IMG/VR virus record: IMGVR_UViG_3300045988_080466
Length of the DNA: 64,000 nt
Source: a virus
Reading direction: 5' to 3' (one strand)
The notes below the pieces were generated by a model. That model was not told where the DNA came from and ran no database searches. It saw only the letters and a program-made list of their open reading frames with translations. The position numbers and the translations under genes were made by a program. Shown here one piece after another: positions 1-64,000 of the stretch. Each line of letters begins with the position of its first letter. Position 1 is the first letter of the stretch.

Positions 1-2
1 AC

Positions 3-1157
3 TATGGTGGAGATTTGCCTGATAACAATACAGGATTCACTAATGATTTCTATGCTTGCATGAATAATGGCTATGCTGGAAGACCTATCTTTGCTGTCCT
101 TAGAGGATGTGGTAGAGATGAAGATGGTAATGGTCGTCTGAAAGTATTGAGTGGTTACAATTCAGGTTGGTCTTATAGTATGGATGGAAATCTTTGGAGA
201 CAATATCAAGAACCTGACTATGGTGGATGGGATTTAGATTGTAATAGGTGGTCGTTCATTTTGTGGAAGACAACTGATTCTGACAAATATGTAGCTTTAA
301 ATGCTTGTATGTGTGTAGACAACTGGGACGGAAGAGGAAACACTTTCATGCTTGATAAACTGATGTTATTCTTATCTCAGCTATATGTTGCACAAGATAG
401 AGAATATTCAACAGAAAAATATATTCCGGATAATGTTTACTATCAGAATAATTTCAAAGCAGCATATAAATACACTATAACAGCAGAACCTACAGAAAAG
501 GGAAATAAGGTACTTAATATTATTAGCGAAGGAAAAAGAATAGATGCAAAAGCCATCAATGATATAATAGCAGACTTTGAAGATACTCCATCTGAAAAAG
601 TAATTGTTGCAGAATTACCTTCTTTAAATAACATTAATTACGTTTTGAGCCTAGATAGATTAATTTCTCAAGACTATTCTACATCAGTTACTACTCCAAG
701 TGCAGACTCTTTATTAATAAGATATACAACTGCTGGAGAAGGAGGATTCTCAGGACTTGGAGCTGTTGGGCCAAATGGGGACATTTATGAAGCTACTTTA
801 AATGGAGAGCCGTTCTCCGAAGGTAGAATTTATTGGCTAAACAGAACTGGACAAATTGGATTTTATGGACTGCAAGAGAAGCCATTTACTTTATACAAAG
901 ATACGTTCTCTGTTGACGGTAGTGGTAATATCACAGTTTCCAGAGTAACCACAGTAGATGTTGCATCAGGAAATTATTCAGCTCTTGGCAATATATTGAC
1001 TCTGCAATCTACCGAAACAGGTAAGCCTAACATATTGGTCAACCGAGCATCTCTAGGTGTAGCAGGAACAACAAGAAGAATTTCTAGTTACAGTGACGAT
1101 GATTGGTTCAATATATATCAAATAAAAATAAGTAGTGATTTAGCTATTTGCGGATGA
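3..1157 (+). CDS. virion/tail-associated structural protein, 5' end outside window
   Basis: The frame is already open from nt 3; the track start at 15 is a TTG inside that open frame. The TGA stop at 1155-1157 overlaps the next ATG (ATGA). No catalytic motif recognised; function is inferred only from position in the structural arm. Confidence 0.5.
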   Translation, partial: YGGDLPDNNTGFTNDFYACMNNGYAGRPIFAVLRGCGRDEDGNGRLKVLSGYNSGWSYSMDGNLWRQYQEPDYGGWDLDCNRWSFILWKTTDSDKYVALNACMCVDNWDGRGNTFMLDKLMLFLSQLYVAQDREYSTEKYIPDNVYYQNNFKAAYKYTITAEPTEKGNKVLNIISEGKRIDAKAINDIIADFEDTPSEKVIVAELPSLNNINYVLSLDRLISQDYSTSVTTPSADSLLIRYTTAGEGGFSGLGAVGPNGDIYEATLNGEPFSEGRIYWLNRTGQIGFYGLQEKPFTLYKDTFSVDGSGNITVSRVTTVDVASGNYSALGNILTLQSTETGKPNILVNRASLGVAGTTRRISSYSDDDWFNIYQIKISSDLAICG

Positions 1158-4100
1158 AGATAACATATAACAATACAGAGGTAACTGCATCGTCTAAGAC
1201 GTTTGAACTTGCGGACTTTCGTCTAGACTTTCAGTTATCTTTAAAGAAAATCAATACAAAAGGTAGAATAGTATACGAATATAATCCGTTTAGAAATTAT
1301 AGGCTTCCAGATGGAACCCTGAATGATTTCGATACAGAAGAACTTGGATTTGATATTAATAATCCAGTTTCTATACTTACTCAACCTTCGTATGATGGTT
1401 CTGTCAATCTAATATTGAATGACAATAAGAACATACCGAGATTAATTAACTCAAGATTCTCTGTAAGAGAATTGAATACATACGAAATAGTCGATAGGTC
1501 AGGAAGTAATGATACCAATATTTACGACCAAGGGGAACAGTTTAATATTGATACATCGCTTTATAAAAGAACTACAACTATCCCTAAACTAGATTTTGGT
1601 GGAGTATTCCCAGGCGGAGACCTAGATGTTGGAAACTATGTATTTTATTTTAAATTCTCTGATGCAGACGGAAATGAAACAGATTTTGTAGCTGAGTCAG
1701 GAATTGTATCTGTATTTATTGGAACTTCTCCGCAGTCTATTAGAAGTGGATTAAGAAATGAAAATAGCCATAAATACGCTCAGTTTGTTCTTAGAAATAT
1801 CGATTCTGCATATAATTACGTTACTGTTTATTATACGAAAAGTACTTCTGATGCTAATCAATCAGAGGTAACATCTGCCCATAAGATAGACAAAAAGTAC
1901 CTTATTAGAGGTGATGCTTCTGTTATTCTTATTAATGGTAGTGAAAACATTATTGATATTTCATTAGATGATATTAATATGCAGTATAATATTGTGGATA
2001 GAGTTAAAGCTCAAGCTGCTTGTCAGAATATGTTATTCCTAGGTAATGTTAATAAACCTAAGATAGACTACACAGAGCTTGCTGACCTATCTCTAAGATT
2101 CACTCCTTATCTCAACACTTCTAAGAAGATAGAAGATGTAGGAACATCTTATGATACCGCTGCCGGATACTATAATCCAAATAATATATATCACTTCCTT
2201 GGATATTGGAATAATGAAATTTATAGACTTGGTATAGTTTATATCTTAAAGGATAATTCATTATCTCCTGTATTTAACATTAGAGGAAGGGATGAGATTC
2301 CTACATATACACAAGGACTTTATACAGATACTCCATTGTACGATGCTCAAGGTAAGAGAAATTATATATCTATTAATGAATCTGATTACACAATTTCATC
2401 AAATGGATATATTGAAAATGCAATGGGTGTATGTAGATTTATAAATGAAACTGATACTAATACTGATAAGATTGCTTATGGTATTGATATTAGAATTATG
2501 CAGGAATCTAACGAAGTAATGGAAGAATTGAAAAAGCACATCAAAGGTTTCTTCTTTGTAAGACAGAAAAGAATCCCAACTGTACTTTGTCAAGCACTTA
2601 CCATAGGACTGGATAGACAGAGTCATTTACCTACTGTTCCAGTTAATTTGGAGAAGGTAACTAATAGAAGTCTAACATCGGAAGAAAAATCAGAGAATTT
2701 CATTCTTGAAAGGTTCATAAACGACGATAGGACTTTAGATAGTGACTATGTATCTAGGCTTTATAAAATGAAGAAGTCTGGTATATTGCAGAAAGCCGCA
2801 ATTTGCCCGGAGTACGAATTACGTGCCCCATATTTCAATCAACTCTTTACAGGAGAAGATTTCCCAGTAGGAGAAGCTGATTGCCAACCTACAGAAGAAT
2901 ATTTTGACTGTGAATATATAAATAACAGACACTTATATATCCCTGCATACAAGAGTAATATTGGAGAAGCCAAGAACTTATCTCATAAAGTTAACATTAT
3001 AGCTGTTGGAGATGATGTGGAACTTGTATCAAACGGAAATCAGAAATTCTCTTCAAGAGCTGGTTCTGCCGAAGAAGCATATAAATTTGAATATGCTTAT
3101 AAAGAAAACAAAGTAAAGACAGCATCCAATTTAATTAGAGGAGCCTATGGTCCTTATCTTGGAATGGATAACTTTGAGAGAGTTATGAAACTTATCAATA
3201 TCTACATTCCAGAATATGATGTAGGTAAGAATAAAACATATTTCGATGTCAGATACAGTGATAAATCTTCTTATTATGCAATAAGCGATAGAATAGATAT
3301 TGAAGAGTTTAATAATTCTGTGACTTGTTATAGAGGTGACTGTTACATTTGCCAATATACACATAGAATGAATAGAAACTTCCAAGACCCTTCTGCTCCT
3401 ACTAATGATGATATAGTTGACATTAATACTTGGAAAAACAATTATGATGTTAACAATAGTGAAACAAACGCTAAGATAAACAGAGGGGATGTTAATGCTA
3501 TTCAATTAGGACATTGGATTACATTTAAAGTAAGGTCAAGTATTAATCTAAGTATTAGAGATTTAGATTATTCTTATCCTGCCGAAGAAGGACTTGTAGG
3601 ACATCCTAGAGTATTCTATCCTTTATATGCTCAAAACATAGAAGGCTCATATAAGACTCCAGAATCGTTTGTTATAAATGCTGGAATAAGCTCTACAACA
3701 TCTGATAAGTATTATTTTGAACTTCCTAATGTTCCTTATATAAAGAATAATTACGAAACCAGAATATTGTACTCCAACATACATGTAACTGATGCCTTTA
3801 AGAATGGATTCCGTGAATTTAAGTTTACTAACTATCGGGACTATCCAAAAACTTATGGTTCAATTATTAAAATGGTTGAATTATTTGGTAATATCTTATG
3901 TGTGTTTGAGCATGGTGTTGCCTTAATTCCAGTGAACGAAAGAGTCGAAGCAGGTGACGGAGTAGGCGGAAGCGTCTTCATAAACACCTCTAATGTGCTG
4001 CCAGAGAACCCAAGAGTACTGTCGGATACATTCGGTACCCAGTGGCCCGAAAGTGTCATCAAGACCCCATATTTCGTTTATGGAGTGGACACAGTAGGAA

Positions 4101-5845
4101 GGAAGGTTTGGAGAACTAACGGACAAGAGTTTGAGATAATCTCGGATTTCAAAATACAAGAGTTTCTAAATAATAATATTACTCTTACTGAAAGAGAATT
4201 GACCCCAATAATTGGAATCAGAAATGTGAAAACTCATTACAATAGATTCAAACAGGACGTAATGTTCACATTCTACGATAACCTTTATGGATTCGAAGAG
4301 AAAGTTTGGAACATTTGCTACAATGAAATCTTACAGAAGTGGATGACATTCTATTCATGGGTCCCTTCATATTCTGAAAACATAGATAATATGTATTTCA
4401 GTTTTGATAGAAATACTTCTAAACAGGCAGCTAAAATGTGGGCATCTACTCATGGAGAATATATTTATACTGACACATTCTTGATAGAGGATGATGGCCC
4501 AGTAAATCTATTCTTTAGAGAAGATAAGAAGCCTTCTACATTTGAACTTACTGTTAAGTTTAGTATTGAAAGGGACAATTTAGGAAACTATAAACGTTTC
4601 GTCTTAGACGGAGATACTATTAAGTATAATACTACTGAATACGGAAAACCAGACGGAATTTACTTACTAAACGTAAGAGCTAATCTGGAATATCCAACAG
4701 GTGGTTCTCCTGCAATACAAGAATATATAGATTCTTATAAAAACTATGCAACGGTAAATGCAGGATATTATGACTTAGTAATTGCTTTATGTACTAAAGA
4801 GTATAGAGATAATCTTACTACTTCATTCTGGAAGCATGGAACAGCAGGAATTATTGATATTGCTGATACTCTTAAACCATGTATGTGGTATGGTAAACAA
4901 CATCCATTTGAGTTTGAAGTTGTAGTACTTGATAATCCTTCAGTTCATAAGATATTTGAAAACTTAGTAGTCCTATCTAACAATGTTGCTCCAGAATCAT
5001 TCCATTATGAAATAACTGGAGACGTTTATGATTTTGCTGACGATAGGAGAAATATGTATTTCAGACAAGAAGCTACTAAGAACTTATATCAGTATAATGG
5101 CTCAGATATTCTATTTAATAAGAACTACTTAAAGGTAAAACCAAAACAAAGAGACATATTAGGTTCTACATCTCCTTATAAAGACAGGTCTACAATGTTT
5201 CCTTTGTATTACACAAGAGTAGATACTGTTAATGAAATAGAAGATTATTACCAAGCAGCCACAGCTCCTAATAAAGACTATCAAAGTCTATCAGGTTCTG
5301 AAATTATCTATAATGAGAAACTAGACTCGTTTAAAATCCTTACTCATGTTAAAGGATGCCCATTTAAGGGATTCTATAAACAAAGATGTAAAGATACAGA
5401 CCCAGGAGCTATAATCGATGACTCAGTTCCATATCCATATGTGTGGGCTCAATATGGAAGACTTAGAGGTAACATGGATTTCATAGAAGATAACTGGTAT
5501 GTACAAATTCCTTCAATTAACTTCTACCAGAGGAACGAACTTCAATGGAAGGTTGGAAAGGAAGGAGCTTGGTATCCTCCTCTTAACCTAGTGAACAATC
5601 CTCTTCCGAGTGATATGTCAGTACTAGAGATTAAAGGTAAGAGTGATATTCCAGAGGACTTAGTTAGACTTGGATATGATGTAAATGCAGACTCGTTTGA
5701 TACAACTAAATGGGAAACTATTACTAATCGCAGGAAAGAGTCTAAGATAAAGGATAAGGTTATGAAGGTAAAAATCAGATATACTGGTAACGAGCTAGTT
5801 TACATAACTGCATTAAAAACAATATATAATATAAGTTACGCATGA
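1154..5845 (+). CDS. large tail structural protein (1563 aa; tail hub/muzzle class by size and position only)
   Basis: Uninterrupted 4.7-kb ORF. ATG at 1154 (MKITYNN) is preferred over the track's TTG at 1148 because it gives an ATGA overlap with the upstream stop. The stop overlaps the next gene's ATG at 5842. No enzymatic motifs seen. Confidence 0.55.
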   Translation: MKITYNNTEVTASSKTFELADFRLDFQLSLKKINTKGRIVYEYNPFRNYRLPDGTLNDFDTEELGFDINNPVSILTQPSYDGSVNLILNDNKNIPRLINSRFSVRELNTYEIVDRSGSNDTNIYDQGEQFNIDTSLYKRTTTIPKLDFGGVFPGGDLDVGNYVFYFKFSDADGNETDFVAESGIVSVFIGTSPQSIRSGLRNENSHKYAQFVLRNIDSAYNYVTVYYTKSTSDANQSEVTSAHKIDKKYLIRGDASVILINGSENIIDISLDDINMQYNIVDRVKAQAACQNMLFLGNVNKPKIDYTELADLSLRFTPYLNTSKKIEDVGTSYDTAAGYYNPNNIYHFLGYWNNEIYRLGIVYILKDNSLSPVFNIRGRDEIPTYTQGLYTDTPLYDAQGKRNYISINESDYTISSNGYIENAMGVCRFINETDTNTDKIAYGIDIRIMQESNEVMEELKKHIKGFFFVRQKRIPTVLCQALTIGLDRQSHLPTVPVNLEKVTNRSLTSEEKSENFILERFINDDRTLDSDYVSRLYKMKKSGILQKAAICPEYELRAPYFNQLFTGEDFPVGEADCQPTEEYFDCEYINNRHLYIPAYKSNIGEAKNLSHKVNIIAVGDDVELVSNGNQKFSSRAGSAEEAYKFEYAYKENKVKTASNLIRGAYGPYLGMDNFERVMKLINIYIPEYDVGKNKTYFDVRYSDKSSYYAISDRIDIEEFNNSVTCYRGDCYICQYTHRMNRNFQDPSAPTNDDIVDINTWKNNYDVNNSETNAKINRGDVNAIQLGHWITFKVRSSINLSIRDLDYSYPAEEGLVGHPRVFYPLYAQNIEGSYKTPESFVINAGISSTTSDKYYFELPNVPYIKNNYETRILYSNIHVTDAFKNGFREFKFTNYRDYPKTYGSIIKMVELFGNILCVFEHGVALIPVNERVEAGDGVGGSVFINTSNVLPENPRVLSDTFGTQWPESVIKTPYFVYGVDTVGRKVWRTNGQEFEIISDFKIQEFLNNNITLTERELTPIIGIRNVKTHYNRFKQDVMFTFYDNLYGFEEKVWNICYNEILQKWMTFYSWVPSYSENIDNMYFSFDRNTSKQAAKMWASTHGEYIYTDTFLIEDDGPVNLFFREDKKPSTFELTVKFSIERDNLGNYKRFVLDGDTIKYNTTEYGKPDGIYLLNVRANLEYPTGGSPAIQEYIDSYKNYATVNAGYYDLVIALCTKEYRDNLTTSFWKHGTAGIIDIADTLKPCMWYGKQHPFEFEVVVLDNPSVHKIFENLVVLSNNVAPESFHYEITGDVYDFADDRRNMYFRQEATKNLYQYNGSDILFNKNYLKVKPKQRDILGSTSPYKDRSTMFPLYYTRVDTVNEIEDYYQAATAPNKDYQSLSGSEIIYNEKLDSFKILTHVKGCPFKGFYKQRCKDTDPGAIIDDSVPYPYVWAQYGRLRGNMDFIEDNWYVQIPSINFYQRNELQWKVGKEGAWYPPLNLVNNPLPSDMSVLEIKGKSDIPEDLVRLGYDVNADSFDTTKWETITNRRKESKIKDKVMKVKIRYTGNELVYITALKTIYNISYA

Positions 5846-7023
5846 ATGAAAATCAAATTAGTGGAATGACAACAATGCCACAATTGCCATCTATCATTCC
5901 TCCTCAGTTTAGTATAACTAATAAAGTAGGCCCATCGAAACTTCCTAAAATGGATTTCTCCTCTGCTACTAAAGGCAGAGGAGGATTCTTTCAGGGAATG
6001 GGTGGAATGGGTTCTCTAGGAAATATGGCTAGTACTGTTAGTAGTCTAATTCCTCAAAAAGAACAATCTGGACTTACTACTGGACTTAATGCTGGCTATG
6101 ATGCTGCTGCTAATGTAGTTAGTGCTATTCCTGGAGTTGGAACAATCATTGGAGGAGCTATGAAGATTGGTGGTATGTTATCAGACGGACTTACAGCTAT
6201 GGGAGTGGGAACAGACCAAATGACTACAACCGATAAGATTCTGGATAGTAAATTTATGAAATTAACTCCAATAGGTCTCATTAATGCCTTTGGTGCTAAG
6301 AAAGCTGACACTATCAATAAAGATGCCGAAACATTCGAACAGGTAGGTAGTTCTTACACTGGAACAGAAGGAGAAGTAGACTCTGCTACTGAAAAGAGTG
6401 GAAAGAAATATGGACTACTTAGTGGTAAGGGAAGAAAAAAAGCCAATGCACAGATTGCAGAAGCTAAGAGAAAACAGAATGTAGTTGCAGGAATTGCTGA
6501 TGAAGCTAGTGACGCATTTGCTAATCAAAGAGGTTCTCTGGATATGCTAAATACTAGGAATTTATTAAATATGAGTGGTGGATATAAACAGAGAGGTTCT
6601 TATGTCGGAAGAAATGGATTAAAACTTCCATCCGTAGAGGATATGGAGAAAGCTAGAGCTACTGTTGCGAGAATTAGACAGAAAAAACTATCTGAATCTA
6701 AACCTGTTGAAGAGTTCAAAGATGGAGGTAAGATGAATGTAATTCCAGAAGGAGCTTTACATGCACATAAGCATCACATGGATGTTGAAGGTATTACTCC
6801 TAAAGGTATTGCAGTAGTAACTCAAGAAGAAGGTGGAGTAGTTCAACATGCTGAAATAGAACGCAATGAAATAATCTTTACCAAAGAGGTAACAGAAGAA
6901 TTGGAACGTCTATATAAAGATGGAAGTGATGAAGCAGCAATACAAGCTGGAAAGCTAATTGCTAAGCAAATAATTGAAAATACTCAAGATAATACAGGAT
7001 TAATCGCGGAGGTACAGGTATGA
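5842..7023 (+). CDS. putative internal/ejected virion protein with Gly-rich hydrophobic segments and a His cluster
   Basis: ATGA overlaps at both ends. Hydrophobic Gly-rich stretches (GGFFQGMGGMGSLGNM, SAIPGVGTIIGGAMKIGGMLSDGLTAMGVG). Also FKDGGKMNVIPEGALHAHKHHMD. Confidence 0.6.
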   Translation: MNENQISGMTTMPQLPSIIPPQFSITNKVGPSKLPKMDFSSATKGRGGFFQGMGGMGSLGNMASTVSSLIPQKEQSGLTTGLNAGYDAAANVVSAIPGVGTIIGGAMKIGGMLSDGLTAMGVGTDQMTTTDKILDSKFMKLTPIGLINAFGAKKADTINKDAETFEQVGSSYTGTEGEVDSATEKSGKKYGLLSGKGRKKANAQIAEAKRKQNVVAGIADEASDAFANQRGSLDMLNTRNLLNMSGGYKQRGSYVGRNGLKLPSVEDMEKARATVARIRQKKLSESKPVEEFKDGGKMNVIPEGALHAHKHHMDVEGITPKGIAVVTQEEGGVVQHAEIERNEIIFTKEVTEELERLYKDGSDEAAIQAGKLIAKQIIENTQDNTGLIAEVQV

Positions 7024-7601
7024 AAATAGAAATAGGAGATAAAGAATATAACGTAGAGGTTGCAAGAACCGAGGAAGAGAAGGTTAAAGGCCTACAAGAA
7101 AAGGAGTCTTTAGGAGAAGATGAGGGGATGTTATTTGTGTATGACGAACCTCAAGAAATCGCCTTTTGGATGAAAGATACTGCAATTCCGTTGGACATAG
7201 TATTTATGGATGAAGATGGAGAGGTAATATCAGTTAAACAAGGACAGCCCTACGATGAAACTTTATTAGAAGAAGATGGAGTAATGTATGTTCTTGAAGT
7301 TAATCAGAACTCGGGAATCCAACCGGGCGATGAACTCGATATAGAAGATGACGATGATGACAAACAGCCAGTTATGAAAGTGCTGGCTCCAGACGGTTCC
7401 ACTCAAATGGAACTTGAAGGTGGAGAGAGAATTTTTAGTAGAAAAAATACTAAAACACTTATCAAAATGGCTAAACGAGCATATTCTTCGGAATTAGATA
7501 AGGATTATAAAGCCTTAGGAAAGAAAGCTTTTAAATACTTACATATACAGGACACAAATACTCCAGAATACGTAGATACTCCAAAGAGTAAAGAAGATTA
7601 A
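7020..7601 (+). CDS. DUF192-like domain protein
   Basis: The N-terminal half (KVKGLQEKESLGEDEGMLFVYDEPQEIAFWMKDTAIPLDIVFMDEDGEVISV) matches my memory of the DUF192/COG1430 pattern (GL..R..L....GMLF.F......FWMKNT.IPLDI.F.D..G.V). An acidic linker (DIEDDDDDK) precedes a C-terminal tail. Confidence 0.6.
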   Translation: MKIEIGDKEYNVEVARTEEEKVKGLQEKESLGEDEGMLFVYDEPQEIAFWMKDTAIPLDIVFMDEDGEVISVKQGQPYDETLLEEDGVMYVLEVNQNSGIQPGDELDIEDDDDDKQPVMKVLAPDGSTQMELEGGERIFSRKNTKTLIKMAKRAYSSELDKDYKALGKKAFKYLHIQDTNTPEYVDTPKSKED

Positions 7602-7650
7602 CTATTTTAAATGAACTAAACGTATAAATACTAAATTAATGGATTATTAT

Positions 7651-7681
7651 TTTGATATGTCCATAAATATTGCTAATTTTG
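7651..7681 (+). promoter_or_regulatory. Bacteroidota-type promoter (TTTG-N19-TAnnTTTG)
   Basis: TTTG at 7651-7654, a 19-nt spacer, then TAATTTTG at 7674-7681. It lies in the only sizeable + strand intergenic gap (7602-7719). An A-rich, SD-less leader runs to the ATG at 7720. Confidence 0.5.
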
Positions 7682-7719
7682 TCAAGTATTTAAGTATTTA
7701 ACGTTAAAACTAAAGAATT

Positions 7720-8025
7720 ATGAAATTAGAACCTAAAGTAAAGAAATTTCAGGAAGGCGGAGCAGCTCCAGCACCTGCTGCTGAACCAATGCCAGCTGAA
7801 CAAGGTGCAGCACCAGAACAAGGTGGAGGAGAAGGCGACCCATTGATGCAATTAGCTCAAATGGCTGCAGAAGCACTACAAAGTGGTGATTGTAATACAA
7901 CTCTAGCTGTATGTGAAGGATTTATGCAACTCATTCAAGAAGCATCACAAGGACAAGGCGGAGAAGCAGCTCCTCAAGGTGAACCCGTCTATAAAAGAGG
8001 TGGAACCTTAGTCAGAAGAGTATAA
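7720..8025 (+). CDS. small Ala/Pro/Gly/Gln-rich protein (101 aa), probably abundant virion-associated
   Basis: ATG ORF flanked by its own promoter-like element and a hairpin terminator. N-terminus is MKLEPKVKKFQEGG; C-terminus is YKRGGTLVRRV. Confidence 0.65.
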   Translation: MKLEPKVKKFQEGGAAPAPAAEPMPAEQGAAPEQGGGEGDPLMQLAQMAAEALQSGDCNTTLAVCEGFMQLIQEASQGQGGEAAPQGEPVYKRGGTLVRRV

Positions 8026-8038
8026 GAGTAGAAGTTAG

Positions 8039-8076
8039 AAAGGAGTGTACAAGATTTATGTATGCTCCTTTTTTAT
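8039..8076 (+). terminator. Rho-independent terminator
   Basis: A 12-bp stem (8039-8050 pairing with 8060-8071, GGAG/CTCC core, two G-U pairs) with a 9-nt loop, running into TTTTTTATT. Confidence 0.6.
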
Positions 8077-8092
8077 TATAAATGTAAAACAC

Positions 8093-11000
8093 ATGTCACA
8101 GGCGATTAAAAAATTATCAAACGGTGGAGGTGTCTCACAAACTGAACAGAAACCAAAAGAAGAAACTCCTCAAGTAAGAACATTTAAACTTGGAGAGAGA
8201 GAAATTGAAACAGGCTCTTTATTAAGAAATGCTGACTCAAATTTAGAATCATACCTTGAAAGTACAGGTTGGAGTTCTAAAAAGAAGAACGCTTTCAGAG
8301 AAACTTATGGTAAATACCTGCAAGGAATTAACTCTGGAACAATCTCTTCTAGAGATGTAGGAAGAAATTGGATTGACTCCACTGGACAATTAACAAATAC
8401 TTCTGGAAAGGGATTCGATGCTAATGGAGCCGTGGCACATTACCTGGACTCAATAGCAGATGCTATTCCAGATTATGTAAAAGAAGAGAAAGTTCAACCT
8501 ACTGTTACTAAGAAATCACTTAATTTTAGTGCAGGACTAAATAAGTCACTGCTTGATAAATTCTTCGGAGGAAATAGATACAATCAATCAGTTTGGTATA
8601 GTAGAGACGCTTTAGATGAAACTACGAAGAAAAGAGGGATAACCAATAGATTAAAAGATTTTTCAAGTCAATTTAACTCTTACGCTGATTCATTATTAAA
8701 TGACCCTGAGTTTGATACTAAGTATGATTTATCAAATACAGCCTTTAAGAACAAGGATGAGTTTAGAAACAAAATAGAACAGGCTAAAGCAGCTCTGTCT
8801 AATGATAAATTCGGAGATGATGATTGGAGAGCTTTGGCAGAACTTGGAATAGACCCAGAAGGTTACAGAGGTTGGTTTGGAGATGTTGATGATGCAACAG
8901 CACAGCAACAAGCAGTAAAGAAAGATAATTATAAAGGAACTCCACTAGAGGATTTATCTAAAGCAAATACTAAACTTACAGATGCTGGATTCTTGGCTAG
9001 AACTGATGAGAAAGGTAACATATTTTATTTAAATCCAGACGGTACAGAAATTAAGAATGGAGTTATTGGAGAAGAATTTAACCCCAAGACCGATTCTTTA
9101 GCAGGTTGGTTTAGAGTAAATGGAAACATTTATAACCCAAGCGAATATGCTAATTGGAGTCCAGAAGTAAAGAACGCTTATAATATTATCCTTAATCAAC
9201 AGGATGATAAAAACATATATGATGACCCTGTTTACGGAGAACTTAAAGATAAATACGGATATTCTCATGTAGCAGATGCTTCTCTATTCTTCGATAATTT
9301 CAATGGAGAATTAGTAAAAGCATATACAAGACCTACTGTTGAGAATCCTACTGGTTCTAAATCTCAATACTTCCTTAATAAGAATGGTAAGTTTACTCCA
9401 GTAAACGTTACCTACAATGATATTTTGGGAGAATGGGTTGCCAATGATAATGGCACAACCATTAGATTAGGAAAACAAAGAGAAGCCGGTACACAACCGA
9501 TTTCTGGAAGTGATGCAAAAGTAGGATTTAATAAAGTAAGACAATTTACCTTTAGTGGTAAGGATGCTTATACACAAGACAATATCTTAGGTTTATTAAG
9601 AAGACTTGGAGATAATCCTAATCTTGCCAATGATGCAAGATACAGAAGTTTTATTCAAGGACTTTTCTTACCCGGTTTATTAGATTCAATGAAATCAGAA
9701 GAGGGAATACCTCTAACTGACCTTATTAAAGAGGGAAGAATTGACTTTAGACTACTTCCAAATGAGACTAAGAGAGGATTAAGAATCCTTAGAGATAGTC
9801 AGGGTAGAGTTACTAACCTTACATTTGACACAGGAGATGGGCCTCACAGTTCAGGTTCTCCATTAGGTGGAACAGGTTGGAAAGGATTTAAACCTATCAA
9901 AACAGACTATAATGCATCTCCCTTAAAAAGGAAAGAGGGAGGAATCATTAAAGCACAATGGGGAGTAAGTACTGATTACATAGTGGACAGACGTAAACCC
10001 GCAGTAGAGCTTAATGAAGAAGAAAAGAAATTAAATAAGAAAGCTACTGATAGTTATGATAAAACCCAATCAATAAAGTTTGATAATAAAGACTTGACTG
10101 ACGCAGGTGGTATTATTAAAACTTCTGATAGGGTAAAAATGGGGGCAGCTATGGCTGACTTATTAAGTGCAGGACTTGGGTTTGTTCCAGGAGCTAACAT
10201 TGCTTCCGCGGGTATTGGAGCCGCTAGTTCACTTGCTGAATTTGGTGCTGATGTTTCTGATGGACTCGAATGGGGAGATGTAGGAAATCTGGCTCTTAAC
10301 TTGGGAATGGATGCAGTGTCATTAATTCCTGCAATGAAGAGTATTAAAGCAGCTAAAGCTATGGGCAAATTAGCTAAGTTTGTTCCACTTATAGCAACAG
10401 CTATTGGAGCAAGTACATTATTTAATGACCAAGAAAGAGAATCTCTTACATCATCATTAAAGAAAGTAACTAGTGGTAATGTAAAGGATTTAAGTACTGA
10501 CGACTTTAAAAATCTAGCAACCATTTCAAGAGTTGTACTAGGTGGTAAAAACTTCCTAAAATCTCAAGACGGCAAAATAATGTCAAGACTTAGAGGAACG
10601 AAGAGAGCCCCATCTACTAAACAAGAAATATCTGTAGTTGTTAAAGGAAGAGAAAATCCTATTAAAGTTCAAGTAAATAATGCAGACATTGAAGGAAAGG
10701 ATGCAAACTATATACAAGATTTAGCTAAAAAGAAAGCTAAGAAAATACTGGCCGATGAAGGCTTAGTAGAAAAGAATATTCCTGATGATGCTTTATCAGT
10801 AGAAACTAAAGGTACTGATAAGTGGTATAAAGGAAGTCTTTTAAATAAGAAGAGAGTTCCAACAAAGAAAGTGCCAGGATTTGAGTATTCTAAACCTAAT
10901 TGGGCGCAGAGACATTTAGTTCCTCAATCTTCAGAAACCCCTAAGAACTTTGGACAATTCTGGGGAATGAGAGGTATCAATCCTAATGGAAGACTTGGTT

Positions 11001-12910
11001 GGCTATCTGATACTCATTGGCTCGAAAAAGGCTCTACTGGACGTTATCTACGGCCAAATAAAGAGGAACCTATTGAAACTGTCAGAGGGGATAAATTTAA
11101 ATTTACCACTCCAGTAAGTTCCAGAACTAAACAACATAGTAAGTTATATCAAGATAGTAAAAGAATATACAATAAAAGACAAGCCGATAAATATATAAAT
11201 TCAGTTGAAGACAATTATATGGAACCTTGGTTCAATCCAGGAAGATTCAAGCAAGGTGGAATTATTAAAGCTTCAAATGGAGATAAATTAAAGATTTCCA
11301 ATGTAGTTAGTAATGCTGATTGGGGAACTGATATTTATGGAACAGAAGGATTTAATAACTGGTTAAATAGTTATAATCTTAAGAATTATCAAGACTTTAA
11401 TAACTTACAGAAATCTTATCATGGAAATCTTACTGCTTCTGGCTATAAACCTGGAACTTCTCCAGTAAGTTATAATCAAGGAGTTTATGATAGACAAACT
11501 ACCTTTAATAAAGTAGCTCCTGGAGTTAATGCAGTTATTGAAGGTCTTGCTAAAACTGGCAAGATTACGAGAGCCGGAGTATCAGGAGACAATGCAGCAA
11601 GTAACTTTACTGATGGTTATTTTGGAGGACAAGAATATTTAAGACATGGTGGAATGAGAGGAGTTACCTCTGATGAGCAACTTAAAGCTATAAATGCTTT
11701 AGCAAATAAGAGAGGTCTTGAATATTACATTGATGATGCAACTGGTATGGCTATGTTAAGACCTAGTACTACTTTACAGACTCCAATTGCTCCTAAGTTC
11801 AATACCCAAACTATTGATACATCCAAAGCTGTTATAAATCCTAATACTGGAAAAGTAAGTGGACTTCCTAATATTGGAGGAGCAGCTCCTACGAGAGCTA
11901 ATCCCTCTAAAACAAGAGGAGCTACATCAGGAGGTGGAATTAGACAAATCTTAGGTAACTTAGACCCTACTGCATTTATCCAAGCTGGAAGAATGATGGG
12001 AAATATCTGGAACAATAACAGAGTTGCAAAGAAAACCAAAGAAGGATTAAAACCATTATTACTTGATACTTATGAGACTCCAAGACAAATAGTAGGAGAC
12101 TTAGCAACAAGACAGGCTTATAATGAAAGAGCAGCAAACTTAGAAAGTCTTGCAGCAAAACCAAGAACATCTGATGCTTCTTTACAATTGGCAGGAGAAT
12201 TAGCAGCTAATTCACAAGCTAATCAAATGAGAGCAGAGGGAGCTTTAGCTGATAACGATATGATTCGTAGAACTGGTGAAGCAGCTTGGCAAAACAATGC
12301 AGAAGCAGTTGCAAGAAGAAATGAAGTTGCTAATAGAAATAGAGCTTCTATGCTAGGAATTGATAAAGCTAAGAAGGATATCGATGCAGCAAGAATGTCT
12401 GCAAATTGGACTTCTTTAGAAAACTTTATGAAGGAAAGAGAGTATAAGGCTACTATGGATAGAGACAGACAAAGACAATTTGACCTTAATGTTGGAATGA
12501 GTAACATTCAAGCAGGTACAGAAGCTAGACTTAAACCTCTTAGAGATTACTTAGAACAACAGAGTTTAAAAGGGGTTGATATTAGTACTCTTCCGCAATA
12601 CAAACAATACTCTGACCTTATTGAGAGTCTAGGACGTGAAAATGTTCAAGCACAAAATCAATTATATTCAGATGTATATGGATTAAGAATGCCTAGAGGA
12701 CGTTGGCCACCCATTATTAGAAAAAGAGGAGGACAATTAACTTATGCTGAACGTTCAAAACTTCAAGCACAAAAAGACACCTTTAAAGCTAAGACTGAAA
12801 ATGCTAAACTCTTTCAAAAGAATATAGAAAAAACAATAGATACAAATATAAAAATGATTAATAATCTATCATCAGTATCTAAACAACTTATAATTAAGTC
12901 AATGACATGA
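8093..12910 (+). CDS. giant tape-measure-like/ejection protein (1605 aa)
   Basis: ATG at 8093 (MSQAIKKLSNGGG) is preferred; the track start at 8045 lies inside the terminator hairpin. There is a central ~95-aa Gly/Ala hydrophobic block (aa ~683-777) and a C-terminal Ala/Asn/Arg-rich helical region. The motif K-x-GGIIKA occurs twice. Confidence 0.65.
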   Translation: MSQAIKKLSNGGGVSQTEQKPKEETPQVRTFKLGEREIETGSLLRNADSNLESYLESTGWSSKKKNAFRETYGKYLQGINSGTISSRDVGRNWIDSTGQLTNTSGKGFDANGAVAHYLDSIADAIPDYVKEEKVQPTVTKKSLNFSAGLNKSLLDKFFGGNRYNQSVWYSRDALDETTKKRGITNRLKDFSSQFNSYADSLLNDPEFDTKYDLSNTAFKNKDEFRNKIEQAKAALSNDKFGDDDWRALAELGIDPEGYRGWFGDVDDATAQQQAVKKDNYKGTPLEDLSKANTKLTDAGFLARTDEKGNIFYLNPDGTEIKNGVIGEEFNPKTDSLAGWFRVNGNIYNPSEYANWSPEVKNAYNIILNQQDDKNIYDDPVYGELKDKYGYSHVADASLFFDNFNGELVKAYTRPTVENPTGSKSQYFLNKNGKFTPVNVTYNDILGEWVANDNGTTIRLGKQREAGTQPISGSDAKVGFNKVRQFTFSGKDAYTQDNILGLLRRLGDNPNLANDARYRSFIQGLFLPGLLDSMKSEEGIPLTDLIKEGRIDFRLLPNETKRGLRILRDSQGRVTNLTFDTGDGPHSSGSPLGGTGWKGFKPIKTDYNASPLKRKEGGIIKAQWGVSTDYIVDRRKPAVELNEEEKKLNKKATDSYDKTQSIKFDNKDLTDAGGIIKTSDRVKMGAAMADLLSAGLGFVPGANIASAGIGAASSLAEFGADVSDGLEWGDVGNLALNLGMDAVSLIPAMKSIKAAKAMGKLAKFVPLIATAIGASTLFNDQERESLTSSLKKVTSGNVKDLSTDDFKNLATISRVVLGGKNFLKSQDGKIMSRLRGTKRAPSTKQEISVVVKGRENPIKVQVNNADIEGKDANYIQDLAKKKAKKILADEGLVEKNIPDDALSVETKGTDKWYKGSLLNKKRVPTKKVPGFEYSKPNWAQRHLVPQSSETPKNFGQFWGMRGINPNGRLGWLSDTHWLEKGSTGRYLRPNKEEPIETVRGDKFKFTTPVSSRTKQHSKLYQDSKRIYNKRQADKYINSVEDNYMEPWFNPGRFKQGGIIKASNGDKLKISNVVSNADWGTDIYGTEGFNNWLNSYNLKNYQDFNNLQKSYHGNLTASGYKPGTSPVSYNQGVYDRQTTFNKVAPGVNAVIEGLAKTGKITRAGVSGDNAASNFTDGYFGGQEYLRHGGMRGVTSDEQLKAINALANKRGLEYYIDDATGMAMLRPSTTLQTPIAPKFNTQTIDTSKAVINPNTGKVSGLPNIGGAAPTRANPSKTRGATSGGGIRQILGNLDPTAFIQAGRMMGNIWNNNRVAKKTKEGLKPLLLDTYETPRQIVGDLATRQAYNERAANLESLAAKPRTSDASLQLAGELAANSQANQMRAEGALADNDMIRRTGEAAWQNNAEAVARRNEVANRNRASMLGIDKAKKDIDAARMSANWTSLENFMKEREYKATMDRDRQRQFDLNVGMSNIQAGTEARLKPLRDYLEQQSLKGVDISTLPQYKQYSDLIESLGRENVQAQNQLYSDVYGLRMPRGRWPPIIRKRGGQLTYAERSKLQAQKDTFKAKTENAKLFQKNIEKTIDTNIKMINNLSSVSKQLIIKSMT

Positions 12911-14823
12911 AAGTAGAACCGATAGTAAAGATGCAGAGTGGGGGTGGTATGCCCCCATTCACTTATTATACACCACTTGGGATGCAAGATACTACAAATG
13001 TAGGTGCAGCAGAGCAACCTCAAGCTGTACAGCCAAGTACCAAAGAAGAGGGAATCACTGACAAGGATTTACTTAAAATGGTAGATAACATTGATGGATT
13101 ACCAAGTGACACTAATGAGATAATTAAAAACTTAAGTTGGCTTTATAAACAAGACAATCTATTTAGTAAGGGGAAAATTAATTCTTCTTCAATATCTTCA
13201 AGATACCTTCAGGCATTAAGGCAAATTAAAAATGCTAACTTTAATAAAAAAGAATACGATTCTGCATTAGAAACTGTTAAAGCTAATGGGGGATTAAATG
13301 AGGTTGCTATTACAACTACTGGAAATGTGGTTGTTCAAGATACAGAGGGAGATATTAAACAAGTATCTACTGATGAGTATTTAAACAATAGAGATAAATA
13401 CTTTGCTCTTAAAAATTCTGACTTGCTTTATATAAGAGCTCACTCTGATGAAATGGCTAATAAGAATGATATATTTAATACAGTTAGAAATGGCATTGGC
13501 ATATCAGCTATTAACAAGATAATTCAAGGAGCAATGGGTAAGTTGGGAACTATGTCTATATCTAAAGAAGGGTACTCTTATAAAAAAGAGGGAAATATTA
13601 TACAAGGTATGGAATATATAAACAACATTGTAAATGAAGGGGCTGACCTTTCAGGTATGGGCTTAGACGGAGTTTACAAAACTGGACTCTTAAATAAGAA
13701 TCAATATCAAGCTGCAAAAGCGGCAGTTCAATATATTTATGATACATTAGACCCAAATGCTATTACTTTATTAGAGGTTAAATCTGGAAATACAGAGAAT
13801 CCTAAGAAAGGAGCATTAGACTTAATAACTCAACTAATAGCATCTCAATTAGATACTACTATTGAAACTACTCAAAACTATGAAGAAAAACTTACTGGAA
13901 CCATTAGTGGTACTGGAGATGGTGGAAGTGGTTCGAGAAATGATTTAAAACAACTCGATGCAATTGTAAATGGTCAATCTACTGTACAGAGAGATTATAC
14001 TTTGAATCCTCACTCTAATTATCAATATACTACATCAGCCAATTGGTGGGCAGAACCCCAAGATGTTAAAACAGGAGAAGGATTGGGAATGAACACTCTC
14101 GATACAATATTGAAGAGTGCAGGTTATGGTTCAGCAGTTTTACAGAACTCTGTTTATTTTGGTGATAATAAAGTAGACCCGACTCAATTTAATAAACTTG
14201 TATATGACCCGTCAGAAGGAGTTGCACAAGTATGGCTACCTTATACTAATACACCAAATGGTGGAATTGCTCCCAATCTTGGAATTATTAGCATTATAGA
14301 AAAAGTTGAGGATGATTTAAGAAGAAAAGGTAATGTATCTGATGTAGAAAGAAGACAAGCTTATGAAGCAGCAGGAATAGGCCCATTCTGGGATGCCATG
14401 CAGAATCCACAGTCTGCTTATGAAAGAGGATTACTAAGACCATTCATAGCAATGACAGGAGTTGCTTCTGATGATGAACAGAGTGGAATAGTAAACGAAA
14501 ATGAGAGTGTTGATAAACTTAGCAGAGACGAAAGAAAACACTGGAAGGATGCTGCTATGAAAATTATAAATGACCCTGCCAGAAATGGTAATAAGAAAGG
14601 AGACTATGACTTCGATTCTTGGTGGGAATGGGAAATATTTGGAAATGTTTCAGATATGTATAGAGGAACTATTTATATGCCAATGTCTGGTGACTATGTA
14701 AGTTCAGCAGCTAAAACTGGTAATATTAATCTTCCTAAATCTACATTTGATGCTAACAGGCTAATTAGAGAAGGTCAAATTGCTAATAACAGAAGACCTC
14801 TAGTAAAAACAAATTTTGATTAG
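12907..14823 (+). CDS. virion protein (638 aa), function unknown
   Basis: ATGA overlap with the upstream stop. The N-terminus MKVEPIVKMQSGGG is nearly identical to that of the 7720 gene. Confidence 0.65.
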   Translation: MKVEPIVKMQSGGGMPPFTYYTPLGMQDTTNVGAAEQPQAVQPSTKEEGITDKDLLKMVDNIDGLPSDTNEIIKNLSWLYKQDNLFSKGKINSSSISSRYLQALRQIKNANFNKKEYDSALETVKANGGLNEVAITTTGNVVVQDTEGDIKQVSTDEYLNNRDKYFALKNSDLLYIRAHSDEMANKNDIFNTVRNGIGISAINKIIQGAMGKLGTMSISKEGYSYKKEGNIIQGMEYINNIVNEGADLSGMGLDGVYKTGLLNKNQYQAAKAAVQYIYDTLDPNAITLLEVKSGNTENPKKGALDLITQLIASQLDTTIETTQNYEEKLTGTISGTGDGGSGSRNDLKQLDAIVNGQSTVQRDYTLNPHSNYQYTTSANWWAEPQDVKTGEGLGMNTLDTILKSAGYGSAVLQNSVYFGDNKVDPTQFNKLVYDPSEGVAQVWLPYTNTPNGGIAPNLGIISIIEKVEDDLRRKGNVSDVERRQAYEAAGIGPFWDAMQNPQSAYERGLLRPFIAMTGVASDDEQSGIVNENESVDKLSRDERKHWKDAAMKIINDPARNGNKKGDYDFDSWWEWEIFGNVSDMYRGTIYMPMSGDYVSSAAKTGNINLPKSTFDANRLIREGQIANNRRPLVKTNFD

Positions 14824-14826
14824 AAT

Positions 14827-17800
14827 ATGGAAAATGTACAACAAAACGATTGGTTTGCAACGATACTATACAATCCAGACAAAGACTTTAAAAACTTTAA
14901 AGAAGCTGGATTAGATGCAGCTAATACAGGTTTAAAAGATAGAGAATCATATAAAGATATACAGGCAGTGCAAGACCAATTCAAGGATGCTGAAGGTAAT
15001 TTTGATGAAAAATTATATAATCAGTTCTATGATAGCGCTGTAAGAACATATAATACTTTTGTACAAGGAAACATTGAAGATACATTCCTTCGTAATATGG
15101 TTAAAAGCCCGTTAGATATTTTATCTGACAGAAGTACTCCATCTCAAAAACCTTTGTTTATTGTACAAAAAGTATCTAATCCTACTCTTAAATCACAAGG
15201 TATTAATAGCTTATTTGGAGAAGGTAAAGCTCTTAGGTCTTACAGAGAAGCAGCTCAAACTCAAAGAGTTGTAGACTATAAAACTGGAAAAGAGCTTGAC
15301 TGGACTCCAGACGATGATGATAAGAGTGGATTCTTCGATTTCATGTTTATAGAACCATTAGTAGAAGCTAAGTGGGAAGAAGATGGATATCACAAAGACG
15401 AATATGGTAGAGACATCAAGCACTTTGCGGGAGACTATAAACTTAATGCAAATGGTATGCCATATTATGAAACTCTAGGAGATAGAGATGCTGCCAATAA
15501 GAGTTTCTTGCACTGGACTGATACATTGACTACTACTGGCTCTAAATGGGATAAATATAATTTCTTAGCTTCTGACGGAATTGATAAGAGCGTGGCAGGA
15601 ACTACTGCAAAAATGATTGCTACTATTGCCCCATTATTTATTCCTTATGTAGGACAGGCTTATGGTATTGCTACTGCATCTGCATATTTTGGTCAAGCAT
15701 TGGCAGTATTTGGTAAGACTGTAATTGATGCTATCGGAGATGATACTGCTTCTAAAAAGCCAGGTCTATGGCAGTTCCTTAATAAAATTGACTCTTCAGT
15801 TAGAAAGTTTGATTCATCTGTAAGTGACGCAGGAAATCAAGGAATGTTCAATTATGAACAATTTGCAAACTTAGTAACTGATGTAGTAGGTCAACTTTAT
15901 CAACAAAGAAGTATTGCTAAAATCCCACAATGGATTGGATGGGATGCTAGAAGTGCTAAGAACTCTAAAGCCTTTGTAGAAGCACATAATGCTGATTATT
16001 TAAAGAAATATGGAAAAACTCTACGTCAAGCTATTAAAGACGGAGATGTTGCTTCTGACTATACTAAATTAGTAAACAATGATTTACTAAATGCAATTAC
16101 TGCAAAACAGGGAACTATAAACAGCTTTGCCAAGAATGGTTCTCAATTCTACATGGCTATGACTCAATCTAAAGACATGTATGACACCTTTAAAGAAAAT
16201 GGGTTTAGTGATGTCACTACTGCCATTGGTATGGGTGCTGCATTATATGGATTTAGTAAGCTGTTTAATTCCTCTCTTGGAGAAGTGGCTCTTAGTGGTT
16301 TAGGTCTTGATGATTTAAAACAAGCTAATAAGAGACTTATTAGAGAGTTTACCAAAGAGATGAAACCTCAACTTGAATTAGTTGAAAAAACATCCTCTAA
16401 CATTACTAACTCCGGAAAAATTAAATGGATTAAAAATCTAGGTGAGAAATTCAAAGGCTTTTATGAAAAACATTTAGTAAATGACCCAGAGGGCTGGATT
16501 GCCAATTCTGTTAAGGAATCTATTGAAGAAGTATCAGAAGAAGCATTGCAGGATGTAATATTCGAAAGTAGTAATGTAATTGATTGGACATTTAACAAAC
16601 TTGGATGGACTCAAAAGGGAGGTAATTATGAGTTTACTCAAAGTAATCCTTTAGAAAGATACTTAATGTCAGCTCTTGGGGGTGCTGTGGGTGGAGCTAT
16701 CTTCCCTGCCATTACTAAAATGGAAAATATTAAAGATGGAGTTCCTAATATCCAAAAGAATATTCCTGAAAATCTAGCCATAGATATAGCTACTATGATT
16801 AGAAATAATGGAGTTCAGAAATCGGTTGATTTATTAAAGAAAAGTATTGATAAGGGAGAAGTAGGTTCTACAACTCTATCCATGACTTTATCTACTAACA
16901 CAACTGATGACGGGCGAGTTTATTATGAGCCAGCTAAGAAAAGAGAAGATAGCCAAAATAATATTGTAGGTAATATCTTAATTAATTATCTGTATGCGGT
17001 AGACTCTGTAATCAACAATGAAGGATATAATCTGAAAGACGATGAAGTTGTTAATAACTCATTAATGAAAGATTTCAGATTAAAACAACTTGCTGATACT
17101 GGAGTGGGAGAAGAAATTCTTTATGATTTCCAGAAACAATTACAAGGTCTTATTACAGCAGCTATAGAACTAAAGAGCGCATCAGAAAGTTCAGAAGTGA
17201 GCAAAATTAAGCAAAGATATGATGAATTTAAACAGAGAGTAGATGATACTTTATCTGGAAAAAGAGCAGGAGAATATGCTGAAATGATGGCATATAAATT
17301 AAATAGAGGATTAATGTCTCCATTTGCCGCTCCTGATATCTATGCTTATTCAAGATATGTAAGAGGTATTAACTACGCTACTGCAACAGAACAGCAAAAG
17401 AAAGACCTAGAAGCTGACTACGAGAAATATACTCAATCAGACCAAAAAGAAAAAATAAATCTTGGTTATGAAATATTTAAGAACTTAAAAGCTGAAACAG
17501 CTGAACCTATTCTTAGATATAGAGACTCTCAAATATATAAATATAAGTCTCAATTATATGATGTAATATCTAAACTTAATGATTCTCAAAACATTTCTAA
17601 ACTTAGTGATACAGAAATTGCTGAATATAAGGAAGAAGTAAGAAATGGAAGAAGCGATGACCAAATTATTGCTGATGCCAATCTTAATCCAGAGGAGAAT
17701 GTATATAGTGCTCAACAGAAAGCAAAAATAGTTGATTCTTATCTTGAAAGAGAAATTTGGAACTCAAATCCAGGAAGTGATAAAAAACATCCAAAGCCTT

Positions 17801-20800
17801 TTGGTAAAGCATATGTTCAGAATCTAAAAAATATGTTGGAGAATATGAAACAACATATGAGTATAGGTGTAGACCCAATTCTTAATCAGAGAAGAACTGG
17901 AGAGTTACAAGTCTTATTTGAATCAATAAACAACATAGTTCAATCTACTGGCTTTATTGATGCAGAGACTAAACAAATGATTGATACAGTTAAACAGAGC
18001 TATAATAGGTTTAGTCCTGAAAATTTTGTAAATAGACTTACAATATTCATGGACCCATTTAAGGGATTTACTTTCGAAGACTCTTATTACAACGATGTTC
18101 TTACTAGCAATTCTACTTACTTAGGTAAGATAGATGAAGTAGACCCATCCATTGTTGAAGAACTTGGAGATTCAAAGGGAGAGTATGTATTTGAGGACGA
18201 AGAAGGATATTATGCCCTAACTCAAAATGAAATGCAGAATGTGTTCATGGATATGTTTACTACAGAGTTTACTGGAGCTAACTCAGAAGAATTGCTTGGA
18301 GGAATCCTAACTGATGGAAATATAAATGAAAACTCTTTAAATTCTTCATTTAAAAAGAATCCTGACTTTTCTGTATTTAATAAACAATTACTTGAATATC
18401 TAAATTTAGACGCTGACAGAATTGGTTTATTAGGAGAAATTGATAAAATGTCTACTGCTGCTCTACAGGATAATCCTGTATGGGATATGTTGGGAAGACT
18501 ATCTACTAACCTTATTGGTGAAGATGTATTTAAATTACTAAAGGCAGAAGAAGGAGACTACAAAAGTACAGCTTCTTTGTATGACTACGTAATCAGTAAT
18601 GAACTTACTAGGGAGCAACTTGAAACCGCAAATACTGCAACTCAAATATTAAGTCACTCTATCATTCCATATCTTACTGGAAATGAAGGAGTATTTAATA
18701 TGATTGATATTGCCAATCAATATAAGAGAAACATGGGAGCTCAAGAAGATGTTCCTTTAACTCAAGAAGAAGCTCAAACTATTCAAACTGAATTACAGAA
18801 CATTCAACAAAAGATTGCATGGTTACTTGCAGTTAATGATATGAATAGTGGTAGTAAGACAGTTGATAGTAGTAAAACTATGGGAAGACTAAACAGTATG
18901 TTTGCACTTATATTAAGTGGGAATACCGCTGATTCTACTTTATCAAGACTAAAGAATCTAAGCTATACTGATGCTGATGAGAATGAACAAACATTCATTG
19001 AAGAAGATTTACTAACTGGCGATGAACTCGTTAAACTACAAGAGATTATCGCTAATGGTAAGAATGATGAAGAATCTCTAAGATTCTCAAATGAGACATT
19101 ATTAAGAGTTAGTAAGGCTTTATATGATAAATTCTCTGGACTTACATCTGAACAGAAAGAAGAAATTATAGGCAAAATAGCTGGAACTGATATTATTGAT
19201 TATAATGACTATGGTGCATCTAAATTCAAAAGAAATAGTACATATCAAGACATTAAAGGTATTGACCTTGCTACTTATCTGTTAAGTATTCTGGCAGTTA
19301 ATCCGGAAGAAATGCAGAGTGTGTTAAGAAAAGCTATTATTAGCAATCCTTCTCATGCTCCGTTCTATAATCAGATGTTTAGTGCCCAAGAAATGTTTGC
19401 CTTATATAAGAATCCTGTATTATTCAATAAATTCTTACAGAAAACTTATGAGTTTAAGCCTATTCAAAATAAAGAGTTCTATACAAAGAATACCTTTACT
19501 AAGAATATAATTACTGTACTAGGAGGGGCTGGGACAGGTAAATCAACTGGTGTTGCTAAGGTAGCTTACAACATGATAAAGATTGATAACCCTGATGCTA
19601 CTGTAATGGTATCTGGACCTAAAGCTGACGTAGGAGAAAGACTTGCTGCCACATTAGGAATTGATAAGAGCTATGACAGACTTCAATTATGGCAAGCATT
19701 ACTTACCGAATCTGGTTGGGAAAAGGTAAAGAAAGCAATTTCCGAATTTAGAAATCCACCAGAAGAAAAGGGAGAAACCCCTTATTTAGTAGACGGAAAT
19801 CCTGAAATATATAATCAAAACTTCCTAACCGAAGAAGATGTAAATATTGCAGCTTTACCTGATGTATTATTTGTTGATGAGTTTACTCACTTCTCTGGTA
19901 TAGAAATGCAAATGCTTGCCAGCTTAAGCAAGTTTGTCGACAAGGATATGGTTATTTATGCCCTTGGAGACAATAAGCAAGAAGGAGTAATCAACCCAAG
20001 AAATGGAGAAGAACTTGATTTAACTGGAATGTATTTTGGAACTCCTGTACTTACTTCAAGTATTAGAGCCAACAATGTTCATAAAAAAGATAATTTGGAT
20101 AAAGTATCTTCAATATTGTCTGAACTTATTGATAAAGAACAAGACAGTCAACTTAATGGAACTCAATTAAACATCAAGTCTACAATGAGGGACATTAGAA
20201 GTAAGTCTTTATTAAAGTATTATGAGCTTAAAACTGATAAAGAAATAATTCTTCATGGAGATAAGCTAGTAGATGAAAATGAACTAAATGTTGATTATCT
20301 ACAAGGACTTATTAATAACCTAAAGGAGGGGGAAAGAATTGCCTTAATTACTGATAATGTTCTTTCAGACTTTAGAAAAGATGTATTTCATCAATTTGAG
20401 GAAAAATATCCTGGACAAGTAGTAGTAAGAGATTCAAGAGACGTTCAAGGTTCTGAATTTAAATATACTATTGTCGATGTTAACTGGACTGATACAACCA
20501 ACCAGAATACATTTATTAAAGATTTAAAGTATTTCTATACTTTAATGAGTCGTTCAGCTGATGGTAACTTAATAGTTAAAAAGAACTATAATATGGTTGC
20601 TAAATCAGATAGGGCTTCTACAACAAGTACTTCTGAACTTAAGGCTGATGACATTGACGGATATAAGAAATTAATCCTTAGTGTTTTAAAGGATGTTAAG
20701 CCAGACACAGAAGAAGTCCCGGTGGCTACAACAGAAGGAGAAGAAGTAGGAGAAACAATTCCAGCTACTCCGGAAGAAGTTCCTGCAACTGACGGTAACA

Positions 20801-23800
20801 CTGGAAAAGAAACATCCAATGAAAATAAAGGACTTTATGACACTTCTAAGGATGAAGAAGCTGCTGCAGAGGTAATGAAAAGGAATGTTTTTGAAGAAAA
20901 TGATTTACCTAAAGCATTGAAAGAAATAGAGCAAAAAATGGATGAGGAAGCTACTGGTGACCCAAATGCAGATATTAAGGCAAGAACAATGTCCATAGGA
21001 AGTTATTATAATCATCTTGCCCTTAATATGAATGAGGATGGAATTATTCAGCCTTATAAATCTACTAATGGAATTGATGAAGATTTATCAGGATTCTCTA
21101 ACTTAATAAGTGGAAAGACTATTGAGGATATAAGGGATATTAACTTAGAATCTGGACAAGGTATTGATTTACTTTCTTCATTAGCTTATATGAGGTCTTT
21201 ATTTAAAAGGTCTGCATCTGAATTAAAAGACATAGTAAGAACTAAGTTATCATCTGCTGGTTCTGAACAATATAAGGCCCTTAGACCATTTATTGAATTA
21301 TACTTTAATGGTAAAACATCAGAAGACAGATTCAGAAGCTTCAAGGCTGCTGTTGCAAAAGGTAACTGGTTAGTTAAATTAACTAAGTACAAACCTGGAT
21401 ATGATAAAGCTTACAATGTAGAAAACCTTAAAGAACTTAAACAAGATGAATTGTTTGGAAGAATAGTATTCCAGTTAAAGACTAAGGACGGATATCTTGA
21501 TATTACTTTAGGAAGTACTACTGCCATTGATAAAATCATACAAAGTTCTGGCAATACAGAATTTGTAAATATCTTGAATGATAGAGCAACTCTAAACTCT
21601 AAAATAGACCAAAAGGGACAAGTATATTTCAGACTTACAGATTTTAAAGCAAAAAAGAAAGGAATTTCTTTTGGTAATAAAATCTTTAAGAATAAGAATT
21701 ACAACAAGTTAGATATGGTCAGACAGAAGTACAACAGAGGTAAAACTCTTGACCAAACTATGAGAGAGCATCCAGAAATATTGTTCAGTGACATTTATAT
21801 GGACGGCGCTGTTGAACTTGACGGAAAAGCTAAGAGAGTTGTTAAGGGCTATCCTACAGTCTTTATGAGTGACGACTTATGGAATGTTACTACTTCAGAA
21901 CTACTCGATAGACACTTACAGAAAATGCAGTATTTAGGAACTGATGAAACTGCACCTTTCTTTGAAGTAACAAAAGGACATTTAAATCTTAGAGGGCTTT
22001 CCTTGATTGACTTTATGAAAGAATGGGGAAGACTTGAAGGAGAAGGTGGAGGAAAAATCTATGGTGCTAAAGAGTTCTTTATGCTGGCTAGGCCAGTGGA
22101 AGCTGCCAGATTCTTATACAGTATGTTAAGACTTAAAGAAGCAACAGTTCAAGATATTGAGCTTTACAATCAAGGAGTTGAAACCTTTAATAACAATCTA
22201 CTTCCGTCAGAAGAAGACCTTAAAAAGGATAAGATCGCTGTTGACCCTACTGGTGACGGAATTAGAGTAAGTGAATCTTCTCTTAATGAAGTGAAGGCTA
22301 AAATTACTAATATGCTGAATGATTTAAAAAATTCATTCCCTAGCTTGGTAATGGGTAGACTTAAACCAGTCAAAACTACTAAAGCAGCTGGACAAGTTGA
22401 GGCTCAAGACAGTAACACCCAATATTCTGTAAAGAATACGTCTTACTATATGCGTATGGCTATTTCTCCGTCAGAACAGTTCGAAATGCTAAGAGATTTC
22501 GGAGTTCTTCCAGAGTATGACCCAAGTGGGCCTTCGAATTATATTGTAAAGACTTTGCAGAATTTATCTAAGACTAATTCTAACTTAACAACTTTATTGG
22601 AGAAATTAGTAAATCCAGATGATGATATTTACAGTTCTCCAGATATAGACCCACAAATAACTAAAAATGCTGAATCAAAGAACCGTGCAATTCAAACCTT
22701 TTTAAGGATTCAACAATCTATACAAGGATATGAAGCACCTTCAACAGCTGCGATGCTCCCATTAATTAAAAGAGGAGTTATGGCTGGATTCACAGCAAGT
22801 ACTAACGTTATTCGTCACTTATTCTACAATACTATATCGGAGTATGGCCCAGGTGATTTTGCCACATTTAAGCAAGCTATCGACTATGGAAATCTATACA
22901 AATACGGAGTATGGACTAACGGTATAGATACTGCAAGAAATGATAATGTACAATTTGGATACTATATATCTGCTTTAGGTCAGCAACAAGTATACTTCGA
23001 TGGACCTATCCAGACTCCAAATTATTATATTAATTACGATGCATTAGAAACCGACCAAGAATTTGAAGTAAATCAACCTACTCAAGTTGTACCGGTACAA
23101 GGTCCGCCAGTTGTAGAAGAGGCTCCTGTAGTAGAACAAATTAGTGATAAAATGAAGTTACTTAATGCACAACAAGATTTGATTGCAAATATTTTGAGTT
23201 CTGTGGAAAATAATGTAACTTTGCAAAAGGATGAAATTAAAAGGATGCTAGAGACAATAGACATTACTAAGTTCAACTTAAATGGTGAAACTGTTGAGGA
23301 TAGAATCCAATCATTCAATGCCCAATATATAAGTAAGGTACGTGATAAATTAGCAAGTCTGCCAAGGAGACTCTATACGAACAGCAGTGATGTTGCGACA
23401 ATAACTCCTGAATATCTTATTGATAAAAACAATAATATTATTCCAGACCCTAATGCAATTGTTTCGTTTGCTGAACATATAAATGAAAATGAGTTACTGA
23501 AAAATACAGAAATAAATACTGTAACCCTTGAAGATAGTGATATAAAACTAAATGCAGAAGAACAAACCTTTACTGTAAGAGTAAATGGAAATGATTATGT
23601 ATTTGGATTTGAGGAAAATGAAGCTATTCTAAAGGATATACATCCTTTACCTCAAGATGAAAATCCTCAAATTAAGTTCGTAGAAGAATTTAACAAGGGA
23701 GTACAATCACTAATATCTTCTTTAGGTAAGAATGAGGATATCACTAAAATGACTAAAGTACAACTAATGAAATACAACAAAGGAAAAGCAGTGGCTGAAT

Positions 23801-23988
23801 TATTATCTACATTAGATATTAATGCGATAGCTAGTGAATTATTTGACCCTGATACTTTTGTTTTTGAGGTGGTTGACAAGTATCTTCCAGCAGATGGTGA
23901 TGCTTCTGCTAAAGAAGGAGTAAGGAATAAAATACAATCTGTTAGAGATTCACTTATAAAGAATAACGAAGGAAAACCAAATTGTTAA
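14827..23988 (+). CDS. giant multidomain protein (3053 aa) with embedded SF1 (RecD/Pif1/Dda-like) helicase core
   Basis: Uninterrupted 9.2-kb ORF. N-terminal hydrophobic Gly-rich segments, helicase motifs at aa ~1560-1915, and acidic Pro/Thr/Glu linkers downstream. Confidence 0.75.
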   Translation: MENVQQNDWFATILYNPDKDFKNFKEAGLDAANTGLKDRESYKDIQAVQDQFKDAEGNFDEKLYNQFYDSAVRTYNTFVQGNIEDTFLRNMVKSPLDILSDRSTPSQKPLFIVQKVSNPTLKSQGINSLFGEGKALRSYREAAQTQRVVDYKTGKELDWTPDDDDKSGFFDFMFIEPLVEAKWEEDGYHKDEYGRDIKHFAGDYKLNANGMPYYETLGDRDAANKSFLHWTDTLTTTGSKWDKYNFLASDGIDKSVAGTTAKMIATIAPLFIPYVGQAYGIATASAYFGQALAVFGKTVIDAIGDDTASKKPGLWQFLNKIDSSVRKFDSSVSDAGNQGMFNYEQFANLVTDVVGQLYQQRSIAKIPQWIGWDARSAKNSKAFVEAHNADYLKKYGKTLRQAIKDGDVASDYTKLVNNDLLNAITAKQGTINSFAKNGSQFYMAMTQSKDMYDTFKENGFSDVTTAIGMGAALYGFSKLFNSSLGEVALSGLGLDDLKQANKRLIREFTKEMKPQLELVEKTSSNITNSGKIKWIKNLGEKFKGFYEKHLVNDPEGWIANSVKESIEEVSEEALQDVIFESSNVIDWTFNKLGWTQKGGNYEFTQSNPLERYLMSALGGAVGGAIFPAITKMENIKDGVPNIQKNIPENLAIDIATMIRNNGVQKSVDLLKKSIDKGEVGSTTLSMTLSTNTTDDGRVYYEPAKKREDSQNNIVGNILINYLYAVDSVINNEGYNLKDDEVVNNSLMKDFRLKQLADTGVGEEILYDFQKQLQGLITAAIELKSASESSEVSKIKQRYDEFKQRVDDTLSGKRAGEYAEMMAYKLNRGLMSPFAAPDIYAYSRYVRGINYATATEQQKKDLEADYEKYTQSDQKEKINLGYEIFKNLKAETAEPILRYRDSQIYKYKSQLYDVISKLNDSQNISKLSDTEIAEYKEEVRNGRSDDQIIADANLNPEENVYSAQQKAKIVDSYLEREIWNSNPGSDKKHPKPFGKAYVQNLKNMLENMKQHMSIGVDPILNQRRTGELQVLFESINNIVQSTGFIDAETKQMIDTVKQSYNRFSPENFVNRLTIFMDPFKGFTFEDSYYNDVLTSNSTYLGKIDEVDPSIVEELGDSKGEYVFEDEEGYYALTQNEMQNVFMDMFTTEFTGANSEELLGGILTDGNINENSLNSSFKKNPDFSVFNKQLLEYLNLDADRIGLLGEIDKMSTAALQDNPVWDMLGRLSTNLIGEDVFKLLKAEEGDYKSTASLYDYVISNELTREQLETANTATQILSHSIIPYLTGNEGVFNMIDIANQYKRNMGAQEDVPLTQEEAQTIQTELQNIQQKIAWLLAVNDMNSGSKTVDSSKTMGRLNSMFALILSGNTADSTLSRLKNLSYTDADENEQTFIEEDLLTGDELVKLQEIIANGKNDEESLRFSNETLLRVSKALYDKFSGLTSEQKEEIIGKIAGTDIIDYNDYGASKFKRNSTYQDIKGIDLATYLLSILAVNPEEMQSVLRKAIISNPSHAPFYNQMFSAQEMFALYKNPVLFNKFLQKTYEFKPIQNKEFYTKNTFTKNIITVLGGAGTGKSTGVAKVAYNMIKIDNPDATVMVSGPKADVGERLAATLGIDKSYDRLQLWQALLTESGWEKVKKAISEFRNPPEEKGETPYLVDGNPEIYNQNFLTEEDVNIAALPDVLFVDEFTHFSGIEMQMLASLSKFVDKDMVIYALGDNKQEGVINPRNGEELDLTGMYFGTPVLTSSIRANNVHKKDNLDKVSSILSELIDKEQDSQLNGTQLNIKSTMRDIRSKSLLKYYELKTDKEIILHGDKLVDENELNVDYLQGLINNLKEGERIALITDNVLSDFRKDVFHQFEEKYPGQVVVRDSRDVQGSEFKYTIVDVNWTDTTNQNTFIKDLKYFYTLMSRSADGNLIVKKNYNMVAKSDRASTTSTSELKADDIDGYKKLILSVLKDVKPDTEEVPVATTEGEEVGETIPATPEEVPATDGNTGKETSNENKGLYDTSKDEEAAAEVMKRNVFEENDLPKALKEIEQKMDEEATGDPNADIKARTMSIGSYYNHLALNMNEDGIIQPYKSTNGIDEDLSGFSNLISGKTIEDIRDINLESGQGIDLLSSLAYMRSLFKRSASELKDIVRTKLSSAGSEQYKALRPFIELYFNGKTSEDRFRSFKAAVAKGNWLVKLTKYKPGYDKAYNVENLKELKQDELFGRIVFQLKTKDGYLDITLGSTTAIDKIIQSSGNTEFVNILNDRATLNSKIDQKGQVYFRLTDFKAKKKGISFGNKIFKNKNYNKLDMVRQKYNRGKTLDQTMREHPEILFSDIYMDGAVELDGKAKRVVKGYPTVFMSDDLWNVTTSELLDRHLQKMQYLGTDETAPFFEVTKGHLNLRGLSLIDFMKEWGRLEGEGGGKIYGAKEFFMLARPVEAARFLYSMLRLKEATVQDIELYNQGVETFNNNLLPSEEDLKKDKIAVDPTGDGIRVSESSLNEVKAKITNMLNDLKNSFPSLVMGRLKPVKTTKAAGQVEAQDSNTQYSVKNTSYYMRMAISPSEQFEMLRDFGVLPEYDPSGPSNYIVKTLQNLSKTNSNLTTLLEKLVNPDDDIYSSPDIDPQITKNAESKNRAIQTFLRIQQSIQGYEAPSTAAMLPLIKRGVMAGFTASTNVIRHLFYNTISEYGPGDFATFKQAIDYGNLYKYGVWTNGIDTARNDNVQFGYYISALGQQQVYFDGPIQTPNYYINYDALETDQEFEVNQPTQVVPVQGPPVVEEAPVVEQISDKMKLLNAQQDLIANILSSVENNVTLQKDEIKRMLETIDITKFNLNGETVEDRIQSFNAQYISKVRDKLASLPRRLYTNSSDVATITPEYLIDKNNNIIPDPNAIVSFAEHINENELLKNTEINTVTLEDSDIKLNAEEQTFTVRVNGNDYVFGFEENEAILKDIHPLPQDENPQIKFVEEFNKGVQSLISSLGKNEDITKMTKVQLMKYNKGKAVAELLSTLDINAIASELFDPDTFVFEVVDKYLPADGDASAKEGVRNKIQSVRDSLIKNNEGKPNC
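19501..20580 (+). other. SF1 helicase domain within the 3053-aa ORF
   Basis: Walker A GGAGTGKST (19522-19548), Walker B LFVDEFTHF (DE at 19876-19881), ALGDNKQ (motif III-like), DVQGSEFKYTIVDV (QGSEF at 20446-20460) and FYTLMSRSADGNLIV (motif VI-like). Confidence 0.7.
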
Positions 23989-23989
23989 A

Positions 23990-26900
23990 ATGATTAAATG
24001 TAGAGTTGTTCCAGAAATAACGGAAATCGGTGCTGCCTACGATGCGGCTATCGAAAACTTTCCGGACAATTTAGAACCAGATTCAGTTGAAGGTAGGAGA
24101 GAGGTAATCTCTTCTGCCTTAAACTATTTAAAAGATAATGGGATAGTCCCATCACAACAAAGTCTAGGTCTAATTCAAAATGAATTGATTAGATACGATA
24201 GAGATGGTTATGAAGGTATATTCGGCTTTGCCACAAATGAAAAAGAAACTAGAGACTTAATAGAACAAAACTGGGATATTGTATCAATAGATGAAGATGC
24301 TAAGAATATAGCACCAGAAGCTAACGATTTCCCACAAGCTCCTATTCCCTCTATTAGTGAAGGATTGGATTCTATATTTGATAATATCAACGACCAATCG
24401 AGATTTGTTAGACATTTCCAAAATGAATTAACAAGATTTGCCTTCGTAAATTATAATCTTAATAAACTTATATCTACTAATAGAGATTTAAATGATTCTA
24501 TTAGAATGTATAAGAATCAAATCTTCCAAGAACTTGCAAAGGAAATAGGAAGCCCTGTTACTCAAATGTATGCAGGAAGAGAGTTTCAGTTAGAAGCCTA
24601 TAACAATCTTATTAAAGATGCAAGAATATATTTCTTCGAAGATGTGAAAGACGGAGTGTTTGTATCAACTGACCAAGATAGAATCAATGCATATAATAAA
24701 TATGTAATACTTACTAATTTTGATGGATTCTTATTACGTTATAGTAAGAATATCATTCAAGTAGCAAGAGGATTCGTGGGAGGACATATAGACCCTAAAG
24801 CTGGATATAAGTACACCTTTAACTTAGGAAAGCATATCAAACAGGATTATAATAATGAACTTCAAGATATTAATGAACACGTTAATGGAGCTGTTCAAAT
24901 GTTTGTTAATTCCATACCTATGGTAGATGAACATAATAATCCTACAGGACAATATGTTGAATTTAAGACATTCAACTCTCTTACTAGAATCTTTAGAAAT
25001 ATCTCTGAAAATAACCCAGGCATTACTAGAGAAATAAGAAATAACCCAAGAGAAGCCATTAAAGAAATTATCAATATTGCATATAATAATAGTAAAACAT
25101 ACTTCAAAGGAAATGATGCAACATTATATCCTACCTTTAGAAGTGTGAGACGTGCTGTATTTGATATAACAAATCCTTCTAGCTTAGCTTCTTTAGAAAG
25201 TAGTATAACTAGTCCAGACCAGATGAACTTATTCTCAATGATATTAAATCATATTAATAAGACATCTCCTGTAAGTTATCTGCAATACAAGTATAATCCA
25301 GATACAGGTAAATATGTTGTAAGTTACTTGGATAGTGAGTCAATTTCTCAAAAGAGAACTGACTTAGAAAAACACTTAATGATTCAGAGTACTTATGATA
25401 ATTTCTCTGACATCTTTTCTAAACACTCAATTAATCCAGTTGAAGATGCTGACGGAGTTGTAAGTAATATTACCTTTAATATTGGAGGAGCACATTACAA
25501 TTACAACTTATCAAATAAAGCTCTTACTAAGAATGGGATTGTTGTTCAAGATTATTTGTCTGAATTACTAAGTAATAGAAGTGGTTGGGGACAATTCTTC
25601 TCCGATGTTATGAGAAAGCCCATCGATGCAACATTTATTGAAACAGCAACAGAGGTTAACGATTCAGAAGACTTAAAAGGATTCCTAAATGTAGCTATGG
25701 CTACTGTTATTAACGCTGATGCTAAAGATGCTGCAATTAAGGCAGGAGAAACTTTAAAGGATGTTATTTCTACTAGGTATTCGAGAATAATTCCAGAAGA
25801 TAGTAAAGCTACAACATATTATGATAGAAGACTTGATTCTTTAAGAATTGGTGGTATACTTGATGGACTTAGAGGACTAATTGCATTAAGTAGAACTATT
25901 GCAGCAAACAATAGAGATACTACTAAGAGTTATGTAAAAAATGCTGATGGGAACAGCCTCCCAAAGTATCGTTTGACTAGTGCTGGTAATGATGACTCTT
26001 ATATCTTAAACGATATTAGGAGCATAGCCAATTTCAATCCCAGAAATCCAATGAATAGTAACTTATTTATTAGTACTGATGGACTATTAACAGGAACAGC
26101 CTTAAAGACTGACTTTACTAATTCAGAAGGAACGTCAAAGAATATATTTAAAATGCAAGCTAATGAGCTTCTATATTCTCAATTTGTATTTGATTATTTA
26201 CAAACAAGAGACAAGAACTCAGCTAATAGACAATCAAATGAACTTGCAGGCATTGTTGCAATTCAGCCAACTACTTATTCAGATAAATCAAATATTTGGG
26301 TAAAGTTAGTGGATTTGTATAAGACATTGTCTTTCAAAGATATGTATGGAAACAATCTATTCGAAGGTAAATCTTTATCTGATTTAACAGTTAATGAACT
26401 TAATCAGCTAAGATTTTCTACATTACATGGAATGTTTCAAGGTCTATCTAATCAACTTGTAAATGACTATAAGATGTTATTTGCGGCAGTTGACGGAGTA
26501 TATGTTAATGAACTTGGGGAATTTGATGAAACAGACTACAAGCAAATGAGTCCAGCTCTTAAAGCCTTAGTTGAGAAACAGACTCAATATATAGGTGATG
26601 AAGGAAGTTATGAATATTATGGATATAAAGAAGGATTAACTGTTGAGGATTTCATTCCAATGTTATCTAAACTTGATACTGATACAATCCATAATGCAAT
26701 ATATATGCTCCAATCAATGGGGCAGGATATAACTATTCTTCCAGAAGTTCACTACATCCAGACTAAAAAAGGACTTGCATTTAATACAACATTGCTTGAA
26801 AATATAAAGAGTTATTCTCTGAGAGACAAGAGCAACCAATCTACTTTAGACAACATTAGTGATAGTTATTGGACTAAGAAAAAAGAAGAGGATAAATTAT

Positions 26901-29900
26901 ATGCCCTAACTTTAAAAATGAGTGATGTGAGATTCGACCTATATGATGAATTTGGCAAAGAGGTTACTACTCTTACTGAAAACATTAATAGAGAAGCTTC
27001 TCAAAAGGACTTCGTTGATAGACTTACTCTTAAAGCTAAACAGGAACTATACAATAAGTTGCATATAGAATCTGATGAAAATGCAACATACGAAAATATT
27101 TGGATTAACAATAGAACTCAAAGACTAAATAATTACTACATTCTTAAAAAGAACGGAAGTAAATACGATATAGTTGATGATATAGATTTTATGAAAGTTG
27201 CAGGTAATACAGACTATGAAGTAGTACTTAACCCTGACTTAGACCTTTATAAGTCCATTGACAATTTAGTTAGTGACAACTACAATGCAGCAACTATTGG
27301 ACTTCCATTTTTGCATCCTGCTAAGAAAGCAGCAGTTGCAAATGATGCTCCGCTCATTGATAAAATCAATGAAGAAGCAGCAAGAACAACGGCTATGTAT
27401 AAGAGAGGTGTAGTAGTTGGAGCTACAATTCATCCATTCATCAAAGGTAAGATTACTGGTATTCCGGATACTTACAAACTTGCAATAATTGAAGACTTAA
27501 AAACTCCAGTATTCAATGTACAGGGAGATGATGATGGAGCTACACAATTTGACGGTGGTATCTTCCTAAATCCTATGATTGCAAGATACGAGCAAAACTC
27601 TCTTGAAGAAATTGAAATGAGTCCTATCCATAGAAAACCGCTTGGATATTTCTCTCTTTCAAATTATCTATCTTCTGGATTGTTAAAATGTGCTACCTTC
27701 GCTGTTACTAATGAGTATCTAAGAGCAGCACAGACTGGTGATGTTATAGGTAACTCCTTATTAAAACAAATGCTTGATGTTCAATGGGATATTCCAAATC
27801 TTGATATTACAGTTGATAGAAACGGAAGAAAAATCTCTTACAATGGACAAATGTATAGAGACATCAATACTCTTAAATATTGGAGCATTAATAATATTGA
27901 GAAGCTTAACAAGATAGGTTATGATGAAAATGGCAACCTTGACAATACATATGAAATTACTAGAACTCAAATTGATAAGAATGGACAAGCTCTAAAAAGA
28001 GATGGTTCTATCATTACTGAAAAAATCAGGGTTAGAATTGATACTAACTATGATTTATGGATGGCTTTAGGTGGAGAGTTCTCCGTATCAAGAGACGGTA
28101 AGACTTTAAAAGAGAGTGAATCTTCATTGGATAAACTGACAGAAGTAGGAAACCAAGTAGCTTTCAATAGAAACAACATTGATGATATCCCTCTTATTCA
28201 AGAAGCTAGACGTCATGGAGCTAGAATAGATATTTATCCAACTGGTTTTGATGAAGATGTATCTCAAAATACATACTATCAACCAATGAAATTCTCTGGT
28301 ATTGCTTACCTTGCTACTGCTGGTGCAGTTAAAAATGGTATGGCTAATGTAAATCCAGGAAGATTGTTTAAGAACGGATATAATCCAAATATTCAAGCCC
28401 TTGAGGATTCTGACAGAATAATTTACGGACATCCTGCTATTGGTAAAACTTATGCAAAAGCAAGACATGATTCATTCCTATCATTTGACGACGATTATGG
28501 TAATGCTATTAGGAACTTTGTTGACAAAAGACTTAAGGAAGGACAAACTCGTCAAGACTATAAGAGAGAATCCCCGGAGGAATATAGACAGTTCTTACTT
28601 GGACTTTATGAAACCGCCAAGGCTAAAGCTAATGATGAAGGAAAAAGATTATTCTTCTCTGATTCAATCTTATTACAGGCTTTAGATGAAACTGGAAGAC
28701 TTGAAGAGGTAGACAAAGCTCTTTCTATGAACCCTGATGAATTTGTAGAGAGAAGTAGAAATAGAGGAGAAATGGATGATGCAAATACAAGGGATTGGAA
28801 AAATACTATTGATTTGTATCTTAATAAAATTTCTGACAGAATAGTTAATGTAGGAAGAAATTATTTACTCGACATTCTTGACAATACTAGAAAGAAACAT
28901 CAACGCTCTCAACTTACATATATTAATATCAAACCAGACTTTATTGGAATCCAGCTAAATGCTGAACACAGTGTTGATGAAGCTGAAGTATCTGAAATGA
29001 CACAGGTAATTTCTGCACTTGAACAAATGAGTACAAGTCATGGAATGGCTAATCAAGTGTATGAAGATATTGGTAGAGTAATTGCAAGGGGTCTGCAAGA
29101 ATATAACTTCGATGCGAACAGTGAAGAGGATAAAACTAGAGTATATAAAATCTTAGGTAGAGACTTATTAAGAACATTCTCAACCGGAGATAAGGACAGA
29201 CTAGGACTTGCAGGAGCTTATATGGAATTAGTAAAAAAAGACATCCTTAGTGATAAATCTTTACAGGATATGGCATATAAGATTCCATTTGATGATAACA
29301 ATATCTTTGGTGTATTTACTAATGGATTTACTAATGGAATCAATAGAGACATCATTAAACGTAAATATGCTGGACTTCAAGCTATTTTGAATCCTTCTCA
29401 CGATGTTGTTACAGTATATGACGGCCCAGATGGTGGAGTTCTTAAATATTCTGATATTCTTGGAAGAGTTAATACTCCCGCTGAAAGAGACGCTATCTTC
29501 AGAAAAATGGATACAGAAGTGGAAATTGGAGAAATCAGAGCAGGCGACTGGGTTTCAATACAAGGTGGAGAACCTGTTAAAGTTCTTAACTATCGTAGTA
29601 AAGCTCCAGGAACAATAGGTATTATAGACCTAAAGGATATGAGACTTAATGGAATATTATCTGTTAAACGTCTTGGCTCTAAAGGTAGAAATCTACGTTC
29701 TGCAAACCACGTTATTAAATTAGTTGATGGAAGTTCTTCTAACGGATTTACTACATTTGATGCTTATGACTTAGACACTTCAAGACTTTCTTGGGATTTA
29801 AAAGAAAAGAACTGGGTAGATAATGTAAAGAACAACCCAATGCAGTTACAAGCTTGGAATGAAATAGTTCAGAGAATCTATGATAAATATGGAAGAACCA

Positions 29901-32900
29901 TTACTTTTAATACAGATAAAGGAGAAATTAACGGATATTTAAGAGATTTAATCACTGATGATTTAGCTGAAATAGCACAGGGAAGGTATAGAATCCCAGT
30001 AGCTTATAGAAGCGGAGAAAATATCTTTGCACAGGTTGCAGAAGATAGATTTGATGCTAATGAACTTGCTATTGGTAAGAATACTGCTTCCAAGTTTGGA
30101 TTAAAGATTGGTGACTCTTTAAGTGAAATTGAAGCAACTGGACCTTTATTCTTTGAAAGAAGACAAAGAGAAATCTTAAATACTGATATAGGCAGCAACA
30201 ATTATGACATGTACTTTGTTAAAAACAATAAACAACATTTACATGTTATGTTAAGCAACAATCCTGCATCTAAAGCCAGAATTGATTCCTTAATAAAGGA
30301 TGGAATTATGGTTGAAGATAAAGGAGTTGAAAAGACAACAGTCAATGGTAAAAACTATGTGATAGTAGACGGGCAAATAGGTTATAGAATTGATGATGAT
30401 TCTAAGTTCTATAATTACATTACGTCTGCAGGAGAAAGTAGACAAGTCCTAGTTACATCTGATGTAGACACTTTAAGAGGAATTGATAAGTCTAAATTAT
30501 ATAGCAATGCTGTATATAAGTATAGCTCTGGAAACATTGCAACTTTATTCCCATTACAAATAAACTCAATGTTTACTTCTTTAGAAGATAAAGCCATACT
30601 AGAAGAATGGTATGATGCTCTTAAAGAAGCAGAAACTGAACAGGATAAGTACGATATTGCAAATGAAGTGAATGAGCAAACAGCTTTAAATCTTGAAAGA
30701 AGAATTAAGAAATCTGCACAAGACACTTTCACTTCCTGGCAAGAAGCTCTAAAGTTCATTGTGGCTCGTATTCCTTCGCAGTCTATGCAGTCATTTATGA
30801 ACATGAAAGTAGCAATGTTTACTGAATCAGAAACAAATATTTGTTATGTCCCAGTAGAACAGATTTGGTATCAAGGTTCCGACTTCGATATTGATAAAGC
30901 TTTTATGTTGGGAGCTAGTATCTCTAATCAAGGTATTTATTATAATTGGAGTCCGCTATTTAACTTTAATAGTCAGGAATTACTTTCTATATCTCATGAT
31001 TTACCATTCCCTACTGGATATAAATATTTCTTAGATAATGAAGTAGGATTCCCTCTTGAAGGTGATTATTCGAACTTATTTGGTAAAACTTATGATGAAA
31101 TTACACACGACCCTATATTATTTAGGAGTTTAGTAAATCTAATAAGAGAAGTTAGTAAATTCCCTCCGAGTGGAAATGCTAATATGGTTAAAATTGCAGG
31201 TCTTAATGAAGAATTAATTGACCTAATAGGAATCCATAATGAGTATGAACTTGGGGAAGCTGATTATCAAGAAGCAATTAAGAATAAAGTATTTAATGCT
31301 TTATGGAGAATTGGAGCTGATGTTAAGAACGTAGTTTCTGCAACATCTCCTATCTCAATGGGTCCTGCTCAAGATGCTGCTGCTGCTTCCACATCTGGAC
31401 AGTTCAGTAAGCTAGTATCTAATGAAAATCCGGGAGCTAGAGTAATTCTACAATACCAGAACTCTATTGGTAAAGACGGTATTGGTGTATATGCTACTGG
31501 TATTAAAGTATTCTCTATCTTACTTAACTACTATAATGAAAAATTAAGTAAAGCAACAGAAGATAATCTAAATAGATATACCTTTTATAATGAGAATAGT
31601 GAAAACAAGGGAACAATAGAAGTATATGACAATGAAGGTAATAAACATATTATTCAACAGAGCCCTACACTTCCTAATGTTAAAGTAGACCCAACAACTA
31701 ATCCTGCATTATTAAGTCTTGCAGAAGCAATAATCAAGAGAGGATTCCAAGAAGACGTATTCTTAACTGACTCTGTGCTTCTATCTGCTGCTACCGATAA
31801 TGCTAAAGAACTTATTCTTGAAAAGATTAATGCTGGTCCAGACCTTGCATCTGTTTACATTTATTTATTTGCGACTGGAGTAGACTTTAAAACAGCTTCT
31901 GACTTTATGACAACAAGAGCTGTAACAATGGCTCAAAATAAAGCCAAGACCGATATTCTATATATAAATGGTAAGAAAAATAATCTGGATAAGGCTGTTA
32001 GATATTATACTGAACTAGCTGACCCAGATAATTATATACCGCAGATTTACCAACAATCTATAATTGATTGGGGTAATGACACACTGGCTAAGTTATCTAA
32101 TGACCCAGAGATTGGAGCTGAACTTAAGGAAATTATGAAATCTGAAACTAAGTTCTATAACATTCTTAATAAGATAACTAATCAGAAAATCTTAGATGCA
32201 ATTCTTGATTATGCTTATAATAGCAATAGTCCACTTAAAATATTTAAGAAAGAATTAGCTAAGAAGAAAACAAGAGCTGAAATGGAGCTTGAATGGGAAG
32301 GAGCTTTAGACTCTGAAGAAGATTGGATGCAAGCTGAAGATTCTGAAGATTTTAGAATTTACAATACTGGAGACAATAAATCTGAACAACTTAGATATAT
32401 ATTCTCAAGGTATATAGACGAGTTGAAGAGAAGAAGAGACGAACTTAATACTCTTACCGATGGAGACTTACATAACATGAAAGTTTTATTAGAACTTAAA
32501 CAGAAGTCAGATGAGCTTACTAGACTTGGAAGACTTGGAAGTTTAAATCAAGGTATTAAGACTAAGTTAATGGATAAAATTAAATACATCAACCAAATTG
32601 AGAGCTTTATTAATAGGAAGTTTACAACCTTTAATAAAACTAACGAACTCAATCCAGAAGATGAAGGATATTTAACTCCTAACTTTAACTTAATAGAGTT
32701 TATTCAGAATCCAGAGTATAAACAGCAAATGATTGATGCTTATGAACAAGCTAAAGATACATTCAATATTCTAGACATTATCACATCTGTCCCTCACTTT
32801 AACGAAATGTTAAATGCTATGGCAGTAGATGATAAACTTTTAGGATTCTATGCTTCTAAATATACTCTTACTAAGAATCTAGCAATGTCCGCATTACATG

Positions 32901-33862
32901 CAAAAGCTATTACGCAACTTACTCCTAAGGATATGAGTGAAATAAACAGATTTGTAAGCGATGTAACCATAGTTAAATTCTTAAAGACAGAGCTTGCTAA
33001 TAAAATCTCGTTAGCTCCAGGAAGTAAGATGTACAATAGCTTAGGAGCTGTTGTTCCTGTTGCATCTTCTGGAAAGATTATTGATTTCGCTAATGTATTT
33101 GATAGAGCAACATTTAAGATGTGGTTTGAACAAGAATTTATTCCGAACATGAAAGCAATGAATCCTAAGAATAAATTCATTCAGGCATTAACAAGTACAT
33201 ACTTTAAAAATAATTTCCAAGATTATAATTTCTTATATAAACTTCCTATTGATTTAGGAAACCTTGAACAAGAATCAAATGAGATTGCTTATTCTAACTA
33301 CTTAAAAGCATTTGATGAAATTAAGTACACTAGACCTCTTCCAGATGTTAATATGACTACTGGAGACTTATTCTTCCTATACAACCTACTGGTTAGTAAA
33401 AATGCTTTCGGAGACAATACTCTTACTAAGATATTTGAAAACTCTCTAAGTATGAAAACGAAGAATGATGAAGTTGAGGTTAAGAATAGCCTACTTCTTA
33501 AATTTATGGACTTTGAAGCAAAACAGAATCCTAATCTTAATGAAGGAACTAACGGTCTTGTTGAAGGAGAAGATTATAAACTTGACGATTTATATGTAAG
33601 ACTGATTAAATATAATGAACCAAACGGAACTAGATTTACAAAAGAGTTTGATAATGATGCTGGAAAGATTGTAATCAAAGAAAGTAACTATGGAGAAAAA
33701 AGTACATTAGATTTGTTCACTGATAACAATACAATGTTACTTCCGTTCTTAACTAAAGGATTTACAAGACTTGCAACAGAAACTAAGAACGATTTAATAT
33801 CTAAGTTAGTAAACCTAATTTCAAACAATAAAGCTGAAATAAAATTAACTTGCGATGAGTAA
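23990..33862 (+). CDS. crAss-type virion RNA polymerase-containing giant protein (3290 aa)
   Basis: Uninterrupted 9.9-kb ORF containing WYQGSDFDIDKAF. The DFDID Asp triad is the catalytic motif reported for crAss-like phage single-subunit two-barrel RNAPs. Its position just upstream of the convergent junction fits crAss-like genome order. Confidence 0.75.
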   Translation: MIKCRVVPEITEIGAAYDAAIENFPDNLEPDSVEGRREVISSALNYLKDNGIVPSQQSLGLIQNELIRYDRDGYEGIFGFATNEKETRDLIEQNWDIVSIDEDAKNIAPEANDFPQAPIPSISEGLDSIFDNINDQSRFVRHFQNELTRFAFVNYNLNKLISTNRDLNDSIRMYKNQIFQELAKEIGSPVTQMYAGREFQLEAYNNLIKDARIYFFEDVKDGVFVSTDQDRINAYNKYVILTNFDGFLLRYSKNIIQVARGFVGGHIDPKAGYKYTFNLGKHIKQDYNNELQDINEHVNGAVQMFVNSIPMVDEHNNPTGQYVEFKTFNSLTRIFRNISENNPGITREIRNNPREAIKEIINIAYNNSKTYFKGNDATLYPTFRSVRRAVFDITNPSSLASLESSITSPDQMNLFSMILNHINKTSPVSYLQYKYNPDTGKYVVSYLDSESISQKRTDLEKHLMIQSTYDNFSDIFSKHSINPVEDADGVVSNITFNIGGAHYNYNLSNKALTKNGIVVQDYLSELLSNRSGWGQFFSDVMRKPIDATFIETATEVNDSEDLKGFLNVAMATVINADAKDAAIKAGETLKDVISTRYSRIIPEDSKATTYYDRRLDSLRIGGILDGLRGLIALSRTIAANNRDTTKSYVKNADGNSLPKYRLTSAGNDDSYILNDIRSIANFNPRNPMNSNLFISTDGLLTGTALKTDFTNSEGTSKNIFKMQANELLYSQFVFDYLQTRDKNSANRQSNELAGIVAIQPTTYSDKSNIWVKLVDLYKTLSFKDMYGNNLFEGKSLSDLTVNELNQLRFSTLHGMFQGLSNQLVNDYKMLFAAVDGVYVNELGEFDETDYKQMSPALKALVEKQTQYIGDEGSYEYYGYKEGLTVEDFIPMLSKLDTDTIHNAIYMLQSMGQDITILPEVHYIQTKKGLAFNTTLLENIKSYSLRDKSNQSTLDNISDSYWTKKKEEDKLYALTLKMSDVRFDLYDEFGKEVTTLTENINREASQKDFVDRLTLKAKQELYNKLHIESDENATYENIWINNRTQRLNNYYILKKNGSKYDIVDDIDFMKVAGNTDYEVVLNPDLDLYKSIDNLVSDNYNAATIGLPFLHPAKKAAVANDAPLIDKINEEAARTTAMYKRGVVVGATIHPFIKGKITGIPDTYKLAIIEDLKTPVFNVQGDDDGATQFDGGIFLNPMIARYEQNSLEEIEMSPIHRKPLGYFSLSNYLSSGLLKCATFAVTNEYLRAAQTGDVIGNSLLKQMLDVQWDIPNLDITVDRNGRKISYNGQMYRDINTLKYWSINNIEKLNKIGYDENGNLDNTYEITRTQIDKNGQALKRDGSIITEKIRVRIDTNYDLWMALGGEFSVSRDGKTLKESESSLDKLTEVGNQVAFNRNNIDDIPLIQEARRHGARIDIYPTGFDEDVSQNTYYQPMKFSGIAYLATAGAVKNGMANVNPGRLFKNGYNPNIQALEDSDRIIYGHPAIGKTYAKARHDSFLSFDDDYGNAIRNFVDKRLKEGQTRQDYKRESPEEYRQFLLGLYETAKAKANDEGKRLFFSDSILLQALDETGRLEEVDKALSMNPDEFVERSRNRGEMDDANTRDWKNTIDLYLNKISDRIVNVGRNYLLDILDNTRKKHQRSQLTYINIKPDFIGIQLNAEHSVDEAEVSEMTQVISALEQMSTSHGMANQVYEDIGRVIARGLQEYNFDANSEEDKTRVYKILGRDLLRTFSTGDKDRLGLAGAYMELVKKDILSDKSLQDMAYKIPFDDNNIFGVFTNGFTNGINRDIIKRKYAGLQAILNPSHDVVTVYDGPDGGVLKYSDILGRVNTPAERDAIFRKMDTEVEIGEIRAGDWVSIQGGEPVKVLNYRSKAPGTIGIIDLKDMRLNGILSVKRLGSKGRNLRSANHVIKLVDGSSSNGFTTFDAYDLDTSRLSWDLKEKNWVDNVKNNPMQLQAWNEIVQRIYDKYGRTITFNTDKGEINGYLRDLITDDLAEIAQGRYRIPVAYRSGENIFAQVAEDRFDANELAIGKNTASKFGLKIGDSLSEIEATGPLFFERRQREILNTDIGSNNYDMYFVKNNKQHLHVMLSNNPASKARIDSLIKDGIMVEDKGVEKTTVNGKNYVIVDGQIGYRIDDDSKFYNYITSAGESRQVLVTSDVDTLRGIDKSKLYSNAVYKYSSGNIATLFPLQINSMFTSLEDKAILEEWYDALKEAETEQDKYDIANEVNEQTALNLERRIKKSAQDTFTSWQEALKFIVARIPSQSMQSFMNMKVAMFTESETNICYVPVEQIWYQGSDFDIDKAFMLGASISNQGIYYNWSPLFNFNSQELLSISHDLPFPTGYKYFLDNEVGFPLEGDYSNLFGKTYDEITHDPILFRSLVNLIREVSKFPPSGNANMVKIAGLNEELIDLIGIHNEYELGEADYQEAIKNKVFNALWRIGADVKNVVSATSPISMGPAQDAAAASTSGQFSKLVSNENPGARVILQYQNSIGKDGIGVYATGIKVFSILLNYYNEKLSKATEDNLNRYTFYNENSENKGTIEVYDNEGNKHIIQQSPTLPNVKVDPTTNPALLSLAEAIIKRGFQEDVFLTDSVLLSAATDNAKELILEKINAGPDLASVYIYLFATGVDFKTASDFMTTRAVTMAQNKAKTDILYINGKKNNLDKAVRYYTELADPDNYIPQIYQQSIIDWGNDTLAKLSNDPEIGAELKEIMKSETKFYNILNKITNQKILDAILDYAYNSNSPLKIFKKELAKKKTRAEMELEWEGALDSEEDWMQAEDSEDFRIYNTGDNKSEQLRYIFSRYIDELKRRRDELNTLTDGDLHNMKVLLELKQKSDELTRLGRLGSLNQGIKTKLMDKIKYINQIESFINRKFTTFNKTNELNPEDEGYLTPNFNLIEFIQNPEYKQQMIDAYEQAKDTFNILDIITSVPHFNEMLNAMAVDDKLLGFYASKYTLTKNLAMSALHAKAITQLTPKDMSEINRFVSDVTIVKFLKTELANKISLAPGSKMYNSLGAVVPVASSGKIIDFANVFDRATFKMWFEQEFIPNMKAMNPKNKFIQALTSTYFKNNFQDYNFLYKLPIDLGNLEQESNEIAYSNYLKAFDEIKYTRPLPDVNMTTGDLFFLYNLLVSKNAFGDNTLTKIFENSLSMKTKNDEVEVKNSLLLKFMDFEAKQNPNLNEGTNGLVEGEDYKLDDLYVRLIKYNEPNGTRFTKEFDNDAGKIVIKESNYGEKSTLDLFTDNNTMLLPFLTKGFTRLATETKNDLISKLVNLISNNKAEIKLTCDE
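28427..28664 (+). other. P-loop NTPase/kinase-like insert inside the RNAP ORF
   Basis: GHPAIGKT (28427-28450, GxxxxGKT Walker A) followed ~70 aa later by RLFFSDS (hhhhD, Walker B-like). Confidence 0.45.
30881..30895 (+). other. DFDID metal-binding motif (aa 2298-2302)
   Basis: gac ttc gat att gat, in frame with the 23990 ORF. Confidence 0.7.
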
Positions 33863-36800
33863 TTGTATTCAATTTACCATTGGAGATAAGATATATAAGT
33901 TTAGGGATGTAGACCTGCAAAGGTCTGCAACTCTAGACGATATTATCTCTGCAATTGCAGAAGACCCTAACTATGCTAGTCAATTAGAAGATTTAAACAT
34001 TGACTTAAGTAATAGGGGGATAGAATCTATATCTTCAACCAAAGAAATACCAAACGATATAACAGATAGAAATACATATATAGCTGAAAACTTAATGGGA
34101 AATCTTAATCACTATGCATTAAGTCAAATTTATAAAAGAGTTGGAGTTCCTAATTCAGAGTTCTTCACTGCCTTTAAAGACATAATGGATAGAGGTAAAG
34201 GAAATAGATTGAGTTTTCTAGTAACTAATTCCCCTACTCAAACGTTTCTTGGTAATTCGAGAGACTTAGTTGTAATTAATAAAAATGATTTATACAATCA
34301 GCCAAAACTATTGGGAGCATTAAGTTATGTCTATTCTCATTCCCAGTTACTTGACAATCAATCAGCCATATATAAAATAGTAGAAGATGCTTATTCTAAA
34401 ATATTAGAATCTCCTACTGGATTAAGAGAAGAATTATTAAAGATTCCTGATAAGTATGCTGCTTTACGTAGATTGTTGTACTACACACAATCTGATATGT
34501 ATGATACAAATCCTGATATTGCCAGTTTAAAAATGACAATTGGCAATCATTTATTTGCAGAGGTAACTCGTAACATAATGAGAAATAAGGATAGAGAGTT
34601 CTTTAATAATCTTAAACTTAATCCTGTACAATATAAGGCCTTAGAAAACTTAATCGTAAACGAAGAGCTTCCAAACACAATAAATTTCGGAGATTATTCA
34701 GTCTCTGTATCTGAACTTAATAAGTTTAGACTTGATTATATAGAAGCAGAAAGAAACCCTAAAGATGATACTCCAGAAATTGATGATGATAGTCTATTAC
34801 TAAGACTTGCATCTTTAAATCCTAATGGGGCTTTTGATGCTAATATGCTTCCTGCCAATAAAGAACAAAGGCTAATGCTTTTATCTAATCCAATTGCTGC
34901 ATTCGTGTTTGATACAGCTAATTTCAATAAGGTTAGTAAATATGTAAATAAATTTGAACAGGAGGTTGATTCAGCTATTGCTCCAGAAGAAAGGGCTGAA
35001 CTTATTCAAAATAGACTTCAGAATGTTTATACGTCCTTCGGAAAAGGAAGATTAGATGTTAACGGATATATCTTAGACCTTATTCAAGAAGCATCTACGA
35101 ACAAACTTGACTTTAAAAATGCAGAAGATATTAAAGGATTCAATACTATGTTCTATCCTAATACAAGAGTAAATATGGATGAATCACTAACATCTAAGCC
35201 TAGCAGACTCTTGAGATTCAATCACTCTCAATCACTTTCTAAGTTCTCTGAAAATGCTTATAAAGTAGTATTTAATCCAAAGGTTAAATATGTAAATGTG
35301 ATAGGAGGTTCTAACTCTCGTATTGAAATTAATCCAGATTTTAATCTGGAAGTTACAGACGATTTCCAAGAAAAAATCAATGCCCTTGAAGAAGCTGCCA
35401 CTAAGATTAATAATAGCCCAACTAAGAGAAGAACCCTATCAGTTAAATATGATTCTAAGTTTGATTACTCTTTAGAGGAAGGGAGTGCAAATATTAATAA
35501 AGCAATCAATTCATTTAGGAGTGTAATCAAGTACTTGCAAGAAGCAGTGGATAACAATAGAACTTTCTACTATTTAAATACTGATGGTATAGGACAGTTC
35601 TCTCAAGCAATGGTAGTTAATGCTGACCAATTAAGTATTACCCCTGTTGTATTTGACGAACTTAGTCAATGGGTTTACAGTAATGTAAAATCTCCAGATA
35701 AAGCAGAATGGATACGTACATTTACATCTTTAATGAACGCAGCTGAATATACTGACAGTGCTTTATTTAAGTTCTATGATTCCCAGTCATTTAAAGAGAG
35801 AGCATTTAGTTCTAAAAGAGTAGACTCTTCTGGCAAATTATGGGAAAACCTAAATGCAAGACTTACAAAACTAGAAGAAGAAAGAGGACCTCTAGCCCAG
35901 TTCGACATGCTTAAAGAAGGAGTAATATCTATGATTCCTATCTTACCGCAGGGATATAACTATGCTCTTACAAGAAAAGAAGAGGGGGACATCTTTAAGT
36001 TAAAAAATGAAAAGGATAGAGACCAATTTATTAATGTTGAAGTACAAAGAAAAATAGCTCTCACATATAGAAAGGCTGGAGGAAGAAATATATCATCTCC
36101 GAGCGAACTGATGGTGGGAGATGTTATAAGAATAAATCCAAACGACACATATCAAGCGGTTGTTCTTGAAAATAGACCAGAAGGTAAATTCTGTGCTTGG
36201 TTTACATCTAACCAAATTCACTCTGCTGTTCTTACTAATGAGGATTTAAAGAATGTGGTAAGAACCCAATATACAGCAGAGAATAGACAAATTGGGCCAG
36301 ATGTAAAAGCCTTCTATACTAATGTCGGAGTCTTTAGAATGGCTGATGATGCTGTTGACTTTAAATGGGTAAATAATGAATCATCTCTTCCAATTCTACA
36401 TCAAATATTCGCTGATGAAATAACTGATATATCAGAAGCTACTGGATTTACAGAGGACTTTATTAAAAGAAATTATTTAAATACTGTAAAGAGATTTCAA
36501 GTGGCAATGTTTATGGAACTTACTCCAACAACTGAAGAAATTACTTCTACTCCAAATGTAGAGACTCTATCTGATAATCTGTCTACTCCAGAGTTTGTAG
36601 AGGATTTAGTATCATCTTTGGCAAAAAGCGGAGTACAAGTTACTTCATATAGAAAAGAAGAATTAAAAGAAAAGTTCCCTCAACTCGATAATGTTAAGGC
36701 ATTTATCTATGATGGGGAAGTAATAGTAAATTCTGATTTAATGACCGATGATACTTTACTTCATGAGTTATCTCACTTATTCTTAGCTGATTTAAAAAGC

Positions 36801-37238
36801 AGAAATTATGATAAGTATGTTGATTTAGTAAGAGGAATGGAAGGTTCTGATGCTTACGATACTATTAATAATAGTAAAGCATACGATGAACTTACATATA
36901 ATGATAAACTTGAAGAAGCCTTAGTACATGAATTTTCTCAATATTTTACCAGAGTATTGAAGGATTATAGAGGACGTGATTTAAAACTGGATGAAATAGA
37001 GTGGGACGGAATAATTAGTGATGTCTTAAATATTGATGTAAGTGAGTTCTACGATGATAACATATATACTTTAATGAAGAAAACTCTATCTGAAATACAT
37101 AGTAATTATGCAGTTCAGAAAACCTTGTTTAACAAGTCTAATGCTCAGAAAATGGTAAAACTTAGTAACATTAAATCTTCTTTAATGAAGAATCTAAGCT
37201 CTACTGATGGATATGGATTAATTGAAATTTGCGAATAA
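33855..37238 (+). CDS. large virion-block protein (1127 aa) with C-terminal HExxH zincin motif
   Basis: The ATG at 33855 overlaps the upstream stop by 8 nt. TLLHELSHLF (HELSH at 36762-36776) is followed ~45 aa later by EEALVHEFSQY. Confidence 0.65.
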   Translation: MSNCIQFTIGDKIYKFRDVDLQRSATLDDIISAIAEDPNYASQLEDLNIDLSNRGIESISSTKEIPNDITDRNTYIAENLMGNLNHYALSQIYKRVGVPNSEFFTAFKDIMDRGKGNRLSFLVTNSPTQTFLGNSRDLVVINKNDLYNQPKLLGALSYVYSHSQLLDNQSAIYKIVEDAYSKILESPTGLREELLKIPDKYAALRRLLYYTQSDMYDTNPDIASLKMTIGNHLFAEVTRNIMRNKDREFFNNLKLNPVQYKALENLIVNEELPNTINFGDYSVSVSELNKFRLDYIEAERNPKDDTPEIDDDSLLLRLASLNPNGAFDANMLPANKEQRLMLLSNPIAAFVFDTANFNKVSKYVNKFEQEVDSAIAPEERAELIQNRLQNVYTSFGKGRLDVNGYILDLIQEASTNKLDFKNAEDIKGFNTMFYPNTRVNMDESLTSKPSRLLRFNHSQSLSKFSENAYKVVFNPKVKYVNVIGGSNSRIEINPDFNLEVTDDFQEKINALEEAATKINNSPTKRRTLSVKYDSKFDYSLEEGSANINKAINSFRSVIKYLQEAVDNNRTFYYLNTDGIGQFSQAMVVNADQLSITPVVFDELSQWVYSNVKSPDKAEWIRTFTSLMNAAEYTDSALFKFYDSQSFKERAFSSKRVDSSGKLWENLNARLTKLEEERGPLAQFDMLKEGVISMIPILPQGYNYALTRKEEGDIFKLKNEKDRDQFINVEVQRKIALTYRKAGGRNISSPSELMVGDVIRINPNDTYQAVVLENRPEGKFCAWFTSNQIHSAVLTNEDLKNVVRTQYTAENRQIGPDVKAFYTNVGVFRMADDAVDFKWVNNESSLPILHQIFADEITDISEATGFTEDFIKRNYLNTVKRFQVAMFMELTPTTEEITSTPNVETLSDNLSTPEFVEDLVSSLAKSGVQVTSYRKEELKEKFPQLDNVKAFIYDGEVIVNSDLMTDDTLLHELSHLFLADLKSRNYDKYVDLVRGMEGSDAYDTINNSKAYDELTYNDKLEEALVHEFSQYFTRVLKDYRGRDLKLDEIEWDGIISDVLNIDVSEFYDDNIYTLMKKTLSEIHSNYAVQKTLFNKSNAQKMVKLSNIKSSLMKNLSSTDGYGLIEICE

Positions 37239-37239
37239 A

Positions 37240-40200
37240 ATGGCGTGTAAATATACTTTAAAAATAAATAGTACTGGAAAGGTTCTTACATTTAACTCCG
37301 AAAAAGAACTTGACAACTACCTACTATCTAACTACACTGAATTTGAAGGTATGGTCGACCATACCTTTAGATTTAGTAAAGACTACATAACTATGTTAGA
37401 TACAGAACAGGTAAAATCTCAAGATAAACTAGATAAAGATAGGAAACTTGCCTATGAAAAAGCTAAAGCAAGAAATGCTAAAAATGACGATACAATAGTA
37501 GTCAGAGGGCAAGGTGAAATGACTGATGTCATTGAAAATGAGGAAACATATTCTGACGGATTTATATCAGTTCTGAAATTTTTATCACGTCAAAGAGGCA
37601 CCAATGCGCCTCTTATTAACGCTTTCAGTAGGGAAGGGTACAAGAGGAACACCCGTATAGATAGGTCTCAAGGAAAGCCTGAGGATGTCTCTCCAGAAGA
37701 GTGGCTAAAACAAATAGATTCTTCAATTGACCAAGACTTTGAATATTGGGATTATTTACAAGAAATCGGACGAGGATTCCACTTAGTAATGGATACAGTT
37801 ATAAATTCCAACTTTGACATATCTGCTGATATGGTTGACTCTGTTATTAGCAAGAAGTTTGAGAGAGACTTTTTAGGGGGAAAGAATTTAAGTACTCTAA
37901 ATGGTGTATCGACTGGAGCATTAATGGACTTTATAAAAGGAATTACGGCTCTAAAGAAAAACATAATCCTTAACAGTGGAAGAGGAAGGAAATTCAAAAA
38001 ATTCTACACAGAATATGTAGTAGACCACGATGGTGGACCTGATGCAAAACTTAGAGGTAAGATTGACTTACTTGCAGTATTTGAGGATAACGAAGGCAAT
38101 CAAAGCGTTGAAATATATGACTTGAAACTTGCTACTAAACCACAAGATAGATGGGATGCTGATAAGAAAAATACTATTCAATATCAGCTTGGTTTCTACA
38201 AAAGAATGTTACAAGCCAAAGGAATTGCAGCAAGAAATATATCTACTAAAATTATCCCAGTTCTCATTGAAGGGGATAAAATACTCCACAAGATTGATAA
38301 AGTATCAGTCGGAGAACCAGAAGTTTATCTTCCTAATATTGGACAAAAAGCTAATATTGACGAAATAATTAAAATACCTATTGGTATAGAAAATTTATCT
38401 AATCCATTAGAAAATACAGTGTCAGAAAGAATGAGTAAGTTCTTCCCAATGAGTAAAATCAATCCTACTGATATTGTAGACTTTGATATGTTATTTGCTT
38501 CTCAAGTACATATTGATAAAAATACTGGAGAGTACTGGTTTAGAGATGTTACTAAATCAACTAATGAAAAGGGAGAAATAAGAAGAGCTACTAAAGAAGA
38601 AGCGGAAGCTGCATTTGAGGACTATCTAGTAAGAAAACTAGAGCATGATAACGATGTAACTCTCGCTATTACTAACAATCTTAAATATAATCTTGATAAG
38701 GTAAATGGCTTTGGAGGAAAGAACTTTAATCCTACAAGGACAGGTTTACAGATTGTTCCAGCTAATACATACGAACCTAAGCTTGGATTGTTTGAAGCAA
38801 ACTTATCCAAATACAAAAATGAGCCAGGATGGAACATAATTAGTAATGATGCTCTTACTAATATGAATGTTATTCTTCTTATTAATGAGACAAGAAAAGA
38901 AATGGATTTAATTTCTATTGCTTCTCATGACCTTAATAGTACTATTAATCTAGGTAAGGGTAATAATATTTTTGGAAGGTTTAAATCTGATAGAGAAGTG
39001 GAACTCGATAAACAAGTAATTAAAGCCACAGTCGGCAATGTGGAACTTATGAAACTGCTTTCTATTGCCAATGCTTTTCAAGAAACCGATTTGGGTTCTT
39101 ATACTATCGGGGAAATGAAGGTAGTTAATATTGGCAAGAGTGAATATCTTTCTTCCTATTTAAATCAAGAAAAAATAAATCATGCCTTCAATACTTTATC
39201 TGAATTATCTGGACAAAGTAAAGGAAACACATTGAAGTTTACTGATGAGTTTGATATAGCATGGAGAACCTTTAATAATATCATGAACTATGGAACCTAT
39301 GAAAATAGAGATAGACTTGATAAAATTGCTAAAACGTTATCAATAGATGGAGATATTACATCATTTGATAAACAAGCGAAGATGGACATCCTTACAAGAA
39401 TGTTCAAGGAACTTCAAGCTAGATATTTCTCTACTAATGCATCTGCTGATATTTCTAATCCTATTGCATATTTATTTTTACAAGTATCTAATGCTTTGGC
39501 TAAATATGGAAACACTACCATTGATATCTATAATGAAGAACTTTGGGCAAAGAACTTTGGTAATCTGGCAGAGCAGTGGAAAAGGGGAGAATTATTTAAT
39601 GGTACTTACTTAAATACTATTGATACAATCCCAATTGTAAAATCAGTTGCTCATAGATTGGCAGAAACCAACAGAAATATCACTAATTTATATGGTAATT
39701 ATAAGAACAAAGATAGGGCTATAACCAATAAGTTCTATCAGGAATCTGGACAAGGTTTCGTAGGGAAGACCATTATCAATGATTCAACAATTCGTTTTAA
39801 AAGATTACTTGACCAATCTGATTCTGGAAAGAGAAAGTTTATGGTTAAGAATCCGTATGATATGTCTACTGATTTAAATCCAGCAGAAAGAAACTATTTA
39901 AAATATTGGCTAGAGGATTTAAATAATAGAAGATATCCAGGACAGGATAGAGCAGAAGTTGGAGAAAGATACTTTGAAATACCTTTATTAAGAGGTTCCT
40001 CATTTTCTAAAATAACTAATGGTAAGAATCCTCTAGTTACTTATAAAGAAGATGGTTCTTTAGAAATGGTAAATCCAAGAATGACTACGACAGCTCAAGA
40101 AGAATATTTATCTACAGATGCTCTAAAGAATCTTGTAGAGATGTATAACGTATTCGATATTTCTAATTCAGTAGGAGGAAGAGAAAGACTTCTTTCCGAT

Positions 40201-41865
40201 ACTAATGGTAAACCTGAACAAACATACGAAACTAACCTTGAACACATTAAGGATATGTATGTGTTCTCCGATATTAGAAAGAAGGAAATGGATACAGTTC
40301 TTCCTGCTATTAATGCAGCAATTATTTCTCTTCAATTTACACAGAGACTTTCTAACAAGGATGCCCAAGCAACTATCGACTTCTTGAATGATTATATTAA
40401 GTCAGCAGTATTCGATGAATCTCTTATTGATAAAGAAAGTAGGGGAACGTTTAGAACTTTAGGAATGTTGAAGTCAGTATCTACTAAATTTATTCTTGGT
40501 TTTAACTACTTATCAGGAGCTAAAGAAACTATCACCGGATTCTTCAATCTTTATGAAAGAGCAGTAGCTAATAGCTTACTTGATAAAGATAAGATAGGAC
40601 TAAAGGATATGACTTCCGCTTATACTACTGTTTGGGTCGATTCTGTAAGACAGATAAGTACGATTACTATCCTAGAACATTTAAATTGGCAATATAGAAT
40701 GGCTAACGTGGATATGAACGCATTAGTCGATAGAATGAACTATGAAAAGACTGATGGATTCAGATTTAATGACAGAATGTTCTGGGCTAATAGAGCTCCC
40801 GACTTCTTATCAAGAATGACAATCCTCATTGGCTATATGAAGAAACATGGCTGCTATGATGCACATGAATATAAGAACGGAGAGGTAACTTACAATTGGA
40901 AAAAAGATAAGAGATTTAGTCTTCTTGCGAATCCAAATGCTGATACTAATTCATCTGAATGGCAATATCAAAGGTCTTTATATAATGCAATGATGGAAAC
41001 TTTCTTTGAAGAAAATTATAAACTTCCAAATGCTGACGGAACTTCGAGATTCTTATCAAGAGAAAAGGATTCAAGGGGAGTTTATAAAGAAGCTCTTCCT
41101 CAAGCATATACTACTCTTGAAGCTAATATGATAAAGCAAGAATCTGACAGCATATTCGGATATATGGACCACGATACTAAGTCTTTATATCTAAAGAAAG
41201 GAATGTTTATATTCCTTCACCAATTCCAGACTTTCTTGTCAGCAAAGAAAAATCAATACTTCCTAAAAAGAGGCACTTACGACCAAGGTCATTGGGTTCA
41301 GGTAACTGATGATGCAGGAAATAAGCTTTATTGGGATACTGTTCAAGACAACGAAGGTAACACCATTAGAGTTAAAACTACAGAAAATACTGGAGACCCA
41401 ATTGTGGATTGGCAAGGTAAAATTATGGAAGGAATTGCATGGTCACTAAGAGACTTATTTAACTTTACTAAGCCAGAGAGAATGAAAGATGCTTGGAGAG
41501 ACCCTGTAAAAAGAAGAAATCTCCTATTAGCTTTAGAAGATGGGGCTATTATAGGAATTATTTATCTAATGCTTGCTTTATTATTTGGAGATAAAGATGC
41601 AAAAGCTATGTCAAACACTGAACAAGCTATCGCAAGAATAGCAAGAAATGTAGGCGGAGAATTTAATATGTTTGCAATCTTTAATGGGGCTGTAGACTTT
41701 AAGATGCCTATGTATCAATTCTATAGTGGATTGTTCGAAGATGGAGTTAAAGTAGCATCCGGTGATATGCATGTATTAAGATTCTTTACTGATAATACTG
41801 GAGCATTCAGACCTCTTAAACCAACTGTTATAGATAACTTTAAAGCACCTAACGCTAACGAGTAA
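37240..41865 (+). CDS. large protein (1541 aa) with N-terminal PD-(D/E)xK (RecB/Cas4-like) nuclease motifs and a C-terminal TM helix
   Basis: ATG at 37240 (MACKYTL), 1 nt after the upstream TAA, is preferred over the track's TTG at 37222. Motifs are LRGKIDLLAV, VEIYDLKLATK and IQYQLGFYKRM (GxID / DxK / QxxxY). A hydrophobic LLLALEDGAIIGIIYLMLALLFG lies near the C-terminus. Confidence 0.65.
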   Translation: MACKYTLKINSTGKVLTFNSEKELDNYLLSNYTEFEGMVDHTFRFSKDYITMLDTEQVKSQDKLDKDRKLAYEKAKARNAKNDDTIVVRGQGEMTDVIENEETYSDGFISVLKFLSRQRGTNAPLINAFSREGYKRNTRIDRSQGKPEDVSPEEWLKQIDSSIDQDFEYWDYLQEIGRGFHLVMDTVINSNFDISADMVDSVISKKFERDFLGGKNLSTLNGVSTGALMDFIKGITALKKNIILNSGRGRKFKKFYTEYVVDHDGGPDAKLRGKIDLLAVFEDNEGNQSVEIYDLKLATKPQDRWDADKKNTIQYQLGFYKRMLQAKGIAARNISTKIIPVLIEGDKILHKIDKVSVGEPEVYLPNIGQKANIDEIIKIPIGIENLSNPLENTVSERMSKFFPMSKINPTDIVDFDMLFASQVHIDKNTGEYWFRDVTKSTNEKGEIRRATKEEAEAAFEDYLVRKLEHDNDVTLAITNNLKYNLDKVNGFGGKNFNPTRTGLQIVPANTYEPKLGLFEANLSKYKNEPGWNIISNDALTNMNVILLINETRKEMDLISIASHDLNSTINLGKGNNIFGRFKSDREVELDKQVIKATVGNVELMKLLSIANAFQETDLGSYTIGEMKVVNIGKSEYLSSYLNQEKINHAFNTLSELSGQSKGNTLKFTDEFDIAWRTFNNIMNYGTYENRDRLDKIAKTLSIDGDITSFDKQAKMDILTRMFKELQARYFSTNASADISNPIAYLFLQVSNALAKYGNTTIDIYNEELWAKNFGNLAEQWKRGELFNGTYLNTIDTIPIVKSVAHRLAETNRNITNLYGNYKNKDRAITNKFYQESGQGFVGKTIINDSTIRFKRLLDQSDSGKRKFMVKNPYDMSTDLNPAERNYLKYWLEDLNNRRYPGQDRAEVGERYFEIPLLRGSSFSKITNGKNPLVTYKEDGSLEMVNPRMTTTAQEEYLSTDALKNLVEMYNVFDISNSVGGRERLLSDTNGKPEQTYETNLEHIKDMYVFSDIRKKEMDTVLPAINAAIISLQFTQRLSNKDAQATIDFLNDYIKSAVFDESLIDKESRGTFRTLGMLKSVSTKFILGFNYLSGAKETITGFFNLYERAVANSLLDKDKIGLKDMTSAYTTVWVDSVRQISTITILEHLNWQYRMANVDMNALVDRMNYEKTDGFRFNDRMFWANRAPDFLSRMTILIGYMKKHGCYDAHEYKNGEVTYNWKKDKRFSLLANPNADTNSSEWQYQRSLYNAMMETFFEENYKLPNADGTSRFLSREKDSRGVYKEALPQAYTTLEANMIKQESDSIFGYMDHDTKSLYLKKGMFIFLHQFQTFLSAKKNQYFLKRGTYDQGHWVQVTDDAGNKLYWDTVQDNEGNTIRVKTTENTGDPIVDWQGKIMEGIAWSLRDLFNFTKPERMKDAWRDPVKRRNLLLALEDGAIIGIIYLMLALLFGDKDAKAMSNTEQAIARIARNVGGEFNMFAIFNGAVDFKMPMYQFYSGLFEDGVKVASGDMHVLRFFTDNTGAFRPLKPTVIDNFKAPNANE

Positions 41866-41877
41866 ATGAAAAAAAAT

Positions 41878-41921
41878 AAGGGCGCCAATCAAGTAGTTTT
41901 ACCTACCTGACTGACGCCCTT
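41878..41921. terminator. bidirectional hairpin terminator at the convergent junction
   Basis: AAGGGCGCCAATCA...TGACTGACGCCCTT forms an imperfect inverted repeat. It is preceded by an A-run and followed by a T-rich sequence, and sits between the + arm stop (41865) and the - arm stop (41927). Confidence 0.55.
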
Positions 41922-41926
41922 AAATT

Positions 41927-42613
41927 TTATCGTTCTAACATGTTCATAGTATCATCATAAGCTAATGTTATAGCTTTAATGTAATACTTCATATCCAAGT
42001 TGTTTTCAATTATTATGTCAACTCTTATATTATCAATAAGTTTCTCACTTATGTGATTTCCTGCCCCGCTGCCTTCTCGTTCTATTTTCCATAAAACTCC
42101 ACCAGCATTTCGTATAGCATCCGCTTCATTTGGAAATCTGACGTCAGGGACAATCCAAAAGCCTTTATCCCTTACCATAGAGGGCAAAAACATAGTACTG
42201 GATTTTTCATATCCTCGCATCAAGGCTTTTACCCATAGGTCCTTATCAATATTCCTTCCTACCTCTGTTCCGAAGTATTGAAGAAATTCTCTATTGGTCA
42301 TTGGCTCTCCCTCTTTATTAGACAGTGGAAGTGTAGTAAAAGACTCCTTGAAGGAATTATACTCAAAACTTTCTCTGCTTACTCCAAGTATTAATGACGC
42401 ACACTCCTTTAATTTATCAGCAAATGCATGCTTTTCCCATCTAGAACCTATAAAAATAGTCCCATTATTTAAGTTTTCTAAAACAAAATCTTCTTCTGAA
42501 ATTTTTAGTCGTTCTTCGTCTCCCAATAAGTATCTATAGTAGTCTACTAATTGTACTATTTTACACGCAGTATCCTTCCCTGATTGGGCTTTTCCTGTTA
42601 TTCCAATTATCAT
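41927..42613 (-). CDS. deoxynucleoside monophosphate kinase-like P-loop kinase
   Basis: N-terminal GITGKAQSGKDT P-loop and VPDVRFPNEADAIR, a pattern I associate with phage dNMP kinases. Confidence 0.65.
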   Translation of the reverse strand: MIIGITGKAQSGKDTACKIVQLVDYYRYLLGDEERLKISEEDFVLENLNNGTIFIGSRWEKHAFADKLKECASLILGVSRESFEYNSFKESFTTLPLSNKEGEPMTNREFLQYFGTEVGRNIDKDLWVKALMRGYEKSSTMFLPSMVRDKGFWIVPDVRFPNEADAIRNAGGVLWKIEREGSGAGNHISEKLIDNIRVDIIIENNLDMKYYIKAITLAYDDTMNMLER

Positions 42614-42828
42614 TTCATGTAGTATTTTAGTTCATTAAGAACAAAAGTAGGGTCCAAATACGGCATCTTTTCCTTAATTTTGTTATATTGCTCGACAAGT
42701 TCTTTTTTGTCAGTTATTTTATCAGAAAACCCTAAGAAACCGTCACTGTCAGGCTTAAGAATAAGTCTGTGAATTTCACATGAAATTGCAAAGAGTATCG
42801 GGTCTGACGTCTCAAGATTGTTCATCAT
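42610..42828 (-). CDS. hypothetical protein (72 aa)
   Basis: ATG ORF with 4-nt overlaps to both neighbours; no recognised motif. Confidence 0.5.
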   Translation of the reverse strand: MMNNLETSDPILFAISCEIHRLILKPDSDGFLGFSDKITDKKELVEQYNKIKEKMPYLDPTFVLNELKYYMK

Positions 42829-43286
42829 ACAACATACGATTTTACTAAGTCGGAAATTTGTTTACCGTCTGCAGCAGGGAACTTATCTTTCATTCCTTTA
42901 ATTATTGTTCCCATATCCTTTTTTGGAATTGCAAGACTGTCGATTTTATCTTGTACCTTATAAATCAAAGCTAAGTCAAACAGACCCTTACGCAACTGCT
43001 CTTCTCCGGGAATTTCAGGTAAGAACTCATTTAGGATAAGAGATTCTTGCATCTCTATATCATACAAATCCTGTCTGCCTGCCATACGGTATTGTTCAGC
43101 ATTATCGATGCGCTGGTCTCTCAACTTCTTAATAATAGCAATCTCTGTTGCTTTATCAAGGGGTTTGGCGTTTTTCTGCGTTTCATGTACTAAGAACGCA
43201 GTTTTTATTGCTCTAAGAACTTCTGTGCGAGTTCTTGTTTTAGCTTTCATTGATTGTTTAATCAGTTCATCAATATCCTCTTTCAT
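42825..43286 (-). CDS. GatB/YqeY-domain protein
   Basis: Full-length resemblance to YqeY: ELIKQSMKAKTRTRTEVLRAIKTAF, IIKKLRDQRIDNAEQYRMAGRQDLYDIEMQESLILNEFLPE, KKDMGTIIKGMKDKFPAADGKQISDLVKSYV. Confidence 0.8.
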   Translation of the reverse strand: MKEDIDELIKQSMKAKTRTRTEVLRAIKTAFLVHETQKNAKPLDKATEIAIIKKLRDQRIDNAEQYRMAGRQDLYDIEMQESLILNEFLPEIPGEEQLRKGLFDLALIYKVQDKIDSLAIPKKDMGTIIKGMKDKFPAADGKQISDLVKSYVV

Positions 43287-43476
43287 TGTCTTCCAATATA
43301 TTTAAAATTATACCTCCTACACCCATCAACAATATGGCAGAGATACATACTCCAAACCATACATTAAGTGAGTATGCAAACACTAGAAGTAGTACCACTA
43401 AGGTTATACCTCCGAGCCCAATAGCTCCAAGTGCAAAAAATAGTGCCAATCGTTTTCGTAAATCTTCTTTATCCAT
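43270..43476 (-). CDS. small membrane protein (two hydrophobic helices)
   Basis: LALFFALGAIGLGGITLVVLLLVFAY and WFGVCISAILLMGVGGIILNI; overlaps both neighbours. Confidence 0.55.
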   Translation of the reverse strand: MDKEDLRKRLALFFALGAIGLGGITLVVLLLVFAYSLNVWFGVCISAILLMGVGGIILNILEDNERGY

Positions 43477-43861
43477 TTTTCTTTATAGTATGTCTCCTCT
43501 TTATATTTTGAGCAGTACCACTATTCCAACGACCTTCTCTTACATAGGCTATATCAACATCAGATACTCTGGTCATTGCAGCATCACGCTCTTCATCAGT
43601 TTTGTAATGACCCATGTAGCTAACTCTTGATTCATCTTTAGGAGTGTTTCTTGGACTATCAAACATATGATATATAACTACTCCACAAGGAAGGTTTTCT
43701 GTTATGAAATCCATAGCCATTTTGTCTACTCCTTCATAATCACCTACTACGAAATTCTCGAAATCAGAATCATTGTAGTAGGCAGAGTAAATAGCTGGAA
43801 CGTAGTACTTCTTAAATTCTTCTTCTGTAATGTCTCTATGTCCGCTTATAAAATATATCAT
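43469..43861 (-). CDS. Rossmann/SLOG-like (DUF2493-like) nucleotide-binding protein, tentative
   Basis: The pattern YFISGHRDIT...NFVVGDYEGVDKMAMDFI...SGTAQNIKRR resembles the GxRD / G..G.D layout of SLOG-type domains. ATGA overlap with the Nudix gene. Confidence 0.35.
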   Translation of the reverse strand: MIYFISGHRDITEEEFKKYYVPAIYSAYYNDSDFENFVVGDYEGVDKMAMDFITENLPCGVVIYHMFDSPRNTPKDESRVSYMGHYKTDEERDAAMTRVSDVDIAYVREGRWNSGTAQNIKRRHTIKKNG

Positions 43862-44412
43862 GGAACTATTTGTGCGTCTAAGTCTTTTTCAAAGACGTTA
43901 ATATTATACCAAGAAATTGCTTCAAGTATTCTATCTTCATGGTTAAATGCCCATTTGTATTTTGAAATATCTCTTATAGGAACCCATTGGATAGTTTTTA
44001 CTTCATTTTTCTCACCATCTCCATTCAATACAGCTTCCATAGAAGTAGATACATTATCTTTTCCGTATTTAAGAATGGTCATATAACGTAATGTTACATT
44101 GCCGTTATTACAGTGTTCTGGGTCTGTTTCAACTCCAAATAAAGCCCACTTAGATGGGTCAATTTTGACTCCAGTTTCCTCAAATGCTTCACGAGAACAA
44201 GCTTCTTCTGCTTTCTCCATATCCAAGAAACCACATGGACAATTCCAGTAACCTTGGAAATCGGGAGTTCCTTCTCCTCTTTGGTTAGCCAAGACACACC
44301 ATTCGCCCTTGATTTTACAAAATGCGAATGCAGCAACTGCACAATATCGACCAGACCAAAGTGTTTTACCAGCGTGCTCTCCTTCTTTAATTGTATAACT
44401 CCAATTTCTCAT
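43858..44412 (-). CDS. Nudix hydrolase
   Basis: Near-canonical Nudix box GFLDMEKAEEACSREAFEETGVKI (E-x7-REx2EExGU; the G-to-E spacing is one residue short). Confidence 0.8.
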   Translation of the reverse strand: MRNWSYTIKEGEHAGKTLWSGRYCAVAAFAFCKIKGEWCVLANQRGEGTPDFQGYWNCPCGFLDMEKAEEACSREAFEETGVKIDPSKWALFGVETDPEHCNNGNVTLRYMTILKYGKDNVSTSMEAVLNGDGEKNEVKTIQWVPIRDISKYKWAFNHEDRILEAISWYNINVFEKDLDAQIVP

Positions 44413-44840
44413 TTATGTCTTCTTTTTGTTTTAGTTGTAACTTCCTTCTCGGATACTTCCAGAGGATTGTACTTTAGTTCATTGTAGGGTGTTAATGCAG
44501 TGCCTCCAATTCCTACTAAAGTCTTTTTATCATACTCTGATTTATATATAGATAGTACTTTATCAGTTTTTCTTTTGTATGCAATATACACTGGAATATT
44601 CTTTTTTATGCAGGTTTCAAGTTCGTTCTTGGTTCCTCTAGTCATGTCTTCGACTTTAGTTCCCCAATCAAACTCATTTATAATAAACACTGCAATATCA
44701 GAATCAGTTAATAAAGAACTCTCATATTTAGTTCCCATTTTCCAGTGGTTTGGCTCATAACCAAGAGAGTCCAGAAATATTTCTACTTCTGGAACTAGGT
44801 TGGCATGTTGCATACTATAAGATACATATGCTTTATTCAT
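44409..44840 (-). CDS. nucleoside 2-deoxyribosyltransferase-like (DUF4406/NDT-fold) protein, tentative
   Basis: SDIAVFIINEFDWG...TRGTKNELETCIKKNIPVYI resembles the NDT-family layout (D....GT..E...A...gkPV). ATG at 44840 is preferred over the track's TTG at 44891. Confidence 0.4.
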   Translation of the reverse strand: MNKAYVSYSMQHANLVPEVEIFLDSLGYEPNHWKMGTKYESSLLTDSDIAVFIINEFDWGTKVEDMTRGTKNELETCIKKNIPVYIAYKRKTDKVLSIYKSEYDKKTLVGIGGTALTPYNELKYNPLEVSEKEVTTKTKRRHK

Positions 44841-45393
44841 CTTTATAAAGATTAAATCGGTGAATGTATTGGCTAATAGCTTTAGGTACAAGAGGGTAAA
44901 TTTGTTTCTTGTCCTTAACCAAATACCTAATCATAGTAGAGCTTACGTCAAAAGTACAACTAATATACCCATCCACCTTCGCCTTGAATGAACTGTTGGC
45001 TCTATTTACTGCAATCAGCTTAAAGTTTTCTAATATCCATTCTCCTTCCTTCCAATTTGCAACATCATCTACAATGTCTGCACCTACAATCAGATAAAGT
45101 TCTTCGTTTGGATAATATTCCTTCAAAAGTTGTAGGGTTTGATAGGAATAGTGAGGTTCTGGAGTGTAATAGTCAATACTAGATATTGTGCAATTATCAA
45201 TTTCATCAATAGCCAGTTGTGTCATAAAACACCGGTGTTGAAATTCAGTTGCTTCGCGGTCTTTCCACACATTCTGCATAGTTGGAACCACCACTACTTC
45301 GTCAACCAAGTTATCATTTAGTGCTGATGTAATCATGTACAAATGACCCATGTGGATTGGGTCAAATGTTCCTAATAAAAATCCTACTTTCAT
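44833..45393 (-). CDS. nadD: nicotinate-nucleotide adenylyltransferase (NadD/NMNAT family)
   Basis: GTFDPIHMGHL (HxGH nucleotidyltransferase motif), IVGADIVDDVANW and DVSSTMIR (ISSTxIR motif). ATG at 45393 is preferred over the track's TTG at 45435. Confidence 0.8.
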   Translation of the reverse strand: MKVGFLLGTFDPIHMGHLYMITSALNDNLVDEVVVVPTMQNVWKDREATEFQHRCFMTQLAIDEIDNCTISSIDYYTPEPHYSYQTLQLLKEYYPNEELYLIVGADIVDDVANWKEGEWILENFKLIAVNRANSSFKAKVDGYISCTFDVSSTMIRYLVKDKKQIYPLVPKAISQYIHRFNLYKDE

Positions 45394-45395
45394 TT

Positions 45396-45929
45396 TTAAA
45401 ATAATGTTATTTCTTTTGTTGTTATATCGTAGCAATCTATAATTGCTTTTAATCCATTCGGTTTTATTTCTCTGGTTCCGATTCCAGCAAAGTCTAATCG
45501 TAAAACCGGGGTTTCACTATGTTTCCATTCTGAAAGTTCAATGTCATAGGTAAACCAACGGCTCCTTGATTGGTCAAATACAAATACATCCTTATCAGAA
45601 TCAATTGCCATTTGTACTGCCCAACCTGTTCCTCCCTTAACAGTGTTCCCATTAAATCCTTCTGCAATAGCATATATTGCATCAGAGTTTTTGACTTGAC
45701 ACCAATTTCTGGAAAGCAAAAACATATACTTTTCAAAGTTTTGCCTTTTTAAAGTATTGTTAGCTCTATATACAGCACACTTACCTTCTTCATATGCGCT
45801 ATTGCTTATTGGAAAATTTCCTCTTGGAGTTTTATTAATATAGTAGTAGTGACGAACTACTTCAAGACCATAGACTCTACCTATAATATCCCACATAGTG
45901 TCACTACCATCAGCTCCTCCAGAGTGCAT
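45396..45929 (-). CDS. Rossmann/SLOG-like protein with SGGAxGxD motif, tentative
   Basis: MHSGGADGSDTMWD...VKGGTGWAVQMAI...FAGIGTREI has a DprA/LOG/YpsA-like glycine-rich nucleotide-binding signature. ATG at 45929 is preferred over the track's GTG at 45956. Confidence 0.35.
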   Translation of the reverse strand: MHSGGADGSDTMWDIIGRVYGLEVVRHYYYINKTPRGNFPISNSAYEEGKCAVYRANNTLKRQNFEKYMFLLSRNWCQVKNSDAIYAIAEGFNGNTVKGGTGWAVQMAIDSDKDVFVFDQSRSRWFTYDIELSEWKHSETPVLRLDFAGIGTREIKPNGLKAIIDCYDITTKEITLF

Positions 45930-45936
45930 AATATAA

Positions 45937-46395
45937 TTAGTCAACAAAGTATCCACGAGAGTCCAATTCTTTTGATAAAAAACTAATAGCTTCTACACTG
46001 TATCGTTCGGTCAACTCCTCTATTTCATTGAGTAAATCATTAACCAAATCAGATACACCACAGAACCCTATATTTCCCACGAAATCGACAAGATTTTTAA
46101 TAAGTTCGGGGTCATCTACCTCGAACTTCATTTCATCCTCGAAATCATCAGGAAGATAATCGTCGTCAGCATTATAGTATCTTTCTTGAACATATACTTC
46201 CACCAAGTCAAGAGTGGCATGGACTACTTCCTCTTCAAGTCTAACAGTCAATCTGAATGCTTGAGAATCATCGTCCATTTTCTCAACTATCATATAGAAA
46301 GATTCTTCCCATGTATAATCATGGTCAGATACAAGATAGTTGGCTTCTTTTAGAGCAACTAATAACTGCTCATATATTTCGTCAATCGTTTTCAT
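45937..46395 (-). CDS. highly acidic hypothetical protein (152 aa)
   Basis: By eye roughly 30% Asp+Glu (e.g. YYNADDDYLPDDFEDEMKFEVDDPE) and few basic residues. Embedded in the NAD operon. Confidence 0.55.
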   Translation of the reverse strand: MKTIDEIYEQLLVALKEANYLVSDHDYTWEESFYMIVEKMDDDSQAFRLTVRLEEEVVHATLDLVEVYVQERYYNADDDYLPDDFEDEMKFEVDDPELIKNLVDFVGNIGFCGVSDLVNDLLNEIEELTERYSVEAISFLSKELDSRGYFVD

Positions 46396-47293
46396 ATTTT
46401 TCTCGTGTTATATAAATGGGAGCTTTCTTACGTTTAAACTCTGATGCTGTATGACGTTTGATAATCTTATGAACGACTTCTCTTCCAAGTTCTTGTTCTA
46501 AAGAATCTTGAAGTTTATCATTCTCTGGAGAAGCTTTACAAATAAGAGTTTGTAATACTCTATCAACGTCATAATAGGTCCTGGCACCTATCTGCTCCAA
46601 GTCACTATTACTAATGCCGAGACCGTCAGTAGGAGTAAGAGCTACAGACTCTCTAATAGCTTGGATTTTATCCACATCTTCACCATCGCTCATCATTGTG
46701 TAGTAATCGCAAATCCATCTGGCTAACCTATAAACCTCAGTCTTCCACAGGTCTTGAATTGGGTCAAAGTCGCCTACATCACCATGAATAGTCCAGAATC
46801 CAAGCTGATATTCAGTTTGATTATCTGTACTCATTACTAATCCTTTATGGCGACTAGCTATATCATATAGATACATCATTCTGCACCTAGCTTGAAGATT
46901 ACCATTAGCAATAGGAGTTCTACTAGGCATTTCTTCTAGTTCATCGAGATAGTAAGAATTAGCCATATTGACATCACCTGCATCAGCACAGGCATCAAAC
47001 AAAGCTGCACGATAGGAACGTTCAAGTCTGTAAACACTAAATTCATTACAGAAGGCTTCTCCTACATGTACAGAAGTAGCGAACTCATCACTTTTATTCT
47101 TAATAGGAAGACTTCTTCCTATAAGAGGAATACCAGTCTTCTTACTAACCTCATGGCATATGGCAGCAACAACAGTGGAGTCAATTCCTCCACTGATGCC
47201 TAATACCATTGCTTTCAAACCATTAGAAGTAACATAATTTGCTGTTTCTTCTACTAAGGTATTAAATACCTTTTCATAATTTAATTCTTTCAT
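46382..47293 (-). CDS. nadE: NH3-dependent NAD+ synthetase
   Basis: PP-loop GISGGIDSTVVAA, plus TEYQLGFWTIHGDVGDFDPIQDLWKTEVYRLARW, typical of NadE. Confidence 0.85.
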   Translation of the reverse strand: MKELNYEKVFNTLVEETANYVTSNGLKAMVLGISGGIDSTVVAAICHEVSKKTGIPLIGRSLPIKNKSDEFATSVHVGEAFCNEFSVYRLERSYRAALFDACADAGDVNMANSYYLDELEEMPSRTPIANGNLQARCRMMYLYDIASRHKGLVMSTDNQTEYQLGFWTIHGDVGDFDPIQDLWKTEVYRLARWICDYYTMMSDGEDVDKIQAIRESVALTPTDGLGISNSDLEQIGARTYYDVDRVLQTLICKASPENDKLQDSLEQELGREVVHKIIKRHTASEFKRKKAPIYITREKYEND

Positions 47294-47451
47294 TGTTTTA
47301 CTCGTTTAAGATAATAAACTATTACCCGACTGGAAACTCTGCCTCCTGATAAGAACTTAACTATAGTTGCGACTAATTCCCAACCGTCATCGCCCAGTCG
47401 ATTAAGCTCTTCGCAGGTAATGTCTGTTTTTTCTAAATATTCAAATTTCAT
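47290..47451 (-). CDS. small DUF4177-like protein (53 aa)
   Basis: MKFEYLEKTDITCEELNRLGDDGWELVATI (LN..G..GWELV pattern). The ATG at 47451 forms ATGA with the pncB stop; the track start is a TTG. Confidence 0.45.
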   Translation of the reverse strand: MKFEYLEKTDITCEELNRLGDDGWELVATIVKFLSGGRVSSRVIVYYLKRVKQ

Positions 47452-48608
47452 AGTCCAAGTTCTGCTAAACAAGAGTTAACTTCCATTGCACGTCCCGTAT
47501 GTTTGCCTTCATCATCAGATAGCTTTACACAGTCATATACCGGCTGATTAGAGTTCATCTGACAAGATGTAAGTTTCATAACAATGTTAGAGGGTTTAAA
47601 TCCAGTGTCATTGGTAAGGTTTGTACCTATACCGAACGATGCTCTAATTCTAGTCATACAATAGAGAGCAATATCTTCAGCCTTTTCAAAATCCAAAGCA
47701 TTACTAAAGATAATGGTTTTCGTAGTTGGGTCTATGCCCAATTCTTTATAGCGAGCAATCATTTTATTTACAAATTCATACTCGTCTCCAGAATCACATC
47801 GTACTCCGTCAAACAACTTAGCTTGTTTACGTGAGAAGTTCTTGATGAATACATTCGATGTGTAAGTATCGGTAAGAGCTATTCCCAAGTCTCCGTCATA
47901 GACATTTACCCAATTCTCAAGAGCCATATAATTAGCTTGTTTGTAACCGTACATAGCGCCATGAAACATAAACCATTCATGTGGATGTGTTCCCATTGGT
48001 TTCATGTCATACTTCATCGCAAAGTAACAGTTGGAAGTTCCGGTACAATAGATTGATTTCTCTTTAATATACTTAATAACTTCTTCTTGTATATTGTAAG
48101 AGAATCTTCTACGAGTTCCAAATTCAGAGAAATAAATTCCTGATTGATTGGAACGTTTGATTTTACTTTCCAATTTATTAAGCATTACAGGAATGTTGAC
48201 CTTATAGCCTAACATCCTATTTCTTAATTCTGAAACCATTGCAAGAATAGGAACTTCATAAAGAGAAACTTTATAAAGATAATCCTTCGCTATAATGTGA
48301 AGATGCTTTTCTTCATCCAAGAAGATTTGTACTTTACTTGGGTTAAATGTGAATTGAGACAACCATTCCCAGTAATGTCTTGGGATGAATCGAATAGAGT
48401 TCATAAACTCAAATTCATCACTTGTAAGTCTTACTTGAGCAAGGTTATATAACTCAATACGAAGTTGCTCAACAAACTCTTCTGTGTATTCAGTATTATC
48501 ACGGTCTTTAAACTCAAAAGTTCCTACCGCTTGTGGAAACAACTTCATGTAAGCATAAGAAGTTGTAAACTTGTATAAATCTGTATCTAAAATTGATTTA
48601 ATTATCAT
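47448..48608 (-). CDS. pncB: nicotinate phosphoribosyltransferase
   Basis: The N-terminus SILDTDLYKFTTSYAYMKLFPQAVGTFEFKDR parallels E. coli PncB SLLDTDAYKLHMQQAV. Length of 386 aa is typical. Confidence 0.8.
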   Translation of the reverse strand: MIIKSILDTDLYKFTTSYAYMKLFPQAVGTFEFKDRDNTEYTEEFVEQLRIELYNLAQVRLTSDEFEFMNSIRFIPRHYWEWLSQFTFNPSKVQIFLDEEKHLHIIAKDYLYKVSLYEVPILAMVSELRNRMLGYKVNIPVMLNKLESKIKRSNQSGIYFSEFGTRRRFSYNIQEEVIKYIKEKSIYCTGTSNCYFAMKYDMKPMGTHPHEWFMFHGAMYGYKQANYMALENWVNVYDGDLGIALTDTYTSNVFIKNFSRKQAKLFDGVRCDSGDEYEFVNKMIARYKELGIDPTTKTIIFSNALDFEKAEDIALYCMTRIRASFGIGTNLTNDTGFKPSNIVMKLTSCQMNSNQPVYDCVKLSDDEGKHTGRAMEVNSCLAELGL

Positions 48609-49213
48609 TTCTCTATTGGTTGATAAATGTTTAACTTATTTTCTTTTATAAATTCTTGGAGTGCTGTTCCACCATCAATAGATGCAATTCCTGGGAGATA
48701 TACTGAAAGTCTATCCCAAATAGGTTGCAAGTTCTTAATTGTGTTAAGTACACAATAATCTCCTGCAACTCCACAAATTACAATTTCTGATTCATTCGAA
48801 AGGTATATGTCAGCTCTACTATCGTAAATATCATCAAGTGAATAAGTATAATGGCTTTTCCTGTTTGGGTCACGTTTAAGGTCTGGAAAAGCCCCATATT
48901 CCTCTTTAAACAGTCCTTTCTCAATTACATCGTATCGGAGATTATTATTCCTACAAGCTGTAAGAAGTAAATCATTAATTGCCGCACCTTGGGAATATTG
49001 GACACAATGAACTGGCCACTCTCCTCCATTTTCTTTAAAAGAGGGATGAAAGAAAGCGTGCCAGTCCACAGTAAACCACACTCTATCAAAATGCTCTTTA
49101 TACATTAATTCTTCTATATTCCATAGAGCGGGAGTAGCCCCTTTTACATATAAAGAGCCACTCTCTAAGCAGAAATCATTCTGCATATCAACTACTATAA
49201 GTATTTTACTCAT
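48605..49213 (-). CDS. pncA: nicotinamidase (isochorismatase family)
   Basis: ILIVVDMQNDFC (catalytic Asp region), VDWH and GVAGDYCVLNT (catalytic Cys). Confidence 0.8.
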   Translation of the reverse strand: MSKILIVVDMQNDFCLESGSLYVKGATPALWNIEELMYKEHFDRVWFTVDWHAFFHPSFKENGGEWPVHCVQYSQGAAINDLLLTACRNNNLRYDVIEKGLFKEEYGAFPDLKRDPNRKSHYTYSLDDIYDSRADIYLSNESEIVICGVAGDYCVLNTIKNLQPIWDRLSVYLPGIASIDGGTALQEFIKENKLNIYQPIEK

Positions 49214-49398
49214 CGACTCCAGCTACTAAATATTCCTACAATTGCAACAATAGCCAACCATAAGGCTATCGGAATCCATAATGGGCTTAAGACCCACCAC
49301 CAAGACCAAGCTATGACACCACATAGCTTAAGAACAATAAATACTATAAGAAGAACTCCACCTATGCCAATTCCTCCACTACTGTTACTATTACTCAT
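49210..49398 (-). CDS. small Trp-rich membrane protein (62 aa)
   Basis: GGVLLIVFIVLKLCGVIAWSWWWVLSPLWIPIALWLAIVAIVGIF; ATGA overlaps on both sides. Confidence 0.55.
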   Translation of the reverse strand: MSNSNSSGGIGIGGVLLIVFIVLKLCGVIAWSWWWVLSPLWIPIALWLAIVAIVGIFSSWSR

Positions 49399-50090
49399 AA
49401 TTCAATTATTAAAGGTTCAAACGATTGAATGTATCTCTCGTCTACTAAAGACACATTTGCCATTTTCATATCATCTAAAGTCATCAATCTGTGTTCTCCT
49501 GAATGAATGTGTCCACAGAAAGCATACTTTGGATGTTTTCTCATAATTTCATCAGCCAACCAAGGATTACCTGCATCCTCTCTAGTCCACGACTGATGAA
49601 TAATACCTAATCCACACAGCTTAGGAGCATCGTGTGAGATTACTATATCACAATGTTCGGGCATTGTGGAGTACGCTTCTATAAGAGTTTTCTCCTCATA
49701 CATATATGCCCAATTTCCAAATATCTTGCAATATGGAGTTCCCCAAATTGTGTATTCAGTTCCATCTTTATAATCAATGTAAGTATATGACTCATTATCG
49801 AGCATTACTAACTTCCCATCAGTGGGAGTATAAAGAAGGGAATTTTTGGAAAGAGTATTCTGATATATAGACGCTAATGCGAAGTCATGATTTCCGCCTA
49901 CCATAAATACTTTTTCACAAGGTAAATCTTTTACCCATTGAGCAAATTCATGACTAAGCCATTTCTTGCTTTGTGGGATATTTCTTTGCATCTTTAGTGG
50001 GGTAATATCCCCACAGATTAAGTAAATATCACACTCTTCTTTTATTTCTGGAAGAATCCCATGTAAGTCTGATAATGCGCCAAATTTCAT
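49395..50090 (-). CDS. metallophosphoesterase (calcineurin-like)
   Basis: LSDLHG, CGDITP, GGNHD, ISHDAP and CGHIHSG give the full MPP motif series. Confidence 0.8.
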   Translation of the reverse strand: MKFGALSDLHGILPEIKEECDIYLICGDITPLKMQRNIPQSKKWLSHEFAQWVKDLPCEKVFMVGGNHDFALASIYQNTLSKNSLLYTPTDGKLVMLDNESYTYIDYKDGTEYTIWGTPYCKIFGNWAYMYEEKTLIEAYSTMPEHCDIVISHDAPKLCGLGIIHQSWTREDAGNPWLADEIMRKHPKYAFCGHIHSGEHRLMTLDDMKMANVSLVDERYIQSFEPLIIEL

Positions 50091-50338
50091 TTATGTTTCC
50101 TAGTTTTTATGTATTTCTTACTCTCTAATTGTTGGGAAGGAAGAACAAGAGTAACATCTATTTCTATGATTTCTCCTTCTTTGGGGAGGTCTGCATAGTC
50201 AGTAAGGGAGTAGTAGATGTAAGAATTAATTTCTTCATATTCTTCATCGTCTTCCCACCAAACTCCGTCTTCATTAAGGGCTGGTTTTGCTCTCCACAAA
50301 CACAGTCCTTCTTCGTCTTTTGTTATCCAAAGTCTCAT
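50087..50338 (-). CDS. hypothetical protein (83 aa), paralog set member
   Basis: ATG ORF with 4-nt overlaps. The N-terminus WITKDEEGLCLWRAKP...GVWWEDD resembles those of the next two genes. Confidence 0.5.
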   Translation of the reverse strand: MRLWITKDEEGLCLWRAKPALNEDGVWWEDDEEYEEINSYIYYSLTDYADLPKEGEIIEIDVTLVLPSQQLESKKYIKTRKHK

Positions 50339-50811
50339 TCTGTTACTTTCTTTTTAAATTCTTCAAACGACTTTATCTCTGGAACCTCGTCTCTGTTAAT
50401 TATCCAATATTTACTTGGAGCTTTACCTTTATGATTGGCTCTATATTGGTTATACATATCGGCAATTTCAAAGAATACTTCAATGTTCTCTCCCATAGCG
50501 TCTGCCAAATCCTCTATTTTAAATATAAAGTATTTGAACTGATTTCCATTTTCATCTTTCCTTGAATACAAGTCTTTTATAAATGTACTCATGGGTGGTA
50601 TTTCCACTGGCTCGTCTTCCCATGTCTGATTTCCAGCATAGAAATAAAACATCTCTTTATATATTGGCATCAAGTCTGGAACAAAATCGAATGATATAAC
50701 ATCGTCATCCTCTACCCATTCTTTTTCTCCTTCTCCACGTTTGGGATAACCACACGTATCAATAAGCCATTGCTTGCCGCTTTTATCGGTTACTGCATAT
50801 GTTTTTCTCAT
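50335..50811 (-). CDS. hypothetical protein (158 aa), paralog set member
   Basis: N-terminus TYAVTDKSGKQWLIDTCGYPKRGEGEKEWVEDDD. Confidence 0.55.
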   Translation of the reverse strand: MRKTYAVTDKSGKQWLIDTCGYPKRGEGEKEWVEDDDVISFDFVPDLMPIYKEMFYFYAGNQTWEDEPVEIPPMSTFIKDLYSRKDENGNQFKYFIFKIEDLADAMGENIEVFFEIADMYNQYRANHKGKAPSKYWIINRDEVPEIKSFEEFKKKVTE

Positions 50812-51023
50812 ATTTCAATTTCAAATTTTATAGGTTCATCCATGTATGTCATGCCTTCTGGAATGGGAAAGTTAAATAGATGTGCAGAGTGTAAATCATT
50901 AGTACACTCATACATATCATATTTAGGGTCTACATTCCAGCTTTCACCATCAAAGATAGGAGGGTTATCGTAAAACCAACCTCTTCCATCTTTATCTATC
51001 GCGTAATAATAAGTTTTAATCAT
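50808..51023 (-). CDS. hypothetical protein (71 aa), paralog set member
   Basis: N-terminus TYYYAIDKDGRGWFYDNPPIFDGESWNVDP. Confidence 0.5.
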   Translation of the reverse strand: MIKTYYYAIDKDGRGWFYDNPPIFDGESWNVDPKYDMYECTNDLHSAHLFNFPIPEGMTYMDEPIKFEIEI

Positions 51024-51228
51024 TACTAAGAGTCACAGTCCCCTCAAACTTGTACAATTTGTCGGAATCAGTGTAACTTACTAGGGTTGGAACATCTACA
51101 GGCTTTCCTGGATGCTTAAGAAGCCGAATATAACCATTGTGCATTAGGATGCCAATATTTCCAAGCTCGTCTATTACTAGGTCTCCTGCTTTTGGCATTT
51201 CGTCATTTCTATTCACTTCAACTTTCAT
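51016..51228 (-). CDS. hypothetical protein (70 aa)
   Basis: ATG ORF that overlaps both neighbours. Confidence 0.5.
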   Translation of the reverse strand: MKVEVNRNDEMPKAGDLVIDELGNIGILMHNGYIRLLKHPGKPVDVPTLVSYTDSDKLYKFEGTVTLSND

Positions 51229-51611
51229 TCCTTCAAGTCTCCCATTACGTTACGGTTAAGCCTGTCATCAATTCTCTCCTTACAAGCGTCAAGGTAAGCT
51301 TCTAGAGCAGCAACTTGTTTAGCATTTTGCTCACAAGGGAACTTCTCATTCAACTTCTTTACTCTGTCAAGCAGGATAAGGGCAAGTTGTTCTGATTGCC
51401 ACCCTGGAGTTACTGTACCGTCTTCGTGCTTGTGAACAAACTGAATTGTGTCAGTAGCATTCACATACTTGGTTTTGCCATTAACAAAGCCAGCACACAT
51501 TTTAGCACGGTAGCGATGAGCACCATCGTCTGGAATTACTTCAATGGTTGGTTCGAGACTTGGATAAACCAATAATTCCTCTATTGTTTGATATTTCTTT
51601 TTTAAAGCCAT
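51225..51611 (-). CDS. conserved phage hypothetical protein (128 aa)
   Basis: The C-terminal pattern SEQLALILLDRVKKLNEKFPCEQNAKQVAALEAYLDACKERIDDRLNRNVMGD resembles a widespread phage helical domain that I cannot name with confidence. Confidence 0.55.
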   Translation of the reverse strand: MALKKKYQTIEELLVYPSLEPTIEVIPDDGAHRYRAKMCAGFVNGKTKYVNATDTIQFVHKHEDGTVTPGWQSEQLALILLDRVKKLNEKFPCEQNAKQVAALEAYLDACKERIDDRLNRNVMGDLKE

Positions 51612-51624
51612 GGTATTTTATTGT

Positions 51625-51801
51625 TTAATCATTATATGATATTATCTTGTAATATACGGTACTACCTACCCAACGCCAACCCAGATAATTTACTGGAACC
51701 CATGCAGGTTTACTAAGCAAATCTCTAAATTCTAATGGTGTTAGATTACGTACTATATCTGTTTGTGGTGATGCTCCCTCAAGACTTATTAATACCTTCA
51801 T
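51625..51801 (-). CDS. unlisted small ORF (58 aa)
   Basis: Hand translation gives MKVLISLEGASPQTDIVRNLTPLEFRDLLSKPAWVPVNYLGWRWVGSTVYYKIISYND. It fills the apparent 167-bp gap, and its ATG lies 23 nt inside the upstream gene's 3' end. It falls below the track's 60-aa cutoff. Confidence 0.4.
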   Translation of the reverse strand: MKVLISLEGASPQTDIVRNLTPLEFRDLLSKPAWVPVNYLGWRWVGSTVYYKIISYND

Positions 51802-52684
51802 GTTTTAACCAGTCTTGGAAGTACCACAATTGTCCACATCCTCCACCAATATCATCCTGACCAGCAGGATTGAATACTCTTGTGGAGAAACCTAATTCGC
51901 AGAGTCTTCTGTTAAAGTCTCTAATAAGACGAATTTGTCTATCAATAGAATTCTTTACAGTTTCATCCTTTTCACAAATTACAGAAAGAGTAGTTTCCCA
52001 AACATCGGTTCGAAAGAGTTTGTACAGTCTCCTTGCGTCTTCTTCTGTATCATTTCCTTCATGTACACAGTAATTGAAGAATGGTTTTCTTCCTGTGTTC
52101 GCTGCCCAAAATTCTCCCGCAGCAGCAATCTGGCGGAGAGTACAAGTCTTAGTCGGAATTAATTTTGCTCTAGCTTCATCAGTTGATTCATGTACAGAAA
52201 ACTGCAATCCGACTTGAGGTATTCTCTTGGAAAGCTCAATAAACTCTGACATTGCATGATACAATGTAGATGGAGCAGATGTAGATACTAATAATTGAGC
52301 ATTTGGATACAAATCGTGTAAAGACTCAATAGCTCGCTCCAAATTGATACAATTCAGAAATGGCTCTCCCATACTCATGAACATAATTTGGAACTTTTCA
52401 ATGTCTTTAGTATCACAATCAATAGTACTTAAAACAGTAGTTACTTGTTCTACTATTTCATGCCAATCAAGATTCCTTACAAAGAACTTTCCTGTTCCAC
52501 AGAATGTACAGCCAACCGGACATCCAGACTGTACAGAACAGCAAATTACTGTTCTCTTCGCGTATTCTCCATAACGATAAAGGACTGCTTCTGCAATTCC
52601 TTTTTTCGTTACTGCACTAGCTCCCCATTCAAATACAAACTTCTTGACATTAGTGTCAGAAGATTCAAAAATCTTATATTCCAT
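51779..52684 (-). CDS. RlmN/Cfr-family radical SAM RNA methyltransferase homolog lacking the N-terminal accessory domain
   Basis: Colinear with E. coli RlmN from about residue 95. ICCSVQSGCPVGCTFC aligns with LCVSSQVGCALECKFC (CxxxCxxC plus the upstream Cys118 equivalent). MSMGEPFLN aligns with MGMGEPLLN, VSTSAP with LSTSGV, and DDIGGGCGQL with DDIDAACGQL (Cys355 equivalent). Confidence 0.75.
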   Translation of the reverse strand: MEYKIFESSDTNVKKFVFEWGASAVTKKGIAEAVLYRYGEYAKRTVICCSVQSGCPVGCTFCGTGKFFVRNLDWHEIVEQVTTVLSTIDCDTKDIEKFQIMFMSMGEPFLNCINLERAIESLHDLYPNAQLLVSTSAPSTLYHAMSEFIELSKRIPQVGLQFSVHESTDEARAKLIPTKTCTLRQIAAAGEFWAANTGRKPFFNYCVHEGNDTEEDARRLYKLFRTDVWETTLSVICEKDETVKNSIDRQIRLIRDFNRRLCELGFSTRVFNPAGQDDIGGGCGQLWYFQDWLKHEGINKS

Positions 52685-52686
52685 TT

Positions 52687-53271
52687 TTAACCTCTTAAAT
52701 TTCTTTTAGTGATTATTTCCTTTAATTGCTGCCAAGATACTGGTGTGTAATCATTATTATCTACACCAACATCATATTGATTTGGGACTAATTTATCTTC
52801 AAAAGGAGTTTTCTTTCCTTTTTCAGTATGAATGTGTCCATACAATTGCCAACTTCCTCTATGAGAGCCATCCCATGTAATCATAGGATAGTGACTCATA
52901 AAGAGTTGTTGGTTATTACATTCTTCATCACCTGTTATAGTAATCATCATCTGTCTTTCAACAGCTTCGAACCCATTTTCTGGGATGTATTTCAGCTTAT
53001 CATGATTACCTAATATGAGGTATTTATAGCCGTTTAGTTGAGGTAAAATTTTCTCCCAACGTGTCTTTTGACCAAAGCAAAAATCGCCCAATATGAAGAC
53101 TGTATCGTCCCACTGGACTACCTTATTCCAATTTAGTATGAGTTGTCGATTCATTTCGTCAGCAGACTCAAACGGACGACTACAATACTTAATTATATTT
53201 GCGTGGTCAAAGTGACAATCAGAAGTGAAAAATACCTTATTACAGTCAAATTTATTTGTCAGATTTGCCAT
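52687..53271 (-). CDS. metallophosphoesterase
   Basis: FFTSDCHFDHANII, ILGDF, LGNHD, MSHYP and YGHIHT. Confidence 0.8.
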   Translation of the reverse strand: MANLTNKFDCNKVFFTSDCHFDHANIIKYCSRPFESADEMNRQLILNWNKVVQWDDTVFILGDFCFGQKTRWEKILPQLNGYKYLILGNHDKLKYIPENGFEAVERQMMITITGDEECNNQQLFMSHYPMITWDGSHRGSWQLYGHIHTEKGKKTPFEDKLVPNQYDVGVDNNDYTPVSWQQLKEIITKRNLRG

Positions 53272-53503
53272 GTATTTTCTTATTGTCGATTTTTAAATAA
53301 CAAGAATCTGGCAGTTCTTGTCCATCCAACTTTACAGATAGAATATCCATAGATGTCAGATTCTCAAATAATTTAGACTCCGTGGATATTTTGACATATC
53401 CCTCTGGAGCCATCAATTCTTTAGCTTGTTCGTTAGTTAGCCAAACCTCAAATATTTGCTTGACTTCCGCCCGTAATAAATGGGTCGGTTTTGTACCTTT
53501 CAT
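53252..53503 (-). CDS. hypothetical protein (start ambiguous)
   Basis: The ORF is open to 53578, with candidate ATGs at 53578, 53557, 53503 and 53413. All except 53413 overlap the SEC-C gene's 3' end, so the start is not resolvable by eye. Confidence 0.35.
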   Translation of the reverse strand: MKGTKPTHLLRAEVKQIFEVWLTNEQAKELMAPEGYVKISTESKLFENLTSMDILSVKLDGQELPDSCYLKIDNKKIHGKSDK

Positions 53504-53768
53504 AACATTCGCACTTTTTAAATTTCTTTCCTGATGTACAGTAAGGACAGATTTCATTTCTTCCGGTCTTGTGACCATGAGTTCCTGTTCTAATTTTACT
53601 TTTCCAGGGAGTGTGCATCTTTATCCACATATTTCTGAACTCTTCATTCTGAAACATTTCTTGCATAAATTCCGCACCGTTGTTTTCCTTTTTATCCTTC
53701 TTTTCATCTACTTCTTCAACACCTAAAGTTGTGTCGATGTCATACGGAGTTACTGTTAAGTCTTCCAT
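53448..53768 (-). CDS. SEC-C motif (zinc-binding) protein
   Basis: CPYCTSGKKFKKCEC matches the SEC-C metal-binding motif (CPCGSGKKYKKCC). Confidence 0.6.
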   Translation of the reverse strand: MEDLTVTPYDIDTTLGVEEVDEKKDKKENNGAEFMQEMFQNEEFRNMWIKMHTPWKSKIRTGTHGHKTGRNEICPYCTSGKKFKKCECYERYKTDPFITGGSQANI

Positions 53769-53785
53769 TTTTTATAAGATATAAA

Positions 53786-54160
53786 TTATAATATACTTTC
53801 TTTTAAAACACACACTACAAGTTCAGATAATTGGGCTATCCATTCTTCTTCGGCAATCTCTTTAAGCTCCCCGTAAGCTACATCAGTAAACCAATTAGGA
53901 AACTCTCGATTATAGAATTGCAAATTTTTGCATTGGTAGTCCCACTCTGCGCCGCAACCATAGAAATCAAGTCTATCTCCATCACAATCTTCGTCAAGAA
54001 CATACATAAATCGCAGCCCTGATTCGTATCTGTTCTGTATGAAAAACTTTCCTACATACTCGGACTCACTATTATCAACACAATTTTTAAGTTGTTCTTT
54101 TAGTGATATTAATTTTTCCTTATAGAGAGCAATCTCTCTCATTATTTGGTCTCTTTTCAT
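53786..54160 (-). CDS. hypothetical protein (124 aa)
   Basis: ATG ORF, the first gene after the thyX terminator. Confidence 0.55.
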   Translation of the reverse strand: MKRDQIMREIALYKEKLISLKEQLKNCVDNSESEYVGKFFIQNRYESGLRFMYVLDEDCDGDRLDFYGCGAEWDYQCKNLQFYNREFPNWFTDVAYGELKEIAEEEWIAQLSELVVCVLKESIL

Positions 54161-54218
54161 TTGTTAAAACTCAGAATTAATAATCTGTGTTATAATCTTC
54201 AAATAAGGAACACTTGTT

Positions 54219-54257
54219 AAAAGCATTAGTAATCCGTATGGTTCTACCAATGCTTTT
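54219..54257 (-). terminator. Rho-independent terminator downstream of thyX
   Basis: On the - strand RNA, AAAAGCAUUGGUA-(13 nt)-UACUAAUGCUUUU forms a 13-bp stem with one G-U pair. On the + strand that position would be an A-C mismatch, which favours - strand function. Confidence 0.55.
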
Positions 54258-54274
54258 CTCACTCCATTTAAATG

Positions 54275-55261
54275 TTATTTTATCCATCCTCTTTTAATAA
54301 ATTCTTCGTGTAAAGGATGTGCCAACTCATAAGCCTGTGGGTGCGCACTTCCTGCATCTCTTAACTTAAAGAAGCCTTTCCATTGTTCAATAGTGCCTGT
54401 CATAATTAACTCAGTCTTCAAACTATTAGGAAGTACTGCTCTTGCTTGCTGAGGTTTCCAACCTTGATTTAATAGCTCTAAGTAAAGTTGCTCTGCCACT
54501 TGTAGAGATGCTACAAAGTTTCGCTCTGGAGTTATTTCCCAAGTCTTAAAGTATGGGGTCTCCTTACCATTGAGATGATAATAGTACTCTCCAATAAGAT
54601 TACCAAAATCATCTGAAGTAATAACAGTTCCTTTGACTTCTTGAAGAGCTAAACTGTCCGCCCAACATGGTAAAATGAAAGTAACCTCGTTATTGAACTT
54701 ATCCTTAGAGTAGTTACAATATCTGGTACTTTCTTGGGCAAAGCTAAATACACGGTGGCGTACAAATTCATGGGATACGCCTCTATCGCATACAAACTTA
54801 ACAGTGATTCTCTTCTCGTGATATTCTGTAAGTTCACACAGATATTCAAGAACTCCTTGTAGGTCATGCTCTATTATTACCCTATAGTTAGTAGTATAGT
54901 AGTAATAATCTCCATCACTAATATATCTTGTATAGGGATTAAGGCATAAAGTACTCCAGTTAGTTCCAAACTGGAATCCCTCATCTACTACACTATTAGG
55001 AACTTTAAGATACACAGTACCATGCTCTAACATAGCACCGTGTCCTGACTTAACCATTCTATCCACAAACTCCTTCGCAGAAGTTTCTGTTATTTTATCC
55101 TCTGATTTGTAACAAGTTCTTCCAGCTATCTCTATTTGTCTATATACAGAGTTTATAAGCTCATCTTTCCACATTCGAGGGCCAATTTCCATATCTGCTG
55201 GAATAACTATATCTCTTGGTTTTTGTTCTATTATTTCAAAACTTGGTTTTATTAATTTCAT
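54275..55261 (-). CDS. thyX: FAD-dependent thymidylate synthase
   Basis: ThyX signature RHRVFSFAQESTRY (RHRxxSxxxxS). Confidence 0.85.
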   Translation of the reverse strand: MKLIKPSFEIIEQKPRDIVIPADMEIGPRMWKDELINSVYRQIEIAGRTCYKSEDKITETSAKEFVDRMVKSGHGAMLEHGTVYLKVPNSVVDEGFQFGTNWSTLCLNPYTRYISDGDYYYYTTNYRVIIEHDLQGVLEYLCELTEYHEKRITVKFVCDRGVSHEFVRHRVFSFAQESTRYCNYSKDKFNNEVTFILPCWADSLALQEVKGTVITSDDFGNLIGEYYYHLNGKETPYFKTWEITPERNFVASLQVAEQLYLELLNQGWKPQQARAVLPNSLKTELIMTGTIEQWKGFFKLRDAGSAHPQAYELAHPLHEEFIKRGWIK

Positions 55262-55686
55262 TTTGCTTTCGCGAATAATGGACTACGTAACATAATCTCT
55301 TTTACTGACAATTCTTCAAGGACTCTTGCATAATTGTTTATCATCTCTAATCCATATTCTTTATTGTAACCTTCGTCATGTCCTAATGTATTAGAAACCA
55401 ATTGAATTGCAGAAGAGATTAACCCTATGTCTGTTGTATCAACTGGAGCTAATGTGTAGGTTTCATCAATTCTATCATTACAGCTAAATCTAAAACTAGA
55501 AGCACGGCATTGCTTCTTTATAAAAGTTACATTTTTCAGGATGCAGATACTACTTTCGAGAGTTTTCATTACAACCCCATCATAGAATCCCATCCCTATT
55601 AAAAATCCTCCTCTGTATACTCTATAAAGTATCTCGTTACTATAACTATTATTATACCAATTATAAAATTGCTCGTAGCTTAACAT
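55258..55686 (-). CDS. hypothetical protein (142 aa)
   Basis: ATG at 55686 (MLSYEQF), 1 nt after the polymerase stop, is preferred over the track's TTG at 55710. Confidence 0.5.
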   Translation of the reverse strand: MLSYEQFYNWYNNSYSNEILYRVYRGGFLIGMGFYDGVVMKTLESSICILKNVTFIKKQCRASSFRFSCNDRIDETYTLAPVDTTDIGLISSAIQLVSNTLGHDEGYNKEYGLEMINNYARVLEELSVKEIMLRSPLFAKAK

Positions 55687-55687
55687 A

Positions 55688-57847
55688 TTAATGAATCCAA
55701 TGGTCTCCAATTGATATATCTGCTGTTAATGGTGCCCTTGTACAAAATGGCTTACCTCCAGATTCCATACATTGAACTAGTATCTTAGCTACTTCTTCTG
55801 CTATCTCTTCGGGAGCTTCAAGATTGATTTCATCATGCACAGGAATACAATACTTAACTTTAAAAAGTAAATTGTTTTCCTTTAGCCAATTGAATAGCTT
55901 TATAGAAGCTAGCTTGAAGCACAGTGCCCCTGCTCCCTGAATCGGATAATTCACCGATTGCTTCATAGAATCAGATAATCTCCTTCTTAAGAAGTCTGCT
56001 TCTTGAACCAATGGATTACTTTCATCACGAGTTTGCATAGCATACTGCCCATCTACTGTTCCTAAATCATCATTTATCCTATTCAGATTATCCCAATCAT
56101 AAATAAATGCTTTATGTCCTGTCACAGGACTTAATAGAATATATCCATGCTGTACAACAAATGACTTTTGACGTTCTTGATAAGCCTTCAATCCAGCGAA
56201 ACCATTCATATAGTTATCCTCAATTTCTTGAGCTCTCTTTTTCGGGATACCATAGTTTCTCACTAAAGTAGAAGCATTACCTGCATAATTAAAGCAGAAC
56301 TCATATCCTTTTGCCTCTTGTCTAAGTTCTGGGAATTGTTTTTTTACTTTTTCAGTAGGCATATCTTGAGGAATTTTGTCCTTAAATACCATCTTGGCTG
56401 TCAGAGAATGCATATCTTTAGAACCATTAATAAGTTCATCAAGCATAGCTTTATCATTAGCAACAGATGCCATTAAGAAGGATTCTTGGCCACTATAATC
56501 TACAGATATCCATTTATTTCCAGGCTCTGAAACGAAACAGGCTCTAGTAATTGCAGTATGTGGAAGATTCTGAAGATTCGGGTTACTTGAACTTAATCGT
56601 CCCGTATCCGTTCCAAGCTGATAAAAATCGGCATGGATACGTCCGCTTACTGGATTTATAAGCTTTAAGAATTTTTCTCCAAAAGCCTTCACTAACTGCC
56701 CTGTTTTCTTAAACTCTATATAAGGTTCAATGATAGAACATTTAGCTTTCTGTGGCTCAATAATATCAATTCCAGCAGATTTAGTTTTCTGTTTAGTTTT
56801 CTTGTCTACTGTTGTACAATTTATTCCGAGCAATTCAAATAATGGAACAACTTGTTTACTACTATTCCAGTTTATATTACACCTATATGCGTTATCAAAT
56901 CCAGAGAATAAATCTCCTTGTAGATTCATTTCTACATAATCGAAAGGTATTCCAAATGAATATTCTATTCCTTCATCAACGACTTTCCTCTTTACCCCAA
57001 ATGCAGTAGGAGGAATCTTCATCAAGTCTTTCATTTCCTTTCTAAGTGTAGTCATAATACTCGTCTTTACAAATGGACGATTCTTAAGCTGTGGGTCTGG
57101 ATGAACCATTTTATGTTCTTCATAAAAATCTTCCACCCATTTATTGATGCTTGCTTCTGCGTCTTTCATTTGCCTAATATCGTCCTTCATCTTAGCTCTC
57201 CATTTTTCTACATCAATCTTAGCACCGCAATATTCAATATAGGCAATAACAGGAACAAAATGATTCTCGAAATCAACAGCTTTAAGAAGGTCTTTCTTTA
57301 CCAACTCAACTGTTTGCTTCTCTTTAATCTTAGTAAGATAAATAACATCATGTGCAGCATAAACTATGACATCTTCTGTTAATCCAGTATTAACAATTTT
57401 ACCTCGAATACTCTTATCCAAATCCAAGCCTAAATAATGATGTGCTGCGGATTGTAGAGACAGACTATGAAATTGGGCTGGATATCCCAAATACAATAGC
57501 TTCTCAGCTATCATTCCGTCCCATACATTTACAGGGACTATTCTATGATGATATAAAAATTTTAAATCAAATGAAAGATTCCATCCTAGTAATGTAATAT
57601 CAGGATTCTCAAACACTGGTCTAAAATAATTAACATCAATTGTTGTGGTATCTACTATTATTTGGTCCTCACCTAAGCCAAATTGAATACACAATAAGGC
57701 TTTTGTATAAGGGTCTAATCCTTCAGTTTCACTATCATATTCAATCCATGTATGTTCAAGGATGCGCTTTAATGCTTCTTCTTTAGACATGATTTCATAT
57801 GCATCGGACTTAAAGAATCTTTGTTGTTCAGTAACAAGATAAATCAT
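55688..57847 (-). CDS. family A DNA polymerase with 3'-5' exonuclease domain
   Basis: Exo I YDSETEGLD. Pol motif A VDYSGQESFL, motif B RQEAKGYEFCFNYAG (RxxAKxxNFGxxYG) and motif C IPVHDEI. Confidence 0.9.
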   Translation of the reverse strand: MIYLVTEQQRFFKSDAYEIMSKEEALKRILEHTWIEYDSETEGLDPYTKALLCIQFGLGEDQIIVDTTTIDVNYFRPVFENPDITLLGWNLSFDLKFLYHHRIVPVNVWDGMIAEKLLYLGYPAQFHSLSLQSAAHHYLGLDLDKSIRGKIVNTGLTEDVIVYAAHDVIYLTKIKEKQTVELVKKDLLKAVDFENHFVPVIAYIEYCGAKIDVEKWRAKMKDDIRQMKDAEASINKWVEDFYEEHKMVHPDPQLKNRPFVKTSIMTTLRKEMKDLMKIPPTAFGVKRKVVDEGIEYSFGIPFDYVEMNLQGDLFSGFDNAYRCNINWNSSKQVVPLFELLGINCTTVDKKTKQKTKSAGIDIIEPQKAKCSIIEPYIEFKKTGQLVKAFGEKFLKLINPVSGRIHADFYQLGTDTGRLSSSNPNLQNLPHTAITRACFVSEPGNKWISVDYSGQESFLMASVANDKAMLDELINGSKDMHSLTAKMVFKDKIPQDMPTEKVKKQFPELRQEAKGYEFCFNYAGNASTLVRNYGIPKKRAQEIEDNYMNGFAGLKAYQERQKSFVVQHGYILLSPVTGHKAFIYDWDNLNRINDDLGTVDGQYAMQTRDESNPLVQEADFLRRRLSDSMKQSVNYPIQGAGALCFKLASIKLFNWLKENNLLFKVKYCIPVHDEINLEAPEEIAEEVAKILVQCMESGGKPFCTRAPLTADISIGDHWIH

Positions 57848-58077
57848 TAATCGACGTATACATCAAGTTTGGTTATGTCTATATCTCCTCTTAATGCTAA
57901 ATCATCTGCAAATCTCTGCTTCAACAACTCTGCGATTTCAAATTCATCTTTATCCAATGTTCCAAAATACTCATAGAAAAAGTCTCCTGTAATCTCTACA
58001 GAAAACTTAAACACTTTCTCGTTTATGTTGTATGGAGCGCTTTCGTCCATTTCCGCTCCTAGTGGTAGGTTTGACAT
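57847..58077 (-). CDS. hypothetical protein (76 aa)
   Basis: ATG ORF whose stop overlaps the polymerase ATG. Its 5' end overlaps the upstream ORF by 71 nt (44 nt if it starts at MDESAPY). Confidence 0.5.
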   Translation of the reverse strand: MSNLPLGAEMDESAPYNINEKVFKFSVEITGDFFYEYFGTLDKDEFEIAELLKQRFADDLALRGDIDITKLDVYVD

Positions 58078-58249
58078 CCTCTTTTTCAGATAAAATGTTA
58101 CAAATGTCTTTCATCTCACTTATTTCGTAGCCCAACATAGTTCCTAAATGACTTCCTAATTCCGGAGGAAGATACGGTAAACATAAACTTACCGCTTCAA
58201 AGAACGGAACTAGGTTACTAATCTTAGTAATTAACAATTCTCGGTTCAT
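58007..58249 (-). CDS. hypothetical protein (80 aa)
   Basis: ATG at 58249 (MNRELLITK). It fills the gap between the 58224 and 58077 genes. Its basic C-terminal tail (KPTTRSGNGRKRSIQHKRESV) lies in the region overlapping the next gene. Confidence 0.4.
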   Translation of the reverse strand: MNRELLITKISNLVPFFEAVSLCLPYLPPELGSHLGTMLGYEISEMKDICNILSEKEDVKPTTRSGNGRKRSIQHKRESV

Positions 58250-58862
58250 GGTAGTATAATAATGTTGGACTGTCTCTGTGGATATCAAGAGCATCAAACC
58301 CGTTAAGTGCCAATTCTTGTTGACATTGTTCTACATCAAATTTAGATGTGATAAGATGATAACCATGTAAAGTAGGAACAACGAGCTTCACTCTATCTTC
58401 CTCATTACCTCTACACTTCGAAATAATGTCTACTATACTATGCAGCTTCCATTTATCATATACATCAACATCTACCAGTCTCAGTAGGTTCTTTCCGCTA
58501 AGGGAAGGTAATTCTCCACAAACATGGTCCCAAACTCTTGGAGCTTGGAAGGTATTTCCTTCCATAAGCATCCTTGCAAGTTTCTCTTGTGCTCCACAAG
58601 CTGTTTTGAAATAGCTTCTCTTGTTGAGATGAATGTATGCTCTTGCATTGTTATTTTGACACAGCTCGATTATTTTTTGTTTCTTTTCCTCAAGATGTTC
58701 GATACTGTGAATATAATAGGCTTTAATGAGTCTTGCTCCATTATTACCTCTTCCTGTTTCGTTTCCGTCCTTTTTGCGCTGAATCACTTGAAGGAAATAA
58801 AAATCATCTTCAGATTCAAACTTTAAGAACTCCTCAATTAAATCAAAGTTATCTACTGTCAT
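58224..58862 (-). CDS. hypothetical protein; possible archaeo-eukaryotic primase (AEP)-like core
   Basis: The ATG at 58862 forms ATGA with the upstream stop. LRLVDVDVYD (hhhDhD), VVPTLHGYHLIT (sGxGxH-like) and ALDIHRDSPT occur in AEP-like order and spacing. The match is weak. Confidence 0.3.
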   Translation of the reverse strand: MTVDNFDLIEEFLKFESEDDFYFLQVIQRKKDGNETGRGNNGARLIKAYYIHSIEHLEEKKQKIIELCQNNNARAYIHLNKRSYFKTACGAQEKLARMLMEGNTFQAPRVWDHVCGELPSLSGKNLLRLVDVDVYDKWKLHSIVDIISKCRGNEEDRVKLVVPTLHGYHLITSKFDVEQCQQELALNGFDALDIHRDSPTLLYYHEPRIVNY

Positions 58863-59146
58863 AATTCTTTTTCTACTACACAATTACCGTAATAATGACT
58901 GCCACTTATTGAATATGTCAAGTTACCTTTCACAAAAGTAGCCCAATAATCCAATTCCCAACCGTTTGTTTCATGTTCAAGCTCCTCGAATCCTAGCTGT
59001 TCCATTACTTCTAGAACTATATCAAAAGGACATTTACCAACAAAACACTCCGGTAATGTCTCCATGATAGCTAGGAAATTAGCTTTAACATCTCTAAGAG
59101 ATTGAGTTAACAATTCTCCATGATTTATAATATTTGTTTCAGTCAT
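58859..59146 (-). CDS. hypothetical protein (95 aa)
   Basis: ATG ORF; no motif recognised. Confidence 0.5.
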   Translation of the reverse strand: MTETNIINHGELLTQSLRDVKANFLAIMETLPECFVGKCPFDIVLEVMEQLGFEELEHETNGWELDYWATFVKGNLTYSISGSHYYGNCVVEKEL

Positions 59147-59252
59147 TCGGAATTACATTTAAGTCTGTCAAATAAAATCCATTATCATCTAAGTCTTTCT
59201 GTACGAAGTATCCATTAACTCCAACAGTCTCTCCTCCAAGAGTATGTATCAT
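59139..59252 (-). CDS. possible small ORF (37 aa)
   Basis: Hand translation gives MIHTLGGETVGVNGYFVQKDLDDNGFYLTDLNVIPND. Its TGA overlaps the next gene's start (AATGACTGA), and it fills most of a 144-bp gap. Confidence 0.25.
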   Translation of the reverse strand: MIHTLGGETVGVNGYFVQKDLDDNGFYLTDLNVIPND

Positions 59253-59290
59253 GACTTCTCTGTCTTGGTCATATCTTTCAAGGATTTTAA

Positions 59291-59677
59291 TTAATTGCCC
59301 CACAAGTATTGCCATTTGTCATAATGTAAAGAAAACTTATATAATCTGTTAGCTGCCTCAACTGGAGTATGGCCATCCCATTCATCAGCTTTCCATCTTT
59401 CAGGAACATTGAACAGATTCCATTCTTCAGCCCTATAATGATTGCTCACTTGACCAGTAGGAAGGTTAGCCATAACAATAAACCATCCTCCTCCAAAGCA
59501 TAGTTCACCATCTGCATGTCTGTAAGATTTATGGACCTCATATTTACCTTCCAAGCTGTTAAAGAATGCTGCATTGTACAGCATTCTGTAGTGATATAAC
59601 TCATCAAAGGTATGAAATCCGTCTGAGATTTGTCCTTCTGGCAAAAATAAATTTTTAAGTCTTTGTAATAGTTTCAT
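59291..59677 (-). CDS. conserved phage protein (WDGH-type motifs)
   Basis: DGFHTFDELYHYRMLYNA and ADEWDGHTP; I recognise this as a recurrent phage family of unknown function. Confidence 0.55.
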   Translation of the reverse strand: MKLLQRLKNLFLPEGQISDGFHTFDELYHYRMLYNAAFFNSLEGKYEVHKSYRHADGELCFGGGWFIVMANLPTGQVSNHYRAEEWNLFNVPERWKADEWDGHTPVEAANRLYKFSLHYDKWQYLWGN

Positions 59678-60591
59678 TAGAATTTTCCCTCATTAGGTTG
59701 TAAACAAGTTAAACCTTGTTCTCTCCACATCTCAACACATTTACAATTGTCTTCAAGAACGAATTGAACATTATATTTTCCCTTAATATTGTCCTCGTAG
59801 ATTTTTTTCTTACATTCAGCTCCGGGACTGTAGTCTTTAACTGGACGGAAGAACAGCTCATCAACTTTAATATCATGCTTAGCCAACCATTCTTTAGTAG
59901 CTGCTACGATTTCGGGAGTGCCTTCTCTACCAGTAACAATAAATACTTTACACTTTTCATACATGCGCCTAACAAGCGTACAGGTACCTTCAATGGCAAT
60001 ATCATTCAACATGCCTTCAGCTGCACCTTCTCCAAAGTAAGGTCTGCCAGTGGTATTCAAACACAAGGTGGCGTCCATATCCACTAATATAACAGGGTGA
60101 CCTCCGTCTACATGCTTGGCACTTTTACTTAACATATTTTTAATATCCTCTTGGATAATAAAGTCACGGTATCTTCTCCAAGTGTCTTTAATTACCTTAG
60201 CTCCCATTGGCTGCTCACGCATTGCATCACGACGAATACATTCATCAACTGAAATGAAGAAATCCTTAAATTCCAGTTCATATTCAAATTCTGTGGTGGC
60301 GTTAGCAACTTTAATAACGTCTTCCCACCACTTTACTTCTTTAGGATTGAGATTCATATTGTCTACAACAATATTATATCCTTTCCTCGTTGCTTCACAA
60401 GCAAAAGAACGCTTAAGTTCAGTAACCATTCCTTCTCTGTTCGGAACCCAATATTCTCCAAGCATGTTACGAATATCGTCATTATTGAAACGTACTCTAT
60501 GTTCAGGGTCTTCTTTAGCCCATGCTTTTGCCCAAGTTGATTTACCAGAGGCTTGAATTCCTCTACACAATATTAGTTTTCGCTTTTCCAT
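59677..60591 (-). CDS. polynucleotide 5'-kinase/3'-phosphatase (T4 Pnk-like)
   Basis: End-to-end resemblance to T4 Pnk: P-loop CRGIQASGKSTWA, HAD phosphatase ILVDMDATL (DxDxT), TGRE, and the C-terminus CVEMWREQGLTCLQPNEGKF against T4 [20 protein letters not shown]. Confidence 0.88.
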   Translation of the reverse strand: MEKRKLILCRGIQASGKSTWAKAWAKEDPEHRVRFNNDDIRNMLGEYWVPNREGMVTELKRSFACEATRKGYNIVVDNMNLNPKEVKWWEDVIKVANATTEFEYELEFKDFFISVDECIRRDAMREQPMGAKVIKDTWRRYRDFIIQEDIKNMLSKSAKHVDGGHPVILVDMDATLCLNTTGRPYFGEGAAEGMLNDIAIEGTCTLVRRMYEKCKVFIVTGREGTPEIVAATKEWLAKHDIKVDELFFRPVKDYSPGAECKKKIYEDNIKGKYNVQFVLEDNCKCVEMWREQGLTCLQPNEGKF

Positions 60592-60902
60592 TCTTTAATT
60601 TTAAGTTTTATGTATTCAATTTTCTCTTCAGCAGAAGGCCAACCCCTTCGCAATTCTCCGTTCTCAATATAGAAAACTTCTGGATGCGATATATAGGCTT
60701 CGTCCCAGTCTTTGAAAGTTTCTTCTTGAATTTTATTATAACAAACCAAAAGGTCTCCATCAGAAATGTTACCATTTAGCACTTCTGGATAACGTCTTAT
60801 ATCAGGGCAATAAATTAGGTCAAACAAATCTTCAACGGTTAAGTTAAGATAACTACTACCTCCTTCACTATCCGCCATAAATGCATGGTATAGTTTACTC
60901 AT
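60573..60902 (-). CDS. hypothetical protein (109 aa)
   Basis: ATG ORF that overlaps its neighbours. Confidence 0.5.
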   Translation of the reverse strand: MSKLYHAFMADSEGGSSYLNLTVEDLFDLIYCPDIRRYPEVLNGNISDGDLLVCYNKIQEETFKDWDEAYISHPEVFYIENGELRRGWPSAEEKIEYIKLKIKEWKSEN

Positions 60903-61098
60903 AATATACTACTTGTTTAATTACTTTTTCCTCACCTTCATAAGTAGCACCTACTATTTGTTCTAGATTATATTCAGGATATTCTAGACCATGAGGATAC
61001 TCCTTTATAATTTCCATAGCTCGAAAGGCATTACGGGCAGCAACTACAATCAGTCCTGCCGCATAATGTCCATGAAATTCATTTGTATATAAATACAT
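60895..61098 (-). CDS. hypothetical protein (67 aa)
   Basis: ATG ORF that overlaps its neighbours. Confidence 0.45.
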   Translation of the reverse strand: MYLYTNEFHGHYAAGLIVVAARNAFRAMEIIKEYPHGLEYPEYNLEQIVGATYEGEEKVIKQVVYYE

Positions 61099-61553
61099 TA
61101 TTTAACGGCTTTATACAAATCCATTACACTGTGTACAGCATAAGTACGATATGCTTCTTCGATAAGCTCTTGTGCTTTAACAGTTTCGGTTCTTGACAAT
61201 TCTGGAACTATAAATACCCCATCTTTAGTTTCAATAACGAATGTAATTCCCTCTACAATTGGGTTTTTATCTGTGTTTGGAAATCCAGCATATATGTAGT
61301 CATTAAACGACATCATACCAAATCTGTGTAGGCAGTCCTTGATTTTATCGAATGGTTTGCCTGTTAAGTTTCTAGGAAGAAGAGTTTCACAGTCATGTTT
61401 GTATTTTCTTCTCCACATGATTTTTACGCAAGATTCATTTACTTTGTATTCAAGGAAACCCTCTCCTACTGCAACTGGAGTTTTAGGCAGTAAAGCCCAG
61501 AATAATTTACTTATGTTCTCATCTACGATTTGTTTTACTTCTTTGTCAGTCAT
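61098..61553 (-). CDS. hypothetical protein (151 aa)
   Basis: ATG ORF. Confidence 0.5.
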   Translation of the reverse strand: MTDKEVKQIVDENISKLFWALLPKTPVAVGEGFLEYKVNESCVKIMWRRKYKHDCETLLPRNLTGKPFDKIKDCLHRFGMMSFNDYIYAGFPNTDKNPIVEGITFVIETKDGVFIVPELSRTETVKAQELIEEAYRTYAVHSVMDLYKAVK

Positions 61554-61566
61554 TTTTATTTAATTT

Positions 61567-62940
61567 TTAAGATTCTGATTCAATATCTACCTCACCTTTG
61601 TCAAGAGCTTTACCTTCTCCGTCAAGGAACTTAAAGCACTTCAACTTAAAGGCTTCCGATTTCATATTCTCAATCTTGATTACAATTCCTTCATGAGGAA
61701 CTTTATTATCACAAATTGGAGAATTACATTCCATATAGAACTTCTTCTCATTAGCTAATCTAGCCAAGAAATTCTCATTCCAATGGTCAGACGGAGCCAA
61801 GTCAGGATATAAATCCTTCGCATATCCATAATAGAACTCTTCTACTGGATTAAGTCCAACCATTTTACACCACAATTGTACTTCACGAGCAGAGAACTCA
61901 TGTACTTTACCGTCTACGTTAGTAATAGTTACACGATAAATCTGAACTCCGAAATGCTTTCCATACTCATATTTCTCGTCTCCGACTGGTGGAAGGAAGC
62001 CATAATCGTAATTCTTTTGGATATACCCACCATTGGGCAAGAATCCAATGATTTCATAGTATGCAGTCATACCTTTAGACAGACACGGACGAACAATGTC
62101 ATCAGCATATTTCCATACATCGACTCCATAGAATCCTCCCTGAACATTTCTGTTGTAATACTGGTTTTTGATTACAGAACGAGAAGAATACAAATAGTCG
62201 TACTTGTCAAACTCCTCTCCGGTCAACCAACGAGCAATTTTCTGTTTCCAGTTTAGTTCTTGCTTACACAATACATAAGCAGATATTCCAGAAGTTCCGT
62301 GAACTTTAGAAGTTATGCTGATAAGGTCGTTGGGATGTAAAACATGCGGACACTTTTTGATAAGGACGGTATCATAGTGGAATCTGAACTGATTTTCGAT
62401 GATTTTATCAAGTCCCTTAGGCTGCTTTCCTTTACCCGAATTGCCTGAGCCTGGCTCTCCCGGAGTGCGAGTATTTTTAGGGATATACTTCTTATTAACC
62501 CAAAATTGTTTTCCATCGTGTTCAACTGAATCAAATTCAACTCCTTCTTCCACATTAAGTTCTACATTTACAGTAGACATTACCCAATTCTGCAAAACCA
62601 CAATAGGGATAATGAATCCCTCAGACAGCTCACCACGCAATCTGATAGCCTTCACGCGACCATTGTCCTCAAACATTCCATTCTTCGTCGGGTCGTCATT
62701 AAGGTTCTCATGACGATATAAATTAGCGTAGCTAAGGAATTTGGGATTGATGCAACAAGCTGTCGGGAAGTACACATATAAACCCGGTTCGGAGTCAATA
62801 CCAGTAATAATATTAAAGCCGTCAATACAGCAACATTTTAACTTAGTTACCTCTGGGTCAGAGTGTTTGTGGAAGTTTTCGATTTTTACAATCTTTGCCA
62901 AATAGTTCACATTGGCATTTTTACTTTGTACTAATTTCAT
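61567..62940 (-). CDS. ATP-dependent RNA ligase (Rnl2/DRB0094-like nucleotidyltransferase with N-terminal extra domain)
   Basis: Motif I SKVHGTS (KxHG, as in T4 Rnl2 KIHGTN), YYEIIG (motif III-like) and HEGIVIKIENMKSEAFKLK (EGxVxK and KxK). It lies in the same gene string as Pnkp. Confidence 0.7.
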   Translation of the reverse strand: MKLVQSKNANVNYLAKIVKIENFHKHSDPEVTKLKCCCIDGFNIITGIDSEPGLYVYFPTACCINPKFLSYANLYRHENLNDDPTKNGMFEDNGRVKAIRLRGELSEGFIIPIVVLQNWVMSTVNVELNVEEGVEFDSVEHDGKQFWVNKKYIPKNTRTPGEPGSGNSGKGKQPKGLDKIIENQFRFHYDTVLIKKCPHVLHPNDLISITSKVHGTSGISAYVLCKQELNWKQKIARWLTGEEFDKYDYLYSSRSVIKNQYYNRNVQGGFYGVDVWKYADDIVRPCLSKGMTAYYEIIGFLPNGGYIQKNYDYGFLPPVGDEKYEYGKHFGVQIYRVTITNVDGKVHEFSAREVQLWCKMVGLNPVEEFYYGYAKDLYPDLAPSDHWNENFLARLANEKKFYMECNSPICDNKVPHEGIVIKIENMKSEAFKLKCFKFLDGEGKALDKGEVDIESES

Positions 62941-63233
62941 AATTCAACTACTTGTTCTGGTGTTACAAATTCAAAATTACTTTCTTCATAAGTTTGATGG
63001 ATTTTATAGGCCTCAAAATACTTTATTGCGGAGACATATTCTTGTACAGTGTCTCCTTCAAGTATTTCTGAACTCCATACATGTACCTCTCCGTTTGCCT
63101 TAAAGTAACAGGTAATTTTACCGTTCTCGGGATTAATTCCGAAACAGGAGTTTCCAACAGGCTTTAAATAACGATTTTCAACTCTTCTATAACCCATAAA
63201 GAGAGCTGCGTTCTGTAAATCCTTACTGTTCAT
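62937..63233 (-). CDS. hypothetical protein (98 aa)
   Basis: ATG at 63233 (MNSKDLQ) is preferred; it overlaps the upstream stop by 11 nt. Confidence 0.45.
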   Translation of the reverse strand: MNSKDLQNAALFMGYRRVENRYLKPVGNSCFGINPENGKITCYFKANGEVHVWSSEILEGDTVQEYVSAIKYFEAYKIHQTYEESNFEFVTPEQVVEL

Positions 63234-63429
63234 ATATACTCCATTCCTTAGACAAAACGGCATCAGTATAGAATTTAGTTACCACATAATTCACATGTGA
63301 ACCTTTAATTCCACAGATGATTTTTCCATCTTCCATGTAATACATACGAGTTTTATCACCAATAGTCAAACAAACTGTAAGACCACTTTCCATAAAGGAG
63401 ATTGCATCTCCAAATCCAAAATTTTCCAT
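63223..63429 (-). CDS. DUF2829-like (Tad2-family-like) small protein, tentative
   Basis: N-terminal FGFGDAISFMESGLTV and C-terminal DAVLSKEWSIYE resemble the DUF2829 termini (FgeAlealk.Gk.v / DLLAeDWei). Confidence 0.4.
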   Translation of the reverse strand: MENFGFGDAISFMESGLTVCLTIGDKTRMYYMEDGKIICGIKGSHVNYVVTKFYTDAVLSKEWSIYEQ

Positions 63430-63431
63430 AT

Positions 63432-63653
63432 TTATCTTTCTTTTATTAATTCTAAAAATTCATCCCAGTTTTCTGTGCTGTCATACATAGCTTCGATAAC
63501 ATCACTAGTAAAACGGCTCATTAGTCTGAGAGTTTGTTCAAATACGTCTTTAAACATATCGTCTTGTTCATCCTTACTAAGCGTCTTACCAGTCATTCCG
63601 ACTAGTAATTCGCCTACTTTGGATGCAATGTCTATTTGTTTCTTATAGCTCAT
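63432..63653 (-). CDS. hypothetical protein (73 aa)
   Basis: ATG at 63653 (MSYKKQI) is preferred over the track's TTG at 63692. Confidence 0.45.
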   Translation of the reverse strand: MSYKKQIDIASKVGELLVGMTGKTLSKDEQDDMFKDVFEQTLRLMSRFTSDVIEAMYDSTENWDEFLELIKER

Positions 63654-63945
63654 AGGCTCGTGTGGCTCTGTATTCACACATAAAGTTTGCAAATGATTGT
63701 GCTAATGCTTCATCTTGCTTATTGTTGTAGAAGAACTGGAAGCAGTGAAATAACTCATGCCAGAAAGTATTTTCTATTTGCTGTTCAGTTAATTGCACTA
63801 TTTTTCCTTCATCATCCATGCTTTTGGCTACGACTATTTTTCTCCTTATATCATTGTGGTAGCCGTAATTTCCATCATCGGACTTATCTACAACTTGTAC
63901 CTCATACTCGGTATTTGCTATTTTAAACCTTTTAGGGATTTCCAT
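63643..63945 (-). CDS. mini HExxH metallopeptidase-like protein (100 aa)
   Basis: FWHELFHCF (HExxH) in a 100-aa ORF. Confidence 0.5.
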   Translation of the reverse strand: MEIPKRFKIANTEYEVQVVDKSDDGNYGYHNDIRRKIVVAKSMDDEGKIVQLTEQQIENTFWHELFHCFQFFYNNKQDEALAQSFANFMCEYRATRAYEL

Positions 63946-64000
63946 TCGTTTAAGAAGTCTTCCATTATAAGTTCAGATTCTGATTCATCTATCCGCACAT
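63918..64000 (-). CDS. 3' end of an ORF that continues beyond the window
   Basis: Hand translation gives an open frame ...VRIDESESELIMEDFLNEWKSLKGLK* ending at TAG 63918-63920. It overlaps the next gene's start. Confidence 0.3.
   Translation of the reverse strand, partial: VRIDESESELIMEDFLNEWKSLKGLK

What the first reader, a model, noticed from the sequence alone, without database searches (positions are those of the whole stretch)
43469..49213. Ten-gene translationally coupled NAD+ operon encoding a complete Preiss-Handler route (PncA-PncB-NadD-NadE) plus Nudix and Rossmann/SLOG-like proteins
Seen in sequence: ten same-strand ORFs have stops and starts that overlap or abut. There are ATGA overlaps at 43858, 44409, 47290, 47448, 48605 and 49210, an 8-nt overlap at 44833-44840, and a 14-nt overlap at 46382-46395. 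Clear signatures are present for nicotinamidase (DMQNDF, GVAGDYCV), nicotinate phosphoribosyltransferase (ILDTDLYKFT), NaMN adenylyltransferase (GTFDPIHMGHL, SSTMIR), NAD synthetase (SGGIDS PP-loop) and a Nudix box (REAFEETGV). Together these cover nicotinamide to nicotinate to NaMN to NaAD to NAD+. Established knowledge: many abortive-infection systems (TIR and SIR2 effectors, e.g. Thoeris or DSR) deplete NAD+ into nicotinamide and ADP-ribose. Phage NAD+ reconstitution pathways described so far use Adps/Namat or Nampt/Nmnat-type enzymes (e.g. the KVP40 NadV/NatV type). Inference: this is a different, deamidating four-enzyme route carried by a crAss-like phage. The Nudix enzyme and the three SLOG/NDT-like proteins could handle ADP-ribose or ADPR-derived signals.
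Basis: partly seen in the sequence, partly recalled or inferred. Interest (0 to 1): 0.85.

Follow-up and report, generated by a model that had tools for sequence, protein, structure and literature searches.

The report
Phage-borne nicotinamide-to-NAD+ salvage gene cassette
A crAss-like gut phage carries its own complete four-enzyme route from nicotinamide to NAD+, plus an ADP-ribose-type Nudix hydrolase. The cassette is conserved in many gut phages and is a plausible but untested way to keep NAD+ up when the host tries to destroy it.

Summary
Ten overlapping minus-strand ORFs lie at 43469-49213, and HMMs and alignments to solved structures confirm PncA, PncB, NadE, NadD and a Nudix, all with catalytic motifs intact. 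The "ten-gene operon" is not a discrete unit. The same 4-8 nt overlaps run through at least 23 genes, and the only strong terminator is at 41.9 kb. The conserved module is PncA-PncB-NadE-NadD plus the Nudix: 68 of 80 viral PncB loci in IMG/VR hold all four enzymes, and 66 also hold the Nudix. g3, g5, g6 and g8 are variable accessories. PncB is 67-69% identical to Bacteroides/Phocaeicola PncB, which stands alone in those genomes, so the cassette was assembled in phages. All genes are under purifying selection, yet many natural deletion variants exist. The Nudix is closest to ADP-ribose-binding NrtR/NadM Nudix domains. g10 has a SLOG fold, g8 is NDT-like, and g6 is a domain found in giant polyvalent proteins next to NADAR and ART domains. 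The novelty is smaller than claimed: Preiss-Handler clusters were reported in silico in gut jumbo phages (2024), and NARP3 also exists. The anti-defence role is untested.

The parts
48605..49213 (-). g1, PncA-like nicotinamidase (202 aa): nicotinamide -> nicotinate + NH3
   Evidence: Pfam Isochorismatase scores 35.6 bits (cutoff 27). The NCBIfam PncA equivalog scores only 45.7, well below its cutoff of 174. All eight solved-structure hits are nicotinamidases (3r2j, 1im5, 2h0r, 3pl1 and others). Catalytic D9, K99 and C154 and metal ligands D50/H52/H69 align. dN/dS is 0.04-0.2.
47448..48608 (-). g2, PncB nicotinate phosphoribosyltransferase (386 aa): nicotinate + PRPP -> NaMN
   Evidence: TIGR01514 scores 430 bits (cutoff 270), and both NAPRTase_N and NAPRTase domains are present. 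The best solved match is 2im5, the Porphyromonas gingivalis NaPRTase (E 6e-117), with the GTHPHEW motif conserved. It is 67-69% identical to Bacteroides/Phocaeicola PncB. dN/dS is 0.01-0.07.
47290..47451 (-). g3, small variable ORF (53 aa from the ATG; 60 aa from the TTG at 47472), DUF4177/Sp36-like
   Evidence: The hits are weak (DUF4177 24 bits, below cutoff; Sp36_fam E 9e-8, below cutoff). It is absent from several close relatives and duplicated in L012.
46382..47293 (-). g4, NadE, single-domain NH3-type NAD+ synthetase (303 aa): NaAD + ATP + NH3 -> NAD+
   Evidence: TIGR00552 scores 131 bits (cutoff 64) and Pfam NAD_synthase gives E 1e-40. Best solved matches are NH3-dependent NadE structures (1xng, 3p52), and the SGGIDS PP-loop is present. 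Its alleles are mosaic between otherwise near-identical phages (63-100% identity).
45937..46395 (-). g5, strongly acidic protein of unknown function (152 aa, pI 4.05, 27% D+E); variable accessory
   Evidence: No Pfam, NCBIfam, PHROG or PADLOC hit. It occurs only in the window-type lineage. dN/dS is 0.11-0.15.
45396..45929 (-). g6, variable accessory domain protein (177 aa from the ATG), DprA/SLOG-like; the same domain occurs inside giant polyvalent-type proteins
   Evidence: phrog_768 'DprA-like' gives E 1.9e-9. The family has 1617 representative clusters, most of the listed ones being a domain inside 2000-7200-aa proteins. It is fused with NADAR and ART-PolyVal domains, or with primase and NADAR. 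There is no sequence link to the PDB or to g10. It is present in only some relatives.
44833..45393 (-). g7, NadD nicotinate-mononucleotide adenylyltransferase (186 aa from the ATG): NaMN + ATP -> NaAD
   Evidence: TIGR00482 scores 142 bits (cutoff 112). The best solved match is B. subtilis NadD 1kam (E 3e-25), and both the GTFDPIHMGH and SSTMIR motifs align.
44409..44840 (-). g8, nucleoside 2-deoxyribosyltransferase (NDT/'DrHyd')-like Rossmannoid protein (143 aa from the ATG); semi-conserved accessory
   Evidence: AF2 model pLDDT is 81. Foldseek against the PDB finds TIR domains and DNPH1 (TMq 0.39-0.47, E >= 3e-3). Against BFVD the best named hits are nucleoside 2-deoxyribosyltransferases (E from 5.8e-4). 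T67-x-G69-T-x-x-E73 is conserved. The assignment is weak.
43858..44412 (-). g9, Nudix hydrolase (184 aa), probably an ADP-ribose-type pyrophosphatase; fifth conserved member of the module
   Evidence: Pfam NUDIX scores 49 bits. The catalytic REx2EE box is intact. The family profile's best full-length solved matches are 3gz8/3gz5 (E 6.6e-7) and 2fml (E 4.3e-4), which I recall as NrtR proteins, with 2qjt NadM-Nudix at 7e-4. Weak NCBIfam hits are to NadM-Nudix and the ADPR-responsive NtrR. It is linked to PncB in about 69 of 80 viral loci despite changing position.
43469..43861 (-). g10, SLOG-fold (YspA-like) protein (130 aa); adjacent to the module but also found without it
   Evidence: AF2 model pLDDT is 91.5. 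The only coherent Foldseek matches are SLOG-fold proteins (LOG 5zbl TM 0.62, DprA 4ljk, YgdH 9us2, MCP 2iz5), with E >= 0.017. One source names a homologue 'YspA'. Homologues sit next to YqeY in large phages and in a Lak megaphage that have no NAD genes nearby.
49210..49398 (-). tm62, small Trp-rich two-helix membrane protein; overlaps the PncA start by 4 nt and is conserved upstream of PncA in crAss-like lineages
   Evidence: GRAVY is 1.40. A small ORF also follows the metallophosphoesterase in cassette-less cr1_1, so this gene may belong to the backbone.
49395..50090 (-). Calcineurin-like metallophosphoesterase (231 aa); backbone gene marking the upstream edge of the insertion, not part of the module
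   Evidence: Pfam Metallophos. Homologues occur in many cassette-less crAss phages such as cr55_1, cr1_1, cr50_1 and cr108_1.
41927..43476 (-). Downstream continuation of the same coupled array: tm68 (43270-43476), YqeY (42825-43286), a 72-aa ORF (42610-42828) and dNMP kinase (41927-42613)
   Evidence: The junctions overlap by 8, 17, 4 and 4 nt. Pfam assigns YqeY and DNMK. YqeY is also linked to the cassette in distant lineages.
41877..41922 (-). Strong terminator-like hairpin (20-bp stem, 9 GC pairs, then T8) at the convergence of the two gene blocks; probable 3' end of the transcription unit
   Evidence: No comparable site lies within 41927-52684 on the minus strand.

Best explanation
The region encodes a working, phage-assembled, deamidating NAD+ salvage route. 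PncA converts nicotinamide to nicotinate. PncB joins nicotinate to PRPP to give NaMN. NadD adenylates NaMN to NaAD. An ammonia-type NadE amidates NaAD to NAD+. A fifth conserved partner, a catalytically intact Nudix related to ADP-ribose-binding Nudix domains, most likely splits ADP-ribose into AMP and ribose-5-phosphate, which host Prs can turn back into the PRPP that PncB needs. Expressed as part of a long, translationally coupled replication and nucleotide-metabolism transcript, the module would let the phage rebuild NAD+ from the two products of NAD+ cleavage in an infected Bacteroides/Phocaeicola cell. The most likely selective benefit is survival of NAD+-depleting abortive-infection defences (TIR, SIR2 and similar), by analogy with NARP1-3. 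The variable SLOG-like and NDT-like accessories would be optional extras acting on nucleotide or ADPR-derived molecules. Shown here: gene presence, family membership, catalytic motifs, conservation, selection and origin. Inferred: enzyme activities, the Nudix substrate, the PRPP loop and the anti-defence role.
For: Family membership above curated cutoffs for PncB, NadD and NadE, and nicotinamidase-specific catalytic and metal residues in PncA. All four enzymes lie within 10 kb of PncB in 68 of 80 viral loci, 66 of them with the Nudix. The order PncA-PncB-NadE-NadD is conserved down to 54% PncB identity, while the Nudix keeps its linkage although its position changes. Purifying selection acts on every gene (dN/dS 0.01-0.2; 0.2-0.4 between divergent NadE alleles). 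PncB is host-lineage derived (67-69% to Bacteroides/Phocaeicola), but the bacterial gene has none of the partners within 5 kb, so phages brought the pathway together. PncA's substrate, nicotinamide, is a direct product of NADase effectors. The Nudix's nearest solved relatives are NrtR and NadM Nudix domains, which bind or hydrolyse ADPR (PMC2330246). The g6 domain is fused to NADAR and ART-PolyVal domains elsewhere. That fits the published prediction that viral SLOG, NADAR and Nudix proteins process ADPr derivatives (PMC9503650). Precedents: NARP1/2 and NARP3.
Against: No activity or phenotype data exist. PncA is far below the NCBIfam equivalog cutoff (45.7 against 174). The Nudix substrate is inferred from weak similarity (E about 1e-6), and the window copy has Gx4E where the box normally has Gx5E. 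The host lineage already has PncB, so the phage genes duplicate at least part of a host capability. Four steps costing several ATP may be slow against a fast NADase. The cassette sits with nucleotide-metabolism genes at the end of the replication block and not in an obvious early or anti-defence cluster. About 20 independent natural deletions show it is dispensable in some settings. No NAD+-depleting defence of the hosts was examined.
Confidence: 0.6

Rival explanations
1. The enzymes are the same, but the purpose differs. The cassette is a general auxiliary metabolic module that raises or maintains the NAD+ pool for phage replication in niacin- or nicotinamide-rich gut conditions, or after host shut-off, independent of any NAD+-depleting defence.
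For: It sits among nucleotide-metabolism genes (dNMP kinase, ThyX, metallophosphoesterases) at the end of the replication block. This is the reading given for the Preiss-Handler clusters of 'NAD-jumbo phages' (PMC11662467). Frequent natural deletions fit a conditionally useful metabolic booster.
Against: No NAD+-consuming enzyme (NAD-dependent ligase, SIR2, ART) was found in the 22 kb of replication block inside the window. The tight and repeated linkage to an ADPR-type Nudix and to PncA (both act on products of NAD+ cleavage), and the company of ADPr-network domains, is better explained by NAD+ breakdown being the trigger.
Confidence: 0.3
2. The Nudix and the Rossmannoid proteins are the main actors. 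The locus chiefly destroys or sequesters ADPR-derived immune signals (for example Thoeris gcADPR) or removes NAD caps, and the salvage enzymes are secondary.
For: Viral SLOG, Nudix and NADAR domains are predicted to process ADPr signals (PMC9503650). g10 has a SLOG fold, g8 an NDT/TIR-like fold, and g6 is fused to NADAR and ART domains elsewhere.
Against: g6, g8, g5 and g3 are variable or absent in most lineages that keep the four enzymes. g10 occurs with YqeY without any NAD genes. None of these proteins matches a defence-system sensor HMM. The fold matches are weak.
Confidence: 0.07
3. The region is an artefact: bacterial DNA mis-assembled into a phage contig, or decaying passenger genes.
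For: PncB is clearly of Bacteroidales origin. Deletion variants exist.
Against: The same syntenic cassette is flanked by crAss backbone genes in dozens of independent viral contigs and in GenBank MT835470. The bacterial PncB loci lack the partner genes. dN/dS is well below 1. GC content and skew are continuous with the flanks.
Confidence: 0.02

Closest known systems
Preiss-Handler NAD+ gene clusters of gut 'NAD-jumbo phages' (PMC11662467, Microbiome 2024; e.g. Kuafu_71 pncB-nadD-nadE)
   Same: Phage-encoded, clustered pncB, nadD and nadE from gut metagenomes, with mainly Bacteroidota hosts. The evidence is bioinformatic only. My IMG/VR survey also finds the module on 212-435 kb contigs and in the 735-kb phage LR756501.
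   Different: The carrier here is a crAss-like phage on contigs of about 84-188 kb, not a phage over 200 kb. PncA is an integral first step, so the input is nicotinamide. An ADPR-type Nudix is a conserved fifth member. The crAss literature I could search does not mention NAD genes.
NARP2 (Nampt + Nmnat, e.g. Vibrio phage KVP40 NadV/NatV; Osterman et al. 2024)
   Same: Starts from nicotinamide and PRPP, uses classical salvage chemistry, and pairs salvage enzymes with a Nudix. That the KVP40 NatV protein carries a Nudix domain is from my memory; PMC9503650 describes the NadM-Nudix fusion.
   Different: NARP2 has two non-deamidating steps through NMN. Here there are four steps through nicotinate, NaMN and NaAD with re-amidation. 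PncB is a true NaPRTase (TIGR01514) and not a Nampt. NARP2 is experimentally proven to counter defence, whereas this cassette is not.
NARP1 (Adps + Namat) and NARP3 (PnuC + NadR)
   Same: Phage operons that restore NAD+ after depletion by host immunity.
   Different: No PRPS-like Adps, Namat, PnuC or NadR is present. NARP1 ligates ADPR-PP directly to nicotinamide, whereas here ADPR would at most be recycled to ribose-5-phosphate. NARP3 imports nicotinamide riboside.
Bacterial PncA-PncB-NadD-NadE deamidating salvage
   Same: Same four enzyme families and chemistry. PncB is 67-69% identical to Bacteroides/Phocaeicola PncB.
   Different: In those bacteria PncB is not clustered with the other three genes. 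The phage NadE is a single-domain ammonia-type enzyme. The genes are fused into one phage cassette with a Nudix.

Membership tests
Nicotinamidase (PncA) within the isochorismatase superfamily | Catalytic Asp-Lys-Cys triad plus the Asp/His/His metal site that distinguishes nicotinamidases | tested here: met
   D9, K99, C154 and D50/H52/H69 align with P. horikoshii, Leishmania and yeast nicotinamidases, and all eight PDB hits are nicotinamidases. The residue roles come from established knowledge of PncA structures.
Nicotinamidase (PncA) within the isochorismatase superfamily | Score above the curated equivalog cutoff | tested here: not met
   NCBIfam NF008623 scores 45.7 bits against a cutoff of 174. 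Only the superfamily-level Pfam cutoff is passed (35.6 against 27).
Nicotinate phosphoribosyltransferase (PncB, TIGR01514 type) | N-terminal and catalytic NAPRTase domains, score above the equivalog cutoff, conserved phospho-histidine motif | tested here: met
   430 bits against a cutoff of 270. Both Pfam domains are present. GTHPHEW is identical to the P. gingivalis enzyme 2im5.
NaMN adenylyltransferase (NadD) | (H/T)xGH and ISSTxxR motifs, score above the equivalog cutoff | tested here: met
   TIGR00482 scores 142 against a cutoff of 112. GTFDPIHMGH and SSTMIR align to B. subtilis NadD 1kam.
NAD+ synthetase (NadE) | PP-loop SGGxDS ATP pyrophosphatase domain, score above cutoff; an absent glutaminase domain marks the NH3-dependent type | tested here: met
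   TIGR00552 scores 131 against a cutoff of 64. SGGIDS is present. The protein is 303 aa, single-domain, and its best solved matches are NH3-dependent NadE structures.
Complete deamidating salvage (PncA + Preiss-Handler) pathway | The four enzymes actually convert nicotinamide to NAD+ | not testable with these tools
   Needs in vitro reconstitution or genetic complementation.
ADP-ribose pyrophosphatase subfamily of Nudix hydrolases | Intact Nudix box GX5EX7REUXEEXGU | tested here: met
   REAFEETGV and the upstream Glu are present. Relatives L012 and L001 have canonical Gx5E, and the window copy has Gx4E.
ADP-ribose pyrophosphatase subfamily of Nudix hydrolases | Closest characterised relatives are ADPR-specific, and the enzyme shows activity on ADPR | tested here: inconclusive
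   The best full-length solved matches are 3gz8/3gz5 and 2fml, with 2qjt NadM-Nudix further down (E 7e-7 to 7e-4). That 3gz5/3gz8 and 2fml are NrtR structures is from memory; for 3GZ5 the only support is a co-mention with NrtR in PMC3262759. The NCBIfam hits are far below cutoff. Activity was not tested.
Phage NAD+ reconstitution pathways (NARP1, NARP2, NARP3) | Signature genes: Adps+Namat, Nampt+Nmnat, or PnuC+NadR | tested here: not met
   None of these families is detected. The PRTase is an NaPRTase and the adenylyltransferase is NadD-type.
Phage NAD+ reconstitution pathways (functional class) | Restores NAD+ and rescues the phage on hosts with NAD+-depleting defence | not testable with these tools
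   Requires infection assays with NADase systems.
'NAD-jumbo phage' Preiss-Handler cluster (PMC11662467) | pncB, nadD and nadE clustered on a phage genome | tested here: met
'NAD-jumbo phage' Preiss-Handler cluster (PMC11662467) | Genome larger than 200 kb | tested here: not met
   Contigs of the window-type and L012-type lineages are 84-188 kb, and the related GenBank record is 117 kb. The window's own genome length is unknown.
Crassvirales (crAss-like phages) | Replication genes closest to crAss phages; a giant virion-RNAP-type ORF with DFDxD; the characteristic two-block layout | tested here: met
   PolA is 44-51% identical to Steigviridae members such as cr111_1 and crAss001, and to IAS virus. 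The layout matches cr111_1. DFDID lies at aa 2298 of the 3290-aa ORF.
Crassvirales (crAss-like phages) | Hallmark capsid, portal and terminase homology | not tested
   These genes were not identified in the window. The structural ORFs gave almost no PHROG hits, and the giant ORF matches only two unannotated gut records. This is a deep, unclassified lineage.
SLOG superfamily (g10) | SLOG-type Rossmannoid fold | tested here: inconclusive
   The model is confident (pLDDT 91.5). The coherent matches are LOG, DprA, YgdH and MCP at TM 0.5-0.62, but with E >= 0.017. The family profile has no sequence hit in the PDB.
Nucleoside 2-deoxyribosyltransferase-like / TIR-like (g8) | NDT fold with the catalytic Glu motif | tested here: inconclusive
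   TMq is 0.39-0.47 to DNPH1, TIR domains and viral NDT-like proteins. A conserved GTxxE motif is present. There is no HMM hit.
Single ten-gene operon | Own promoter and terminator delimiting exactly these ten genes | tested here: not met
   The overlaps continue on both sides. The only strong terminator is at 41877-41922. Promoter-like sites occur at chance frequency, although Bacteroides and crAss promoters are not covered by the scan.

The most novel reading that the evidence does not exclude
This is a fourth, mechanistically distinct class of phage NAD+ reconstitution pathway (a 'NARP4'). It would be a five-gene, deamidating module, widespread in Bacteroidales-infecting gut phages including crAss-like phages. 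It would rebuild NAD+ from both NADase products: nicotinamide through PncA, PncB, NadD and NadE, and ADP-ribose through the Nudix to ribose-5-phosphate and PRPP. It would therefore defeat SIR2, TIR and RES-type depletion whatever is done to the ADPR moiety. Swappable SLOG-like and NDT-like accessories would neutralise ADPR-derived immune signals.
Probability: 0.35. Interest if true: 0.75.

Novelty: new member of a known kind. Interest (0 to 1): 0.55.

Why it matters
crAss-like phages are the dominant viruses of the human gut, yet little is known about how they cope with Bacteroides immunity. A conserved, phage-assembled nicotinamide-to-NAD+ route with a coupled ADPR-type Nudix gives a concrete, testable candidate counter-defence. 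The natural deletion variants offer ready-made controls. It would extend NAD+ reconstitution from the two-gene NARP1-3 systems of enterobacterial and vibrio phages to a deamidating route in Bacteroidales phages. It also shows that the 'NAD-jumbo phage' trait is not restricted to jumbo genomes. If the role is only metabolic boosting, it is still an unusually complete phage-encoded cofactor pathway.

Tried and rejected
- Separate promoter or terminator for the ten genes: none found. Sigma-70-like sites are at chance level, and the Bacteroides -33/-7 pattern occurs twice in the window, neither near the cassette.
- Capture of a host operon: rejected, because the bacterial PncB loci lack PncA, NadE, NadD and the Nudix within 5 kb.
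- The upstream metallophosphoesterase as part of the module, possibly an ADPR-1P phosphatase as in extended NARP1: rejected. It is a backbone gene of cassette-less crAss phages, and the published phosphatase is detected as a Macro-domain protein (Methods heading).
- g6 as a detectable relative of g10 or of solved SLOG or DprA proteins: hhalign probability 1%, and no PDB sequence hit.
- Pfam at E up to 10 and PADLOC for g5, g6, g8 and g10: nothing usable.
- g10 as a core pathway member: weakened, because it pairs with YqeY in phages without NAD genes.
- Similarity of the giant structural ORFs to the crAss RNAP block of cr111_1 by tblastn: none at E of 1e-5 or better.
- tRNAs and Rfam families in the window: none.
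- An NAD+-consuming enzyme in the window that could explain a private NAD+ need: none found in 41.9-64 kb.

Full report
OBSERVATION. Between 43469 and 49213 the minus strand carries ten consecutive ORFs. All quoted junctions are exact: ATGA overlaps at 43858, 44409, 47290, 47448, 48605 and 49210, an 8-nt overlap at 44833-44840, and a 14-nt overlap at 46382-46395. With ATG starts, the g5/g6 and g6/NadD junctions are 7-nt and 2-nt gaps. The packing is not special to these genes. From the radical-SAM gene at 52684 down to the dNMP kinase gene ending at 41927 there are 22 junctions, of which 19 overlap and 3 are gaps of 13 nt or less. The only strong terminator-like hairpin (20-bp stem plus T8) lies at 41922-41877, where the minus-strand block meets the plus-strand block. 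Promoter-like sites occur at chance frequency. GC skew flips at about 41.9 kb. The "ten-gene operon" is therefore a slice of a much longer coupled array.

WHAT THE GENES ARE. HMM searches assign g2 to PncB (TIGR01514, 430 bits against a cutoff of 270), g7 to NadD (TIGR00482, 142 against 112) and g4 to NadE (TIGR00552, 131 against 64). g9 is assigned to NUDIX, and g1 to the isochorismatase superfamily. For g1 the PncA equivalog model scores well below its cutoff. Against solved structures, g1 matches only nicotinamidases and keeps the Asp-Lys-Cys triad (D9, K99, C154) and the Asp/His/His metal site (D50, H52, H69). PncB's best match is the Porphyromonas gingivalis enzyme (E 6e-117), with the GTHPHEW motif identical. 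NadE is a single-domain ammonia-type enzyme with the SGGIDS PP-loop. NadD aligns end to end with B. subtilis NadD, including both signature motifs. The in-silico case for nicotinamide -> nicotinate -> NaMN -> NaAD -> NAD+ is complete.

THE NUDIX. Its catalytic box is intact; the window copy has Gx4E, while two relatives have the canonical Gx5E. A profile of three phage copies finds its best full-length solved matches in 3gz8/3gz5 (E 6.6e-7) and also 2fml. I recall these as NrtR proteins; for 3GZ5 this is supported only by a co-mention with NrtR in PMC3262759. The profile also hits the NadM-Nudix 2qjt (E 7e-4). NrtR Nudix domains are most similar to ADPR pyrophosphatases and bind ADPR, and an intact Nudix signature goes with ADPR pyrophosphatase activity (PMC2330246). 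Weak NCBIfam hits point the same way. An ADPR -> AMP + ribose-5-phosphate activity is therefore the best guess, but it is inference.

THE OTHER PROTEINS.
- g10 gives a confident model (pLDDT 91.5). Its only coherent structural neighbours are SLOG-fold proteins (LOG, DprA, YgdH, MoCo carrier; TM 0.5-0.62; E >= 0.017). One database source calls a homologue YspA.
- g8 (pLDDT 81) weakly resembles TIR domains and DNPH1 in the PDB. In the viral structure library it resembles proteins named nucleoside 2-deoxyribosyltransferase. It keeps a GTxxE motif.
- g6 hits only a PHROG labelled DprA-like. An exhaustive HMMER scan shows it is a widespread domain: 1617 representative clusters, most of the listed ones embedded in 2000-7200-aa proteins. 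It is fused to NADAR and to the ART-PolyVal ADP-ribosyltransferase domain. This is the polyvalent-protein, ADP-ribose conflict network described by Iyer et al. (PMC9503650). A direct sequence link of g6 to g10 or to solved SLOG proteins was not found.
- g5 is a very acidic orphan (pI 4.05).
- g3 is a small DUF4177-like ORF.

CARRIER AND ORIGIN. The DNA polymerase is 60% identical to an unannotated 117-kb human-gut record and 44-51% identical to cr111_1, crAss001 and IAS virus. The layout matches cr111_1 of Steigviridae: giant plus-strand ORFs converging on the end of the replication block. A 3290-aa ORF carries DFDID. The structural ORFs are very divergent, so this is a deep crAss-like lineage. 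The cassette-less relatives cr111_1 and cr1_1 show the empty site. The metallophosphoesterase upstream of PncA is a backbone gene. PncB is 67-69% identical to chromosomal PncB of Bacteroides and Phocaeicola. There it stands alone, with none of the other cassette genes within 5 kb. The phage lineage therefore assembled the pathway itself.

DISTRIBUTION AND SELECTION. In 50,697 deposited phage records, PncB occurs in 13, NadE in 32 and PncA in 5. Outside huge phages, only MT835470 and a 4-kb fragment carry all three. In IMG/VR a profile scan finds 181 viral contigs with PncB. Of the best 80, 68 have all four enzymes within 10 kb, 66 of those also have the Nudix, and 54 have g10. The order PncA-PncB-NadE-NadD holds down to 54% PncB identity and on contigs of 59-435 kb. 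The Nudix stays linked but moves: after NadD, before PncA, between PncA and PncB, or after PncB. g3, g5, g6 and g8 are variable, and other lineages insert different genes, for example an AAA+ ATPase in MT835470. Pairwise dN/dS is 0.01-0.2 for every cassette gene, and 0.2-0.4 between divergent NadE alleles. g10, in contrast, also occurs next to YqeY in large phages and in a Lak megaphage without NAD genes nearby, so its membership in the pathway is doubtful.

DELETION VARIANTS. A profile search with g8 returned about 20 chimeric proteins. Each joins an N-terminal piece of PncB, NadE or NadD to a C-terminal piece of g8, or g8 to the Nudix or YqeY, at different breakpoints. Two were checked on contigs and are real variants with microhomology at the junction: a 2846-bp deletion at CC, and a 638-bp deletion at ATGATGA seen on nine contigs of 50-200 kb. 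Intact forms are far more numerous (clusters of 325 and 94 members against singletons). The cassette is maintained by selection but is dispensable in some settings. This is the pattern expected of a conditionally useful accessory module.

MECHANISM AND RIVALS. The best-supported reading (confidence 0.6) is a working deamidating salvage route with a coupled ADPR-type Nudix that regenerates NAD+ from the products of NAD+ cleavage, most plausibly to survive NAD+-depleting defences. The arguments for it are as follows. PncA and the Nudix act on the two NADase products. The Nudix keeps its linkage through rearrangements. The accessory domains belong to the ADP-ribose conflict network. NARP1-3 provide a precedent. 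The main rival (0.3) is general NAD+ boosting, the interpretation given for jumbo phages. It is favoured by the location among nucleotide-metabolism genes and by the cassette's dispensability. Signal destruction as the primary role (0.07) is weakened by the variability of the Rossmannoid genes. An artefact (0.02) is excluded by synteny, selection and composition.

NOVELTY. NARP3 (PnuC+NadR) was published in 2026. A 2024 paper reported, in silico, that 174 of 668 gut jumbo phages encode complete salvage or Preiss-Handler pathways, including a pncB-nadD-nadE cluster. I found no report of this cassette in crAss-like phages. I also found no experimentally tested deamidating phage route. The broad survey of viral NAD+ systems lists only NadV, NadM and NadR. 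I therefore file it as a new member of a known kind. What is new is the crAss-like carrier, PncA as an integral first step, and the conserved Nudix partner.

Noticed in passing
L026:951-1607, L027:6001-6375; proteins P0144-P0189 (L012-type relatives of window 44409-48608): About 20 different in-frame chimeras join N-terminal pieces of PncB, NadE or NadD to C-terminal pieces of g8, or g8 to the Nudix or YqeY. Each is an independent internal deletion of the cassette. Two were verified on contigs and have microhomology (CC; ATGATGA) at the junctions. Only deletions touching g8 could be seen, so the true number is probably higher.
   Followed up: partly
window 46382-47293 and 48605-49213 compared with L002-L017 and L035-L043: Phages that are 98-100% identical in the neighbouring genes carry NadE alleles only 63-86% identical and PncA alleles about 71% identical. 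This indicates allele swapping by recombination inside the cassette.
   Followed up: no
window 43469-43861 and 42825-43286; L023-L025:5190-7870: g10 (SLOG fold) and YqeY form a conserved pair in unrelated 255-380 kb phage contigs, about 1 kb downstream of a 230-aa SIR2-domain gene. A g10 homologue also sits in Lak megaphage MK250026.1. YqeY is also linked to the NAD cassette in distant lineages, and in L012 and L001 it is fused to a HAD-type phosphatase domain.
   Followed up: partly
window 45396-45929; proteins P0195-P0340: The g6 domain is a common module inside giant 2000-7200-aa proteins. In P0206 it follows ART-PolyVal and NADAR domains, and in P0214 it lies between a primase zinc finger and NADAR/Toprim. 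It has no Pfam model.
   Followed up: partly
LR756501.1 423214-431429 (735-kb huge phage): PncA-, NadE- and PncB-like genes lie clustered within 8 kb of this record. The NAD-jumbo-phage paper described the 735-kb phage as carrying only nadD.
   Followed up: no
window 41877-41922: A very strong hairpin (20-bp stem, 9 GC pairs, followed by T8) lies exactly between the convergent gene blocks. It is probably a bidirectional terminator.
   Followed up: no
window 14827-23988 and 23990-33862: Two giant ORFs (3053 and 3290 aa) have no PHROG hit. The second carries DFDID at residue 2298, the crAss virion-RNAP-type motif, and matches only two unannotated human-gut records (MT835470, MT835492).
   Followed up: partly
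window 59291-62940: An apparent RNA-repair set: a WDGH-domain protein (59291-59677), a PNKP-like kinase/HAD phosphatase (59677-60591) and an RNA ligase (61567-62940, phrog_968 E 4e-37). This could be a counter to host anticodon nucleases.
   Followed up: no
window 49395-50090 and 43858-44412: The backbone metallophosphoesterase matches the uncharacterised PADLOC defence-candidate family PDC-S10 (E 3e-32), and the Nudix matches PDC-S07 (E 4e-8). These 'defence candidates' may in fact be phage-derived genes.
   Followed up: no
window 45937-46395: g5 is a 152-aa, highly acidic protein (pI 4.05, 27% Asp+Glu) with no detectable homologues in any library. It is under purifying selection (dN/dS 0.11-0.15). 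Its composition is reminiscent of DNA-mimic anti-restriction proteins, but that was not tested.
   Followed up: no
L001:10152-11255: In MT835470 a 367-aa AAA+-type ATPase and an 85-aa lipoprotein-like ORF are inserted between NadE and NadD, where the window has g5 and g6. This slot is a hotspot for accessory gene exchange.
   Followed up: no
window 51779-52684, 52687-53271, 54275-55261: A radical-SAM protein (301 aa), a second metallophosphoesterase (194 aa) and a ThyX with a roughly 150-aa N-terminal extension lie upstream in the same array. Their functions here were not examined.
   Followed up: no
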